Source of the DNA: an uncultured virus (IMG/VR IMGVR_UViG_3300033487_000001)
Taxonomy: Duplodnaviria; Heunggongvirae; Uroviricota; Caudoviricetes
Strand: one strand, 5' to 3'
DNA: 64,000 nt
IMG/VR virus record: IMGVR_UViG_3300033487_000001
Position numbers and translations under genes: made by a program. Below, piece after piece: positions 1-64,000 of this stretch (position 1 is its first letter; the number at the start of each line of letters is the position of its first letter). Below the pieces are notes generated by a model. That model ran no database searches. It was given only the letters and a program-made list of their open reading frames with translations, and was not told where the DNA came from.

Positions 1-1059
1 CATCGAGGTCCGTCTTCCAGCGGCGTAGCGTCGCATCGGTCGCATGGCACGTCGTGGTCCACACGCCCGCCAGAATCAGTGTTTTCGTCGGACATCGTCA
101 GCCTCCGAGACGACCCCCCCCCGCACCGGCCCTCGCCGCCGCTAGGCCGCACGTGCATTCGTCGTCGGCATCGTCAAGCACCTGGCACCTGACCCCGTGT
201 TCGCCGTAGACACCGAGCGCGCGCCGCAGCGACTCGACCTGCGCGCGCAACGCGTCTCGTTCGGCCGTGACGTCCGCGAGCGTCGCCGGCCGCGGATAGT
301 ACCCCGACGGCGTCTCTCCGCACACACAGCATGGCCCGTATCCGGCAAGCGCGCATCGGCAGTGGCCGTCGGACGAGCAGGTGGCATATACGTGCGGCGG
401 GTCGTCGTTATCCATGACCGTCGTCCTCCTCAGACAGTGCCGCCAGCCGATCAAACAGACTTTTTAGCTCGTCCATCGTCCATGTGCCAGCGGTGCACGA
501 GCCCTCGATGTGTCCGATGGCCTGAAGCAGCGCGCGCTGATATCGCGGCTCGCGCAGCGGCGCGATCTGGGCGCGGCGCGCATCGCTCTCTCGTTGGGCG
601 GCCATGGCCAACTCGGCGCCGAGCCGCTCTCGCGCCACGCGCACGTACGCTCGGAAGTCGTCGCGCTGCCACTCCGCGGTGCGGCCGAAATCCTCCGGCT
701 CCCACCCGATCGCCTCGGCCATCGCGCGCGCGATCTCGTCGTCGGGCCCGACGGGCCATCCGTCGGCGTAGCGCTCCACGTCGTCCGTCACGTTACAACG
801 TCTCCCGCAACGACGATTACCGTAGCGTACGGACCTCGGTGCCGCGTCAGCTGCGGACGACAACGCTCGCTGAGGTCATCGTCGAGATCGTCATCGGACG
901 CGATGAATGCCGTCTCCTCCCCGTCGTACTCCTCAATCCACGTATACATGTCGTCTCCAAGCTCAAGGTCGACTGGCGCATACGACGGATACTCCACGCC
1001 GATCACCAACTCCGCCTCTTGGTCCATCGTCAACAGCTTCGCGATTGCATCCTTTACCT

Positions 1060-1485
1060 TCACGGCACACCTTCCTTGCTCAAGCGGTTGCGGCGGCTCT
1101 CGCGCGATGGGACACGCGCCGGACCATGCACCACGCACACGATCCCATGCAGCGAGCCGTCGCGCGGAAGCTGTCGTGAGTACACGGGGACGCCGCACGC
1201 CGTCGCGAAGCCGAGCTCTAGCGCGGTGCCAAGCCCAACGTAGCCGTCGGGCGCGTGGAGCCAGACGAACTCTGCGGCGGTGATGGCACGCAGGTGGCGA
1301 GACACCAGCATGGTCGGCGTCGCGCCGGACTCGCCGCGCATGGTCACGAACCCGTCGCACTCAGACTCGGGTTCGACGCTGCGCGGCGACAGGATCGCGC
1401 AGCCCAAGTCGGCGAGTTCCGCGTACGCCTGCTGCAAACCCACCAGGTCACGCCGAAACGACCCGCACAACACGACGTTCGTCAC
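1060..1485 (-). CDS. Nucleoside 2-deoxyribosyltransferase-like (NDT fold) protein
   Basis: N-terminal 'VVLCGSFRR'; 'HLRAITAAEFVWLHAPDGYVGLGTALELGFATACGVPVY' matches the NDT-like G-x-G-T-x-x-E-x-G-x-A pattern. Confidence 0.65.
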   Translation of the reverse strand: MTNVVLCGSFRRDLVGLQQAYAELADLGCAILSPRSVEPESECDGFVTMRGESGATPTMLVSRHLRAITAAEFVWLHAPDGYVGLGTALELGFATACGVPVYSRQLPRDGSLHGIVCVVHGPARVPSRESRRNRLSKEGVP

Positions 1486-4400
1486 GTCGTCACCTCCGTC
1501 GCGGCGAACGCGGCTGCCAGCGCGGCACGGAGCCGCGGCATCGCCACGTCGTTGCGCTCGGCCTGCGCTGCTGCCAGCGTCGCGAGGTCGTCTGCGCTCA
1601 GAATCGCGTCGTCGGCGTCGACGAACGCCCGCGCCGCCGTCACGACGGCCTCGGCCGCGGCGAGCCGGACGCGGAGGCGCTCCAGATCAGCGATACGTGC
1701 GCCGGGAAATAACGGCACGTCGCACAGGTACCCGATCACCTCGGAGAGCAGATCGTCATCCGTCACGTCGCATCTCCGTCGCCGCCCAGCTTGGTCGCAC
1801 GGAGCTCGCACGGCTCGCCGTCCAGCTCGCCGGACGTGACCCACTCGATGCCGGGTTCGCCCTCCGCGCACTGGCAGCACAAAGACAGCACGGGTCGGTT
1901 CCGCGCGATCTGCTTCGCCGCGGAGGGGCTCGACGCCTCGACCTCTGTGTGCACGCTGATCGTGATCGAGCCCGAGATAAGAAATTTCGCCATCGTCAGC
2001 CTCCGTCGTCGCCCAGCAATCCACGCAGTTCGCGCACCTGCCGCTCGATCGTCGCGAGCGCACTCGGCGGTGCGGCACAGTAGTCGCCGTGGTACGGCAC
2101 GTGCTGCCCGCCGCGCCGGTCGCTCGCGCGCCGCGCCTGCCCTACCGAATGCGCCATGTCTGCGAGGTAGCGGAGCGCGGCGGTGATCCACCGTCCCTTC
2201 AGCTCCAGAGACGCAAACAGGACACCGTTCTCGACCCGCAGCCGCCCGTTCTCGGCGAGCAATCGCGTGACATCCGCGTCCAGACTAGCCAGCCTCGCTT
2301 CGAGCACGTTTCGTCGGTTCATTTCGGCATCCAATCGTCAGCCAGCAACGCCGTCAGCCCGCATGTGCAATCGCCGTACATGGCCGACCCGGTGGAGAAT
2401 TGCCAGCGCGTAGGGTCGTTGTCGTCGTCCCCGTACACCTCAAGCACGACGCCCGCAAATGACAAGATACGCTTCTCGCTAGGTGTCAACTCCATATACT
2501 CGCTGCGCGGAATACGGCGTCGCTCTGCGATGATCGGCAGGTCACCGCGACACGCCGGTGCGTGGTGCGCGTACCCGCGAAGCTCCGCAACCTTGGCACG
2601 CAGAACGTCTCGTTCTGCCCGAAGCGTCAGCTCGTTCGGATCCGCATCGTGTGTCACGGCGTCGGCCTCCCATTGCCCACCGGCGCCAGAAGCGCGCGCT
2701 CCGCCGCGTCGCGGAGGGCGTCGCGCTCGGCCTTGAGATCACCCACGGTGTCGCGCAGGACACAGACGTTCAGCTCCGCGACGTGCAGGTCTAACACGTG
2801 CGGGTGTCGCGGGCAGGCTCGCGGGTGACCGCCGCTGCCGCAACGGCACGGAACGTCGGACGCACCGAGTTCGGCGACGAGTGCCCGCGCCGCGTCCCTC
2901 TCCGCCGTCAGCCGCGCCACCTCGATCGCATGCAGTCCCGTCGCTGTCGCCAGATCCGCCCTAAATCCAGACCGCACGTGTTCGGGCAGCGGCGTGCCTA
3001 CCAGCTCGCGCACGCGCTCCGAGTGCGGCGCGTACGCGTCGGCCGCGGTGTCGGCGATGTCCGCACGAGCGTGGGCGTCGCTCGCGCATTCGTCCATCGC
3101 CAGCGCCTCGCAGCGGGCCAGCGCACGCAGCAGGTCGTCGCACGACGCCGTTACCGCAGCGGCGACGCGCCGGTCGACCCACGCGCGGATCGACTCCGCT
3201 AGCCAGTCCATCGCGTCGCGGTCTCCGCTCGCAACCGTCACGTCGCCGCTGTACGACGATCCGTCGTCTTCGTCGGATAGTACCACCTCGTACAACGGAT
3301 TCTGCACGTCCGCCTCAGGACACAACAGAACCCACACGCCCGGAGCAAACTCGTCGCCGCTATCGTCCGTTGCGCTCGTCGGCGCCTCGCCGTCTTCACC
3401 GCTCACAGCTTCACCAGCCTTCCGTCGCAGAGCCGCCGGAGCCACGGATACTCTTTGCCTGTGCCGTCGGTCGCCAGGTAACGCATGTCGTGCGGATGCT
3501 TGCGATACGGTCGTGAACATAGCTCGCATACGCAGTCGCCGCCCGCGCGAACGAAGTCAGGATACGTGTCCCGGTTTCCGGCCTTCACCGAGCGCAGGTT
3601 CACAGCCTCTCTCTGGCTCGTATTCGAGGGCCCACGATACCCTGTCACGGCAACTCCGTGGCTCGGATGCGGCACGCCTCTAGCGCAGCGAGCATCGATC
3701 GAGCGATGTCGTACGCCCGGATGTTGCCGATGATCCTGGCGTCTGGTTGCCACGCGTTGGCACACTCCAGGATCGCCTCCAACACCGCCTTGCACGGTGC
3801 GTTGTCCGTGGGCCCTACGGTCGGCAGCGAGATGGTGCCGTCACGCAGCTTCTCGGCCGTCTCCTCGTCCTGTTCCCGACGGGACAGCTCTTCCTGGGCG
3901 GCGCCGAGCTGCCTGCGCAAGTCGCGCGACCGCTGTTCCTCGGTCTCCAGCATCTTCCTGTAGGCTTCAGACGAGTTATATGTATACGCTAACTGCGCCT
4001 CCTTGGTAGCCAGCTGCAGCTTGGTAGCTTCCAGCCTCTCCAGGAGCTCTTCGACCGGTGTCGCGCGCAGCCGCGCGATCTCTTCCAGCAGCGCCGGCAC
4101 GTGCGCGGCCAGCGTCAGCGCGTCTTCTGTGTCGACCCGCTTTCGCTCGACGCGCGCCCCCAACAACTCGTTGATCGCCACGATCTCGCTGTTCTCTAGC
4201 ATGACTTTGTCTCCTGCGTTGATCACGGTGGGTATACGTGACAGCGAACCAAAACTTCACTCGTCGCCCTCGGACGGCGACTTTGACAACGCGAGCCACT
4301 GACTGCCCCGCGGCCTGACCGTCGCCCTCACGAGCTTGTTGCGCCCGAAGTACGACGCCATCGGGTGGTAGACGTTGACGTACTCGCCGCGCAGCAGGCC

Positions 4401-5002
4401 TCGGCTCACCAGGGCCTGTACGGTGCTGACGTTCTTGCCGTCCACCGTCAGCCAAACGCCGGGACGGGCCGCGAACAACTCCAGCGTCTCGATCTGGCGG
4501 GCGTTTAGCTTGATCTTCTTCAGCGGGTTGTCCATGACGATTCGCCTTTCGCTGCGTCCGACATCGACCACGTGCCGGTCACCACGTATACAGGGTCACG
4601 CGATGGGAGCAGTACAGGCAAACGATCCACTCGCTACCGGTGTCGTAGCCGCACCGGTCAGTGGACCGATCTGTCTTCACGTCCTCGGGGGCGTACTCCA
4701 GCGTCGCGTGGCACGTTCGGCAGAGTACCTCCCGGACCAGCGCTGGCGGCGGATCGATCTTGATCACTCGAACAGTCATGCGTCTATCTCTCCTGCGGAG
4801 CCGTCGGGTGCCTCCAGGCGCCGCATCTCTATCTACGCAGAAACCGCGCGAAGCTTCTACTCGCGATTCTTTTTGGTGGGCATGAGTATTCTATGTGTGA
4901 CGCTGTGAGATTATGTAGTATAAGCTAACCAATTGAAAACCATTGAGTTTTTTGACTTTCTTTTCTCCGTCAGAAACCCATCACCCGCCGCGTCCATAGG
5001 GC

Positions 5003-5221
5003 ATGCAACCCAAAACACGCACCCGCCGCCTCGCCACCGAATACTGCTCCCACTGCCTGAAGCCGATCGCCGGCCACGGGATCTCCGTGGCGGTCGACCT
5101 ACCGGACGTGGACGACGAGATCCTGGTTAAGTTCTGCTCGCGCGACTGCGCCAACGCCGATCGGGCCGAACATGAGTCGTGGCTGGCGCACGGCTGGAAC
5201 GAATTCAAGACGACCGCGTGA
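5003..5221 (+). CDS. Small zinc-binding hypothetical protein
   Basis: CSHC...FCSRDC motifs; only plus-strand ORF in this block, downstream of an AT-rich intergenic region. Confidence 0.5.
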   Translation: MQPKTRTRRLATEYCSHCLKPIAGHGISVAVDLPDVDDEILVKFCSRDCANADRAEHESWLAHGWNEFKTTA

Positions 5222-5254
5222 AGCCTCCACGGCCTAAGTGCCGCGGAGGTTCAC
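5218..5254. terminator. Hairpin between convergent genes
   Basis: GTGAAgCCTCCaCGGC-loop-GCCGcGGAGGTTCAC imperfect inverted repeat spanning both stop codons. Confidence 0.5.
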
Positions 5255-7460
5255 TTCGACTTCACCCACCGGAACCACTGCTGGTACGGCACGCTGCCGT
5301 CGTACGGCGAATATCGCCGCGTGCCGTCCTGCGACATCGACCACTCGTCCAGCATCTCTTCGGGTCTCGCGAAGACCGCGTCTTCGTCGACGGACGCGAG
5401 CAGCACGCGGTTGTGACGACGCGTGGCGCGCGCGCAGTATTGCTTGTCTCGCTTCTGGGACCCGCCGCAGAGGGCGGCGTGTGGACGATGGCGCACGGAG
5501 CGAGTCATGTTGGCGATATTGTAGCGGTCCTGTAGACCAACGGCTACCACTCGTCTACGCCACCGCCCCTGTGTGTGTCTGGTGGCGCAGCCTGTGCCGT
5601 CTTAATGCGTACTGGACCGCTAGCCAGAATAAGCAGCCTGGCCTTCTGTTTGTCGATGGCAGAAATTTTCCGCTGCGCCATGGCCCGCGCCTTCGCCTGT
5701 GCCTCAGCTTCCGTCAAAAACCAATCGCGACGACAGATCCACGTCCTTCGCCCGCCGATCTGCGCGCAGACATACCCGTCGGCTTCGAAAACCGCGTCAT
5801 CCACACGAATGATGCCGGTCGTAAGCGCGTACTTGGTGAACCAAATCGTGGTCTTCGATCCGTCGCCAGACATAGCGTTGTTTGTCATGCTGCGTGTAAC
5901 GGGTCATCGACGACCAAGATTCAATCACTCCCGATTGAATCGATCATTTTGTTGCGGCCATACACGCCGTACACGTCCACACAGCGGACACCCCGACGGC
6001 CTCTGCGCGCCACCCCGCACGCCGTGCTGCCGCAGCCGCATCGGCTCCGTCGCGCGCGTGCGGGGCCTGCGCCGGCACGTCCAGCCCACGATCGGCGTCG
6101 TATCGGCTGCCGACGCACGCGGAGCCGCGCGAGCAGTCGACCCAGTAACACAGATCGTCCGGCTTCATCGACGACCCATGAACGCGTCGGCGCTCACTTC
6201 ACCTCTGCCCACGAGGCGACGGTCTCGATCGTCTTTGCCCTGAGCTTTGCTGCGTATATGCGCGCGTGCTGGAGGCTGTGCTCGGCTCGCTCGGCCTGCG
6301 CGCGCGACCGCTTGGCGTCGCTTTCTAGACACGTTACCCGCGTCGCCAGCCCCGACAACAAACGCTCGGCCAGCTTCGCCAGCGCGGCGTCCAGCGAATC
6401 GGCGTGGACCAAGAACCTCGGATCGTGCGCTCTGCCGTTCAGGTCGCTCTTGTGGCGGATGCAGATCTCAAACACGCCGTCGGAGGCGGTGACGACGGCT
6501 CTGAGGCTGCTGGCCTCGCTCACCTCTCCGGAAAAGAGATCCAACAGCTCGTCGACACGCTTGAACACCAAGTCCATATCGCTCATCGTCTCGCGCTCCC
6601 GTCTTGGTTCATCTGTGCGCGCGTCGCTCGACCAGCCACGGCGACTCCATCAGGCATTCTAGGGTCGGCATCTCCGGCATCCGCTCGCGCAGCGCGTCGG
6701 CGTACGCCGCATCCGTCGCGGGATGCGGCATATAACAACCCACGTCGTTCGCGATCGCACCATGCATGCCGCCGATCAGCACCCGGCACAGGCATCCCAT
6801 GGCTCGCGGATGGCCGCTGGCCATCCACGCCTGCTGCACCGGGTTCTTGCCGCCTTCGCTCCACCTGACCACCCACGCGAGCGACGGCTTCCCGTCGTCT
6901 CGGATGGCCAGCAGCAGCTCTTCGATCGGATCGTCAGACTTCTGCGCGGTCAATCGAGCACCGCGCGCACCTCGCACCGAGGCTCGCTGTCGCAGACCCA
7001 TCCTCCGTCATCGGCGCTATAGCGCCACCCTGCATCCTCCAGCAGCACGCTGGCCGCGTGCACGTCGTGGGCCTTCACGGTTTCGAGGCTACCGCACACT
7101 GCACACGAGGCCACGAACGCGCGCAGCTGGCTCCCGGCCGTCGCCGGCTCGTTCGGCGTCTTCATGCCTAAACCATCATCCGCGCGACCATATTGGTGGC
7201 CTCGTCGACCGCGTCCTGCATATACCGGTGCGTGGCTCCGGCTTTGCTTTCCAGAAACGCCTGACGGTCATCGCGCACCTCGACGACCGGTCTGAGCCCG
7301 CCGGGCGTGTACACGATACTCACCCTGGCGGTCACTGGCTTGTTGTACCGTGTGAAGCCAATGGTCCCCACCGCCAGCTCGGCGTCATGGTAGTCCCACT
7401 TGATGATCGGTCTTTCCACGCGGTCCTCCTGCTTCGGCTCTGACATCGTGCACCCGCTTT

Positions 7461-8696
7461 CTATTCACGCCCGCCGCGCTCAGCAACGCGGAGTGCTCGT
7501 TTGCGCGCCGCGCTCTCGCGGATCAAACGCGACAGCGCCTCCATCTCTTCTTTGGTCGGCTCGGAGAAAAGATGGGAGCGCGGCTCGTCGACCGGTGCGA
7601 GGGGACGTGCGTGGCGCGATGGACGTGGCAGCGGATCGTGCCACGCCGCCGTCTCCGACAGCTGCTCGTGGCGTACCACGTCGACGAATACGTATCCTGC
7701 GCTGGCGGCCAAAAGCCACGGCACGCTGTGGTCGACCGACGTGATGGGCTCGTCTGGTAGCACGCGCGCGCCGGGTATGCGAGTGCTGGAAGCCGCGCTC
7801 GTCGTAACAGGCGCGACCTCTTCGCCGCTGCCGTCCACCACGAACCGCACCCATTGCCCGTTGCACCACCCCACCGGCTCGTCTGCCGCGGCTTCTGAGA
7901 AATGCCTTCGTGGCTGGTCCACCAGCGGCTCGCCGATGGTGTACGAATGCATGCCCTGGGTCCGGTCATGCTCCAGCGGATTGTCCGTCGTCCAGAAAGG
8001 ACGCAGGTCCATCATGATGTGCGACAGCACGTCGCCGATCTGTTCCACTCTGTCGGGCGGCGCCAGACCGCCGTACTCGTGGTCCAGATCAACGAATCGA
8101 TAGAGACCGCGGCGGCCGTAGGTCCAGTGCAGAGTACCAGGCATCAGCCTGTACTCGCGCACCAGATCGAACACGCAAAACCTACGGCGTCCGTCGGCAT
8201 ACCGTACGTCTATGGGTACCTGTAGCACGAAGTCGTAGCGATCGCGATCGATGCATCCTGCGCACAGGGTCGACCCCCAGTCCATGCGTTCTTGGCTGAA
8301 CGCGTCCGGGTCGTTGGGAGGGCTATACATGTCTCCGCATTCGTCGCACGCCCGTTCTGGCCGCGGTGGCGGCGCGTGCCAAGACCGCAGACCGTGATCG
8401 CGTATCCAGGCGCAAACCCTCGTGGCCAGTCTGGCTCCAGGAAAAACAGCCTCAGACTCATCGGCCCAGCTATATACGGCCCGAGTGGAGACGCCTAGCT
8501 CTTTCCCCATAAACGCCGCCGCCATCCTGGCTGGTCCCAGCGCCCTCTGCATCCTTCTGCGGAACTCCTCTGGGTCTATAGGGCATTCGTTTTCTACCGT
8601 GTCTTTCGTATCAGTCGGTTCGTCCATGGCGCTCTCCGTATCAGTGTGGCCGCCCCCCGGCACGGGATTCGTGGGTGATACGCGCATGCTGCACAA
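7461..8696 (-). CDS. Hypothetical protein with N-terminal HTH-like segment and CxxC pair (true start probably the downstream 'MDEPTD' ATG)
   Basis: 'AAAFMGKELGVSTRAVYSWAD' is HTH-like; CDEC...CAGC; GGAG SD upstream of MDEPTD. Confidence 0.55.
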   Translation of the reverse strand: MCSMRVSPTNPVPGGGHTDTESAMDEPTDTKDTVENECPIDPEEFRRRMQRALGPARMAAAFMGKELGVSTRAVYSWADESEAVFPGARLATRVCAWIRDHGLRSWHAPPPRPERACDECGDMYSPPNDPDAFSQERMDWGSTLCAGCIDRDRYDFVLQVPIDVRYADGRRRFCVFDLVREYRLMPGTLHWTYGRRGLYRFVDLDHEYGGLAPPDRVEQIGDVLSHIMMDLRPFWTTDNPLEHDRTQGMHSYTIGEPLVDQPRRHFSEAAADEPVGWCNGQWVRFVVDGSGEEVAPVTTSAASSTRIPGARVLPDEPITSVDHSVPWLLAASAGYVFVDVVRHEQLSETAAWHDPLPRPSRHARPLAPVDEPRSHLFSEPTKEEMEALSRLIRESAARKRALRVAERGGRE

Positions 8697-9009
8697 TCAT
8701 TCAAAACGTCGCGCCGTGTGCCATGTCTGCGTGTCTCCAAGAGGCTGCCTCGGCTCAACTTGGCACAGCCCCTTTCGGCGACCGTGGGGGCGCTGCGCGC
8801 CTCAGGAGAGGCTTGGTGAGTACTCCGTTGCCCACAGGGGTAGCCACGCAGGCTTCGGTGACACGGGCGAGGCGCTGGGAGGCGGCAACGAGCCAAGGCG
8901 AGAACAGGACAGGACCAGTACCCGAGAGTCGCAAGCCGACTGAGCTCATCAATAGAGACCAAGAAAACAGCGTTGTCATATGGAGACGTTTTTGGGTGCC
9001 GTTTTTCGT

Positions 9010-9119
9010 GTCAACACCCCCCTTCTTTTTTTTGTAATTCAGGGTAGGGGGGTGTTGACGACATTCCTCAATGGTTTCCACGATTGGTCCTGGACCCGTT
9101 TGGGGCTGTCAACGCCCCT
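9010..9119. repeat. Perfect 14-bp inverted repeat around an AT-rich spacer plus a third related copy; candidate replication origin
   Basis: GTCAACACCCCCCT (9010-9023) / AGGGGGGTGTTGAC (9046-9059), T-rich 22-bp spacer; GTCAACGCCCCT at 9108-9119; adjacent to the 3' end of the primase-helicase gene. Confidence 0.6.
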
Positions 9120-9151
9120 GAAAAACACCAATGATTTCGCTGAAACGGTTC

Positions 9152-12100
9152 TCATGGCGTCTTTTTTGCGAATTTAGTAACGATTTCCAGCAACTTAGAC
9201 GTGTTTTCCTCGCTAGGCACTCGCATGCCATTCATCCACATCCGTACGGCCTCCCTGCTCACCCCTCCCAGCCGACGAGCCAGCTCCGCCTGTGTGCCAC
9301 CCACCGCTGCCACGGCCGATTCAACCAGCGCCATAGACTCCTGACGAGTTCCAGCGGTCACGACGCCGAAGTCCTGTGGGCCAAAGACCTCGACGCTACG
9401 CAGCTTCCAGTGAGCGCCGCCCGGTAGGTGCTCTCCCACGTGGATCTCGATCAACGGCCGAGTCCGCCTCGGGGCACGACCGCGGCCGTGCACCTGCTCG
9501 CCCTCGGCGCGAGTGTGAGCCGCCGACATCTTTTCGGCATCCGTGCCCACGTACGCCGCGATCCGCGCGACGGCGTCGACGTTGGGCCGGTCGTCGCCCA
9601 GGGTCACGGTGGCGTCGACTTCCTTCCAGTGGTTGAGCCCCCGCATGGCCCCGTAGTGTCCGATGCGCCACTCGCCCGGCCACGACTTGAGCGTCTTGCG
9701 GATCTCGGCACAGAACGCCTCGCGGGCGATGGGATCGAGGCACGCTTGGTCGAGGTCCGGTCCGGCCACCGCTTCGCCCAGCGCGTGCCGCAGGAGCATC
9801 GCGAGCGGCTTGTACGTCGCGAGCCCGGCGACGCGGGCCCACGGCGTGCGCTCCAGGATCTTGATGGCGTACTTCAGCCGCTCGGCGACCTTGCTCGCGA
9901 CCCACTGGCCGTGTTCGTCGCGCATCGCCTTCCGCGACGCCTTGACCAGCACGATGGACCGGCGCACCTCGGCGCCGTCGGCCACGTCGAACGTCTCGTA
10001 GCGCACGGCCGGGGTCAGCGCCTCGATCACCGGCTTGTGGCTCTCCATCGACGCGTCGAGGATCACCAGCCTGGACTGGGTGCTGGACCGCAGCAGGTTG
10101 AAGAGCGGCGGGTAGACGCGCGTCGTCGCGAGCCGCGAGCCCTCGCCCGTGGCTTCGTCGCGACGCACCCAGCACACCGGCACGCCCGCGACGGGCGTAC
10201 CGTCGGTGTTCACGCGCACGTCGGGCGTCTGCTCCAGCAGCTTCCAGAGCGTGTTGAACGTCTTGGAGACGCTGATGATGCGCTCGCGGGTCGGCTGGTG
10301 GTGTTCGGCCATCATCATCACCCGCTCGCGCACGGGGCAGGACGTGTTAGCGTGGGTCGGAGTCGGGGCGTTCGCCTCATTTTTCGGCTCGAAGGCCAAG
10401 CGGGCCGCGTCGATGACCAGCATGGCAGGCTCGCCGGCGTACTCGTCCGGGTCGAGTCCGGCGTGGTTCGCCGCGTTCATCAGCGTCATCGTCGGCAGGC
10501 GCGGCGCGCCCGTGCGCACCATGTCGAGCAGGTCGCGCGGCGCGTCGGCGGGCGTCTCCGGCTCCGTCGGCAGCGCGAGCGCGAGGGCGTGCGCGAGCGC
10601 GCCCATCGTGGCGCCGTAGCGCTTCGTCGTGACGTTTTGGTCGACGACCTCGGACAGCTGCGCGTGCGTCAGCTCCTCGTGGTCGACCACGGACCGCATC
10701 TCGTCGAGCGCGATCACGCCATGTTTGCCGACGTGACCGACCAGCTTGCTCAGCATCCACTGCGTGCCGACCATCACGATGGGATTCTCGTCGCCTTCGC
10801 GCCCGCCGTAGGCCGCGCACGTGTCTCGGTGAGGGCACGGGTGCGTGTTGCGTCCGTTGCACAGCTCGTATGGCACGCTCATCCCGGCGTTGGCCAGTTC
10901 CTTGGCGTAGTCGCCATAGTGGCATTCGAGGCCTTCGTGCGGCCCCGGCACCGACACCGGTGAGAACACGCGCGCGACGCTGACGCCCTTGGCGCGCAGC
11001 GCCTCGTAGTGCTGGATCGCCAGCGCGTTGGAGTTGGTGCCGATCGCCGACTTATACTTGCCGATCTTCGGCCGGCTTCCCGCTCCGGACGCCGCGACGA
11101 GCCGGCGCGCCTCCTCGGCTTTTTCGGCCGCGGCGTCGAGGAACGCCTGTGACTTCCCTCCGCCGCACGTCACCTCGCAGCCCAGCACGCCGGGCTCGAC
11201 CCCGTAGTTGAACAGGTTCTTCATCTGCTGGTAGGCCGCGTCGGCCGACAGCATCTTGGACTGGTCGTCGGCGTGCTTGCCGCGTTCGAGGCTGAACGCG
11301 ACGTAGCGCGCGAGGCTCCCGAACGACTTCTCGAACACCGGCATGCCGGAGATCAGCGAGTCGTTGACGCAGCGACGGAGCGTATCCTCGGCCGTCGTGC
11401 GGTGGTGGGCCGGATCGTTGGCGCCCTCGCGCCGGGCCAGGGCCTCGATGACCGCCGGAATCGCCAGCGGGCCGAGTCGTCCGTCCTTGGCAGGGCCGTG
11501 AAGCAGCGCACCGGAGAGGTCGCGGTAGAAGTAGTGTCGGTTGCCAGACGGGTGACGCTGGATGTACGCGCCGACCTCTTCGATCCACCACGCCCATTCC
11601 TTCGGCGGCTCGGCGTCGAAGTCGTAGTCGATGACGTCGTCGGACGTGTACGCCGTCGCCTCTGGCGAGGCGGTCGCCTCGCCATCTGCTTCGTCCATGG
11701 CCGGCAGCGCCGCGTCCTTGGCCTTGCGCTCCGCAGGAGGCTTCGGCGACTGCGTTGGTTTCGCCGGCTTGACCCGCATGCGACGGCTGAGGATGTCGCC
11801 GAGCTTGACGCCCTCGACGAGGTGCTCCTGGATGTCCTTGCGGCTGAACCCGACCCACTCGCTCACGCGCTCGACGAGCGGTCGCGGGTCCACCGGCGCC
11901 ATGCGCGAGGTGTCGAGCACGCCGGGCGCGTACGTCGAGTACTTCGGCTTGTCCTTGTCCTCGCGGATCACGTGGGGGGCGCGGATGTAGCGCGTCCAGT
12001 CGTTGCACCGCTCGTCGACGCGGATGCCCTCGCGCCACGCCTCCCAGATGCGCAGCGCGATGATCTTCTCGACGAGCGTGATCGACTCGCCGGGCGCCAG

Positions 12101-12670
12101 CGGCGTGATCTCGATCATCATGGTCAGCGGCTGGATCGTGTGCAGACCGCCGGTCGTGAACCAGCGACCGGCCTGCGCGTAGAGCGAGCTCTTTCCCCAG
12201 AGCTCGTCCATCTCTGCGCGCATCTCGGGCGTCCACTTCAGCTTGTCTTTGGAGCCGGGTGCCTTGGGGTTGTCGTAGTCCGACAGGAGCACGGTCGCGT
12301 ACAGGCGGAAGCCGAGGCTGTTGACCCAGCTCAGTCCGCCTTTGTTGATCCGCGGCATGTTCCGCCAGATCTGCCCGTCTGGACCCACGAGGACGTACCC
12401 CACGACGTGGGCGTCGAACGGGTACTGACGGGCCAGCGCGTCATGCACCGTGGCTACGATGCCGTCGGACTTCACGCACGCGGTGTTGGTGTGCTCCCTG
12501 GCGCGGCACCGCCAGTCGTAGGTCGCCGGCGCGTTGAGCCAGCTGCAGGGTGTGCCGGGCGCCTCGACACCCACCTGCACGCGCTTCCGCAGCACGGTGA
12601 CGACGGGCTCGGGTTGACTGTCTGGGATGAGCGGGATAAGATCCCTTAGTAGACTTTGGTCGTCCGCCAC
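9152..12670 (-). CDS. Replication protein: N-terminal AEP/RepB-like primase region, divergent SF2 helicase-like region, C-terminal XRE-type HTH
   Basis: 'FTTGGLHTIQPL' and 'DERCNDWTRYIRAPHV' (primase-like); 'VTCGGGKS' (Walker A), 'IALDE' (Walker B), 'ILDAS', 'EQVHGRGR' (motif VI-like); C-terminal 'GTQAELARRLGGVSREAVRMWMNGMRVPS'. Confidence 0.7.
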   Translation of the reverse strand: MADDQSLLRDLIPLIPDSQPEPVVTVLRKRVQVGVEAPGTPCSWLNAPATYDWRCRAREHTNTACVKSDGIVATVHDALARQYPFDAHVVGYVLVGPDGQIWRNMPRINKGGLSWVNSLGFRLYATVLLSDYDNPKAPGSKDKLKWTPEMRAEMDELWGKSSLYAQAGRWFTTGGLHTIQPLTMMIEITPLAPGESITLVEKIIALRIWEAWREGIRVDERCNDWTRYIRAPHVIREDKDKPKYSTYAPGVLDTSRMAPVDPRPLVERVSEWVGFSRKDIQEHLVEGVKLGDILSRRMRVKPAKPTQSPKPPAERKAKDAALPAMDEADGEATASPEATAYTSDDVIDYDFDAEPPKEWAWWIEEVGAYIQRHPSGNRHYFYRDLSGALLHGPAKDGRLGPLAIPAVIEALARREGANDPAHHRTTAEDTLRRCVNDSLISGMPVFEKSFGSLARYVAFSLERGKHADDQSKMLSADAAYQQMKNLFNYGVEPGVLGCEVTCGGGKSQAFLDAAAEKAEEARRLVAASGAGSRPKIGKYKSAIGTNSNALAIQHYEALRAKGVSVARVFSPVSVPGPHEGLECHYGDYAKELANAGMSVPYELCNGRNTHPCPHRDTCAAYGGREGDENPIVMVGTQWMLSKLVGHVGKHGVIALDEMRSVVDHEELTHAQLSEVVDQNVTTKRYGATMGALAHALALALPTEPETPADAPRDLLDMVRTGAPRLPTMTLMNAANHAGLDPDEYAGEPAMLVIDAARLAFEPKNEANAPTPTHANTSCPVRERVMMMAEHHQPTRERIISVSKTFNTLWKLLEQTPDVRVNTDGTPVAGVPVCWVRRDEATGEGSRLATTRVYPPLFNLLRSSTQSRLVILDASMESHKPVIEALTPAVRYETFDVADGAEVRRSIVLVKASRKAMRDEHGQWVASKVAERLKYAIKILERTPWARVAGLATYKPLAMLLRHALGEAVAGPDLDQACLDPIAREAFCAEIRKTLKSWPGEWRIGHYGAMRGLNHWKEVDATVTLGDDRPNVDAVARIAAYVGTDAEKMSAAHTRAEGEQVHGRGRAPRRTRPLIEIHVGEHLPGGAHWKLRSVEVFGPQDFGVVTAGTRQESMALVESAVAAVGGTQAELARRLGGVSREAVRMWMNGMRVPSEENTSKLLEIVTKFAKKTP

Positions 12671-12690
12671 AGTCTGTCCTTCGTGCAGGT

Positions 12691-12729
12691 AGGGGCCGTA
12701 GCGTCTGGTCGCGCTACGGCCCCTTTTTT
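12691..12729 (+). terminator. Intrinsic-terminator-like hairpin with its U-tract on the + (antisense) strand
   Basis: AGGGGCCGTAGCG (12691-12703) / CGCTACGGCCCCT (12712-12724) followed by a T run. Confidence 0.6.
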
Positions 12730-13018
12730 ATTCGAGCCAGCCGTGTTCGTCGAGTCGTATGCCAGTGATACGACTCAGTGCGTCTCGCTGTTGGACAAGC
12801 GAGTTCAGGGTGTCGCGCATCGCATCCAGCCGATCGAATAGCCCACGCTCGGCGCAGGTGCCCATGGCGTCGTGGACCAGCCTCAGCATCCGCCGCATCC
12901 GACGGACGTCACGGCAGCGACGATCTTCGTCGATCGAAGACCAGTCGTCCAGCGCGGACAGCATCTTGTCGGTGTGGGTGACGAACGCGTCGGCGAACAG
13001 CTGCGTGGACAGGTCCAT
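12728..13018 (-). CDS. Hypothetical protein
   Basis: 96-aa helical ORF in the co-oriented gene chain. Confidence 0.6.
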   Translation of the reverse strand: MDLSTQLFADAFVTHTDKMLSALDDWSSIDEDRRCRDVRRMRRMLRLVHDAMGTCAERGLFDRLDAMRDTLNSLVQQRDALSRITGIRLDEHGWLE

Positions 13019-13046
13019 GGGTTCTGATCGACTTGGACCGATGCGG

Positions 13047-13364
13047 CTAGGCCTTGTTTTTGATCATCTGGCCCATGAGGGCCTCGCATTCGGAGGCCGT
13101 CTCGGTGGCCACGTTCTCGATCTCGTCGATTATCGACTCGGCGAACGTGCCCGCGACGTATTCTGCCATTTCGGACAATCCGGCGCCCTCGGCGATTTCT
13201 GTCGGCGCCCGCTCGTCGACGATGCGCGCGATGGCGCTCACGAGGTAGATAGCGTGTTGACAGCTTATGCCGGCGCATAAGTCGCGCGCTTGTGTCGCGG
13301 CCAGCTCGTTGAGTTGATTGTTGAGTTCGATGAATTGCTTGAGTTGCTGTTCCTCGTCCTTCAC
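13047..13364 (-). CDS. Hypothetical protein, paralog of 13361-13660
   Basis: 'QARDLCAGISCQHAIYLVSAIARIVDERAP'. Confidence 0.7.
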   Translation of the reverse strand: MKDEEQQLKQFIELNNQLNELAATQARDLCAGISCQHAIYLVSAIARIVDERAPTEIAEGAGLSEMAEYVAGTFAESIIDEIENVATETASECEALMGQMIKNKA

Positions 13365-13660
13365 GGCGCTTCCTTTTTCGCGTCGTTTTTGGACGACGTT
13401 CCCGTGTCTGTTACCATCGCGGCTACCGACTCATACGTGCCGTTGACTATGCACCTGGCGGCGACGCCAGCCACGAACTCCATCGCCTCCGGATGGCCTA
13501 TGTCAGCGGGCCGCTCGCGCGGGGCCTTCTGGATCACGATGTTCACAATCGCTCCAACCAGATACATCGCACGCAGACAACTGATGTGCGCGCACAGCTC
13601 GCTTGCCTGCTGTTCTGCTTCCGCGGTTAACCGTTGATCGTCCGGAGAGTTTTGCCACAT
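13361..13660 (-). CDS. Hypothetical protein, paralog of 13047-13364
   Basis: 'QASELCAHISCLRAMYLVGAIVNIVIQKAP'. Confidence 0.7.
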   Translation of the reverse strand: MWQNSPDDQRLTAEAEQQASELCAHISCLRAMYLVGAIVNIVIQKAPRERPADIGHPEAMEFVAGVAARCIVNGTYESVAAMVTDTGTSSKNDAKKEAP

Positions 13661-13736
13661 ACCATGCTCCTTCGCTTGGCTCGTTCGATTCGCCGCCGAG
13701 CCCGCACCTGATTGTTCGCCTCACGGCGAGTCGTCG

Positions 13737-16198
13737 CTACGGAACGTCACGCACGCGGGCGTCGCCGACCAGGCCGCCGTCTTTCTTGTACTCGTGCGGC
13801 TCAAGCTTACGCAGGACATTCGCCCGCACCGTCATAAGCACGCCGGCGCCGCGTTCGGCCAGCGGCCTGGTCCCGTACGGGAAGCAGATCTCGACGCCCG
13901 GACGGTGGCTGTTTGTGAACAGGAATTCGTTCCCCTCGGCGTCGTACCAAGTCCAATAGTCTCCGCTCGCGTCTTCGACCAACTCGACGGCGTACACCTC
14001 GCGGTCCGTCGAACACGTCGACGTGAGCCACGCGTTCGGGTAGAAGCCGTACAGCACTCCAGCGTGTTTGTACGCGAAGAGCCGCTGCGTCTTCATGTTT
14101 CCTCTTCTGCGGCGGCTCTCTCCGGCGCCTCCACACGCGCCTCCGACGGCTGCTTCTGGGTCAGCCGCGCGATCTTCTCGCGGGCGATCGACGCCTCTTC
14201 TTCGTGCATGGCGAGCCGCATCGCCGTCGCGATGCGACGAGCCTCCGCGGCGTCCGGAATCGCCGGCACCTCGTCCACCTCGCACACCAGCACCAGGATC
14301 AGGCTGGCGATACGCACCGCGTCGAGCGGCAGCATGTCGAACGCCGCGTCGACCGCGCGGTTCTCCAGCTCGTCGTGACCGTCGTTGTCTAGGCGGATCA
14401 TCCGGTCAGCTCCGTCGCCGTCGCTCCAAGCAGCGACTCCGCGGCCGTCACCGTCTTTTCTGCCTTTTCCTTGGCCTCATCCGCGTTCCTAGCCTGCCTC
14501 CGAAACATCTCTCGGTATGCGGAGATTGCCTCGTCGACCAACCGGTCGACGTCGTCCCCATCGTGAATCAAGTATGACGTGTTAAGCGAGAATTGTTCAC
14601 CCGTATCGGTCTGGGTGAGGCAGATCTCGATGCGGCAATTATTCGACTTGGTATCTAGACACCCCAGGCGCAGCAGCGTCTTCAGTTTCACCAGCATCTG
14701 GTCCATGGTCGTGTCCTTTCGCGTGAGGTTCCGTCAGTTGTTGTCTGAAGCGTGCCCCTCCCACGCCGCGCGGTCCACCGTGAGCACGTACACCTCGTCC
14801 TGGACCAAGCAGATCAACAGCGTCTCGTTGGCCGAGATCTCTTCGAGCGCCGCGGTCACAGCGTCGCTGTCGTGGTCCAGCTGCTCCAGCAGGTCGAGCG
14901 CCACCTCTGGTGACCCGGTGAACACGGTCGGTTTGCCGTCAGGATCTCCTTCGGCGTAGCTCAGAGCCAGAGGAATGTAGTCCGGCGACGACTGGTCTAC
15001 GGCGAGGATCACGTGGCAGTCGCCTCGTACACCGCAGCAGGGTGTGTCGGAGGCGATCTCCGAGATCGCGGCGGCGATCATGTCGACGAGGGCTCGACAG
15101 CGTATGTCTTCGTCGGGCGTGTTGTCGGCGAGCATGTCCATGAACGCCTGCATGATTCGGTCGTCGTCGGCCATTCTTCTGTTGTACGCGGGTTCAGTCA
15201 TGGGCGCTAGGCGTCTCCGTTTACGGACGTGGTCGTTACTCCAGCAGGGCGAAGCGATAGGCGCGTGGTTTAGCGGATAGCCCGCATCGTCCCAGCATCG
15301 ACTCGAACACGCTGGTCACGGTCGGGCATGGAGCTTCGAGCGCGGCACTGGCTGGGAAATTACAAAAGCTCACGGCCTGCGCGAACGTGACAACCGATGC
15401 GTCTTGACACGACGCGACTAGTACGGCGTAGGCAGCACGAACACGGATGCGATGCGGGTCGCCTGGGTTCGGAGACACTCGGTACGCCGGCGCCGTTGAG
15501 TCATTTGCTCCAGGCGGAGACAGGATCGTCTCCGCCGGCGCGTACACTTCGGTGACGCCGTCAGGCATGAGGTATGTACCCGGCATCAAGAGGATCGATG
15601 CCGGTTGCGCGTCCGCTGCCGACATCGTCCGGGCGTACGCTATCGCTCCGTTGATCGTCGTGTGCAGCGCCGCGGACATGATAGAGTCGGCGATTCGCGG
15701 CGCGTCTGTCCATGGCATGCTGCCCGCCAGCATGGCGTCAATCGCATGACACGCCGCATCGATCGGCGCATGCAGGTCTGCCGGATACGAACGCTTCATC
15801 TGCGACAGTACGGCGCGCGCAAACGAGGTCCGGTTCGCCTCGAACAGCACTGCCGCCCGCATCTGGTCGTCGGCCGTTTCCCACCAGCGAAGCATCTCGG
15901 TCTGCATCGCGCGCTCTTCGACGCTGCTGCAGAGCAGTCGTCGCAGCGACTCCAAGCAGAACGCGCCGCGGTCGGGTGAAGGCCAAGCAGCTGCGTGCTC
16001 GCGCAATCCCATCTGCCGGAGCAGCTGCTTGAGGCCTGGTCTGGCGGCGTACGGGCGTGCGAGTATCCGCGCTACGCGACGGTCTTCCCGCACATCCATG
16101 GCAACAAAAGCAGCCTCGCACGCAGCCAGAACTAGCCTTCGCACGAGTGCGGTGGTGGGTTCTAGGGCGCATTCGGAGGCGCTCATTGTGGCGTCCAC
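13737..16198 (-). other. Five hypothetical genes (13737-14096, 14093-14401, 14398-14706, 14734-15201, 15236-16198)
   Basis: Consecutive co-oriented ORFs, some with ATGA overlaps; no recognisable motifs. Confidence 0.6.
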
Positions 16199-17037
16199 AG
16201 CTTCGCCAACTGATCGATCGCGCGTTTCGCCATCTCAAAAAACTCCTTGTCGCGTTCGATGCCGTGTGACTTGTAGCCGCACGCCTCCGCCGCCGCGATC
16301 GTCGAGCCGCTGCCCATGAACGGGTCCACGACGATGCCACGTCCCAGCGGCAACGACGCGCGGACGATCTGGCGCATGAACGCCTGCGGCTTGAGCGACG
16401 GGTGCGGCGCGATGACGCGCTCGATCTTGCCTGCAGGCTTCGACCTGATGACGTCCGTGAACGGACGCGCGAACGATTCGCGTCGCAGCGCGCCCGCGTG
16501 CCACACGCGCAGGTTCTGCGCCACGGTCGCCCCAGGGACCAGCGGCTTTCGAAAGACCCCCCACGGCTCCCACGCCGATCGAGGCATCACCGTCACGTCC
16601 GAGAATTCTTGCTCTGCCCCCTTGGGGCGATCGCCGCCGCGCAGGGTCTGGACCAGACGAACGACCTCGCCGCGCTTCTCGAACCCGCGCGACATCATGG
16701 CCCCGTAGACCAAGTGCGACACGATCGGGTTCGTTGCGACAAAGACGTGCCCTCCGGGCACCAAGGCGTGGATCGCCGCATCGGCGAAACGGGTGAACAT
16801 CAGCGTCATGTCGCCACGGTCTGAGTCGGACATGTCGGTAAACCTAGGCGTTGGAGCACGAACCACGCCACCAAGCGCCTGAGGCTGGCGCCACGCCCCG
16901 CCCCTCCCGGCACGCAGTTTATCGAGCTGATCGCTGGAGAATTCGCGCCCGTACGGTGGATCGGTCACGATCGCATGGATGGACGACGACATTTGGCGCA
17001 GCCATTCGATGCCGTCGGCGTGGTCGATTTTGTACAT
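16183..17037 (-). CDS. DNA amino-methyltransferase (N6-adenine/N4-cytosine, beta class)
   Basis: 'IVTDPPYG' (motif IV) precedes 'HPSLKP' and 'VVDPFMGSGST' (motif I); start at MYKIDHADG, since the ORF-track extension runs through the tRNA. Confidence 0.9.
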   Translation of the reverse strand: MYKIDHADGIEWLRQMSSSIHAIVTDPPYGREFSSDQLDKLRAGRGGAWRQPQALGGVVRAPTPRFTDMSDSDRGDMTLMFTRFADAAIHALVPGGHVFVATNPIVSHLVYGAMMSRGFEKRGEVVRLVQTLRGGDRPKGAEQEFSDVTVMPRSAWEPWGVFRKPLVPGATVAQNLRVWHAGALRRESFARPFTDVIRSKPAGKIERVIAPHPSLKPQAFMRQIVRASLPLGRGIVVDPFMGSGSTIAAAEACGYKSHGIERDKEFFEMAKRAIDQLAKLWTPQ

Positions 17038-17041
17038 GGGA

Positions 17042-17112
17042 CGACTCCGGCCGGATTCGAACCGGCGTAGACCGAGTTGAAAACGGTTGCTCTGCCACTG
17101 AGCGACGGAGTC
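17042..17112 (-). tRNA. tRNA with anticodon UCA (opal/UGA-decoding, probably Trp-like suppressor); CCA not encoded
   Basis: GACTCCG TC GCTC AGTGGCA GAGC A ACCGT TT-TCA-AC TCGGT CTAC GCCGG TTCGAAT CCGGC CGGAGTC G: 7-bp acceptor, 4-bp D stem, U33/A37, U31:U39 mismatch, 4-nt variable loop, canonical T loop, G73. Confidence 0.85.
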
Positions 17113-17161
17113 GAATGGGAGGCTATTCAGGCGGGATAGAAGAATTCGCTGGCCGGCTGAT

Positions 17162-17668
17162 TCAGAGGCGTTTGCCGCCGTGCCGATAGGGTCTGGTCTC
17201 GTTGTACGCCATTTTGCGGCGTACCTCGTCAGAGATGTCGATGCCCAGGCTGACGCCCAGGTCCAAAGCTCGGATGATGATGTCGGCCAACTCCGAGCCG
17301 AATCCCTCTGGCTTAAGGGACGCGTGGCTATCGTTGAACGCGTCGTACTCCACGAGCTCACCGCCTGGAGTCTTCACGTACGGTTTCTTGACGCTGAGAT
17401 TCGGATCCCGCAGTACCTCTAGCGCCTCCGAGGCCTCGGTGACGATCAGCATCAGTTTTGCCGCTGCATCGACGCCATCGGCCGCCTCGACTCGCCGGAC
17501 GAACTCCGCGTGCATCTTGTCGCGCAGATCCACTGGCAGGTCGTCTGGTTTGAACTTAGCAATCTCCCTCGCCAGAATGGCGTCGTCGTGCCAGCCGTGC
17601 TCCCACGAGTTCGAGTAGCACGACTCGGCGATGCTGCACAGTGCGTCGAATTCTTCGTGCAGGGTCAT
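17162..17668 (-). CDS. mazG: MazG-like nucleotide pyrophosphohydrolase
   Basis: 'KLMLIVTEASEALEVLR...KPEGFGSELADIIIRALDL...RKMAYNETRPYRHGGK' (ExxE...ELAD). Confidence 0.88.
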   Translation of the reverse strand: MTLHEEFDALCSIAESCYSNSWEHGWHDDAILAREIAKFKPDDLPVDLRDKMHAEFVRRVEAADGVDAAAKLMLIVTEASEALEVLRDPNLSVKKPYVKTPGGELVEYDAFNDSHASLKPEGFGSELADIIIRALDLGVSLGIDISDEVRRKMAYNETRPYRHGGKRL

Positions 17669-17943
17669 GTTTTGTCTCTCTCCTTGATCAGCTTCTGCCG
17701 TGCGTTGTCCTGGTCCCGCCACTCGCCCACGGACCGCAGCGAGCCCACGCGTGTGTCTCCGCTCTTGATGCGGTCGACAAAATCCTCCAGCCTGTCCGTT
17801 TGAGGTGACGCCGTGTTGCTGCGGATGTATTCCTCGGCATGCTCCACGAACCTGATCTCCGCCTCGCGCTTGCCGATCATCCATTCGAATCCTGTCGGCG
17901 GCATCGCGCCGAGCCCTCTGGTCGCACCTTTCCGATCGCTCAC
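17665..17943 (-). CDS. Hypothetical protein
   Basis: GTG start directly after, and in frame with, the TGA stop of the Pth2-like gene; ATGA overlap with mazG. Confidence 0.6.
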   Translation of the reverse strand: MSDRKGATRGLGAMPPTGFEWMIGKREAEIRFVEHAEEYIRSNTASPQTDRLEDFVDRIKSGDTRVGSLRSVGEWRDQDNARQKLIKERDKT

Positions 17944-18309
17944 TCAGCTCTCCTTTGCGTCTTGGTTATGTTCTGCAAAAGCTAAGCTCAATCCAGAACA
18001 GACCGATCCGGCCCGTACACTTGGGCACAACGCGATCGCGCCGAGCCTAGGAGTCAGGTCGTCATCGAAGAACGCTTCGAACCCACCGGCCTCCAGGAAT
18101 GAACGATTAGCGACGGTCAGCAGTTCATCGGTGTCACGCACCGACAGTATCACCACGACGCCGCATTGCTCTTCCCATCGCAGGGCATCCTGTGGATGCC
18201 GCATCGTCCAGGTCTGGGCCGCGTGCACAGCCTGCGCGGCTTGCGCGCCCGGCGACAAGTCACCGCGCACGACAATGTACATCTTCTGTGTCGGGTCGAA
18301 GTTATGCAT
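17944..18309 (-). CDS. Peptidyl-tRNA hydrolase, Pth2-like
   Basis: 'KMYIVVRGDLSPGAQAAQAVHAA...W...VVVILSV...FFDDDL...AIALCP' matches the Pth2 family pattern. Confidence 0.85.
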   Translation of the reverse strand: MHNFDPTQKMYIVVRGDLSPGAQAAQAVHAAQTWTMRHPQDALRWEEQCGVVVILSVRDTDELLTVANRSFLEAGGFEAFFDDDLTPRLGAIALCPSVRAGSVCSGLSLAFAEHNQDAKES

Positions 18310-18871
18310 CCTTCATCTCGTCTCGCGCTCGAAGCTGGCGCGCGGCCTCGGCGCATCCGGTGGCGGTTTTGATGTTCATGCGATTCAGCAGACCTTCTCG
18401 CCTGGAGCGCTCGTCCGCCTGTCGGCGCACGCGGACTTGGTCGATCCAAGCCAGACGCGCCAGTTCGCGCGCCGCGATTCGTTCCTGCGTCTCCGGAACG
18501 CTCAGCCACGCCTCGACGCGACGCCGCGTCTCCATCAACTCCGGCATAGACATCCCTTTGTAGATGTTGCCGTATGAAGACGTGTCGAACGCGACACCCT
18601 GCTCGACGCACATCACAATCGCTCCGATGTATGTCATCCACGGCGGCTCCTGCGACGCCGGCTCCGCCACGCGATACGGCACACCTCGCAGGAACGCGTA
18701 CGCGAGCATCAGCGCTCGCGTCGTGGGCGCCATTCGGCGTTGCCGGACGCAGGCGGCATGCCGCTCCTCGCCCGACAGTTTCTGGTTGGACTGCTCGACA
18801 GTGAGCGCGTGTGACGCAGCCGCCAGCTCGGCGATGCGAGCGCGAATCGATTGCAACTCTGACTTTTTCAT
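18302..18871 (-). CDS. Hypothetical protein immediately upstream of the Pth2-like gene
   Basis: Strong SD (CGGAGG); contains the motif 'RALMLAYAFLRGVPYRVAE'. Confidence 0.75.
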   Translation of the reverse strand: MKKSELQSIRARIAELAAASHALTVEQSNQKLSGEERHAACVRQRRMAPTTRALMLAYAFLRGVPYRVAEPASQEPPWMTYIGAIVMCVEQGVAFDTSSYGNIYKGMSMPELMETRRRVEAWLSVPETQERIAARELARLAWIDQVRVRRQADERSRREGLLNRMNIKTATGCAEAARQLRARDEMKDA

Positions 18872-18877
18872 GACTTT

Positions 18878-18964
18878 CCTCCGGTTACGAGTACAGACGA
18901 ATGGATTCTGTATCGATCAAGACGGAGGTCCGCGGACGCGAATTCAAAGATGCAGCGAGATCAT
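18878..18964 (-). promoter_or_regulatory. Candidate leader ORF MISLHL*IRVRGPPS* (18917-18964) with an SD-sequestering hairpin (18878-18928)
   Basis: ATG ATC TCG CTG CAT CTT TGA ATT CGC GTC CGC GGA CCT CCG TCT TGA; CCTCCG pairs with the downstream SD CGGAGG; inner stem CGA-TACAGA / TCTGTA-c-TCG. Confidence 0.6.
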
Positions 18965-19543
18965 TCAGGGAGAATGACACCGAATGCGCTCGCCGACAAG
19001 CGGGTCAACGAGCGCGTAGAACCTGTCCATCCATTCGTCTGCGGCATACTCCGCGCTCCAAGCCACGATCTGCTTGGGCATTGGATCCGGCATCGGGAAC
19101 CACTCCTCCGGAGACGGCCCCATCAGGTCTCGCTTCTCGGTGGCTAGAAGCGTCAGATCGACACGGTGGACTTCCGCGTGCAGGTGCGCGTCCTTCGGCA
19201 GGCCACACCACTCGTTGATCACGTTCTGCAGCACGTCGCAGGCCGCGACGTACCCCGCCATGCACGGATGGCGCTTGATGGGCGAGGGAATATCTTTGAA
19301 GATAAATTCGTGGGCGTCGTGCATGAGGGCCGCGAGCTTGTGCTCTGGCGCGGCGATGCGCGAACACAGCACGCTGTGTTGGGCGACCGTATACGTCTGC
19401 ACGCCTAGCGTCTGCTGCGCGAATCGCGTCTCGCGCAAACCCATGGCGATGTCGAGGAGACTGAGCATCTCTGCGCGAGGCTCCCACGCGTGGAACTTCA
19501 CGCCGGAGTAGGTCTGGGACCAGAGCTTGGCGATGTCGGTCAC
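18965..19543 (-). CDS. HD-domain phosphohydrolase (YfbR/YfdR-like 5'-deoxynucleotidase)
   Basis: 'QTYSG', 'YTVAQHSV', 'AALMHDAHE..KDIPSPIK', 'DLTLLATEKRDLM'. Confidence 0.88.
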   Translation of the reverse strand: MTDIAKLWSQTYSGVKFHAWEPRAEMLSLLDIAMGLRETRFAQQTLGVQTYTVAQHSVLCSRIAAPEHKLAALMHDAHEFIFKDIPSPIKRHPCMAGYVAACDVLQNVINEWCGLPKDAHLHAEVHRVDLTLLATEKRDLMGPSPEEWFPMPDPMPKQIVAWSAEYAADEWMDRFYALVDPLVGERIRCHSP

Positions 19544-19884
19544 AGCGCACCCGTGAGCATCGAGGTGACGCCGTCGTACTCGGCGACGCGCTTCGAGCGT
19601 TCCGCGAGGAACGCGTCGACGGCGTTCTTGACGGCGGATTGAATGTCGTCGCCGGTGCCGCGAGCGATCTCGTTGCTCTCCGGGCTCATGACCATTTGGT
19701 AGTCACCGGAGCCGATGTACAGGCTGGCGACGAACCTTGGTCCGTCGCCTTCTGCGGGCTCGTCACTGTCTCTGCCGTGCATGGCACAGCAGACGGACAC
19801 GCCCACGGGGTACAGGCCGCGGGAAGCCGGATGCGCGGCCAGCGCCCGCGCCACGTTCTTCATGAGTTCTTCGGTGGTCTTCAT
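19540..19884 (-). CDS. Hypothetical protein
   Basis: SD-preceded ATG (MKTTEELM); start-stop overlaps at both ends. Confidence 0.6.
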   Translation of the reverse strand: MKTTEELMKNVARALAAHPASRGLYPVGVSVCCAMHGRDSDEPAEGDGPRFVASLYIGSGDYQMVMSPESNEIARGTGDDIQSAVKNAVDAFLAERSKRVAEYDGVTSMLTGAL

Positions 19885-20186
19885 TGATTCTCCTTCGTAG
19901 GTTGGTCGGATATCACTCGCCTCAGCCGACGCTCTAGTCCGGACAGCATCAGCTCCTCGATCCGGCGAGCATCTTTGATCGCTTGCCGTCGGTACAGCTC
20001 TGCAATAACCGCCGCCAAGACCGACATGATTCCGAGCAGCAAGTACATATTGCGCGGGCCCCTCGGCATCTCGTGTGCGTAGGCCTCGGCGAACATGTAT
20101 GCCGCGGAGATCGCCATCGCGCCGATGGCCGTGCCATATCGCGCGGCGGCCCGCGTGCAATGTGTGATGGGCGTGTCCTGGCTCAT
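19881..20186 (-). CDS. Small protein with two predicted TM segments
   Basis: 'GTAIGAMAISAAYMFA' and 'MYLLLGIMSVLAAVIA' hydrophobic stretches. Confidence 0.55.
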   Translation of the reverse strand: MSQDTPITHCTRAAARYGTAIGAMAISAAYMFAEAYAHEMPRGPRNMYLLLGIMSVLAAVIAELYRRQAIKDARRIEELMLSGLERRLRRVISDQPTKENQ

Positions 20187-20486
20187 GGGAATTCGCCGGT
20201 CTGATCTTTGTTTTTGGTCGCTTCTAGTTCCATCAATACCTTTCCTTCGAGAGCGAGCGAGCGATGCGGCCGATCTCGATGTGGTAGCGGTACATCGTCT
20301 CCGCCACCACGCCGCACTTGCGGCCGTCCGACGTGCGCCACTCCGTGCCCATCGGCGCGGCATCGAGCGCCTTGCGCCGCTCCTCCCATTCGAGCGGATC
20401 TGAGCGGGTCCCGTCCGGATACACGAGTACGTAGGTGCGTGCCATGGTGCCTCCGGTTAGTGCGACGGGGCCGATCGGCGAGTTAT

Positions 20487-21518
20487 TCATCCGACCGTCA
20501 TTTCCGAGACCCGGGCCTGCACGTCGTCGCCCATCAGGGCCAGGTACACCAGCCGCGCCCGGTGGGCGTCGCTGAGGGCCGAGTGGGCGCCGATGTTCGG
20601 GATGCCGTAGTAGTCGCACACGTCGGTAAGCTTCGCACCGCTGGTCTTACCGGGCTTCTTGAGGACGCGGCGCGCCGACGGCAGCGGATCGATGCAGGAC
20701 GCCGCCCAGCCGGGCTTCGGCAGTCCCAGTCGCTCGCACTCCGCCGCGATCATCCCGCGGTCGAAAGTGTGGTTGTAGGCTCCCATGGTGAAGCCGGTCG
20801 GCAGCCACTCCAGCAGCTGACGAAACACGACGTTCGACGGTCTGGCGTCGCGCCAGCGGTGCTCCGTGTAGCCGTTGACCCGCAGCGCCTCCGGCTCCAC
20901 GACCATCCACGGCTCCAGCGGGATGCGCGCCTCGAACGTGTCGAGGACACGCTTGTGGGCGCCGTCGGTGCGCACGCACCCGATCTCGATGACGCCGTTC
21001 ACGCCCGGCGTACGGCCGGTCGTCTCCGTGTCGATCCAGACCACCGGTCGCTCGCCCGGCGGACGCGCGTGCGTGTACGACAGGTGCCGCAGCCGCAGGC
21101 CCGCCGCGTGGGCCCGCGCCACCGTGTACTGGTCTCCGTCGGAGTTGGACGACGGGTCCGACAGCACGACGACCGAGACGTCCCAGCCGAGTTCCTTGGC
21201 CTTCGACGCGCCGCGCATGACCGCGATCTTGCGCGATCTCGACGGAGACTCGCCCGGTGTGGGCTCCCATCGCCCCGTCGGGGCTCCGCCGACCCAGCGG
21301 TTACCGTCGCGCCGGTACTCGGTCAGCGTGAGCCCCAGCGACGCGCTCATGTCGCGCAGCCACGTCTCGGGCCCGTCCCCGCCCCCGGACAGCACGTGCG
21401 AGCCGGTTGGCAGCGAGGCCAGCTCCAGCCGCGTCGCCTCGCGGGTCCACGCCGCCGCGTCGGGATCGTCGGCCAGGCTGCGCGAGGCCGCAAACACCAG
21501 CAGTTTTTTCGCGGTCAA
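20487..21518 (-). CDS. DEDDh 3'-5' exonuclease (DnaQ-like) with N-terminal SLOG/YspA-like domain
   Basis: 'WIDTETTG', 'AYNHTFDRGMI', 'AHSALSDA'; N-terminal 'LLVFAASRS...VLSGGGDGPE...SNSDGDQYTVARAHAAGL'. Confidence 0.8.
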   Translation of the reverse strand: MTAKKLLVFAASRSLADDPDAAAWTREATRLELASLPTGSHVLSGGGDGPETWLRDMSASLGLTLTEYRRDGNRWVGGAPTGRWEPTPGESPSRSRKIAVMRGASKAKELGWDVSVVVLSDPSSNSDGDQYTVARAHAAGLRLRHLSYTHARPPGERPVVWIDTETTGRTPGVNGVIEIGCVRTDGAHKRVLDTFEARIPLEPWMVVEPEALRVNGYTEHRWRDARPSNVVFRQLLEWLPTGFTMGAYNHTFDRGMIAAECERLGLPKPGWAASCIDPLPSARRVLKKPGKTSGAKLTDVCDYYGIPNIGAHSALSDAHRARLVYLALMGDDVQARVSEMTVG

Positions 21519-21901
21519 AGTTCACTCCTGTTCGCATTGCCATGCGCCGCGCGATCGAGTTCCGCCAGCGCGGCGTCGACGTTTTCTTCCCAGGTCAGCT
21601 TGTTGCGGTAACGGTAAGCCGTAGCGATGCCGCCGATGCCCGCGACGCGCTCCAGCCACGGCTTCTGTCCTTTCTGCCATGGCGCCGTATCGCTCTTGAT
21701 CTCGAACGACAAGAAGCGAGCCTTGCCGTCGAGGGTGACGCCCAGGATGTCAGACATGCCCGCCGTGCCCACGCTGATGGTGCCGCGCTTGCCCATGAAC
21801 GCCATGCCGGAGTTGTTGCGCCATACCAGATAGCGCCCCGATTCGCTGAGTTTTACCAGGATATCTTTGACGAAGTCGGTCTCGTCGCGTCCGTCGATCA
21901 T
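21515..21901 (-). CDS. VRR-NUC family nuclease (Holliday-junction resolvase-like)
   Basis: 'WRNNSG...GMSDILG...FLSFEIKS...QKPWLERV...GG'. Confidence 0.85.
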   Translation of the reverse strand: MIDGRDETDFVKDILVKLSESGRYLVWRNNSGMAFMGKRGTISVGTAGMSDILGVTLDGKARFLSFEIKSDTAPWQKGQKPWLERVAGIGGIATAYRYRNKLTWEENVDAALAELDRAAHGNANRSEL

Positions 21902-22824
21902 CCACAGGTGTCTAGCACGATCTGCTCGACCTGAGTAGGTGACAGCCCGCTGCCGCGCACGCGCGGACTGCCGCCGATCGTGTTGCCGCCGCCCCACCGA
22001 TCGTCGGCGCACTGCTCGGCGGCGTTGAGCGCCGCGAGGATTCCCGGCACGTCGAACGGCACGAACGGCGAGGTGCGTCCCACCGAGTACGTCCAGCGCC
22101 CGTCCCCCCGCTCGCGTGCGGCCACGAACGCCGCGTGGCCGTCGGCGAACATGCCGGTGCGGGCCTGCGCGCCGATCTCCCGCGTCATGATCCAGCCGCG
22201 ACCGCCGCCGATGCGCTCGTAGCGCGTGTCCAGCGGCATCCGCTCCCCCCCGTCGCCCGCGACGTGCGTCATGATCCGGTCGCACACGGCGTCGATGACG
22301 CCGGTAAACACGTCGACGTTACGCGAGTCCAGGGCGCCCGACAGGCGCGCCAGCCGGTACGGCTGGAACACCCACGCCAGCTGCTCCAGCGCCGGCATGT
22401 CCGGCGGAAACGGATAGGCTCCCGCTGTGCAGTCCAGCGCGTCCTCCAGATAGACCAGGCGGTTCAGGCGCGGGTTGGAGTGTCCGCGCACCATGTGGTG
22501 GTGCTTGAGCAGGAACCACGACGCGCACACGTCCTCGTCGCAGTCGTTGACGTAGGCGTGGACGCGCGGCCCGTCGGCGTCACGGAAGCACGCGAACAGG
22601 CCTTGGCGGATCGCCATCAGCACCTGTCCGCAGGTCGCGCGGGTGGCGAGCCGGTCGACCTCCTCGTGGTGGTTGAAGTTGGCGTGCGGCCCGCTCTCGT
22701 CGCCCGAGAACCGCGGCCCGGCGCTGACGTATCCGTCCAGCGCGATCGAGTAGGGGGAGTGCGAACGCAGGAATGTGTCCCACGGCACCGGAACGACGGT
22801 CGGCTCGACGTGCAGCTTGATCAC
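21898..22824 (-). CDS. DHH-like phosphoesterase-related protein
   Basis: 'IALDG', 'NFNHHE', 'YVNDCDED', C-terminal 'WGGGNTIGGSPR'. Confidence 0.5.
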   Translation of the reverse strand: MIKLHVEPTVVPVPWDTFLRSHSPYSIALDGYVSAGPRFSGDESGPHANFNHHEEVDRLATRATCGQVLMAIRQGLFACFRDADGPRVHAYVNDCDEDVCASWFLLKHHHMVRGHSNPRLNRLVYLEDALDCTAGAYPFPPDMPALEQLAWVFQPYRLARLSGALDSRNVDVFTGVIDAVCDRIMTHVAGDGGERMPLDTRYERIGGGRGWIMTREIGAQARTGMFADGHAAFVAARERGDGRWTYSVGRTSPFVPFDVPGILAALNAAEQCADDRWGGGNTIGGSPRVRGSGLSPTQVEQIVLDTCG

Positions 22825-24095
22825 GGCGTCTGCTCCTTCGGCTGTGGCGCGCTTGCGGCTGCGACCAGCGCCATGGCGCGCCCCACGATACAGTCAGGTT
22901 CGTGCGGCGAGCGGGGCGATTCGCCGCAGTACTGGCACCAAGCTCGCCCCCACGAGTCGGGCCGGTACGGGTCGCGCGTCGCGAGCTCGCGGATGATCGA
23001 CATCGCGTCGCTGCTCATCGCGGCCCGCACACGCAGCGCACGAGCTGCCCGGTGGCCACCTGCGTCACGTCGACGCGCGCGCCGGGCGCGCAATCGACCC
23101 AGGCGAGGCCCGCGAGGTTCACGAGTGCCACACTTTCCACGCAGGGCTTCGGCGGAATCGGCGGCTCCGGCGGTCGCGGAGATGGCGGCGCATTACATGC
23201 GCGCACCGCAGCTGTGACTGCGCCACAAAACAGCGCGAGCGACAGCGCGCTGGCCGTGATCCAGCGCGCGATCCGCGCTACCGCCCGCGCCCTGTCACCC
23301 CAAGTCTCGACACGTTCCATGCTAGCCGCCTCCCGGTACGCCATGTGCCTCTCTCCGTTCACGATCCGCGTGACGCTCTTCGCCGCGTCTCATCTCGATT
23401 ACGGCCGGTATTCACGCGGAACATCGAGCGCGTTCATCGTGGACCCAGACACCACACGGAACTCGGCGTCGAGATCCATGAAGTATACGGTCTTTGCCGC
23501 CTCCATCTCCTCTGCTTTCGAGAGGTCCGCCTCTGGCAACAGCGCGGTCTTGGCGTGCGGCATCGCGAAGACGAGCCAGCGGTTAGCCAAGTGGTCACCG
23601 TCGGTCCATATCGCCACCCACTCAGTGCCGTTCGATCCGATCAGGTCGACGATCAGCGGCCCATCGTATTCCACGACGTTGCGCACGTGCGTGAAAGGCA
23701 CGAACGGCAGCGCGTCGACTCGCGTACCGGGCATCGGCATCATGCGCAACTGCGTCACTTGGGCTCCGCGGGCGTCAGCTGCGCGAGCCGTTCCCCCAGC
23801 CGATCGGCGGACCGCTGGTAAGCCGCCAGCGCTCGCTTGACCATGTCGCGTGATGGCGCGTCCATCACCGGCGCCAGCTCGCCGTCGAACCATCCGAGGA
23901 TCGACAGAGTCTGCTGCGTGTTCACCAGCTCGTTCGCCAGTTTCGCCGGCAGGTCCGCTTCGCCTTTCGCACTGGGCGGACGAACGCGCGCGATCGCGGC
24001 GGTGGCCGCGTGGACAAGCAGGATGAACACGGTGTGTTCCAGCTGGTCCACCTGCGCGCGCAGGTTTTCGTGTTTCGTGTCGAGGTTATCGTCGC

Positions 24096-25124
24096 TCATG
24101 TTGCGGCTTCCTTGTTGTCGGTCGATTCCTGCGAGGCCAAGTACACCCGCACGGCGTTGTCGATGATGTCGCGCTGAAATCGCCGCACGCCGCACGGGGT
24201 GAGCCCCGCGCCCCGCAGCGCCCGCACGACCACCTCGCTTGTGCACCCCAGGCGTTTCGACGCCTCGCGTGGGCTCTCGGTCGTGGCGAGGCGGGCGCGG
24301 TACTCCGCCAGTACCTCGTCGTAGAACTCTGGCGCGTGCCAGAGCGGCGCGCCGTCGGGGCTTCGCCACGCACGGCCGGATCCGTCCAGGGCACGCCGCA
24401 TCTGCGCGATTGGAATTCCTAGGCGCGGCGCCGCCAGCGACATCGGTTCGCGTCGGCGGTATTCGGCGACAATGCGATCAACCTCTTCGGTCCGTAGCAT
24501 GCATCCGCGATTGTCTATTTTCACACCAGACCTGATCAGTTCATTGCGCAGCGCTTCGTAGCACATACCGACCCGCAGCGCTGCTTCGCTGAGGCGCTCG
24601 TAGCCTTTTGGCGCCAGAGACCCGCGCGCCATCGCCTTGACCCGTGGCCACTCGCGCCATGCCGCGTCGAACTTCTCGGGCGGCAAACGCTGGTTTGACC
24701 TGAGCTTTTTGCCGAGTTTTCTCAGGCAGATGCACAGCGTTGCCCTGCGGACGCCGAGCCGCGCGGCGGCCTCGGTGGCCGTCTCGTATGCCATCCATGC
24801 GACCGCCGCGTGTTCGATCGTGTCGCGATCGAACAGTCGCTGGCGCCTCTCGCTGGCCCGGTGATATTTCGTCAGCACCGGCACCAGGGAGGCATTCGCG
24901 GCGATACGTCTGGTCGTTTCTTCGCACAGACCGAGGCGCTCGGATGCCTGCTTGACCGTCTCCATCCCCTGTCGCATCTCGCGCAGCAGTCCGATCTTGG
25001 ATGCGCGTTTCCAGACGGAGTGCGGGGTTCGACCCAGCCGCTCGGCGACGTACTGTAGCGTGTGGTCCGGCAGCGCGCCGCGGAGATATGCCAGGTCCTG
25101 TGGTGTCCAGCGTGGGTGTCCCAT
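24096..25124 (-). CDS. Protein with multiple tandem HTH-like repeats
   Basis: Repeated 'vAERLGRT', 'ASERLGL', 'AAARLGV', 'AALRVGM', 'AAPRLGI', 'ASKRLGC'. Confidence 0.7.
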   Translation of the reverse strand: MGHPRWTPQDLAYLRGALPDHTLQYVAERLGRTPHSVWKRASKIGLLREMRQGMETVKQASERLGLCEETTRRIAANASLVPVLTKYHRASERRQRLFDRDTIEHAAVAWMAYETATEAAARLGVRRATLCICLRKLGKKLRSNQRLPPEKFDAAWREWPRVKAMARGSLAPKGYERLSEAALRVGMCYEALRNELIRSGVKIDNRGCMLRTEEVDRIVAEYRRREPMSLAAPRLGIPIAQMRRALDGSGRAWRSPDGAPLWHAPEFYDEVLAEYRARLATTESPREASKRLGCTSEVVVRALRGAGLTPCGVRRFQRDIIDNAVRVYLASQESTDNKEAAT

Positions 25125-25988
25125 GTCGTTTTACTCCAGCAGCTTCGGGCTCCAGCCCCGCGTCTCGGCGAGCGCCAGGGCCACGGGGTCATCCATGATT
25201 TGTCTGATCACGCGCACGATCCTGACGATCTTCTCCTCGGCGATGTCCTCGTCCTCCCACGCCGTGGGCAGCATGTCTTCGCAGGCCTTGACGAGCCACT
25301 TGGGCAGCCAGTCGCACGTGCCCTCGTCGAAGTCTTCGATGCCCATCGGGCCGCGCTCGATCCTCTCGCCGACCTCGCGAGCGACGCGGGTCCAGGCCGA
25401 CGGCATGACCGTACCCCCGAACAGATCCAGCGTGGGCCAGTGGGTGTCCAACAGCTCCGAGTACCTCAGTCTCCGGTCGCAGATCTCGCGCGTGGGACAG
25501 GACGGCACCGGCTGATCGCAGACGCGCGTGTACACGGCAAACCCACATCGATAGCAGCCGCGGATCTTGGTGAGGCCGATGTCGTCGCTCATATGCCCAC
25601 GACGACGCCGCGCGCCCGCAGCGTTCGGAGCGCGCGACGGATCGCCGCCACGCAGAGCATGCACGTGCCGGCGCGGTGCGGCTGGTCGATCCGTTTCGTG
25701 GAGCCGTCGCTCATGCGCGCGTAGACGGCGAATCCGTCGCCGCAGCACTCGCACACGCCGTATCCGTGGAACCTGTCCGGTACGGGTCCAATGCGCACGC
25801 GGTGTGGCGGCGTGCGGTCCGTGGTGCCAGCTACGAACAGATCATGGCGGCGTGTCAGCTCGGCCGCAAACTTCCTTTTGGTTTCCTGGGAGCAGCGCGA
25901 TTGATTGGCCTGCGGCTGTCCGTTCTTGTAGACGAAGACCAAGCCTTCTTGGGACAGTGACGCGGCGCTGACTGGGGTGGGGTCCATG

Positions 25989-28865
25989 TCAAAGTTCGAC
26001 GACGTCTTCGTCGAAGAATTCAGTCGGCGCCTCTCCCGAGGCGGAGACCTTCGGCGCGCCCGCTGGCGCCGGCGGCGTCCCCGCAGCGTCCACGCGCAGC
26101 TGTACAGATTCGGGCGTCTCGTCAAACAACGTCGAGAACTTATCGCGCGCCCAACCCGGCTCTGCGTTGATGCGGAACTCGACCTCTCTCAGCTTGCGCC
26201 ACTCCTGTAGCCTTCTGTGGTCGTCCCACTTGCTTTGTGGCCTATCCGGGAACTCGTACGTTTTGGGTGGCCACTCTCCGTACTTTTCCTTCCACTGCAT
26301 CTTGGCCCACCCCGGCTTGTAGCCGCGGTTGATCGCGGTGCGGCACAGGTCGAACCAGTACGCCTGTCGCTCGTCGACAGGTTTTGGGTCTCGGCGCACT
26401 TTGGCCAGCTTGCCGTCGACGTTTTCGATCTTGCGCTCGTCCTGGTCGGCCGGCTTCGCCGTCCAGACGTGGGTACACGGCACGCCCTTGATGTTTCCCG
26501 TGCACTTGGTCACCATGGACCTGACGATCGCGAAGCACTTCGGGCAGGTCTTGGTGGTGACGGCGCGCTTGGGCGGCGAGTCCAGCTTCCAGTCGCGATC
26601 GTCGTCGGGCATGCCGTGGACGTGGACGTTGCCGGCGTGGTCCAGGATGAGACACGGCTGGCCGTGGTACGGCCGCATGATCCGTCCACAGCTCTGCAGG
26701 AACACGGTGATGCTGAGCGTCTTGCGCGCGAGTATCCCCACCCGCACGCACGGCATGTCCAACCCCTCGATCGCGATGTCGACCGAGCAGAGCACGCGGA
26801 TCTCGCCAGACTCCAGCGCCGCGAACTGGGCGGCACGCTCCTCGTCGCCCATGGTTCCGTCGACGTGGCCGGCTGGTATGCCGCGGTCCAGAAACAGCTG
26901 CCGGATCTCCTTGCTGTGCTTTACGTCGACCGCGAACAGCAGCGCGGGCAGGTTCTGCCCGTACTCGACGTAGTGGTCGACGATCGACCCCATCAGCACT
27001 TGGTTGCACGACACCTCGGAGAGCTGCGCGCGGTTGTAGTCGCCGGTGCCGCTGTCGGTTTTCACCTTGGAGGTGTCGGGCAACAGGTCGTCCGGTACCG
27101 TGTACACCTCGGGCGCCATGATGAATCCGCGCTGCACCAGCACGCTGGGTTTTTCGACGTTGTACAGGTGGTCGAAGACGCCTCTGAGCCCGCGTTTGCC
27201 ACGCACCGGCGTGGCCGTGAGCCCTACGACGTAGGCGTTAGGGTACCAGGACAGGATCTGCGACGTGGTGTCGTTCCCGGCGCGATGGCACTCGTCGACG
27301 ATGACGATGTCCGCGTTCGGCGGCGTCTGGTTGATGAGCGTCTGCACGCTGGCGATCTGAATTGGCGCGTCGGGTCGGTAGCGCTTGTCGCCGGAGCGGA
27401 TGATGGAAAGCTGTGTTTTTGGTACGCCGGCCCAGGCGAGCGTGTCGTATGCTTGCGACAGCAGCTCGCGCCGGTGCGCCAAGAACACTATTTTCTTGGA
27501 CTTGGAGCAAGCCCTGGTCATCATAAGCGAGGCAATTGCGGTATTGTGATTGGCGATACCGTTGGCCACGAACGCGTGACCCTCCGGCACCTCCATGTCC
27601 AGTCGACGCACCCGGGACGCCTCAAGAGACTTGACCGGAGACCATAGATAACGCTCGCCGAGTATCCTGTTAGCCTCGTTTACGGCCTCCTTGTTACGCG
27701 AGGCAGCGGCCATATTCGATAAGAAATCATAGCTAGGATTCTGACCGCGAGACAGAAACCTTTCGAGGTTAAATTGTTTTTGTTTTTTTGTGCTTTCGTC
27801 GCGCAGTCTTCGGAGAAGCGGTGCAGCACCCGGAACAATGTCCGTGTTGGTGTTGCGCGGGACAGCGAGCAGCTCGTCGTATCTGAGATCTTTCAGCAGT
27901 CCGTATCGCGTTATGCCAATGTGTTTAGCGAATGCGTCCAGATCGCCTATGAGTATTTGGTGTGACGGTAGGTGCGTAGTCTTCTTTACGCGCCTGTACG
28001 CGTATATGCCCAGCCCTGTCAGTAGCTGGTGTACCTGATCAGCCAGCAGGCTGCTGGCAGTAGCCACGCACACGTTTTTGTCGCACCAGCCATCTCCGTC
28101 AAAGTATCCTCTCAGATACGCGCACACTGTTTCTCTGGTGCCAAGCATGACCGATCTGGGGATGGTTCGGTGCTCCGAGTACGCGCATTCGTAACCAAAC
28201 GAGTCGTGCAGCCATGTCTTGAATCCCTGCGAGTGGGCAGACAAAATATCGTGCCTAGGAGACTTGTTGACGATGGCAACGGTTCCTCTTCCGCCTGACG
28301 CGAGCCCCCACCTGGATATCACGGGAGACACGCGCTGTAGCACCGGGAGCTGTTTGTCGATGCGCAGCGACTGCGTGCCATTGCCTCGTGAAACGCACCC
28401 GTCGGCCGTCATTATCCCGAGCGTATACGCGTCTTCTGGATCAAGTGAAATGTCGCCAAAATCGGCGCGACCTCTGGACACGCCGACATACGTGCCGGTG
28501 GCCAGCTGATCCATTCTTGTCCATGATTCAACGCCGTCCGCAGACCGCGTCCAGACGCGATGGTTGTTTGTGCCGTCTATTTCCAGACCGCAGCGGAGCG
28601 TGGCCTTGATTCCGACCCTTTCGCCGTCGTCGTACCATCCTGACACATGTTTTTCGCCGGACGGCGTAGCGACTCTGTCGCGCCCCCAGCTGTCCTTGAT
28701 TGTACGTAGTCCACCGCTCCACACGTACGATGTTTCAGCCACGCACTTGCCAGCACCTGTAGCCGCTACCGCTACAATTCTCCTGTGCTGCGGCAGCAGC
28801 ACACCCAGTTCACCCACAGCGCGAAGCTGGTAGTCGCGCGGCTCGAACGATCCGCTCTTGGTCAT
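25989..28865 (-). CDS. SF2 DEAD/DEAH-box helicase containing a LAGLIDADG intein
   Basis: 'AATGAGK|T' Walker A split by the intein, 'IVDECHR', 'GLTATP', 'EGLDMP', 'QSCGRIMR', 'ILDHAGN', CPKC zinc finger. Confidence 0.92.
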   Translation of the reverse strand: MTKSGSFEPRDYQLRAVGELGVLLPQHRRIVAVAATGAGKCVAETSYVWSGGLRTIKDSWGRDRVATPSGEKHVSGWYDDGERVGIKATLRCGLEIDGTNNHRVWTRSADGVESWTRMDQLATGTYVGVSRGRADFGDISLDPEDAYTLGIMTADGCVSRGNGTQSLRIDKQLPVLQRVSPVISRWGLASGGRGTVAIVNKSPRHDILSAHSQGFKTWLHDSFGYECAYSEHRTIPRSVMLGTRETVCAYLRGYFDGDGWCDKNVCVATASSLLADQVHQLLTGLGIYAYRRVKKTTHLPSHQILIGDLDAFAKHIGITRYGLLKDLRYDELLAVPRNTNTDIVPGAAPLLRRLRDESTKKQKQFNLERFLSRGQNPSYDFLSNMAAASRNKEAVNEANRILGERYLWSPVKSLEASRVRRLDMEVPEGHAFVANGIANHNTAIASLMMTRACSKSKKIVFLAHRRELLSQAYDTLAWAGVPKTQLSIIRSGDKRYRPDAPIQIASVQTLINQTPPNADIVIVDECHRAGNDTTSQILSWYPNAYVVGLTATPVRGKRGLRGVFDHLYNVEKPSVLVQRGFIMAPEVYTVPDDLLPDTSKVKTDSGTGDYNRAQLSEVSCNQVLMGSIVDHYVEYGQNLPALLFAVDVKHSKEIRQLFLDRGIPAGHVDGTMGDEERAAQFAALESGEIRVLCSVDIAIEGLDMPCVRVGILARKTLSITVFLQSCGRIMRPYHGQPCLILDHAGNVHVHGMPDDDRDWKLDSPPKRAVTTKTCPKCFAIVRSMVTKCTGNIKGVPCTHVWTAKPADQDERKIENVDGKLAKVRRDPKPVDERQAYWFDLCRTAINRGYKPGWAKMQWKEKYGEWPPKTYEFPDRPQSKWDDHRRLQEWRKLREVEFRINAEPGWARDKFSTLFDETPESVQLRVDAAGTPPAPAGAPKVSASGEAPTEFFDEDVVEL
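27543..28745 (-). mobile_element. Intein (401 aa) with LAGLIDADG homing endonuclease
   Basis: Begins 'CVAETS' after GK, ends 'FVANGIANHN' before T; block B 'GTNNHRVW'; 'YTLGIMTADG' and 'YLRGYFDGDG'; visibly lower GC than flanks. Confidence 0.93.
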
Positions 28866-28875
28866 ACGACTCTCC

Positions 28876-29094
28876 TTATACGCTGCGCAGGATCTCGATC
28901 ACCGACACGATCGCCAGCCAGGCCCACACGGTGGCGAAGGCGATCCAGCACAGCTTGTGGAGCACCCATACCACGATGTAGGCCATCACGGATACGGCCG
29001 TGCGCAGATTGCGGCGCCGCCGCTCGGCGGCGAATGCGCGGGCGTTGGCGCGGTCAATCTGGGCGTCGATCTCTTGGAAATATGCTTGGTCCAT
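28876..29094 (-). CDS. Small membrane protein
   Basis: GGAGG SD; hydrophobic C-terminal half. Confidence 0.6.
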   Translation of the reverse strand: MDQAYFQEIDAQIDRANARAFAAERRRRNLRTAVSVMAYIVVWVLHKLCWIAFATVWAWLAIVSVIEILRSV

Positions 29095-29168
29095 GTTGTC
29101 CTCCGGGCGAGTGACGGTGACCTACTGTCCGTTATTCATGCCATGCGCAGAGTGTTGACGCACAGGCT

Positions 29169-29197
29169 TTGACAACCGCACAACTCGGCTCTATCGT
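29169..29197 (+). promoter_or_regulatory. Sigma70-type promoter; probable leaderless start at 29205
   Basis: TTGACA (29169-29174), 17 nt, TATCGT (29192-29197), 7 nt, ATG. Confidence 0.65.
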
Positions 29198-29204
29198 CCC
29201 GGGC

Positions 29205-30188
29205 ATGAGCAAGTCGCTACTCACCCACTCGCGGCTCGCCGCCTTCCGCAGCTGTCCGCGGAAGCATCGGTACGCGTACGAGATGGGGTACCGGGCGCGC
29301 AAGCAGAGCATGGCGCTGCGGTACGGAACGCTGTTCCACAAGTGTGCGGAGGCGTACTGGCGGTGTCGCAAGGCCGGCGGCGATGCGTCGGCCGCGCTCG
29401 ACGCGGCCATCGCCGCGTTCGACGCCAACTCCTGGACGATCCAGGATCCGTACGTGGAGGTCTCGGCCCGCGCGCTTGTGCTCGCCTACTGCGTGCGCTG
29501 GAGCCAGCGCGACGTGACGGTGCTGGATGTCGAGCGTCAGTTTCGTACTCCGATGATCCATCCGCTTGGCGCGACCAGCGAGGACTTCGAGATGGGCGGA
29601 AAGATCGATCTGATGCTGCGGCTGGAGGACGGCCGCACTGCCGTGGTCGAGCACAAAACGAGTGCCATGGACGTGTCCCCCGGCAGCGACTACATCACAC
29701 GCCTTGCGATCGACGGGCAGGTGGATCAGTATCTGCTCGGCGCCGCGTCGCTAGGTTACGACGCCTCGGTCGTCGTGTACGACATCGCGAAGAAGACGGC
29801 GCTTAAGCCTTCGTTGGCGACGAAGAATCCGGTGCTCAAGAAGAACGGAGAGCCGCGCAAGGGCACGCGCATGCTGGACGAGACTCCGGAAGAGTACTAC
29901 GATCGTGTGATCGCGGACATCGCCGCCGACGTCGACGGGTATCTACGTCACGTTGAGCTGGGGCGGACCGACGACCAGGGCAGCTCGTATCGCTTCGATG
30001 TCTGGGCGTGGGGCGACAGGATTTTGGCCGACGCGGGCGACGGAGCGTCGCCGCGCAATCCAGACGCCTGCTTCCGCTACGGAAGCGCCTGCGAATACTG
30101 GCCGGTGTGCTCTCAGCGTGCTCGAATCGACGACGCGCGGCTGTTCGATCTCGCCGGTGCGCACGTCGAACTGAGAGAGGAAGAGTGA
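29205..30188 (+). CDS. PD-(D/E)xK exonuclease (RecB-like phage recombination nuclease)
   Basis: 'HSRLAAFRSCPRKHRY', 'GTLFH', 'GKIDLML...VVEHKTS', 'QVDQY', C-terminal 'CFRYGSACEYWPVC'. Confidence 0.88.
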   Translation: MSKSLLTHSRLAAFRSCPRKHRYAYEMGYRARKQSMALRYGTLFHKCAEAYWRCRKAGGDASAALDAAIAAFDANSWTIQDPYVEVSARALVLAYCVRWSQRDVTVLDVERQFRTPMIHPLGATSEDFEMGGKIDLMLRLEDGRTAVVEHKTSAMDVSPGSDYITRLAIDGQVDQYLLGAASLGYDASVVVYDIAKKTALKPSLATKNPVLKKNGEPRKGTRMLDETPEEYYDRVIADIAADVDGYLRHVELGRTDDQGSSYRFDVWAWGDRILADAGDGASPRNPDACFRYGSACEYWPVCSQRARIDDARLFDLAGAHVELREEE

Positions 30189-30463
30189 TGGCATACGACG
30201 ACGAGGAAGAGAATCTGTCGCAGCTGAATCGAGTTGGCGTGGCCGGCGTCACGGTGGGCCGCGTGGTCCACTACGTCGGCGGCACTCGCGAGCACCGACG
30301 CGTGCTAGCCGCGCTGGTCGTGTCCATCGATCCAGACGGCTATCCGAATCTCTTGGTGCATGGATATTACCTGCCCGACTCGGTGCACGAGCGGTATCAG
30401 CCGAGCGTGGTCTATTGTGAGCGGTACGCCGTCGGCTGCTGGTCGTATCCTCCGCGCGTTTAG
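30188..30463 (+). CDS. Hypothetical protein
   Basis: 'TVGRVVHYV...AALVV...NLLV...GCWSYPPRV'; start overlaps the preceding stop. Confidence 0.65.
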   Translation: MAYDDEEENLSQLNRVGVAGVTVGRVVHYVGGTREHRRVLAALVVSIDPDGYPNLLVHGYYLPDSVHERYQPSVVYCERYAVGCWSYPPRV

Positions 30464-30506
30464 CCGCGCGGTCTCACTTCGTGATCTCGAAACGAGAGGA
30501 GCCTGA

Positions 30507-31553
30507 ATGTCAGAGCCGTTCAATCCGTCCGCGCGCATCACACGCGGCAAGGTCGTGCAGCCGCTGCGCGTGCTGCTGCACGGTCCGCCGGGCGTGGGCA
30601 AGTCGACGTTTGGCGCGCAGGCGCCAAAGCCGTTCTTCGTCTGCGCCGAGGACAACTCGAACCACCTGAACGTGGCTGGGCGTTTCTGCCCGCGCAGCGA
30701 TCTGGTGCGTCAGCCTGACGGCTCCATCCAGAGCGGGTGGACGGAGGTGCTGGGCACGATCCGGTGGCTGCAGAATCCCGAGAACGAACCCGAGATGGGC
30801 ACGCTGGTGCTCGACACGATCGACTGGCTGGAGGCCATGGTCGTGGCCTACATCTGTGCGCGCGACAACGGCACGCCAGACCCCACGAGCCGCCGCTCGC
30901 GCACGCTGCTGGTCGACGGCAAGCCGCACATCAACGGCTACTCGTACGGAGGCGGGTGGGCCACCGCCCTGGAAGAGTGGCGCGTGCTGCTTGCGGAACT
31001 GGACCGGCTGCGCAAGATCCGTGGTGCGCACATCGTGCTGCTGGCCCACTCGGGAACCAACAAGGTGTCGAACGTGGAGGGGTTCGACTACGACCTGATC
31101 ACGCCGAAGATCAACAAGCTGGCTACCGGCCTCGTGGTCGAGTGGAGCGACGCGGTGCTCTACGCCGACTGGGAGCGCGTGATGATCCAGGCGCCCGGGG
31201 ACAATTCTCCCAAGGCCAAAATGAATGCGACTGGCAAGCGCATCGTCTACACGACACACGAGAACGCGCACATCGCGAAGGGCCGCGATCTGCCGCGCAT
31301 GCTGCCGCTCGAATGGGCGGCGTTCTACGAACACGCGCGGGCCGCGTTCACCGATCCCGTCAAGGCAGCGAAGCTGCGGGCGGACATCGACCTCGCGGTC
31401 GGCGAAGATGCCGAGCCGGCATTCAGGTCAACGGTGGACGCGACCGTAGCCAAGGCCGGCGACAACCTGCTTCAGCTGCAGAGAATCCACGACAAGCTCA
31501 TCGCAAAGAAGTCGACCAACGGCGCCGCCGCGACGGCGGCACCTGCACCATAA
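30507..31553 (+). CDS. Sak4-like AAA ATPase (phage recombination/annealing protein)
   Basis: 'HGPPGVGKSTF' Walker A, 'TLVLDTIDWLE' Walker B, 'YGGGW', 'LLAHS', 'EWSDAVLY'; lies between exonuclease and SSB. Confidence 0.85.
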   Translation: MSEPFNPSARITRGKVVQPLRVLLHGPPGVGKSTFGAQAPKPFFVCAEDNSNHLNVAGRFCPRSDLVRQPDGSIQSGWTEVLGTIRWLQNPENEPEMGTLVLDTIDWLEAMVVAYICARDNGTPDPTSRRSRTLLVDGKPHINGYSYGGGWATALEEWRVLLAELDRLRKIRGAHIVLLAHSGTNKVSNVEGFDYDLITPKINKLATGLVVEWSDAVLYADWERVMIQAPGDNSPKAKMNATGKRIVYTTHENAHIAKGRDLPRMLPLEWAAFYEHARAAFTDPVKAAKLRADIDLAVGEDAEPAFRSTVDATVAKAGDNLLQLQRIHDKLIAKKSTNGAAATAAPAP

Positions 31554-31562
31554 AGGACGAAC

Positions 31563-32186
31563 ATGACCGAATTCAATCTCGCCACAGCTCCGTACGGAAA
31601 GTTCAACTGGACCGGCAAGCCCACGGCGATTCAGTACGCCAAGGCGTCGACCGGCAACGCTCACTTCGTCGTGAGCTTCACCGGAAAGACTCATACCGGC
31701 GAGGATTTCTCGAAGGACAAGGGTCTATTCTTCACCGAGAAGACGATCGATCGCACCCTGGAAGCGCTCGAAGTTCTGGGTATCGAGCTGAATCTCGACG
31801 GAGACCTTGACGCGCAGCTCATCACGCTGACCAGCGGCGCCGTCACCCTGCCGGACAAAGAAGTGCGGCTCGCCGTAGAGATCTTGGACAAGGAGCAATA
31901 CGACGAAAATCGCAACCCGAAGGTCGGGCCGGACGGCAAGGTTCTGGTCACCAAGACCTTGGAAATCGCCTTCATCAATCGCCCCGGCGGGTTCAACGTG
32001 GTGCAGATGACGACCGCGGATGCGAACGCGCTTTCTGGTCTCATCAAGGCGGCTGCTGCGCGCAAGAAGCTGACTGGTGGCGCGCCCGCGCCGTTGGCCA
32101 ACACCATGAACGGCGCGAACGGCGCAGCTCGGTCCGTCGCGCCACCTGTCGCGCAGGTGCAGGTCGACGACGACATTCCGTTCTGA
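31563..32186 (+). CDS. Single-stranded DNA-binding protein (phage type)
   Basis: Acidic C-terminal tail 'DDDIPF'; follows the Sak4-like gene. Confidence 0.75.
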   Translation: MTEFNLATAPYGKFNWTGKPTAIQYAKASTGNAHFVVSFTGKTHTGEDFSKDKGLFFTEKTIDRTLEALEVLGIELNLDGDLDAQLITLTSGAVTLPDKEVRLAVEILDKEQYDENRNPKVGPDGKVLVTKTLEIAFINRPGGFNVVQMTTADANALSGLIKAAAARKKLTGGAPAPLANTMNGANGAARSVAPPVAQVQVDDDIPF

Positions 32187-32246
32187 GACACGCGCTCGTC
32201 CGTAACTGGGGGAGAACCGGTCGCGCACTCGTGGTATGCTGCGTGT

Positions 32247-32855
32247 ATGCCGCGAGTGATAGTGGTGCGGCCGGTTCGCGCCTCTGACAATCCAACCTAC
32301 CAGCAGTCGTACGGTCCATATCTATGGCTCGGTGCGGCTGCGGCCGTTGCGGCGTGGTTTCTGCTGAGGTCACGCTGGCGTGCGGATGGTTCGTCCGCGG
32401 CTGTATTGCCAAGCGTTCCACCTCATCAGATATCGGCAAGTGCGGCGCCGGGCGGGTCTCGGATGCCGGAATTTCTTGCTTACAATTCCGAGCCCGCGTG
32501 GGTTTCGTCGGGCACGCCGTTGACACAGCTGCTGTACCGAGACGCGGGCGCTGCGGCGATTTTCTATCTGCAGTCCATGCTCTATTCGTCGCGCCACGCG
32601 ACACCGGCGCCAGACGGTCGCTGGTCTAGTTCGTGGGGAGCGACCATGCTACGCGTGTCAGAGGGCGTGGATCTGCCGCCCGGCGTCGTGCCGGGTACGT
32701 TCGGCGCAGAGGTCTACGTCGTGTCGACGCTGTCGCGCCTGGCGGCGCTGAGAACGCTGCCGTTTTCGCTGCCGCAGCCGCTGCTCGATGCGATCAACGC
32801 ACAGGCGCACCGCGCGTATCCGTACGCGGCGGTCGTGCAGGCGAGGGCGTCGTAA
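32247..32855 (+). CDS. Single-TM protein, possible virion membrane protein
   Basis: TM 'YLWLGAAAAVAAWFLLRSR'; preceded by TGGTATGCT-N6-ATG. Confidence 0.6.
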   Translation: MPRVIVVRPVRASDNPTYQQSYGPYLWLGAAAAVAAWFLLRSRWRADGSSAAVLPSVPPHQISASAAPGGSRMPEFLAYNSEPAWVSSGTPLTQLLYRDAGAAAIFYLQSMLYSSRHATPAPDGRWSSSWGATMLRVSEGVDLPPGVVPGTFGAEVYVVSTLSRLAALRTLPFSLPQPLLDAINAQAHRAYPYAAVVQARAS

Positions 32856-33493
32856 TGGCCAGCTGGATCGAGCGTTATCCGTGGTGGTTTATGGGCGGCG
32901 TCGTGGGCGCGACGCTGTTGCTGGCGCGCATACCCTTCGGCAGCGACGAGGCGCCCGCGCTCGTTGCCACGCCGTCGGTCGGCCGAGTGACTCCTCCCGG
33001 ACCGGAATATGAGCGCCAGCATCTGCCGGCTCCGCCTGCGAATTACTGTGAATTCGTAAGGTCGACGCGAGACCTGCTGGCGCGTATCGGTCTGACCGGT
33101 CCCGGCGCCGATCTGTTCATCGCCCACCTGGGACGAGAGAGCGGATTCGGTCGCACTGTGTACAATTACAACTGGGCCAACATCAGGTCATTTGCGGGGT
33201 CCGACGCGCCGTGGTATCGCGGCGTGACCGGGTATCCGTTTCGCTCGTACATGAGCGCGGCCGAAGGGATGCGCGCGATGGTGGACCTGATAGCGCGTCC
33301 CGGAGGGCGATACGCGCCGGCCTGGGCCAAGCTCCAGGCCGGAGACGTGACGTGGTACGCCACGCTGGGGGTGCTCGGCTACTACGAGGTCAAGGACGCG
33401 AACGACCGGTGGGTGGCCGCGACGCCGGACAACGTAGGGCCGTCGCAGGCTGACTACGAGATCTCGCTGCGCAGCGTGAGGCGCTGCCGGTAA
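32855..33493 (+). CDS. N-terminally anchored lysozyme-fold peptidoglycan hydrolase (GH73/FlgJ-like)
   Basis: 'AHLGRESGFG...YNWANI...FRSYMSAAEG...RYAPA...LGYY'; N-terminal TM 'WWFMGGVVGATLLLA'. Confidence 0.7.
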   Translation: MASWIERYPWWFMGGVVGATLLLARIPFGSDEAPALVATPSVGRVTPPGPEYERQHLPAPPANYCEFVRSTRDLLARIGLTGPGADLFIAHLGRESGFGRTVYNYNWANIRSFAGSDAPWYRGVTGYPFRSYMSAAEGMRAMVDLIARPGGRYAPAWAKLQAGDVTWYATLGVLGYYEVKDANDRWVAATPDNVGPSQADYEISLRSVRRCR

Positions 33494-34080
33494 TGGTCAC
33501 GCCCGCACAGCTGTCGTTCCGCCGCCAATACGGATGGCATCCGCCGGCCGACCTGCTGGCGAGCGCGCAGGCGAATACGTGGCGCGGTGACCCGCAGCCG
33601 ACGGATCCGGCACAGCGGCCGATCGGTGCGGGCGTGCGTCGGCTGGAGCGCTACGTGCGGACGAAGTTTCCGCTGGTCTGGCACGTGTACGATCGCGGGC
33701 CGTCGCCCGACGAGCCGCATGATCCATCGATGCACTACGCCGGCCGCGCGTTCGACGCGATGATCCGGACGATCGGCGGCCTGCCGGATCGACGCGGCGA
33801 CGAGGTGGCGAACTGGCTGCTCGCGCACGCGCGAGAGCTCGGCATCCAGTACATGATCTGGTCGGGAACGCAGTGGTCGAGCGCCACGGGACGCACGAGC
33901 GTGTATCCTGGTTCCGATGACCACGTAAACCACATTCACGTGGATATGACCGTGCCGGCGGCGCTCGGGCATCTGCCGTGGCCGCCTCGTGAGGGCGGTG
34001 GCGGTTCCGGCGTGATGTGGGTCGTCGCTGCGTCGGCGGGGGCGTGGTACCTGTGGCGCAAGAAGAGGAAGCATGGCTAG
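33493..34080 (+). CDS. Zinc peptidase of M15/Hedgehog-like fold with C-terminal TM
   Basis: 'SMHYAGRAFD' (HxxxxxxD), 'IQYMIW', 'HVNHIHV' (HxH); C-terminal 'MWVVAASAGAWYLWRKKRK'. Confidence 0.75.
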   Translation: MVTPAQLSFRRQYGWHPPADLLASAQANTWRGDPQPTDPAQRPIGAGVRRLERYVRTKFPLVWHVYDRGPSPDEPHDPSMHYAGRAFDAMIRTIGGLPDRRGDEVANWLLAHARELGIQYMIWSGTQWSSATGRTSVYPGSDDHVNHIHVDMTVPAALGHLPWPPREGGGGSGVMWVVAASAGAWYLWRKKRKHG

Positions 34081-34381
34081 GCCGTCGCTGGACAAGATAG
34101 GCGAGATGTTCGATCGGCAGGTCGCGGCGATCACGCCGCGGCTCGGCGCTCGCCGCGCGCAGGCTATTGCCGCCGCGCACATACACCAGAAGTACCCCGG
34201 CGCTCTCCAGGCGCTCAAACGGCGTGCGAAGCGCGATCGCGCGGCCGGAAGACGCCAGAACCCATGCGGGTGCAGTGGCCGCATGGCCAACCCGAACGGT
34301 CTCGTGGGGCGCATCATCCGCCGCAATCCGGCGCCGTCGTGGACATGGCTGCGGGTGGACATAGTGGGTGTCTGGCGCTAA
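34073..34381 (+). CDS. Small basic protein with repeated xxNP motifs
   Basis: RRQNP, RMANP, IRRNP. Confidence 0.55.
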   Translation: MARPSLDKIGEMFDRQVAAITPRLGARRAQAIAAAHIHQKYPGALQALKRRAKRDRAAGRRQNPCGCSGRMANPNGLVGRIIRRNPAPSWTWLRVDIVGVWR

Positions 34382-34391
34382 GCTCCCGGCC

Positions 34392-34622
34392 ATGAGCAAG
34401 CTCTTCGTGACCGACACGTGTCCCGGCTGCACCCGCGTGAAGACCGCCCTCGCCCAGCGCCCCGACGTGGCGCAGTACGTCGTGATCCGACACGCCGACA
34501 AGGATCCGGTGGCTCAGAAAGAGCTGCTGGCGCTCGGTGTGCGGGTCGTTCCGACCCTGCTCACCTCGGACGGCCGCGTGATCACGAACGACGTCGCGAT
34601 CAAGCGCGAGCTGGGGCTGTAG
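34392..34622 (+). CDS. Glutaredoxin/NrdH-like redoxin
   Basis: 'TDTCPGCTRVK' and 'GVRVVPTL'. Confidence 0.8.
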   Translation: MSKLFVTDTCPGCTRVKTALAQRPDVAQYVVIRHADKDPVAQKELLALGVRVVPTLLTSDGRVITNDVAIKRELGL

Positions 34623-34907
34623 CCCGTGTCGGTCAACGCCAGTCTGCGGTCCGTGACGATGGATGCGCTGCACGCCGCGCTCGGCTGCGACCGTGCCGCG
34701 CAGAACACTCAGCATGCCGCCGAGGTGATCGCCTGTCTGTGCGAGGCCGTCTTGGTCGACCAAGAGTTCGGCAACCGGCTCTTGGCAATCGGCCGGCTGA
34801 ACGAGGATATGGGTTACTTGGCCAGGGCTAAGCACTTGGATCCAGCCTCGATGGAACAGATCTTCACCGAGTCAGTGGAGCGCTTCAAACAGGCACGGAA
34901 GTAGCCC

Positions 34908-35699
34908 GTGCGTCTCGCGTGGGCCACGGACATCCACTGGAACTTCGCGCGGCCGGAGGCCAAGGAGCGCTTCTTCGCGCAGCTGGTCACGGCGAAGGCG
35001 GACGCGCTGCTTCTGACCGGAGACAACGCCGAGGCACCGTCGTACGTGTCCGCGCTGCAGGAGTTGCGCGACACGAGCGGTCTGCAGGTGTACCACGTCG
35101 CGGGCAATCACGACTTCCATGGGTCTAGCATCGCCGTCCTGCGCGGCACGACACTGGCTGGAGACGGCGGCTATCTGACCAATCGCGTGTGCGCGGTGGA
35201 GTTCGGCGGCTACTCGCTCGCCGGCGTCGACGGTTGGTACGATGTGACGCACGGTCGCGGCGATCGCAGTCCCGTGATGCTGGCCGACTTCTCGTACGTC
35301 ACAGATCTCATGGTTCCGCACGCCGAGCGCGTACGGCGCCTGCGCCGGGTCGCTCGGCGCGACGCAGAACGCCTGTCCGATCAACTCTCCAAAGCCCGTT
35401 CGTCCAAGATTCTGGTGGCGCTGCATGTGCCGCCTTTCCCCGGCGCAGCATGGCACATGGGCAAGCTGAGCGACGCGGACTTCGTACCGTACTTCTCGTC
35501 GTCCGCTACGGGCGACGCGTTGGCGGACTACGCGCGCGCTCATCCTGGTGTCGAGTTGCTGGTGCTGTGCGGGCACTGCCATTCGTCTGGCTCGTATCGT
35601 CACGCGCCTAATCTTCGCGTGCTGACGGGGCACGCGACGTATGGGCATCCTGAGATCCAAGGCATCATCGTAGACGGAACCACGTTCGAGGCGCTCTGA
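34908..35699 (+). CDS. Calcineurin-like metallophosphoesterase
   Basis: 'TDIH', 'TGD', 'AGNHD', 'HVPP', 'CGHCH'. Confidence 0.9.
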   Translation: MRLAWATDIHWNFARPEAKERFFAQLVTAKADALLLTGDNAEAPSYVSALQELRDTSGLQVYHVAGNHDFHGSSIAVLRGTTLAGDGGYLTNRVCAVEFGGYSLAGVDGWYDVTHGRGDRSPVMLADFSYVTDLMVPHAERVRRLRRVARRDAERLSDQLSKARSSKILVALHVPPFPGAAWHMGKLSDADFVPYFSSSATGDALADYARAHPGVELLVLCGHCHSSGSYRHAPNLRVLTGHATYGHPEIQGIIVDGTTFEAL

Positions 35700-36486
35700 G
35701 CCAACGTACCACTGGAGGGTCGCCGTGATTCTGGAAGTCGACAAGGTCACCAACCAAGGCCTCATCGCGTTCGCGCTGACACGCTCGCTCGTCTCGCTCG
35801 CGCCGTGCCCGCGCAACGCGCGTGCGCTTGCGCATCTGTGCGAATCGCTGATGGTGCTAGACGAACCGGCGTCCGATGCGCTGAACGGAGACATGGTGCC
35901 GGAGATTGCGCGGTGGCTCAGGAGCAGCCGTGAGTCGCTGGAGTCGGCAGCGGAGGCCGACGACGCGCGGCTGATCGCCGCCGCCATGCGGCGGTGCGCC
36001 GAGGCGTACGCGTCACTCTGTATCGCGGCGGGCGTCGGAGCCGCCGTCAAACAGGCGGCCTCTGTGTCGGACATATCCGAGGAAGAGTTTGTGGAAGCTC
36101 TGCGCGCGTACGTTCCCAAACCGAAGAACTAGACCCGCTCGACTTTGGCGTACCGCCTAACGCGGGCTACGTGTTTTTTGTTGGGGACCCAACCGTCAGG
36201 TCGGTCGCGAGCGACCGACTCGGTCATCCGCTCGACCGCCGATTCCACGCTACAGTCCGGTGCGTCGCCGCAGCAAAACGAATACACCTCGTCCTCGCCC
36301 CACGACTGCAAGATTGGCACTGGGACCTGCATGTAGATACACACCGTGACCACGCGAGACAGGCGTGCGCCAAGCCTTCGGCGTGTGCGGAAGGCCATGC
36401 CCGGATAGTCTCCTTCTGGCATGCGTATGCATACCTCTCGCGTCTCCAGCCACACCTCGTCGTCGAACGGCTTGAAGCGTTCGTCG

Positions 36487-37347
36487 CTAGTACCTTGTTC
36501 CTCGGTCGGTCGCTCGTCCGCTAACCAGCGGCGCCAAGCCTCTGTCCTGCATGACGTCCCGGATGTCCATGACTCCACGTCCCGCCACGTCCATCGTGGC
36601 TCGGACGAGTCTGACTCCGTGGGAGTAGTCGCGGTATCCGGCGCTGTGGACGGTTGAATATGGCTGCAGTGGCCATCTACCCGTGTCTGGGTTGAGCGCG
36701 CCATAGATTACGATCCTTCCTGGAGCAGACGAATCGGCGGTCAGGATATTCTTTTTGTGGCCGTCGACGATGCCGGTGCGGCGGGCGATCGACGCCACGA
36801 TTCGCGCGTTGGTCGCGACGTACGTGCTCACGGCGTCTCGGTTGGTTGCCGCCGCGGCCATGCGCACCTTCACGTCCGCCGTTGCCTGTATCGCGTCGGC
36901 CACCTTCTGCGTCGGTAGCACGGCGCCGTACAGTTCGGCGATGCGCTGGGCGGTAGCCGGCATGACCGGCCAGCGGACCCAGTCGGCGTCGTTGCCGACG
37001 CCCCAGAAGTCTGGGGCCACGTAGATCGTGCCGCTCAGCGCGCCCGCGGACACCGGTACCGGTTTCCAGTCTGCGACGCCAGCCGGCGTGGCGCCGGCCT
37101 GCGCCGCGAGCAGCGCCGCCGCGTCACGCTGTGTGTCGCTGAGTCCGCGTACGGCGCTGGCGAAGTCGGCGCCGGACATGCCTCTGGCGATTTGAAGTCC
37201 GGTTGTGCTCATGGCGTTGTCCTGGACGATGCGCGGCGCGGCCGGCGCTGACGATGGAGGCGTGGCGGCGACGGACGCACCGGGTCGCGTCAGCAGGTAG
37301 AGCGCGCCGGCTCCGAGTGCCAGCCATATCGCCGTTTTCTGGGCCAT
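36487..37347 (-). CDS. N-terminally anchored protein of unknown function with enzyme-like His-rich motifs
   Basis: TM 'IWLALGAGALYLLTRP'; 'GHKKN', 'IYG', 'QPYSTVH', 'YRDYSHGVRLV'. Confidence 0.7.
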   Translation of the reverse strand: MAQKTAIWLALGAGALYLLTRPGASVAATPPSSAPAAPRIVQDNAMSTTGLQIARGMSGADFASAVRGLSDTQRDAAALLAAQAGATPAGVADWKPVPVSAGALSGTIYVAPDFWGVGNDADWVRWPVMPATAQRIAELYGAVLPTQKVADAIQATADVKVRMAAAATNRDAVSTYVATNARIVASIARRTGIVDGHKKNILTADSSAPGRIVIYGALNPDTGRWPLQPYSTVHSAGYRDYSHGVRLVRATMDVAGRGVMDIRDVMQDRGLAPLVSGRATDRGTRY

Positions 37348-38101
37348 GGATCTATTCTAGGCCAAGTGGCGCCGTGTTCGTGTTGGGCACCTTCTTTTTT
37401 GATCCACGTGCTCGCTGCGGCGTCTTTTTCTTCTTCGCAGGCTTGGCTTTGCGCGTTTCCTTGGGCGGGAAACGAGGCGCCCGCTCACCCGCCATGCGGG
37501 TCACGTGCCTGTAGAAGGATCTGTCCCATGGACGAGGCGCTGGAGGCTCGTAGAATTCGCACCCCTGCGCGTGTGTCGGGCCGCACTCGCAGAACGTGAA
37601 GACCATCACCGCTTCGGCGCCGGTGGTAGAGACGGCGAATTCGCCGTCGTCGACCAGTGGATACAGACCATTTCCCGGCACCCCTGGAGCCTTGGCGCAG
37701 AGCGGACACGTCGGATCGTATCGATGCGCGTGTACCGGGCACCACTTCCGCTCGATCGTCTCCATCACTTTCCCGTCAGCATGCGTTTGATCCTCTTGGC
37801 GGCTTCGCGCTTCAGGCGGTCGACATGCGGCTTGGCCACTTCGACGGCCTTCTCCGCCGCCATCTGCAGCACGATCTCCGCGCGCTCTTCGTTGGTGAGC
37901 GGCGTTTCCGGCGGGCCATGTCCGTGGTGCGTGTGCAGTGCCTCGCGGGAGGCGCGATTGAACACCAGCCGCGACGCGCCCGCGGGCGGGAAGCAGTATA
38001 CGGCGCAGAACGCGCACAGGCCATCGGCCTGCGGGGCCATCGGTGCCAACTCCTCGGCGCACGCATCGCATCCGCATGGAGTGACGACGGTCTGTGCCAC
38101 G

Positions 38102-38596
38102 CTATTCTTTCTCGATCTGGCGCATGACGTACGCCTCCGTGACGCGGTCGCGCGCGACCTTGCGGCTCAGGACCACGCCGTCGTCACGTCGCTGCAACTT
38201 GGTGGCGCCATCGTTGTTGTCCAAGTACCCCTTGGCGTCGATGACGTCGGTAAAATCACGGAGTATGTTGCCGCGTGAACCTATCACGACGTAGTGCGTG
38301 ATAATGCCGAGTCGGTCTAGAGTTTCTGACGTCTGGAGCAGTAGACTCTCGGCGGTCGAGAGCTCTGCGGCGGACGGCAGCCAATCTCTGGCTTTGACGC
38401 GCCCGCCACTGATCAGCTCCACCTGATCTCGGTGAGCGGCACACGGTCGAGATGTTCTCGACGACCATAGCGAGATAGCGCTCCGTGTCACCGGCGGGTC
38501 CAGCTGGTTCGCCAGCCAGATGTATGGTTTCGAGATGTCGTGCAGCCAATCTACCAGCGTTTTTGCGCTTCCGATCCTGAAGATCTCTTGTTCCAC
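38102..38596 (-). CDS. Cro/YdaS-like HTH regulator
   Basis: 'WLANQLDPPVTRSAISLWSSRTSRP...VELISGGRVKARDW'; divergent from the glycosyltransferase cluster. Confidence 0.6.
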   Translation of the reverse strand: MEQEIFRIGSAKTLVDWLHDISKPYIWLANQLDPPVTRSAISLWSSRTSRPCAAHRDQVELISGGRVKARDWLPSAAELSTAESLLLQTSETLDRLGIITHYVVIGSRGNILRDFTDVIDAKGYLDNNDGATKLQRRDDGVVLSRKVARDRVTEAYVMRQIEKE

Positions 38597-38670
38597 GTTG
38601 GGTTTTTAGCTGTGGTGTTACATCGTGTCAAGTTGGTGGCTGTACACGTGCATCGTGATACGATGTACAC

Positions 38671-39309
38671 GTGTATCCGGTTGCCATCGTCCCCGCTCAC
38701 AACGAAGCTCCGCGTATCACGCGCGTGGTGAGCGCGCTGGTGCGGTCGGGAAGGTTCGGCCAAGTGATCGTGGTGGACGACGGCTCGACCGACGATACGG
38801 GTGCGGTCGCGCGGGCCACCGGCGCGACCGTGCTGACCCTGACGCCGAATCGCGGCAAGGGCGACGCGATGCGCGCGGCCGTGGCGCGCACGCGCGCGGA
38901 CGTGGTGTGCTTCTTCGACGCTGATCTCGTGGGGCTCGAACCCGAGCATGTGGGATGGCTGCTGGCTCCGGTCGTGTCGGGCCGCGCGTGCATGACCGTC
39001 GGGCTGATGGACCACGGCATCTACAGCGACATCCAGCGGGCGTTGCCGCTGATCTCTGGGCAGCGTTGCGTGCGGCGCGAGGTGCTGGCGCGTATTCCCG
39101 ACGCCGCTTGGTCAGGCTTCGGTATCGAGGCCGCGATGAACGCGGCGGCTTCGCAGACTGGATGCGCGGTCGAGACCGTGTTGCTGCGCGGCGTGTCTCA
39201 GGTCTCGAAGTGGCACAAGGTTGGCGCCGCGCGCGGTATCTCGGACGGCGTAAAGATGTTGATCAAGGTGCTTCGCGCGACGCGCGACTATCGAAAGACG
39301 GCGCAATGA
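38671..39309 (+). CDS. Glycosyltransferase family 2
   Basis: 'IVPAHNEA', 'VVDDGSTDDT', 'NRGKGDA', 'FFDADL', 'SGQR', 'FGIE'. Confidence 0.92.
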   Translation: MYPVAIVPAHNEAPRITRVVSALVRSGRFGQVIVVDDGSTDDTGAVARATGATVLTLTPNRGKGDAMRAAVARTRADVVCFFDADLVGLEPEHVGWLLAPVVSGRACMTVGLMDHGIYSDIQRALPLISGQRCVRREVLARIPDAAWSGFGIEAAMNAAASQTGCAVETVLLRGVSQVSKWHKVGAARGISDGVKMLIKVLRATRDYRKTAQ

Positions 39310-39641
39310 AGTCGAGTGGCATGTGGCTGTGGGGCGTAGCGGGCGCAGCGGTTACGTACTGGTTTTGGCGCGGACGCCACAACGCAACGTACAACGCGGT
39401 CATGGACTTTAGCGGAAGCCAAACGGACGCCATCCGCGCCATCCAGACGGCCCTGCGGGATCAAGGGTACTCTCCGGGCGCCATCGATGGCGTCGAGGGA
39501 CCACAGACCGTGGATGCTTTCCGTCGGTGGATTGCCGCACATCCTGCTGTGGCGCAGCGTGCCAGGGCGGCATATCCGAACGACGCCAGCGCACAGACAC
39601 AGGCTGCGATTCGAGAGCTGCTGACGATGGCTGCTGCATAG
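39306..39641 (+). CDS. Membrane-anchored peptidoglycan-binding protein
   Basis: TM 'MWLWGVAGAAVTYWFWR'; PG-binding motif 'IQTALRDQGYSPGAIDGVEGPQTVDAF'. Confidence 0.8.
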   Translation: MKSSGMWLWGVAGAAVTYWFWRGRHNATYNAVMDFSGSQTDAIRAIQTALRDQGYSPGAIDGVEGPQTVDAFRRWIAAHPAVAQRARAAYPNDASAQTQAAIRELLTMAAA

Positions 39642-39654
39642 GGATGGAGAGACA

Positions 39655-40032
39655 ATGAAAGCCAGTGGATGGTTTTGGACTGGTGCCACAGTTGCGGGCC
39701 TGTACCTGCTGCTGAGTCGTTCGGGTTCGGCGCAGGCGGCGTCGTTACCTCCGTATAGCCCGTCGGTGAACCCCACCGCGTCACAGCGTGTCGAGGTTGT
39801 GCGTGGCGTGCAGCGGGTACTACGCGAAGAGGGGCTGTACGAGGGCGCGATCGACGGCATCGCGGGCCCCGCAACGGGGCGGGCGCTGAGCGCGTATCTG
39901 CTGGAGCGACCGTCCCTTGCGGCGCGCCTCGCGGCCATCTCGAATCTCGCGCAACGCGAGTACGAGACCGCGCGTGCGGTGCTGGCGCATCCGCCGGCCG
40001 AGACGCAAACCACACAGGCGACTCTTCCGTGA
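39655..40032 (+). CDS. Membrane-anchored peptidoglycan-binding protein
   Basis: TM 'WFWTGATVAGLYLLLSR'; 'VQRVLREEGLYEGAIDGIAGPATGRAL'. Confidence 0.8.
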   Translation: MKASGWFWTGATVAGLYLLLSRSGSAQAASLPPYSPSVNPTASQRVEVVRGVQRVLREEGLYEGAIDGIAGPATGRALSAYLLERPSLAARLAAISNLAQREYETARAVLAHPPAETQTTQATLP

Positions 40033-40451
40033 CCAAGCGCTCCTGCTCTTCGTGCGGCGGACAGATGGTCGCCTCGCGGCGCCACGACCGCGCGAGGGTG
40101 GGTGGGCGCTTTTTCGCCGATCCGCAAGAGACCGAGTACGAGTTCTGTTCGTCGTGCGGCGAGGACACGGTGAGCGCGCTGGTGCTGTCGGGGATCGAGC
40201 GTCGGTGCTCGGCGGTCGCCCTGCTGCATCGTTCCGTCGCCCCCGCCGAAGGGATCAGGTCGGGTCGTAAGGCGATGGGTCTTCGGCAGTATGAGCTGGC
40301 GGCGGTCCTGGGCGTGACGACCGACGAGGTGCTGATGTGGGAGAGCGGCTTTGCCGATGTGCCGCGCTCGATGCAGTTGGCGATGGTCGGGTGGCTGCTT
40401 GGTTTGGACCTTCCGTCGACGGCAATCGGACCCGAGGGGCGCGATGGATGA
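40029..40451 (+). CDS. MqsA-like zinc-ribbon plus XRE HTH protein
   Basis: CSSC...CSSCGE followed by 'IRSGRKAMGLRQYELAAVLGVTTDEVLMWESG'. Confidence 0.75.
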   Translation: MTKRSCSSCGGQMVASRRHDRARVGGRFFADPQETEYEFCSSCGEDTVSALVLSGIERRCSAVALLHRSVAPAEGIRSGRKAMGLRQYELAAVLGVTTDEVLMWESGFADVPRSMQLAMVGWLLGLDLPSTAIGPEGRDG

Positions 40452-41139
40452 TTCGGTTTCGTGCGTGATGCTGTGCTCGTGGCCGAGGCGCGCGGCCATG
40501 GTCGCCGACGCGTGCGCGGCGTACGACCTGCAGACGCACGCGAACAAGGAGCTGGTCGTCGTCAACGACGGCGAGCCGATGCGCGCGCTGCGCGACGACG
40601 TGCGCGTGTACAACGTGCCCAGGCTGACGATCGGCGAGAAGCGCAACATCGGCGCGGAGATGGCCGAGGGTGGCTGGCTCGCGACGTGGGACGACGACGA
40701 CGTGTCGTTCCCTGGTCGTCTGGCCGACTCGCTCGCGATCGCCCGCCGTCACGACGCGGTTGCGGTTCGCGGCGAGCACATGGCGTACACCGACGAGCGC
40801 ATGCGCGTGCTGGGTGTCGTGGCGAGCGTGTGCTATCCGACGGGTCTGGTCCAGCGGGATGCGTGGCTGCGCGTCGGCGGGTGCCCGCCGCTCTCGTACG
40901 CCGAGGACATGGAACTCTGGGCTCGGCTGATGGTCCGCCGGTTCAGGACCGCGCGCCACTCGGGGATGTTCTACGCGCATCGCCGACACGGCGCCAACGT
41001 GACGCTGTCGCGCGAGGCGCTGTCGACGTTCGTGGCCAGGGCGCTGCCCGCGTGGAACAGCACGATCCCGGCCACGCAGGCGGTGGTCGACCGGGTGCTG
41101 GCGCACGCGCCGCACGTCAACCTCGTGGGGCCGGCGTGA
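40444..41139 (+). CDS. Glycosyltransferase family 2
   Basis: 'VSCVML', 'ELVVVNDG', 'IGEKRN', 'WDDDD', 'AED'. Confidence 0.85.
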   Translation: MDDSVSCVMLCSWPRRAAMVADACAAYDLQTHANKELVVVNDGEPMRALRDDVRVYNVPRLTIGEKRNIGAEMAEGGWLATWDDDDVSFPGRLADSLAIARRHDAVAVRGEHMAYTDERMRVLGVVASVCYPTGLVQRDAWLRVGGCPPLSYAEDMELWARLMVRRFRTARHSGMFYAHRRHGANVTLSREALSTFVARALPAWNSTIPATQAVVDRVLAHAPHVNLVGPA

Positions 41140-41834
41140 TTCCGCGCGTGATTCACCAGATCTGGATCGGTCCCAAGCCGCGCCCGGAAAAGTGGATGGC
41201 GTCGTGGGCGCGACTCAATCCTTCGTGGCGATACGAGCTGTGGGACGACGCCCGGTGTGCGGCGTTCGGCTTCCGCAACGCGCGCAAGATCCGCGAGATG
41301 CCCGAGTGGTGCGGCAAGGCCGACATCATGCGCTACGAGATCCTGGAGCGGCACGGTGGGGTGTACGTCGACGCGGATGCCGAGTGCGTCCGTCCGCTCG
41401 ACGACGAGCTGCTGCGTCACGACTCGTGGGCCTGCTACGAGAACGAGCGGCGGCGGCCGGGTCTCATCGCCAACGGCTTTCTCGGCGCGCGCGTCGGCTG
41501 CGAGTTGATGCGTCGTCTCGGCGACGCGATCGCCGGGATGGATATGCGCGCAGCCCGAGCGTGGATCGTCACCGGACCGGGATTGTTGACGCGTGTCGCC
41601 GCCGATTATCCGGCGCTGCATCTGTACCCCAGCTGTTTGTTCTTGCCGGCGCACTATTCGGATCCCGCCAGCCACAACGCTTGCACGCCGTACTGTGATC
41701 ATCACTGGGGAAGCACCCGCGGGCTGTATACGCGCCCCGCCGGTCGCTTGATGCCGTGGTCCGATCGGTACGACGGCGCGGTTGCGCTTGCGGCGTTTCT
41801 TGGCGCCGCGTGGTGGCTGCGCAGTCGCGCTTAG
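41136..41834 (+). CDS. DxD glycosyltransferase (GT32/OCH1-like) with C-terminal TM
   Basis: 'IPRVIHQIWIG', 'KADIMRYEILERHGGVYVDAD', 'TGPGLLT', 'HHWGST'; C-terminal 'AVALAAFLGAAWWLRSR'. Confidence 0.88.
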   Translation: MIPRVIHQIWIGPKPRPEKWMASWARLNPSWRYELWDDARCAAFGFRNARKIREMPEWCGKADIMRYEILERHGGVYVDADAECVRPLDDELLRHDSWACYENERRRPGLIANGFLGARVGCELMRRLGDAIAGMDMRAARAWIVTGPGLLTRVAADYPALHLYPSCLFLPAHYSDPASHNACTPYCDHHWGSTRGLYTRPAGRLMPWSDRYDGAVALAAFLGAAWWLRSRA

Positions 41835-41881
41835 TAGTTACACGGCATGACTTTGTGTGACAGAGGCGGTACCATGGTCAC

Positions 41882-43698
41882 ATGGGCTGCGGCTGTCGTA
41901 TCACTGCTCCACAAGATCCAGACGTGATTCGTCGGGCGGACGATCGCTTGCGCGAGATGTGGCGCCCAGGGCCCAGGATGTTGACGCGGCCCGCGGGGGA
42001 GATCGTGCCTGCGGCATCGAGTCCCCCGTCGTCACCCGCGCCTGCTCCGTCGTCTCCAACGGCCCACCTCGGTGACATCGACTCGGCGGGGAGGCTCGTC
42101 GGTATCGACGGCATTCTCGACCAAGTAGGCTCGGCCATTACGCGCCATGTGCAGCCGCTGTTGCGGGAAACGGTTCTGCCGGTGATTCAACGTGACGTCG
42201 CGCTGCAGCGTGAGGTCGGAGGAGCCGCGGGCCGGCAGCTGGCGCACGAACTCAAGCCGTGGGTTGTGATCGGTGCGGGCGCGCTGGTCGTGATCGCATA
42301 CGCGCAATGGCGCAAGTCGGGAGGCCGGTAGCATGTCTGACAATCCGCTGCTGTCGGCCGCCAACGCCGGCGCCGGCATCACTAGGCAGTCGCCGGCGCC
42401 TGCCCCCTCAGCCGCGCCTGACGCGGCGGCGTGTCAGGTCAGGCTGGACCAGGCGCTAAACGAGATCTCGCTCAACCGCTGGCTGGTTTCCGAGGCCGAG
42501 TCGGTGCGCGCGCAACGCAACGTACTGTTGATGGTCTTGGCCGTCGGCGGCGTTGTGTGGTGGCTCACGGCTCGCAGAAACTAAAAATAGATTTCAGCTT
42601 TTCAGGAAAGCATCACCATGCACACCAACGAAAATCCGCTTCTTCGCGCCGCCAAGGTCGTGCCGATTCGCGCGGGCATCGTGCGCCCCGCGGGCGACGC
42701 GACGACCGACGCGACGGTCTACTTCACGCAGTTGCGGGACGCGGAGGCGGGCGCGGCGTTTTGGCGCCACGTCTCGATCGGGCTCGCGCTGGCGACGGGG
42801 TACATCTGGTATCGAGGTCGACCCAAGAAGGCCAAGTCGAAGTAAGCCATGAAGGACTACGGCTGGATCTGGTGGGTCGCCGGCGGGGCCGTTGCGTTGT
42901 ATCTGCTGAGCGGATCACGCCGGTCCGAGGCGCCGCCGCGCTTGGTGACGGCTCCGGTGCCGCCGCCGCAGGCGCCCCCACCGGCGCCACCAGGGGGATA
43001 CACGCCTCCGGTCACCGTTCCATTCGCGATCTCTCGCGCACCGCGGCAGATGGGGGTTCCGGCGCCGGCGGGCGCGTGCGTGCTGGTGGCAGCTGAGCCC
43101 CACGTGATTGTGTCGGACCCAGATCTGGGCGTAGTGCACGGCACGGTCGCAGCCGGAGCCACGTTATACGTCGTAGAACGCAGATCGGTTTCCGGCTTAG
43201 AGGTCTATCGGGTAGACCCGTCGTCGCCGGGGCTTGGGGGAGTGGCTGCTGGGTGGTTTTCGCCGGTGCCGAGCGAGCGCTTGGTCTGCTCATGAGGCAC
43301 CAGCCAGCCATCTGCCGGGTCGCGTCGCGCACTCGCGGGCGGTCGTGTGCAGCTGGGGACCACAGCAGAAAGACGGATCCGTGATGAGCAGTATAACGAA
43401 GCCGGCTGCCGGTGCGGTTACAGTTGGACCCGCTGGCGAGATCAACGGCGTATGTCCCGCGCTTCCGTCTTCCACTACGGCGTATCGCGTCGTGGCCGGG
43501 GACACGTCTGCACTCTGGCTGCTGCTGCGCGACGCGGCAGGTCGGGCTGGGTTGGTCGGCGTCGGTGCGTACGCCGCGGGCGTACGCGGCGAGAACCTGT
43601 GGCGGGCGTCGATCGGTGGGGCGCTGGGGATCGAGGCTTTCGTGCTGGCGTATGCGTATTGGCAGACACGGCGGGCGCAGGCTACGCCTCAGCGGTAA
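41882..43698 (+). other. Cluster of five small single-TM proteins (41882-42331, 42333-42584, 42618-42845, 42849-43295, 43381-43698)
   Basis: Each has a terminal Gly/Ala/Trp-rich TM segment followed by basic residues. Confidence 0.65.
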
Positions 43699-45602
43699 GA
43701 CCGGCTTCCTCTCGCACGATCCCGGCGAGACGCAAGATCTTGGTGCGTCCTGCGCGCGCGGTAGCCAGCGCCGCTTCGGCGTCTAGAATTGCGTCCCGCG
43801 CTTCGTGGTCTGCCTCCCAGACCAACCGAGCGCGCATCGCGACGATGGCTTCGGAGGCCAAGTCCACCGGCAGCCCCAGCAGTCTGGCCCCCCACGCGAT
43901 GCCGACGGGGGCTATGGTGCATCGATATCGATCGTCGACGCGCCAGACGCCGTCGGCGTACCTCTGCCATACGACTCCTAGGCGCAGTCGGTAGATGATC
44001 ACCTTGGCGTCGTACTGCAGATCGATACGATACATTCCGCCGCTCGCACGAAACTCAGCGGAGGCTATGACCTCGCTGCCTAGCGAGGCACCTGTCCTGT
44101 ATAGCGAGCCGATCACGTGGTGAGCCATAGGTATACCAGCACGACCGACGGGTCTGTATCCATCACTTCGGCCTCCTCATGAATCCTGTTTTGGTTATGC
44201 GACCAAGCGCGCGTCCGACAGCGCGCGCGGTCTCCTCGTGCCACTCGCCCAACGGTACCCACGACTTGCCGACGTAGCCGTATCCAAGAAAGGCTTCGTT
44301 GGGCAACGAAAACGCGGTCACCTCTCTCACCGCGTTGACCTCGGTGTGCACCAGCGCGATGGCGCGTCGCCCGCCACCCAGCGGTACGATCACCTCGGCG
44401 TGTGGTTTGAGATATTCGTTGGTCACGGCGCGGCCGTGACGGCGCGAGACGTCGCCATCATTTCGCCGAAGTCGAACGTCGGGTCCAGGTCGTAGACCGT
44501 GACCATTTTTTCGGGCCGTCCGGCATCTACGGTCACGGGTTTGCCGTGGTATTCGTACATGTACTTCGGCGCCGCGGCCTTGCCCTCGACGAAGCGGCGC
44601 CCCCACTCGGTGATGCGCCAGAATCCTACCCGCGTGGACCCGTCGGCCCGCTCGGCGTTCGGGAGCGGCTCGATCATGCCCCACAGCGTGAGCTTGGCGT
44701 AGTCTCCGCCGGCGGTGCGGAACGCTCCGCCGACGCCGATCTTCACGTAGCCGTCGGTGTCGCGCGCGAGCGGGCACAGCGCGTACAGCCGCAGCAGCGG
44801 TTTGAGCATGCCGGCGTTGATCTTGCGCCGGTACACCTTCGCGAGCCGGTCGCACACGGGGCAGACGACGCCGGCGTCTGTGTACATGAGACCGCGGACC
44901 ATGTCCCTGGCGGCGTCGACCGTGGACACGTTGGCGACCTCGTGTAGCTTGTGAGGTTCCGTCATCATGGCTCTCCCGCGGCTTCTGTCGCCGCTCTGAT
45001 TCGCGCCTCTTCTATCTCCCAGTCGATGCACCGCAGCGCCCCCTCCAGGTCAGCCACGGCGCACTGGACCGACGTGGTGCGGTACCCGCCGTCGATCGCC
45101 GATGCCAGCGCCGCGCGAGCCGTTGCGATGGCCGTGACGAGGCGTTCGCGGTGGGTCGGCGAGCCGTCGAACACGACGGTCCATTCGTCGATCCCGGTCT
45201 GCGCTAGTCTGGTCACCGCGCCACCCGCTTGGCGAACAGGCGCTCGGCGTCCGTCTCGCTCAGGTATCCACGCGCAACACCCTCGCTGGCCCACGCAAAA
45301 AAAGACTTCGTCTGCACTGGCTCCTGGATTGGCAAGCTCATTTGTTTCGATGCCTTCATGAGTCTCCTGCGGTCCATCAGCTTGTATCCAAGCCGTCTAA
45401 ACGGCAGGTGATTGTCTCCTGGGACTCTGATCAGCTGCGCCATCAGACTGGCCTCGGTTCGGTGCCTGAGGCACGAGTCCTGAACGCATCTCAGAAACAC
45501 ATCCATGTCGAAAGCAGACGCCTCGGCCAGCCTTTTCAGCTCATCGCGATCCTGATCCGACCACCACGCATAGTGACGCTTGCTTTTCGCCCCCGCGGTC
45601 AT
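43682..45602 (-). other. Five hypothetical genes (43682-44128, 44163-44426, 44423-44968, 44965-45216, 45213-45602)
   Basis: Co-oriented ORFs, several with overlaps; 44423-44968 has CPVC and a winged-helix-like 'WRITEWG'. Confidence 0.55.
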
Positions 45603-48600
45603 CCGGCGCCCCCCGCGCGTGACCGCTCCGTGCTCACGCCGATGGCGTCCTGCAGCGGCACGCTGCGCGGCGCCTCGACCGCCGCCAGCGCCGGACGCAC
45701 AGCCACCATCGCCTCGCCGATGATGCCGGACGCCATGATCTGGCGCAGCGGTCCCATCACGACCTCGATGAGCAGGTCGCTACCCTCGGCCAGCGTCTTG
45801 ATCCGCAGTTCGTCTGCCAGGCGGTCGGTGACGTCGCCGGAGAATCCTGGCACCGGGAGCAGCAGCGCGATCGACAGCAGTCCGGACACCAGCGCCGTGC
45901 CGGCCTCGGTCGAGAGGAACGCTGCGATCTTCGCGCGCAGTCCGTCGTCGTTGGGCGACAGGCGCCGCGACAACGCGGCCACGAGCGGGTCGCGGGCGAG
46001 CTTGGTCAGCTGCGATCCGGCCGTGCGCCACGCGGCGTCGGTCGCGTCCGACTTGAGGATGTGCGTCAGGGTCTTCATGCGCGTGGTCGGCTCGTCGTCG
46101 TTCATGGTGTTGCTGTCTTTCTGCGGGCATGGTCCCGCGGATGTGTTGAGCTGAAGATAGTCGCGTGCCATCGCGGACAGCACATCGCGTTGGATGACGA
46201 CGCGACGCGCGTCGCTTCGACGCACCAGTGAGATGTATTCGGTCTCGTCGGCTTCCGCGGCAAAGATCTCCCACTCGGCGGCGCTTTCATCGACCGGCAG
46301 ATATGCCGGTATCTGGTCACGGTACAGAGCCCTGTAGCAGGCCGCTGCTCTGGACACGATGTCCACGTCGATCAGGTGAAAGGTTTCGTCGGTCGACGGT
46401 TCGGCCCTGAGTGCCAGCTCCCTGGAGATCTCGTGCAGAGTGAGGCTTTGAGACAGCGTGCGTTCTTTGTATGATGGCGCGATTGCTACCGAGTCGTCTC
46501 CGGTGCTTACCAACAGGTACGATGTACTTGGTACCGGCAGCGATTCTAGCTTCTGCCGGCATACTTTCTCGGCAAACAAAAGAATATCCGTGTCCCAGCC
46601 GTCGATACGACTCCAGTCCTCCTTGAGCGGCGGCTGTTTCGCTTGCGCCGAGGCGATCTTTTTCTGGGCCGTGTAAGCATTCAGGTCTCCTGTGGTCACC
46701 GTCAGCCGGCGGCAGTCGGGCCGTCGCACGAACGTGATTAGACCGGCTGCGTCGTTTATGTAAGCAGAGAACTTGCCGGGCGCCGTATAATCGATCGGAC
46801 CGCCAGCGGACCAGTCGTATTCGATCGCCCATTCCAGCGCATCGTCTACGTCATCTAGCGTGAAGCATGGCTTGTCTGAAGTCACGCCGCGCTTGGCCAG
46901 CTCCTCAGACACATCTTCAAGAGAAAAGAGCACGGACGGAGCTTCGCGGATATGAACCGCGGCAATCTCCACATAGTCTGGCAGCGCAGCCGTTAGATCG
47001 AATGCGGCAACCCTGTCGATGACAACGCGCGTGCTCGTCTGCGTGCGCGCGACGCTCTCGGCCGCCAGCAGCACACTTGTTGTCAGCGTGTGCAGTCTTA
47101 CCACAGCCACCTCTGTCGGTTTCTTCTTGAGGTAGTCATCCCTCTTGGCTGCCAAGGCTGCGTCGGACACAGTAATGCGCATCGCCGTTTCCGAATGCAC
47201 AAACGACGTAAACTTCACTCCGGTGAGTTCGTGGTGGTCAACCAGCCACGAGATCGTCGCCTGAATCTCCGGCTCTTGGTACTCGGCGAACAGAGCCGCG
47301 TCCGTGCGTTCCAAGGCAAAGTAGACCGCGTACGCGGCGTCGCCCCAATCTACCTGGCCAAAGTCGGAGGACGACTCAATGTTTCTGGCAGCCATAGCCA
47401 TGCTCAGCTGCAGCACGCTAAATCGCATAGAGACTCTGCCAGACGCGTCTACCAGAGTGACGCTGTTGTCCTTGACGTTATCATATGAGTCTATGAAGAT
47501 TCGGTACCCACCAACGACGTTCACGTGCGGCTTGTTTTTGGCTGCCGCGAGCGATGCGATTACGGTCCAGATGTCGAGCAGCTCACTGCTGTACAGCTCT
47601 TTGATGAAGAATCTATTGTGAGCGTTCAGGTATTGTACGGCGACGTGTGGGACTTTCTCGTGCGATATAGATACCTTTTCGCCGTCCATCAGCCTGACGA
47701 ACGACACTCCGCTGTCTGTCGGATTACATAGGGACCATCCGTCGTAAGTGATCCCCTCCCACTCTGGCCGCGGGTCAACGAAGCACGCTTTTAAGCCGTC
47801 GTCGATCGATTGGTAGAGCGCGTGGCGCAAAAGCCTTCTGGGTACAGAGAACAGAGACGGACGTTTTCCCGTGACCGCTGCCGCCTCTGTCTTCTCCTGA
47901 GCGACAGCCTGCGGATCGTCGACGCGTGCCGCAGGCTTTTTATTCAGGAAGTAGCCGGCTTTGCCCGCTAGGATGTGGTCTGGTACGACCACGCGTTCAG
48001 CTGTGTCCCTATTGACGAACGTCGTCCTCGGCGGCGCCACGTGGTCGATGTGATCGATGATCCACGGGCTGTCGGTCGGAGGCCCCGGCTCGCGGTATCC
48101 GGCGCACTCCTTCTTATCCATGCGCTCCAGCGCCCTGTAGACTGCGTACGCGGCGTCTTTCCATCTGAGCACGTCTAGATCGTCAGATGAATCGAGGCCC
48201 CGACGCGCCATCTCCTCGCTCAGCTGAAGCACGCTAAACCTCATCGACACCCTGACGTGTGTCGGGTCGATCAGGGTGATGCTTTTGTTTTTTACGTCAT
48301 CGTAGGTGTCGATGCACACCACGATCCCGCCCGCGAGCGTACGATTGGCCTTGTTCTTCTGAGGCATAAGGCCGGTCACTGCGCGCCATAGCCCTATCAG
48401 TGAGCCGTCGTTCAGATCCCTCGGAACAAAGCTGTGGCGAGCGATCAAAAAACGAGCAGCAGCGTGAGCGATGTCGTCTACCACCACGCGCACATGATCC
48501 GCATCCGGTCCAGAGAATACCAGCTTTCCGGCAAACACATCGTATGACCAACCGGCCTCCGCTGGGTCATGGCGACCTTTGTCCGGAGACCGAAAACACC

Positions 48601-48712
48601 GCTTCAGATCGTTGTCCAGCTCGTTGTACAGGGCACGACGCAGCATCGACGGCGGCACGTCGCACAGATCTTTGAGAGAAGACCTTGCTTCAGCCATCGG
48701 AACCGCCCCCAC
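45599..48712 (-). CDS. Large hypothetical protein with internal domain duplications
   Basis: Two ~245-aa copies sharing 'LRxALY', 'IDxYDxVK', 'RVSMRFSVLQLS', 'WxDAAYAVYxALER', 'KKP', plus two weaker partial copies. Confidence 0.8.
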   Translation of the reverse strand: MGAVPMAEARSSLKDLCDVPPSMLRRALYNELDNDLKRCFRSPDKGRHDPAEAGWSYDVFAGKLVFSGPDADHVRVVVDDIAHAAARFLIARHSFVPRDLNDGSLIGLWRAVTGLMPQKNKANRTLAGGIVVCIDTYDDVKNKSITLIDPTHVRVSMRFSVLQLSEEMARRGLDSSDDLDVLRWKDAAYAVYRALERMDKKECAGYREPGPPTDSPWIIDHIDHVAPPRTTFVNRDTAERVVVPDHILAGKAGYFLNKKPAARVDDPQAVAQEKTEAAAVTGKRPSLFSVPRRLLRHALYQSIDDGLKACFVDPRPEWEGITYDGWSLCNPTDSGVSFVRLMDGEKVSISHEKVPHVAVQYLNAHNRFFIKELYSSELLDIWTVIASLAAAKNKPHVNVVGGYRIFIDSYDNVKDNSVTLVDASGRVSMRFSVLQLSMAMAARNIESSSDFGQVDWGDAAYAVYFALERTDAALFAEYQEPEIQATISWLVDHHELTGVKFTSFVHSETAMRITVSDAALAAKRDDYLKKKPTEVAVVRLHTLTTSVLLAAESVARTQTSTRVVIDRVAAFDLTAALPDYVEIAAVHIREAPSVLFSLEDVSEELAKRGVTSDKPCFTLDDVDDALEWAIEYDWSAGGPIDYTAPGKFSAYINDAAGLITFVRRPDCRRLTVTTGDLNAYTAQKKIASAQAKQPPLKEDWSRIDGWDTDILLFAEKVCRQKLESLPVPSTSYLLVSTGDDSVAIAPSYKERTLSQSLTLHEISRELALRAEPSTDETFHLIDVDIVSRAAACYRALYRDQIPAYLPVDESAAEWEIFAAEADETEYISLVRRSDARRVVIQRDVLSAMARDYLQLNTSAGPCPQKDSNTMNDDEPTTRMKTLTHILKSDATDAAWRTAGSQLTKLARDPLVAALSRRLSPNDDGLRAKIAAFLSTEAGTALVSGLLSIALLLPVPGFSGDVTDRLADELRIKTLAEGSDLLIEVVMGPLRQIMASGIIGEAMVAVRPALAAVEAPRSVPLQDAIGVSTERSRAGGAG

Positions 48713-50780
48713 GGATCGCGATCTCCAGCGCCTGCACCTCGCACAGCAGCGCTCGTACCTCCGCCCGATCTTCGTCGATATGCTTTTGCGAGGGATCGGT
48801 GACGGCTGCGGACAGCCTGCGGACGGTCTCCTCGGTCGGCTCCATCAGTGTCTTTTCTAGCTTTTGGGCCCACTTGCCCAACACCGCGCATCCGGTCTCC
48901 GGCGAACCGAACAGCATCACCTGATCGCCCGCGTTCACGAGCCTCCACGATTCGACCTTGCGGCACAGGGCATTGGCGGCCGGCAACAGCTCCGGAGCGC
49001 GAGCGGCCAGGTCGGTGGCCGCGCGCGACATCGCGAACGCCAGCTGGCGGATTCTGTTGCTCAGCGCCATCTCGTCGGCCACGTCGCTGGGCTGCCGGCT
49101 GGCGCCGGTGTTCTTTGTGACCAGCGGATACGCCGCAACGAGCGCCGAGAGCTCCAGCGCCAGCTCGGTTGGCGTGGTTGCGGCCGGCGCTTGGTTGCGT
49201 GTCGCTGCCTTGCGACCTGTGGCGCGGTAGCGGACCGACGTCTTCTTACCACCCTTCACGATTCACCTGCTTTCCGAACAAGACTTTGACGCTGTCGCTC
49301 ATCGACAGCAGCGAGCCGCCGTATTGGTTGTACGCGTATACGCACTTGCGTCCGAAGCGATTCACGCTGAACTTGATGTGCAGCGCCTCGGTCGGGTACG
49401 CGACGATGAACCTCGGGACCATGTCCCGGTGTCCGGTCTCAATCAGAGCGCTCAATACGCCACGGACGATCCGTGCGTCGTCTTCGTCCAACATCTGGCC
49501 TATCGCATATCCGCGCCAACTGTTGGTGACGCGGGTCAGCAGGGCGCCAATGCTCGTGTACTCACGGTCGCAGACGACGACGGTCTTCATGGTGCTGGTA
49601 TCGACGCGGCGTGCGCGCGGATCATTCATCGTCGGCGCTTTTTTTGTCGGCGCCAGCGCAGACGTCTTCGAGCGCATCAAGCGCCAGGTCGACGACCACG
49701 CTCAGTCCCACGCTCTTGTGGCGATTCGACCTGTCGCGAAGCGACATCTGCAGCTTGGCGCGGTACGCCGGCGGCAGCATGCCTCCACCGGCGTCGATGA
49801 TGCGGGTGCGCAGCTCGCCCATGCGCTTCCAGACATCGAAGGCCATCTTCGTGGATTTGAACCGCGACGGCTTCGGTGACGGGTCGCTCATGGAGCCTCC
49901 GGCGGCAGCGTGCTGCCGGACGGGGACCATGTGCCTCGCGCCAGCGAGGCCGCCGGCGCGCGCACTTCGGGCACGATGATGTGCGGTCGCACCATCTGGC
50001 CCGATGGTGTTCGCGGCGCGCGCGGGATGGTCGAGGCGCGCGTGGCGGCGCGCGTGGGGGGAGGGATGATCATTTTCCGTGGTCCAATACGGCATTGCCG
50101 GCGGGAAGGTCGTTGCCCCACGCATCGAGCCCGAGCTGGCTCTCGATGTTGTACGGCAGGTGCGGGAAGATCACGCGTGGGTTCAGGCCCATCTTGAGCA
50201 GATCTCGCACGTCTGCGTACAGCGACCGCGGCGGCTTGTACTTCATCAGCAGTAGGTCTCGCTCGTCGCGCAGCAGCACCATGACGTCTAGTCCACCGAC
50301 GCCTATATCCACCCTCGCTTCGACACCCAGCGCCTCGGCCGCGGCGACGACGAGTTTTGCGTACCCTTCCAGGTATCGCTGGGACCCGAACCCCTGAGAC
50401 GCGTACGAGCCGCCGTACAGCCAATCCCTGCGCATCCACGTTGTCCGCTCAGCTGGCGGACTGAGGGCTTCGGCCTCGGCAGCGGCACGCAACTCCTGCG
50501 TCATGGCCCTCTCGTCTGCCATGCGATCGTCGGAAATTTTCTTGGCTCTTGCGTCGAAGCGTTCGGCCTGTATCGCGGCCAAACGCACCCTAGCCAGCTC
50601 GTTCTTGGAGACGATCACGATAGCCTTGTCCGTGGTGACGTTTTTGGCCTTCGGCTTTGCCGACTTGGCCGTGGCCACCACCTCTTGGTTCCACTCGTTT
50701 TGGAGCGCCGTGGCCAGCGCGTCGTGGTGCGCGCGGCGTGCCTCGCGATGCCGAATCAGCCGCATGAACGTGTCGGTCAT
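48690..50780 (-). other. Hypothetical genes (48690-49259, 49246-49680, 49622-49891, 50070-50780)
   Basis: Co-oriented protein-like ORFs; some starts uncertain. Confidence 0.55.
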
Positions 50781-51397
50781 GGCCTATTCGACGGGCGTCG
50801 CTCCAGGGCATTCAAGATCACCTCGTTTTCCGGTCCCGTCCACTCGACTCCGCCGAGGTCACACATCAGCGTGGGCCCCGGGTAGTTGCCGCTGGCCACC
50901 AACACGCGCTTCTCGCGTCCCACGCCGTATCCGATCTCCACCAGCGTGCCGCGAACCTGCGGCGACAGCAGCGCCACGATGACATCGGCTCGGTCCATGT
51001 CGGCTTGGTTGCGGCGCGCGATCTCGTTGCATTCTTCCGGCTTGCGCCCCTCGGCCGGCGGCGGCTCGCAGTCGATCCACGACGACGTGACCTCGTATCC
51101 GGCCTCCTGCAGCATGGAGCGCAGGCTTTTGGCGCGGTCGCGCTCCAGCAGCGAGCACGCGATGTACACCTTCGTCGTGAGCACGATATCTTGGTACTGC
51201 TCGTACGCCTCATGCAGCGGCCAGTCCTGGTCGTTGTCGCGGCACCACAGCAGCAGGTCGACGAGTAGCGTCGCTACGTCGTAGGCGTCCGGGTCGACCC
51301 TGCTGCGAGGCCGATGCAGCATCAGGCATTCGCGCGCGCGCTGTACGCGGCGCGTGATGGCGTACCGGTTGTGCTTGGTCACTTGGTCGCTCTCCAT
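50777..51397 (-). CDS. Protein with C-terminal nucleoside 2-deoxyribosyltransferase-like domain
   Basis: 'KVYIACS...GYEVTSSWI...DMDRADVIV...GTLVEIGYGVG'. Confidence 0.7.
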   Translation of the reverse strand: MESDQVTKHNRYAITRRVQRARECLMLHRPRSRVDPDAYDVATLLVDLLLWCRDNDQDWPLHEAYEQYQDIVLTTKVYIACSLLERDRAKSLRSMLQEAGYEVTSSWIDCEPPPAEGRKPEECNEIARRNQADMDRADVIVALLSPQVRGTLVEIGYGVGREKRVLVASGNYPGPTLMCDLGGVEWTGPENEVILNALERRPSNRP

Positions 51398-51895
51398 GTC
51401 TCTTGTTGGTCGGCTAGCTTACCCAGGGCAGCGAGCTCCCCGCGGAACAGATCTTCGCCCTCAACGAGCAGGTCTCTCATATCACCGGCGTCGCATCCTT
51501 CGCACCACGCGTGCAGACTGGCGAGCAGGTCGACCAACAAGGCTGCGCGCGTAGGGTATGACGCCTTGGTGCTGCTTCTGAAAGCGTCGATCGCTGCTTT
51601 CGCGTCGATCGAACGACGCTCGGCTGCCGCTTGGATCGCCGACAGGCGATCGGATATGGGTACTCCGCATGATTTTGTCTGGTTCATGAAAGTCGAGTTT
51701 TGCACCGGTAGAACAAAGTGTCAATGTTCTACTTCGCTGGTCTCAGAAGGGGCCTTCTGTTTCCAAGCGAAAAAGAAAACGTTCAATGTCATGAAATGTA
51801 TGTGGATCTACTGAGCCGTTGGTGCCGCGTCCGCTCCGCCGTTGCCGCGTGGCGTCCGCGCCGCATTGCGGGCATACTCCTCAGTCGGAGGATTC

Positions 51896-52876
51896 GTGGG
51901 TACAGAAATCGTGGTGGCGGTCGAGGCCGCGGACCTATGCGCGGCGAGCGAACTGGCGCCGCTGGACACCAATCCAGCGGCGATCTACCTCGGCTCGCTC
52001 GGTTCCGAGGTGTCGCGCGACACCATGCTGGCCGCGCTGGCGCAGGCCGCGGCGTTCTTCTCGGGCACCGACTTGGCGCAGGTCGCCGACCGGAAGCGAT
52101 TCGTGTTCGCGTTTCCGTGGCACATGCTGCGATACCAGCACGTCCAGAAGCTGCGCGCGGACATGGGGGCGCGCTACGCCCCCGCCACGATCAACAAAAC
52201 GCTCGCTGCGGTGAAGCGGGTGGCGGTCGAGTGTCGCCGGCTGGGGACCATGAGCGCCGACGACGCGGCGGCGATTGGTCAGGACGTGCCGCCGGCGCGT
52301 GGCAGCCGGACGCACCGTGGACGCGCCCTGTCGGCGATCGAGGTGCAGTCGTTGCGCGAGGCGTGCGCTGCGAGCGCCGCCGGGGAGCGCAACCGGTTCC
52401 TGCTGGAGCTGTTGTTGGCCACGGGCATCCGCCGGGCCGAGGCCGCGTCACTCACGCTGGGGTCCCTGCGCGTGGATGCCAAAGAGCTGACCGTCATGGG
52501 CAAAGGCAACAAGCAGCGCATGGTGCCCATGAGCGGCTCGCTGTGCGACGCGCTGGCCAGGTGGCTGCAGACTCGCGGCACGACGCCTGGCCCGCTGCTC
52601 TGCAAGTCGACGACGTCGGGAACCCTGCTGCTCGGCAAGCGCATGACCGGCGGGGCCGTGTTTTCGTTGATGCGCCGTCTGGCGAGCCGGGCCGGCGTGG
52701 CGGGGCTGGGGCCGCACGATTTCCGCCGCACGTTCGCGTCGACGCTCATGGACAAAGGCGTTGATATCAAAACGGTTTCGCGCCTGCTTGGACACAGCTC
52801 GGTGACCACGACCGAGAAGTACGACCGCAGGCCAGAACGGGCGATGCGCGAGGCAGTTGAGAAGCTGGGGATGTAA
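51896..52876 (+). CDS. Tyrosine recombinase/integrase
   Basis: 'TGIRRAE', 'GKGNKQR', 'HDFRRT', 'LLGHSSVTTTEKY'; GGAGG SD before the GTG at 51896. Confidence 0.92.
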   Translation: MGTEIVVAVEAADLCAASELAPLDTNPAAIYLGSLGSEVSRDTMLAALAQAAAFFSGTDLAQVADRKRFVFAFPWHMLRYQHVQKLRADMGARYAPATINKTLAAVKRVAVECRRLGTMSADDAAAIGQDVPPARGSRTHRGRALSAIEVQSLREACAASAAGERNRFLLELLLATGIRRAEAASLTLGSLRVDAKELTVMGKGNKQRMVPMSGSLCDALARWLQTRGTTPGPLLCKSTTSGTLLLGKRMTGGAVFSLMRRLASRAGVAGLGPHDFRRTFASTLMDKGVDIKTVSRLLGHSSVTTTEKYDRRPERAMREAVEKLGM

Positions 52877-52912
52877 ACAGATGCATGAATCCATGGAAGG
52901 AGCGCGTGTGGC

Positions 52913-53770
52913 ATGCGGGTTCTGAATTACGGATTAGGCACAAACAGCACCGCGCTGGCCATCGAGGCCACGAACAGAGGTATCATATTCGACCTCATCG
53001 TCACCGCGGATACCGGCGACGAACGCGGTCACTCTTACTCGTTCGCGAAGATATTCGACAGATGGCTGACTGATCACGGTCAGCCGAGCATCACTTGGAC
53101 AAGGTGGGAACGGAAGGACGGAAGCTTTGTGCCGATATCACGCCTCAGTCTCCTGCGTGGCGAGCTGCCGTCGAAGGCGTATGGATTGTCCGGTTGCACC
53201 AGCAAGTGGAAGCAGCAGCCGGTAGACAAACTGCTTCGGAACCATCCGATGGTTCGAGAATGCGTAGACGGGGGTGGTCTGGTAGAGCGGTGGATCGGAT
53301 ACGACGCTGACGAGCCGTCGAGAGCCGAACGCATGCTGGCCAAAAACCCGCAACCCACACGCAGCAAGACCACGAGGAAGAAGGCGTCTGACGGCAGCGT
53401 CGAGAGCACCAAGCATGCGATCGTGATGCCGCATTGGCGGTGGATGTGTCCGCTAGTTGACTGGGATATGGGGAGGGACGAATGCGTTAACACCATCGTC
53501 TCTGCTGGACTGCCGCTGCCCGGCAAGTCGTCGTGCTTCATGTGTCCCTCGATGAAAAAGCATGAAATTTTGCAGATGGCGGCAGAGTGTCCGGACGAGA
53601 TGCGTCGCGCGCTGGAGATTGAGGACAGGGCGCGAGCCAGCGGAAACCTGACGACAGTGCGCGGTCTCGGCCGGTCATTCTCGTGGCGTGAGTTCTTGGA
53701 CGGGCAACCATCAGCCTGCGCCGCGCGCGAGGTGGTAGAGGAAGAGTGCGGCTGCTTCGACGGCGGCTAG
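52913..53770 (+). CDS. PAPS-reductase-like (adenine nucleotide alpha-hydrolase/PP-loop) protein
   Basis: 'NYGLGTNST', 'ADTGDE', 'CTSKWK', 'IGYDADE..R', 'KSSCFMCP'. Confidence 0.8.
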   Translation: MRVLNYGLGTNSTALAIEATNRGIIFDLIVTADTGDERGHSYSFAKIFDRWLTDHGQPSITWTRWERKDGSFVPISRLSLLRGELPSKAYGLSGCTSKWKQQPVDKLLRNHPMVRECVDGGGLVERWIGYDADEPSRAERMLAKNPQPTRSKTTRKKASDGSVESTKHAIVMPHWRWMCPLVDWDMGRDECVNTIVSAGLPLPGKSSCFMCPSMKKHEILQMAAECPDEMRRALEIEDRARASGNLTTVRGLGRSFSWREFLDGQPSACAAREVVEEECGCFDGG

Positions 53771-53955
53771 CTGACTGCGGGTTATACTGAACAGAAGTAC
53801 AGCGTATTGTGTTTCCTCGCATCCGCCTACATCAAAAAAACCTAACGTTTTCGACTGCTTGAAAAAATCGACTTCTCGGCCTTGCCATCCAACGGAGGAG
53901 GTCCAGATTGCTTGGTGTCGGTGGCCAGATGGGGCCTCGGCGGGAGGATACGACG

Positions 53956-56900
53956 ATGACGACCCAGGCGAACGCGGTGGCGGCTCTTGAAACTCTGGCC
54001 CAGGCACTGCGCGGTCTTCCTGGTGTGCAGGAAGCGCGCGTCTGGTCGAAGGTTCCTGGCAAAGAACGTCTGTATGTCGATCTCACCAAACACAACGGCG
54101 GTCGTGCGTGGAACGGTGGCGTCGGCCGCACCGCGGTGATTTCTGCCGCGGATCCGCGCATCGTGTGGGATAACGAATGGGCCGGCGCCGCGACACGCGA
54201 CCGCCACACCGATCTCGGCACAATCGACGGAATCAAGTCCGTGCGCGACTCGGTGTTCGCTGATTGGGCCGCGGCGCGTTGAGGGGCAGGCTGGCTGCGG
54301 TTCCGCGTGCGGGATCGCGACGAGCCTACCGCTCTACAGGAGTTGTACGACGATGACAACGATCAAGATCACCGAGGTTTCTGGCGCCGATCTGTACCAC
54401 CGCTACCCGACCCAGACGCGCCCGCAGGACGCGCTGGTGCAGCTGGACTGCCGCACGGGCGCGCTGACGGCCACGACCGATCCGGAGATCGGCGGCGCCG
54501 TGCCGGCGGCGCAGTACCACGGCCACGTGCAGTGCTGGCGTATTCCAGCGCTCAAGGCCCGCGCCGCGAACGCGCTGCTCGCCGAGATCGAACCGCTCGC
54601 GCAGCGTGCATGCGACGGATACCAAAGCGTGTGGGACGGCAGCAACCACGTTGCAGTTTTCTCCACAGATGCGGGAGACGCGTGCGACGAGATCGAGCGC
54701 CTGTGCGACCGCGCCGACGATCCGACCGACGCGTTGGTCGTGTGGGACGCGGCGATGTGGTACAGCGGGATCGGCTCGCGGGATCGGCAGCGGATGTCGC
54801 TCGGGATCACGGCGGCGACCACGGACACCCAGCTGGCGGAGATCACGGCGCATGAGACGGCTGCGGCCGAGGCAGAGACGGACGGCGTCGAGGGGCTCGT
54901 CGACTATCTCGCGGGGCTCCGCGACGAGGCCCTGGACGCGCTGGTCGCCGAGGTGGAGTCGGCGAGCGCGTACGAGGCGGATGCCGACGTGCGGCGCCAC
55001 GTGGTCGCGCAACTCGCGTCGGGCGCGGCGGTCGACGCGGCGGCCCTCGCGGCGTCGTACGACGCGTGGTGCGAGAGTTGATGGCGGGGTGCCTAGAATA
55101 AACCATCGGCACCCATCGTATCTGCACGCATAGGCTGACGACGAAACACGGGAGAGCGACATGAACGAATTGGTTGGACGGTTGGTGACCGCGATGTTCC
55201 AGGACATGCCCAGCGATCCGGAGACGCTGCGTTTTTGCACGGACGAAGGAGACATGGCTTTTGACACAACGTCCGAATGTTGTTCGCGCTCTTGGTTCTC
55301 TCATATCGACGGGATCGACGCGCTGCTCGGTCACCGTGTCACCTCCGTTGAAGATCGCGGCGTGCACGAGGACAAAGAAGACGACACGGACTACTGTGTG
55401 CAGGTGTACGGGTACATGATCACCACCGACGCCGGCCGGACGCTGATCGAGTTCAGGAACGCCAGCAACGGATACTATGGAGGAGACTGTGTGCGTCGCG
55501 ACCACATGGCGGTCGATTGCACCGTGCCGTTGACGGAAGACTTCTGACCCCCATTACCACGGCGCTAACCGCGCCCGGAGATGACGATGATTTTCACGGC
55601 AACGTTCGGCGAGTGCGACGTATCAATGGAAGTGGACGATGAGACCGGCGAGGCCAGCGTGATCCTCGAACACCCGGCGTACGAGACGCCAGACGGATCG
55701 GTCGAGGCGTCGTGCGAGGTTGTCTCGGACGCGCGCATCGCACATGCGCTCGCCGCATTCACGGGGCGTCCGTACCGGATGTCGATCTCCGGTTGGAACG
55801 GCTGCCGCGCCGAACGAGAGACGCATTGTGGATCCCACGCTGCGTTCTATCCGGTCGACCGATAGGGGAGGTTAGCCGCATGGACGAAGCAACGGTCAGC
55901 AGGTATAGTGTTCCGCCGTTCTCCAGGATTCCTGAGCGTTTACGAGGCAAGAGCGAGACCGATGAGTCGTGCTGCATATGCGGGCGCACGGTCGCGCAGC
56001 CGGTGCGTCATGTGGCGATCGTGGTGAACGGGGGCCACGACTGGGGGGACGAAACCAGCGAAGAGAACGCAGGGCACATGGGCTGCTTTCCGGTCGGTCC
56101 AGATTGTCACCGCAGGTTCGCGCTTGATGCCACGTCGGGTGACAGGTGAGCCAGCAGCCGCGCGAGCGACGCACCGGCCTGTACTCGTTTCAGGGAAACT
56201 GGGAGCGTCTGTGCGAGTGCGGCCATGCCCTTGGCCTGCACACGGCGCAGGCGCCGCACGAGTGCATGGCGGGCGATGCGACGCAGATCGCCCCGGAAAA
56301 GTATCCGGTCGATCTCGGTGAATGCGACTGCGTCCGGTTCCGTCCTAAGCACGGGAAGAAGTCGGGCGGTAGATAGGCGTAGTGACCCAAACAGGAGACT
56401 TGAGATGATCATCCAGCCGTATCCTCCGGCGTGCTACATCGTGTTCAAGTGCGTGCTCGACGACGCCGACGACTGTTGCAGCGACGTTGTCGCGGTGGTC
56501 TCCGTGAGCGAATCATTCGCCCCGGCCACCGCTGCATTGGTCGCGCGCCGACGCCTAGTGTCGGCGGTGTCGTCTGGCGAGTTCGAGCCGTGGCAGCTGA
56601 AGCCGGACGGGCGCGTCGAATGGGACGGCGACACCGCGTACGTGACGCATGCGTGCGACTGCGGCGCGGACGACTGCGATAGCGGCGACCACGAAGGTTC
56701 GTGCGAGACGTTTTGGATTGGCTTGGTGACGGAGGAGTGCGACGGCGTACAGGCAGCCAAGCTGGTCGAGGATGGCGCGTTCTGGATTAAGTCGTAGCGC
56801 TCCCACCGCGGGCAGGAGATCACCATGGGCGACGAGGCGACGTGGATTGCGTGGGTGATGTTGACGCAGCCTTCTGGTGGCCATGGCATGTCCGCCATGA

Positions 56901-58624
56901 ACGCAGCGCGCATGGCGTTTGGCGCGAAAGACGACGGCTGCTTGCCGCATGACCGAGGGGACCTTCTACGGTGCCGCAGGCTGGCGAGCACGGCGCCGGA
57001 GCGCGTTCGCGAGCACATGTCGAACACGATCGACGGCTGGGAGAGAAAGCTGGTGTCCGCGCACACCGAGCAAGCGATCGAGCTGATCAAGGCGTGCGCG
57101 CGCGAGACGCACCGTCCGTCGACGCTGTCCAACGAGCTGCAAAGATGGTTGGCCTTCTATGGCATCGGCACCTAGCCACGGCGGCGCATCGGTACGAGCG
57201 CAAGCGTGCAGATAAACAGGAGATGAACCATGACGACACATAGTGAACGTACTGCGGCCGACATCGTGGACGGCCTCACGAACGCAGAGGCCATCGCCGT
57301 GATCTCGTCCAGGCTGACGAAGCTCGTGGCGGCGCTGGCGGCGTGCGGCGCGCGGATCGACGAGATCGGCGAGAAGCGCAACACGTATGCGGCATCGGCG
57401 GAAGAGATGACGGAGATGAGCTGGCTGATCAGCCGCCGCGGTGGCATGAAGAGCGAGATCAAAGAGCTTCGGCACGAGCTGGATCGGCTCACGAGCATCG
57501 CTAGCGACGCCGCGTCGCGGGATCGCGAGATTGCGCTGACCGAGCTGTGGGTCGAGACCGCTGCCGCCGCTGAGATTCTAGAAAAACTGAGCCAAACACA
57601 ACGGCTAGACCAATACGACGCCGCTCGCGTGGATGAATGGCTGGCGGCGCGCGGCGCGCGCATTCGCCGCTCAGGAGTATATCGATGAGCCCGGCAATTT
57701 CTCGTCTGTTGGCCGCCAAGCAGGACTTGGCGATGCTGGCCACGGTGTACGCCGACACGGCCAGCGAGTATACCAGCGACGATCCGCGTCGCGTCGCGGC
57801 GCTGGAGGCGCTGATGGAGGCGGCGCTGTGCTTCTCAAAGCGCCGGTGCGCAGTGTTCGTCGAGCGGCACCTCTCCGGCGTGCGCGACGAGGTTGCGGAG
57901 AGCCGCACGCAGTTCGACGCGTATGGAGACCCGGACGGCGATGAGTAGTCTGCGCGAGCTGGCCGGCGACGCAGAGACGTGTCGATTCGGCGGTTACGAG
58001 TTCCGCGCAGAAGGCGTAGGGCTCGGATACGTACACACGCTATCATGTGGCGCGCGCATCTCTCTGCGCGACTGCTGGATTCGCGGCGAATGGTGCGTTG
58101 ACGCCGGTGTATTTGATGCGGACGGTAACCGGTTGCATCGTGATATTTGGTTCTACCAATGGCGTGAGCGTAGCCTGGACAAGCGAGCCGCCTTGTTGAT
58201 TCGTGCGACGATGCGTTATGCATCCGTAGGCAGCGATCTGCTGAGCGTCGCGTCGAACGAACTGGACAGGCCATGCGAGCCGGACGTCTATCCAAAGATG
58301 CCCATGACATGGGCGGTGAGGTTTGGCGCTGATCCGCTATGGCTTCAGCGCGCGTGGGAAGAGTGTCGACACGTTCCGACGATGCTGGATGCGTGGTCGG
58401 GTCTAGGTATGAGCCCTAGGCCGCGAGACATACATGTGACGTCGTCTCGCCCCGGCTCGCTAAGCGAGCTGTGCGAGTGCCGGGTGATGTTGCCGGGATC
58501 AAAGCGATTCGTGCGAGTGTCCCCCCGCGCTCTCCGGGCGGCGCTGCCGCCCATGCCGACAGCCGAAGAGATCCTGGCGAATCGCGCCCGCTACGAAGCC
58601 GGAAAGTCTACGCCTTGCCCGTGA
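53956..58624 (+). other. Run of small plus-strand hypothetical genes, probably early/accessory (53956-54282, 54353-55081, 55161-55547, 55581-55865, 56146-56376, 56825-57175, 57230-57688, 57941-58624 and others)
   Basis: Most have SD sequences; the run follows an AT-rich intergenic region at about 53770-53950. Confidence 0.6.
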
Positions 58625-58962
58625 GGCTATACACGTCCACGCTGGCCTACGACGCCGACGACCGGCTGGACGTGTCACGGTACGGCGGCCACGCCATCGG
58701 CGTGGCCTTCGCGCCGTCGTTGGAACTACTGTGGTGGATCAAGCGACGTCGCGCGACGCGTGATCTGCTCGCGGAGTACATGGATCGCTACCGAGCCGAG
58801 ATGCGCACCTCGCAGCGCGAGCGGCCGGAGGCATGGGCGAGCGTACTGGCTTGCGACGAGGTCACGTGTTGCTGCTACTGCGTGAACGCGTCGGCGTGCC
58901 ACCGCGCCGCGCTGGCTGAGATGCTGGTGGCGATGGGCGCGGAATACAGAGGCGAGAGGTGA
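58621..58962 (+). CDS. DUF488-like protein
   Basis: 'FAPSLELL', 'YMDRYRAEMR', 'VTCCCYC...CHRAALAE'. Confidence 0.65.
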   Translation: MRLYTSTLAYDADDRLDVSRYGGHAIGVAFAPSLELLWWIKRRRATRDLLAEYMDRYRAEMRTSQRERPEAWASVLACDEVTCCCYCVNASACHRAALAEMLVAMGAEYRGER

Positions 58963-59436
58963 TACATGACCCCGGAACAGCAACTGCAGCTGATGATAGA
59001 CCGATACCAGCTAGTCATGCATCGCGCCGAGGACGCTGCAGGCAGGAAAATATATGCGTGCCTAGCGTACAACCACAACCATCGGCCAGAACCGGGTGAG
59101 GAGACTCCGCCCGGCAGACTGTTCGATGCGGCAATGAACGACGTACGGACGGCTAAACGCATGGTAATGTCCCTGCGTGCCCAGGCGCTTCCACTGTCGC
59201 TTGGCGCCATTGCCATAAAAGACGCATGGCGAGAGGTTCGGTCGCGATTCACCCCCGCCGAACTAGGCCGGCTGGACGATCTGACCGAGGACACGCGGGT
59301 ATCTATACAACCAAACGGCGGAACTCCTGCGCCGCGCGGAGCACCCAGACGCTCGCGCCGGAAGGGTCGGCAGATCGCGCGTGGGGCACTATGAGCCCGA
59401 CGCGATGATTGCCGCTTAGGCGATCGGAACGACAAG

Positions 59437-59465
59437 TTGCGCCATGTGGATTGGCGCCGTATGAT
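59437..59465 (+). promoter_or_regulatory. Sigma70-like promoter upstream of the KGG gene
   Basis: TTGCGC, 17 nt, TATGAT. Confidence 0.45.
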
Positions 59466-59518
59466 CCACCTGTCGAGGTCATCGACGAGCCGCGATGCGG
59501 CTACACGAAAGGCACATC

Positions 59519-59767
59519 ATGAGCGACGAAAACGAAAGCACGCAGCCTGCTGTCACGAAGCCGAAGCAAAACCGCGGGTTCCGGGCGATGTCCCCGGAAA
59601 AGCAGCGCGAGATTGCGTCGAAGGGCGGCAAGGCCAGCCACGTGAAGGGTACCGGTCATACGTGGACCTCTGCCGAAGCGATCGAGGCTGGACGCAAGGG
59701 TGGGAGGGCCGCGCGCGGTAAGCGCAAGCTGGCGAGCGGAACAGCCGAGCCGGCGTCCGGAGAGTAG
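59519..59767 (+). CDS. KGG-repeat stress-induced protein (YciG/GsiB-like)
   Basis: 'RGFRAMSPEKQREIASKGGKASH...EAIEAGRKGG'. Confidence 0.88.
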   Translation: MSDENESTQPAVTKPKQNRGFRAMSPEKQREIASKGGKASHVKGTGHTWTSAEAIEAGRKGGRAARGKRKLASGTAEPASGE

Positions 59768-59771
59768 AGAT

Positions 59772-59802
59772 GCGAATCCGCTGCGGATAACAGCGGATTC
59801 GC
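59772..59802. terminator. Perfect 12-bp hairpin between convergent genes
   Basis: GCGAATCCGCTG / CAGCGGATTCGC. Confidence 0.6.
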
Positions 59803-59828
59803 CCCGTCGAACACTGATCTCGACTAGA

Positions 59829-60029
59829 TCAGTCGAGGATCTGCCACGAACGCACGCCGCCGGTCGTGATCAGCTGGTACGTCTTGCCGTTGTCGTCAGC
59901 CTGAGCCAGCGATCCGATCTTCTGCGAGTTCATCGCAGCCGCTCCCTGCCCAGTGATGTCGGCCGCCAGCGTGTACAGCGACACGCCGCTTCCGTTGCCC
60001 GTCGAGTCCGTGTTTCCGCGCCAAGCCAT
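59829..60029 (-). CDS. Small hypothetical protein
   Basis: GGGAG SD; begins MAWRGNTDSTGNGSG. Confidence 0.55.
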   Translation of the reverse strand: MAWRGNTDSTGNGSGVSLYTLAADITGQGAAAMNSQKIGSLAQADDNGKTYQLITTGGVRSWQILD

Positions 60030-60096
60030 TTGAGTGCTCCCGTGTGGTTTGCCGACGCTTGTGCGTGGCTTTCTTGGACATGATACCATGTCTTAC

Positions 60097-60744
60097 ATGC
60101 GCGCAACATTCATGGTCTTCGCGGAAGAGGCGTCGGTTATCGGCGCCTTCGCGCCGGTGTACGCCAGCATCGTTACGGCGTGGAACGCGGCGGCGGCTCC
60201 TCCGGCGATGAGATGGGTTGGCGATTCCCCCAGGGTAACTAGGGTTTATGACGTTCTGTTGGGGACCAGGACGCGCGTGGCGCAGCCCATCAAGGTGGAC
60301 GACCCGTCGCTGTCCGAGGACGAAGCTGCGCAGATCATCGCCCAGCACGTGCACAGTCAGCTTGCTGCGCTATCGCTCGTGCCAGGGGCATGGCATCCGA
60401 CGCGGGTGATTATGTATAACCCGGCCATAAACGGTCCTATGTCGTTTTGGCAGAGCGGAGACGCCGCGCGGACGCGTACCTTCGACACGCCGCCGGGTCC
60501 CACCAACGCGCTGGACACGCCAGAGAATCCGGTTGGGCCAAACGACCAGCGCCTCCGCCCCATGACGCCCGGAGAGTCGCTGGACGACTTCCTGCGCAGG
60601 AATACGGGTATCGGCACTCCACCGTGGCTGTGGATTGCGCTGGCCGCAGCAGGCCTGTGGTACTTCGGTGGTTTCGTGAAGAGTGCGGGGAATCTGCTGG
60701 AGTCGGCGACGGAGCCGACTCCGAGGAAGCCGAAGAAGGCTTAG
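60097..60744 (+). CDS. Protein with C-terminal TM anchor
   Basis: 'WLWIALAAAGLWYFGG'; TGATACCAT box upstream. Confidence 0.65.
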   Translation: MRATFMVFAEEASVIGAFAPVYASIVTAWNAAAAPPAMRWVGDSPRVTRVYDVLLGTRTRVAQPIKVDDPSLSEDEAAQIIAQHVHSQLAALSLVPGAWHPTRVIMYNPAINGPMSFWQSGDAARTRTFDTPPGPTNALDTPENPVGPNDQRLRPMTPGESLDDFLRRNTGIGTPPWLWIALAAAGLWYFGGFVKSAGNLLESATEPTPRKPKKA

Positions 60745-61292
60745 CGGCGCTTCTTGTGCGGCATCGCGAAGTGCATGACGACGGCGCCGACAGCGGCGCC
60801 GATCACCACGGACTTGAGGTCGAGGCCCATCGGCATCGTAGTCGCGCCGGCCGGCTTCGTCTGTACGTGTCGCGCACGGTTCTCCACGATCTTCGCCTGC
60901 GCCGGCATCGAGTAGGCCGCCGCGTCTCCGGGAGCACGCCCGAGACGGTACATGCAGTGCGCGTAGATCGCATCTGCGATGCCGTTGTTTAGCCCACGTG
61001 TGATCCAGAACGAATTCACGCGCTCGCGCGCCGCCAGCTGCCGAATCGCGTCGGCGTAAGCCAAGCCGATCGCCGTCAGCACCTGTGCCCGGTCCGCCTG
61101 ATACAGGTTGACGTACTGTTCGCAGGTCTGGTTCAGGCGACGCAGCCAGAAGTCATATTCCGGCCCGTACGCCGGCACGCGGGTGAGCGTGTCGAGCGTC
61201 AGGGTGACGCCGCGGGGTGCTCTGGCAATGTCTCCAGGTGCCCAGCGGGGCACCACCGCGGGAACACGATGCACGTACTGAAAGCTGGCCAT
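60741..61292 (-). CDS. Protein with C-terminal TM anchor
   Basis: 'LDLKSVVIGAAVGAVVMHFAMPHKKRR'. Confidence 0.65.
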   Translation of the reverse strand: MASFQYVHRVPAVVPRWAPGDIARAPRGVTLTLDTLTRVPAYGPEYDFWLRRLNQTCEQYVNLYQADRAQVLTAIGLAYADAIRQLAARERVNSFWITRGLNNGIADAIYAHCMYRLGRAPGDAAAYSMPAQAKIVENRARHVQTKPAGATTMPMGLDLKSVVIGAAVGAVVMHFAMPHKKRR

Positions 61293-61299
61293 CGGCGTT

Positions 61300-61470
61300 T
61301 TACCTTTGCGAGAATCTGTTCCACAGCGCCATCGCCGCGGCGCCCATCGCCACGCCGACGACCACGGACTTCACGTCGACGCCGCCCGATCCCGTGCTCG
61401 TGTCGGGGCGCGCTCGTGGCGTCGGCTGAGTGATCTGCGGCGTGTATTGGAGGATGAGCGGGGTCGACAC
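61300..61470 (-). CDS. 56-aa C-terminally anchored protein (absent from the ORF track)
   Basis: GTG directly after the upstream TAG; VSTPLILQY...GGVDVKSVVVGVAMGAAAMALWNRFSQR. Confidence 0.6.
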   Translation of the reverse strand: MSTPLILQYTPQITQPTPRARPDTSTGSGGVDVKSVVVGVAMGAAAMALWNRFSQR

Positions 61471-62043
61471 CTAGTACGCCCCCATCGACGCCAAGTGGTC
61501 CTCCCAGAGGATGCCTTGGTCCTTGCGTCCGCCGAGCGGTGACTTGGTGTTGGCGCGGAAGCCGTGGATGTACGCCATCGCAGACTGCGGCGTGCGGCGC
61601 CGTCCAGTGGCCGTGCGATCACCGTGGTACGGCTTCCCGGCACGCTTCGCGGCAGCGGCCTTTCGCGCGATCTTTTGTGCCGAAGCGAGACGGGCGAAGT
61701 TTTCAACCTTGAGCTTGCGACCTGACGGGAACACGTGCGGGTTCTTCTTGCGCTTCTTCTTCGCCCCGCTGGCGCCGGTGCGCTTCGGGTTCCACCGCAC
61801 GTCTCCGTGCTTCGCGCCGGTCGCCTCGCGCACCTTGGCGATGACGGCCATGCGCGCGGACCCGGCCGGCGTGACCTTGCCGTCAAGTTCGACGTGTCGA
61901 CGCTTTCTGGCCTTGATCTGCGCGAGCTTCTTCGCGCCGGCCTTCTTGGCGGCACGGAAGACGGAGCGAGCCGTCTTCTTCAGCTCGGAGAATTTCGGGT
62001 TGCGCGAACGCTTGGGCTTGCGGGCGTATTTTCGACGTGCCAT
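61471..62043 (-). CDS. Highly basic Lys/Arg-rich protein with xxNP motifs (candidate DNA-condensing/core protein)
   Basis: 'MARRKYARKPKRSRNP', 'VRWNP', 'KKKRKKNP'; TGGTACCAT-N6-ATG upstream. Confidence 0.7.
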   Translation of the reverse strand: MARRKYARKPKRSRNPKFSELKKTARSVFRAAKKAGAKKLAQIKARKRRHVELDGKVTPAGSARMAVIAKVREATGAKHGDVRWNPKRTGASGAKKKRKKNPHVFPSGRKLKVENFARLASAQKIARKAAAAKRAGKPYHGDRTATGRRRTPQSAMAYIHGFRANTKSPLGGRKDQGILWEDHLASMGAY

Positions 62044-62077
62044 ATCCGCATGGTACCACGCCGCTGCACAAGTGCGC

Positions 62078-62518
62078 CTAAGCCAGGCGCCAAATTGTCT
62101 GCCCATCACGCTTGGTCACATACGCGCCCGCGTTGCGCCAAGCTGCGCAGGCAGCCGGCGAGGTCTCAACGCTACTCTCGACGCAGCCGGCAAGTCTGCG
62201 CAGCTCACGCAGCACGGACGTGTACAGTCCGCGCCCTCGACACGCAGATCTTACGGCCGAGGCAGAGATCACCAGCGCGCGCCACGCGTCGACGATGCGG
62301 AACAAGCCGCTACCGGACGCGGCGACTCCGTCACACGGGCGCGCGGCTCTCCACGTCCACGCGGTGTCGCCGCACGCGGTGATGGTTTGGGCGACGCTGA
62401 GTTCGTACCGAAGGCCGTGCTTGTCGACGACCGGAACACGATCGCAGATGAGATCGAGCGGCGATGGTAGGTGGTCCCACGTGGACAGAACGGAGTGGAC
62501 CCATGCGTCGCTGGGCAT
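62078..62518 (-). CDS. GNAT-like acetyltransferase
   Basis: 'SAVRSACRGRGLYTSVL' (acetyl-CoA motif A-like) and 'SPAACAAWRNAG'. Confidence 0.55.
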   Translation of the reverse strand: MPSDAWVHSVLSTWDHLPSPLDLICDRVPVVDKHGLRYELSVAQTITACGDTAWTWRAARPCDGVAASGSGLFRIVDAWRALVISASAVRSACRGRGLYTSVLRELRRLAGCVESSVETSPAACAAWRNAGAYVTKRDGQTIWRLA

Positions 62519-62519
62519 G

Positions 62520-63191
62520 CTACCTCGTGATCGGATAGTTTTTGATCAGCATGGCAGCGGGCGAGACCGCTGGCGCCAGATCCGGTCGGTCGTTGGCCAC
62601 CCATAGTCCTGCCGCGAGCCCCAGCGGGGTGATACTGCGTGACGGACAGCTGCTAGGCGCGTACAGGATTCGCTTTGTGTCGATCGGCAGCCCGGGAACA
62701 GGATACGGCGCCGGAGGCTTCGCGCCTCCACCGAGCCAGAGGCCTGTTTTTTTGGTGTAAGCGTTTTCTTCTGGATGGCTGATCCATCCCGCGTACTGCC
62801 ACGGATGCACGGACACGTCCGGTTTGCGCCAGATCGTCGACAGGCGACCCATCGGGTTCTCGATCACCCACGGCGCCCCAGAGTCTTGGAACCTAAACAG
62901 CGCCTGCCCTACGAGGTCCAGCGCTTCGGCAAGCGCCCCTTCCCCCTTCGTCTTCCACCACCTTGCGCCCGACGCCGCGAGGTGGGTGCACGGCGGCCAG
63001 CCGATGCAGAACCGCACGTGCTTAGGCATGACGTACTGCCGCACGTCGGCGCGCACGAACCGGATGCGCGGGTGGTCCACCCTGCGCTTATCCTCGGACA
63101 TATCGACGGCCTCGCAGTCGTAGCCGGCCTCTGCCCACGGCAGCAGTCCTACACCCGTCCGATCGTACAAAGCGACGACTGTTGCACGCAT
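62520..63191 (-). CDS. Short C5-cytosine DNA methyltransferase-like protein
   Basis: 'VVALYDRTG', catalytic 'WPPCT', 'IENP', 'YTKKTGLW'. Confidence 0.8.
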   Translation of the reverse strand: MRATVVALYDRTGVGLLPWAEAGYDCEAVDMSEDKRRVDHPRIRFVRADVRQYVMPKHVRFCIGWPPCTHLAASGARWWKTKGEGALAEALDLVGQALFRFQDSGAPWVIENPMGRLSTIWRKPDVSVHPWQYAGWISHPEENAYTKKTGLWLGGGAKPPAPYPVPGLPIDTKRILYAPSSCPSRSITPLGLAAGLWVANDRPDLAPAVSPAAMLIKNYPITR

Positions 63192-63196
63192 GTGTT

Positions 63197-63916
63197 CTAC
63201 CTTAGCACCGGCGCGACGAAGCCATTCAACAGGTACGGTTCTCCGCCCTGCAGCGGCGTGATTCCCCGGGAATGCAGAATCATTAGTTCGTCTATATACT
63301 GACCGTACTTGTCCAGCGCGTTCGCGAGCTGTTTGGGGGACAGGCCTTTGTTCGGGTACGCGTGTCTGCGGTTAAAAGTAGATGCTCCCATCCACTTTGG
63401 CGATCCGTCCCCTTGGACATATCCGAAGAACGTAATCGCCTTGTCACCGCGGTGGATCGACGCGCGCAGGCCCACCAACGCAGCGCCTCGGTCGACGATC
63501 TCTAGCCTGATCAGCCAATCGCCTACAACATCTCTTGCGTTGGAGACGCTGTATACCGTGCCTCCGATCGCCTTGGGGTCATCGGTATCCGACACTCGCA
63601 GGTACGCGTGTCCCGTCGACCGCTTCTGCGGATTGCGCCTGACAGATCCGCCCCCGCCGCCATCCAGCTCGCCCCGCGCCACCAACTCGCGCAGCGGCGC
63701 ATCGCGCACGGTGTACTCGCCCGCGCGCATCTGTTCGCCGAGACGCGTGTAAAACCAGTCGAGCAGCGGCGCGACCGAGTCGATCGCGGCGTCGATCTTG
63801 GCGCGAACCTTGGTCGCGCGCGGCTTGCCGGCGCCCCCGCGCGGAAGCGCGCGCGCCGTGATCATCCGTTTCCAGGTGACGCTGCCGGCCTTCGTGATGC
63901 GCCCCTCCAGCGTCAT
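63197..63916 (-). CDS. Hypothetical protein with an internal RRNP motif
   Basis: 'GGGGGSVRRNPQKRS' linker between two apparent domains. Confidence 0.55.
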   Translation of the reverse strand: MTLEGRITKAGSVTWKRMITARALPRGGAGKPRATKVRAKIDAAIDSVAPLLDWFYTRLGEQMRAGEYTVRDAPLRELVARGELDGGGGGSVRRNPQKRSTGHAYLRVSDTDDPKAIGGTVYSVSNARDVVGDWLIRLEIVDRGAALVGLRASIHRGDKAITFFGYVQGDGSPKWMGASTFNRRHAYPNKGLSPKQLANALDKYGQYIDELMILHSRGITPLQGGEPYLLNGFVAPVLR

Positions 63917-64000
63917 GTAGACGCGTGCCGGCGCGTCGAAGCCGTGGAAGTGACGGTCGACACGCGGGATGAGCCACAGGTTCGAGACCGCGTCGACCCA

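Follow-up and report, generated by a model that had tools for sequence, protein, structure and literature searches.

A candidate stop-gated arrest-peptide leader matched to a suppressor tRNA in an uncultured phage

What controls a phage gene whose SD can pair with the proline codons of a small upstream reading frame, when this frame is interrupted by a stop codon and a tRNA able to read that stop is encoded nearby? The question is raised by a DNA stretch of 64,000 nucleotides from an uncultured virus of the Caudoviricetes (IMG/VR IMGVR_UViG_3300033487_000001), here called the window. On its minus strand, positions 18964–18917 read ATG ATC TCG CTG CAT CTT TGA ATT CGC GTC CGC GGA CCT CCG TCT TGA, which translates as MISLHL*IRVRGPPS*. 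The leader ATG abuts the TGA of the HD gene (18967–18965), and the leader is in frame both with that gene and with the one that follows it, whose ATG comes 93 nt after that of the leader. A preliminary description had proposed a UGA-sensing switch at which failing termination, caused by low RF2 or by the element's own opal tRNA, turns on a downstream gene run either by stalling at RGPP or by a +1 frameshift. When we re-read the minus strand, the letters, the frames and the complementarity of CCTCCG and CGGAGG were as claimed. We suggest that the region 18878–18964 (minus strand) is likely to be a translated leader that reports decoding of UGA by the phage's own opal-suppressor tRNA, and that it would thus belong to a class of readthrough sensors built on RAPP/RGPP-type arrest peptides and matched to the tRNA that the phage encodes, an assignment which we hold with the same fairly good confidence. 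The features are listed in Table 1.

Table 1. Features of the leader region and its neighbourhood in the window
Feature	Position	Strand	Evidence
Mini-ORF MISLHL, leader part one	18947..18964	-	sequence; relatives
Putative gating stop UGA, in frame, 3 codons before Arg of RGPP	18944..18946	-	sequence; relatives
Leader part two, IRVRGPPS; RGPP codons 18934-18923	18920..18943	-	sequence; relatives
Second UGA, leader end after RGPPS, in frame with downstream gene	18917..18919	-	
Predicted SD-sequestering hairpin	18878..18928	-	MFE fold and comparison
Putatively regulated gene, 189-aa all-helical protein, unnamed family	18302..18871	-	motif LLAYAFLRGxPYxxxE
Pth2-like hydrolase gene	17944..18309	-	PF01981, E 3.5e-6, 27.7 bits vs cut-off 23
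HD-domain deoxynucleotide phosphatase-like gene (HD/dNMP phosphatase)	18965..19543	-	phrog_318 E 6.4e-45
92-aa ORF	17665-17943	-	co-oriented neighbour
MazG-like pyrophosphatase	17162-17668	-	below Pfam cut-off; phrog_3301 E 4e-26
tRNA, anticodon UCA (opal suppressor type), anticodon loop UUUCAAC	17039..17113	-	ARAGORN; Rfam RF00005, 61.9 bits
DNA methyltransferase (N6/N4)	16183-17037	-	co-oriented neighbour

The SD CGGAGG (18883–18878) sits 6 nt ahead of the ATG at 18871 and is the exact reverse complement of the Pro-Pro codons CCTCCG (18928–18923). Folding of the region reproduced the hairpin that had been described: in the MFE fold the two hexamers form the outer helix and 18915–18907 pairs with 18897–18888 as an inner stem. 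Taken alone this hairpin (64 nt, −17.4 kcal/mol, z −1.16) is ordinary, as 19 of 200 shuffles fold equally well, and an ATG immediately 3′ of a stop is by itself unremarkable. That the arrangement goes beyond chance is thus shown by the related loci alone and not by the window itself. Upstream of the window mini-ORF we looked for an SD and for a sigma-70-like promoter and found neither, so its translation would need either coupling to the stop of the HD gene or readthrough at two stops.

For the comparison, 47 distinct homologous loci were fetched, giving 48 with the window. In 28 of the 48, window included, R[GSAP]PP lies in register 5′ of the homologue of gene 18302–18871, and the conserved combination of in-frame stop, RxPP and SD stem that the preliminary description had called for is present. 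The shared layout consists, in order, of a mini-ORF of 2–12 codons, one in-frame stop, a further 2–10 codons, Arg-(Gly/Ala/Ser)-Pro-Pro and the SD-pairing stem, with 45–61 nt between the Pro-Pro codons and the start codon in 28/28 loci. The mini-ORFs of the relatives start with ATG, and their last two residues are frequently an aromatic one and then Leu or Trp. L038 has its ATG-started mini-ORF out of frame with RGPP, and L024 is without RxPP. The stop after the motif comes 4 to >100 codons further on and its type is not matched. Among the remaining 20 loci, the contig ends too early in 8, a shorter variant with a stop gate is present in another 8, and the last 4 are unclear; of the 40 loci having sufficient upstream DNA, 4 show no recognisable leader.

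The codons of R-(G/A/S)-P-P differ at wobble positions across the relatives. In 25 loci Arg is encoded by CGC (11), CGT (8), CGA (2), AGG (2) and AGA (2), and the second residue by GGN (17), GCN (6) and TCN (2). As Arg is retained through CGN and AGR codons alike, selection acts on the peptide, and the RGPP noted in the window, which belongs to the known class of arrest motifs, is kept among the relatives at the peptide level. The first Pro codon is CCT in 21 of the 25. In MFE folds the SD is paired with, or adjoins, the Pro-Pro codons in 25 of 28 loci, and the anticipated covariation of the two arms is seen in their duplexes, which average −17.4 kcal/mol for cognate arms vs −9.75 kcal/mol for swapped ones; none of 5000 permutations reached so low a value. 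This supports, at the level of sequence, a co-evolution of the stem arms in which the Pro-Pro codons form the anti-SD arm. RNAalifold found no consensus structure in a MAFFT alignment, as the 3′ arms fail to align by column.

The nearest stop 5′ in the motif frame lies 2–10 codons away in 23/23 loci (at most 7 in 22 of them), compared with median distances of 13 and 10 codons to the nearest upstream stop in the control frames; the in-frame gate noted in the window is common to the relatives. Of the 48 distinct loci, counting the window, 28 have a suppressor-type tRNA close to the family gene; many of the others are short contigs. The anticodon UCA of the window tRNA was confirmed, and so was the proposed tie between gate and tRNA: the type of the leader stop equals the anticodon of the nearby suppressor tRNA in 14/14 loci (permutation p = 6e-5; the 14 pairs are not independent of each other, at least 4 switches are), whereas the two control frames match in 1/14 and 4/14. 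The pairing is TGA with UCA in the window, L003, L027, L028 and L011, TAA with UUA in L012, and TAG with CUA in 8 loci. On the protein tree the stop type changes 8 times, and at least 4 of these changes are forced by well-supported branches.

Which genes would be controlled? The preliminary description had a whole gene run in mind. The unnamed gene and the Pth2-like gene do travel with the leader, the latter following the family gene in 25 of the 47 distinct loci fetched. In contrast, HD stands beside the family gene in only one other locus (L041, tblastn) and lies outside the conserved module, and the 92-aa ORF, the MazG-like gene and the methyltransferase have no tblastn match in any related locus. 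The comparison thus establishes a conserved module of the unnamed-family gene, the Pth2-like gene and the suppressor tRNA. The family of gene 18302–18871 comprises 4440 cluster representatives at E <= 1e-3; the 189-aa protein has no Pfam or PHROG match, and its AF2 model (pLDDT 93.5) yielded no informative fold match. The ATG of the Pth2-like gene lies in an 8-nt overlap with the end of gene 18302–18871, and hence both genes are likely to be translationally coupled. The Pth2-like gene itself has an in-frame TAG at codons 3–5 in 11 of the 25 listed loci and an in-frame TGA in L003; this N-terminal stop matches the tRNA type in 5/5 loci with a known tRNA. In L005 the family gene itself has a TAG at codon 3.

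The same comparison bears on how the leader could be read otherwise. The leader might report low release-factor activity at UGA in general, as a sensor of termination stress with the phage tRNA being incidental. Release factor and tRNA compete whenever a stop is read through, hence the level of release factor must affect the output, and CUU-UGA does occur in the window. However, the UGA- and RF2-specific signal of the preliminary description does not extend to the relatives, which carry TAG or TAA with the stop following the local anticodon throughout; a TAA gate (L012, L037) would require failure of both release factors, and the frequent suppressor-type tRNA beside the family gene also argues against this reading, which we regard as unlikely. 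Since the stop types follow the local anticodons, the input would be net suppression by the phage tRNA and not general termination stress. Much less probable still is a programmed +1 shift at CUU-UGA that would take ribosomes across the hairpin as far as the TGA over the ATG, with the gene switched on by coupling. The autoregulation of prfB (RF2) uses a +1 frameshift at CUU UGA C, and the phage leader resembles prfB in that an early in-frame UGA makes expression depend on the efficiency of termination there. In the window the +1 frame is indeed open for 76 nt up to the ATGA at the gene start, but it ends there because leader and gene share a frame. CTT precedes the stop in only 2 of 25 loci, the +1 frame stays open up to the gene start in 12 of 25, no SD-like element lies 5′ of the CTT-TGA site, the base after UGA is A and not C, and the shift would bypass the conserved RGPP codons. 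Unlike prfB, the phage leader has no internal SD, conserved slippery codon or conserved +1 frame, its product is not a release factor, and TAG and TAA occur among the relatives.

If the phage took the stop for a sense codon throughout late infection, the leader could be an ordinary arrest-peptide leader with no need of a gate: the stop would be a recoded codon and the input another one, for example downstream products releasing the stall. Phages that recode a stop codon and carry suppressor tRNAs have been described (bioRxiv 10.1101/2021.08.26.457843, available part), the late genes lie outside the window and may be recoded, and the in-frame TGA of the L003 Pth2-like gene falls within a conserved block. 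Nevertheless, chance codon use would not place a stop of matched type 2–10 codons before RxPP in 23/23 loci, and the window and the relative G001 end genes with that same stop. Of the 84 crude ORFs of the window 45 end in TGA, reading 8 window ORFs through TGA gave no plausible continuation as judged by eye, and in G001 TAG lies between the RecE-like and RecT-like genes and terminates further family-matched genes. The use of TGA and TAG as gene ends argues that the window is probably not a case of simple recoding, and we give this alternative about as little credit as the stress sensor. A chance mini-ORF ahead of a plain untranslated SD-masking hairpin or RNA thermometer would fit the window hairpin, whose energy is inside the shuffle range, and CCUCC is complementary to any SD. 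Against it stand the Arg retained through CGN/AGR changes, the frame connecting mini-ORF, stop and RxPP, and the match of stop and tRNA; in addition, Rfam cis-regulatory families gave no match at E <= 1 within 16000–20000. We consider this reading, like the frameshift, highly improbable.

Among known systems, the leader stands close to the regulatory arrest peptides of the RAPP/RGPP type (ApdA, ApdP and the RQH family; SecM with RAGP), which according to the parts of the sources available lie upstream of sec/yidC and other genes (PMC7897499, PMC10987492, PMC12992588, PMC10951233). In both cases R-(A/G)-P-P stands at or close to the end of a small upstream ORF, and the SD of the next gene is hidden in a stem that a ribosome stalled at proline would open. 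RGPP and RAPP are described in the available text as the most robust arrest motifs, tolerating varied and short N-terminal contexts and resisting EF-P, with RSPP partly permissive (PMC12992588, PMC10987492); the motif set of the phage family, RGPP, RAPP and RSPP, is the one reported there as arrest-competent. In contrast to ApdA, ApdP and SecM, the phage peptide has only 12–20 residues and no signal or membrane segment, its input would be the passage of an in-frame stop instead of the pulling force from secretion, and the regulated gene belongs to an unnamed phage family and is not sec or yidC. At the predicted stall the nascent chain of the window leader has only ~13 residues; that so short a natural peptide may stall is suggested by statements in the arrest-motif papers. 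The word 'phage' does not occur in the available text of PMC12992588 and PMC10987492, nor 'suppressor' in that of PMC12992588. In recoded phages, code-change modules of suppressor tRNA, aaRS and release factor lie upstream of lysis genes, and some standard-code phages also hold suppressor tRNAs (bioRxiv 10.1101/2021.08.26.457843, available part). There, too, a phage suppressor tRNA is proposed to time genes with in-frame stops, but the available text describes no leader, arrest peptide or sensor and has 0 occurrences of 'sensor' and 'hydrolase'. The window differs further in ending its genes with TGA, and an unsystematic look through it showed no aaRS or release-factor gene. A synthetic transcriptional switch for unnatural amino acids, with UAG inserted in a leader peptide (review PMC6412442, available part), likewise ties downstream expression to a suppressor tRNA by a stop inside a regulatory leader; it is engineered and acts by tna/trp-type transcription termination without RxPP stall or SD-masking stem, whereas the phage leader would be natural and translational. 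We found no paper describing such a stop-gated control by an arrest leader.

We infer that the leader is translated, that readthrough, stalling and release of the SD occur, and that suppression turns the gene on, in the following way. Ribosomes would enter the mini-ORF by re-initiation at the ATG abutting the HD TGA or by readthrough of that TGA. Without suppression they would terminate at the UGA 18946–18944, too far 5′ to disturb the stem between the Pro-Pro codons and the SD, and gene 18302–18871 would stay untranslated. If the UCA tRNA inserts an amino acid at this UGA, the ribosome would continue four codons into Arg-Gly-Pro-Pro and stall there like on the ApdA/ApdP-type peptides, its footprint keeping the 5′ arm of the stem open. 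The freed SD would then admit new ribosomes to the downstream gene and, via the 8-nt overlap, to the Pth2-like gene. Thus, the regulated gene would probably be made only while the phage's stop-reading tRNA works.

In 28 of 48 loci, translation upstream of the family gene revealed the motif R-(G/A/S)-P-P (RxPP) in register. The family profile had retrieved 14 viral and 39 metagenome records; once 6 duplicates were removed, 47 distinct loci remained, and the window makes 48. The 28 loci share one layout: a mini-ORF of 2–12 codons that opens with ATG and commonly ends with an aromatic residue plus Leu or Trp is followed by one in-frame stop (the gating stop), then by a codon for Ile, Val or Leu, 1–9 more codons and RxPP. 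Between the last Pro codon and the start codon of the gene lie 45–61 nt in 28/28 loci. Eight of the remaining 20 loci are cut by contig ends, 8 have shorter stop-gated variants, for example, MTGFT-stop-MP-stop right behind a tRNA gene, MKAFFL-stop-VFRPP-stop or, in the homologous locus L005, a TAG at codon 3 of the family gene itself, and in 4 no leader was recognised. Among 25 loci the Arg codons are CGC (11), CGT (8), CGA (2), AGG (2), and AGA (2), and the second residue is encoded by GGN (17), GCN (6) or TCN (2). As the Arg is kept across two codon families, an RNA motif cannot explain the conservation and, judging from these codons, RxPP is selected as a peptide. The RGPP named in the preliminary description is supported as a conserved peptide motif by the upstream regions of the homologs. 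The first Pro is CCT in 21/25 loci, high-GC loci included; this preference fits a second constraint, namely complementarity to the SD.

On the minus strand of the window the leader letters and the CCTCCG/CGGAGG complementarity were exact upon re-reading, and the described hairpin with its outer and inner stems is present in the predicted fold, though its energy is ordinary (z −1.16; 19/200 shuffles fold equally well). HD gene, leader and next gene are all in the same frame, and the leader ATG lies 93 nt from the gene ATG. Pairing of the SD with the Pro-Pro codons or adjoining bases is seen in 25 of the 28 MFE folds, and the helix extensions vary in sequence between loci. When the arms were swapped between loci, the non-cognate combinations had a mean of −9.75 kcal/mol versus −17.4 kcal/mol for the loci's own 5′ and 3′ arms, a value which 0/5000 permutations reached. 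By this comparison the stem co-evolves. With 25 leaders aligned by MAFFT, RNAalifold found no consensus structure, since the columns of the alignment do not bring the 3′ arms into register. Searching the 48-nt leader string against viral contigs and the DNA of 16000–20000 against GenBank phages gave no match, and Rfam at E ≤ 1 on the latter region reported the tRNA only, plus two rows far below threshold. The neighboring genes had been named correctly: besides the tRNA, the Pth2-like, MazG-like, methyltransferase, and HD phosphatase genes were confirmed by their matches.

ARAGORN detected suppressor-type tRNAs in most sufficiently long loci, with the anticodons CUA, UCA or UUA or with 8-nt loops containing UCA or CUA. 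Together with a tRNA found by Rfam and missed by ARAGORN (L013), another additional tRNA (L029), and one located 5 kb downstream in a 427-kb record (L003), such tRNAs are present in 28/48 loci, counting the window and the re-read loop of L038. For comparing stop and anticodon we used 23 RxPP loci, leaving out L050 (a near-copy of L014), L043, L024, L051, and L038. In the motif frame the nearest upstream stop is 2–10 codons away (≤7 in 22/23) and corresponds to the local tRNA in 14/14 loci; in the two control frames the median distances are 13 and 10 codons and the matches 1/14 and 4/14. The match has p = 6e-5 under label permutation; stop and anticodon co-vary across all three stop types, the window being an opal case in a high-GC phage. 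Nine more loci with shorter leader classes match as well when judged by eye, as do the cultured phages DLP5 of Stenotrophomonas and OLIVR1 of Agrobacterium. Along a maximum-likelihood tree built from 30 family proteins we count 8 changes of stop type, of which well-supported branches force at least 4, so the match is not one inherited accident. A signal specific for UGA or RF2, as originally proposed, is not supported by the relatives, whose gates are TGA, TAG or TAA according to the local tRNA.

Positions of the leader elements, genes and tRNAs in the window and in homologous loci of the family gene (L numbers)
Feature	Locus	Position	Strand	Remark
HD-type gene	window	18965–19543	−	ends in TGA, leader ATG immediately after
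Leader MISLHL, TGA, IRVRGPPS, TGA	window	18964–18917	−	14 codons, read directly; gating TGA at 18946–18944
Anti-SD arm CCTCCG	window	18928–18923	−	reverse complement of CGGAGG
SD CGGAGG	window	18883–18878	−	6 nt ahead of ATG at 18871
Family gene (189 aa)	window	18302–18871	−
Pth2-like gene	window	17944–18309	−
tRNA(UCA), phage-encoded suppressor type	window	17039–17113		Rfam tRNA, 61.9 bits
Tyrosine-integrase gene	window	51842–52876		phrog_1, E 3e-44
Family gene beside CUA-type tRNA	L068, phage DLP5	NC_042082 49700–50350
Family gene beside CUA-type tRNA	L069, phage OLIVR1	NC_055840 40270–40920
TGA/UCA match	window, L003, L027, L028, L011
TAA/UUA match	L012
TAG/CUA match	L002, L009, L013, L018, L030, L035, L042, L046
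tRNA with 8-nt loop	L028	973–1048
tRNA with 8-nt loop	L041	347–417
tRNA with 8-nt loop	L029	near 2805–2885
tRNA with 8-nt loop	L048	238–310
tRNA with 8-nt loop	L033	389–460
tmRNA gene	L008	471–934
tmRNA gene	L013	186–549
Promoter-like site TTGACA-17-TAnnnT	L003, L012, L019, L022, L027, L035, L037, L049, L002, L016
185-aa protein	L009	3289–3837
185-aa protein	L013	3281–3829
185-aa protein	L042	1251–1808
185-aa protein	L046	602–1156
185-aa protein	L022	3631–4194
ECF-type sigma factor	L030	3306–3818
TAG-gated Pth2-like start	L009, L013, L014/L050, L019, L032, L039, L042, L044, L046, L049
Pth2-like gene with TGA inside conserved block	L003	4578–4883

In DLP5 an annotated tRNA-Sup-CTA follows directly after the family gene, and the leaders of both cultured phages are shorter, with an in-frame TAG and then a K-P-P-stop end. 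The annotated start of DLP5 gp070 may be too far upstream. The OLIVR1 tRNA is annotated as tRNA-Val, yet its anticodon loop is CCCUAA. In the window tRNA a U-U mismatch closes the UUUCAAC loop. Several suppressor-type tRNAs have 8-nt anticodon loops (AUUUCAAC, ACUUCAAA, AUUCUAAC) instead of 7 nt, and ARAGORN labels them as 4- or 2-base anticodons. Two phage loci have a tmRNA gene, located upstream of the family gene at a distance of a few kb.

Several other explanations have to be weighed against decoding of the gate by the local tRNA. The preliminary description had also considered a +1 shift at CTT-TGA, and the window does share CUU-UGA with prfB. However, an SD-like run as stimulator was not found upstream of the CUU-UGA in the window, CTT precedes the stop in 2/25 loci, and a +1 frame without a stop up to the gene start exists in 12/25, so that this route is not conserved. 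A reading of the stop and its next codon as the −10 box of a second promoter was discarded because it leaves both the frame linkage and the tRNA match unexplained. A fusion of HD protein, leader and family protein by triple readthrough was rejected as the main product, since the homologues start at the MKKSEL-type N-terminus behind their own SD.

The phage-encoded suppressor tRNA is a feature shared with recoded phages using an alternative code, and the in-frame stops might then simply be sense codons. In the window, TGA is the commonest stop (ending 45/84 crude ORFs) and eight ORFs read through TGA by eye gave no credible continuation; thus, there is no sign of TGA serving as sense in the genes visible there, which are those of replication and recombination plus an integrase, structural genes being absent from the window. 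The Pth2-like gene of L003 has one in-frame TGA. In G001, a relative of 137.5 kb, a RecE-like ORF is set apart from a RecT-like one by TAG, which also terminates other family-matched genes, and the long ORFs of G001 have no internal TAG. The crude ORF statistics of G001 with TAG as sense (coverage 0.673 vs 0.688) are too close to inform, and the terminase family PF03237 had no match in five related records. As far as these sequences tell, the suppressor tRNA is kept although genes still end in its stop, and the elements do not appear to be simply recoded phages. In such a situation a device measuring suppression makes sense. The crude ORF stops differ by region of the window, being nearly all TGA in 1–30000 and mostly TAG/TAA in 30000–37000 and 52000–64000; in some expression classes the suppressible stop could be avoided. 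Given its integrase gene, the element may be temperate or integrative.

The known properties of the motif might give a hint how the gate is read. According to two studies (PMC12992588; PMC10987492), RGPP and RAPP cause the strongest arrest, which is resistant to EF-P and tolerates many N-terminal contexts, short ones included, and RSPP is partly permissive. Termination at the gate would leave the ribosome at least 2 codons upstream of the Arg, where it should not reach the helix; with the Pro codons in its P and A sites, a stalled ribosome would sit over the 5′ arm. Thus, in our reading, suppression would lead to the stall, the stall would free the SD and the gene would be switched on, each of these steps being one that we infer. 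Concerning ribosome entry, a sigma-70-like promoter ends 5–10 nt before the mini-ORF ATG in 10/21 loci compared to 0.7% of random positions, and such a close promoter suggests a leaderless or near-leaderless message. In the window no such promoter precedes the mini-ORF; the leader abuts the HD stop instead.

The preliminary description had placed the whole downstream gene run under the leader. Searching the 47 loci by tblastn with the window's neighbors narrows this to two downstream genes belonging to the module. A Pth2-like protein is encoded downstream of the family gene in 25/47 loci, mostly just ahead of the tRNA; the HD gene has a match beside the family gene in a single locus, whereas no locus matched MazG, the 92-aa ORF or the methyltransferase. 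The last 8 nt of the regulated gene in the window already belong to the Pth2-like gene, counted from its ATG, and one leader could therefore govern both genes. The content between the two conserved genes varies. An ECF-type sigma factor is found in one locus and a 185-aa protein (phrog_14850) in five, the latter far better conserved than its neighbors (E 1e-70 to 1e-107). The Pth2-like gene is often gated itself: of the 25 listed loci, 11 (including two near-copies) read ATG, 1–3 codons, TAG and then the conserved KLY(I/V)(I/V)xR block, and in L003 a TGA lies within the block. Wherever the tRNA of these loci is known (5/5), the gate type is the tRNA type. Because of these in-frame stops near their starts, gene callers would miss or truncate such genes. 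The window Pth2-like protein scores 27.7 bits against PF01981 (cut-off 23), spanning only profile positions 2–67 of 115, and matches phrog_1866 with E 4.4e-15; NCBIfam equivalogs are far below their cut-offs. It reads F-F-D-D-D and G-A-I-A, versus the nearly invariant F-R-E-P-D and T-A-I-A of its relatives, and may be divergent or weakened.

The regulated protein is a member of a large, unnamed family. Run in full with a profile of 39 rows, HMMER yielded 4440 cluster representatives at E ≤ 1e-3, of which 2181 reach E ≤ 1e-10, compared to 5 relatives in a word-index search. The hallmarks are LLAYAFLRGxPYxxxE and a MKKSEL-like N-terminal start. The protein has no Pfam, PHROG or NCBIfam family, 39 family members had no match in Pfam and PHROGs, and the protein and one relative had none among GenBank phages. 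The AlphaFold model is all-helical and of high confidence (pLDDT 93.5). A PDB sequence-profile search found nothing, Foldseek against the PDB had no match at E ≤ 1e-3, and wide VIA-align matched only the C-terminal long helix to coiled coils (Z 6.8); BFVD returned uncharacterised phage proteins only and the ESM Atlas nothing usable. A predicted complex with the Pth2-like protein scored 0.05.

The leaders resemble the RAPP/RGPP arrest leaders ApdA, ApdP and RQH: like these, they carry an R-(A/G)-P-P conserved at the amino acid level, at or close to the C-terminal end of a small ORF, and they couple the putative stall site to a stem masking the SD of a co-oriented gene. Unlike those, the window leader of 14 codons lacks an N-terminal signal or membrane segment, and the gene behind it matches no Pfam or PHROG family that would mark it as a protein-localisation gene. 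The known inputs of arrest-peptide leaders are secretion, membrane insertion, small molecules, and antibiotics. If our reading is true, stop-codon decoding by a tRNA would be a new input. Full-text searches retrieved no publication that links arrest peptides to suppressor tRNAs. A preprint on recoded phages (bioRxiv 10.1101/2021.08.26.457843) contains neither 'sensor' nor 'hydrolase', and an engineered analogue exists (reviewed in PMC6412442).

Such a leader would help to explain how phages with suppressor tRNAs, recoded-phage precursors included, know that stop reading in the host has changed. It would also give a handle on two unstudied families, the unnamed family of ∼4400 representatives and the phage Pth2-like hydrolase, each tied to suppression by its own gating, and it is a possible tool, as a natural part reporting suppressor-tRNA activity in genetic-code engineering. 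Going further, we consider it a long shot that the unnamed gene, the Pth2-like gene and the suppressor tRNA together form a self-measuring readthrough module widespread in standard-code phages. The leader would then gauge the phage tRNA against the host release factor and switch on proteins that keep the suppressor in check, for instance through hydrolysis of its charged or peptidyl form, or that clear the damage of genome-wide readthrough, so that readthrough is held at a set level or timed. If true, phages would have in this module a natural homeostat for ambiguity of the genetic code, and perhaps an intermediate on the way to complete recoding of a stop codon.
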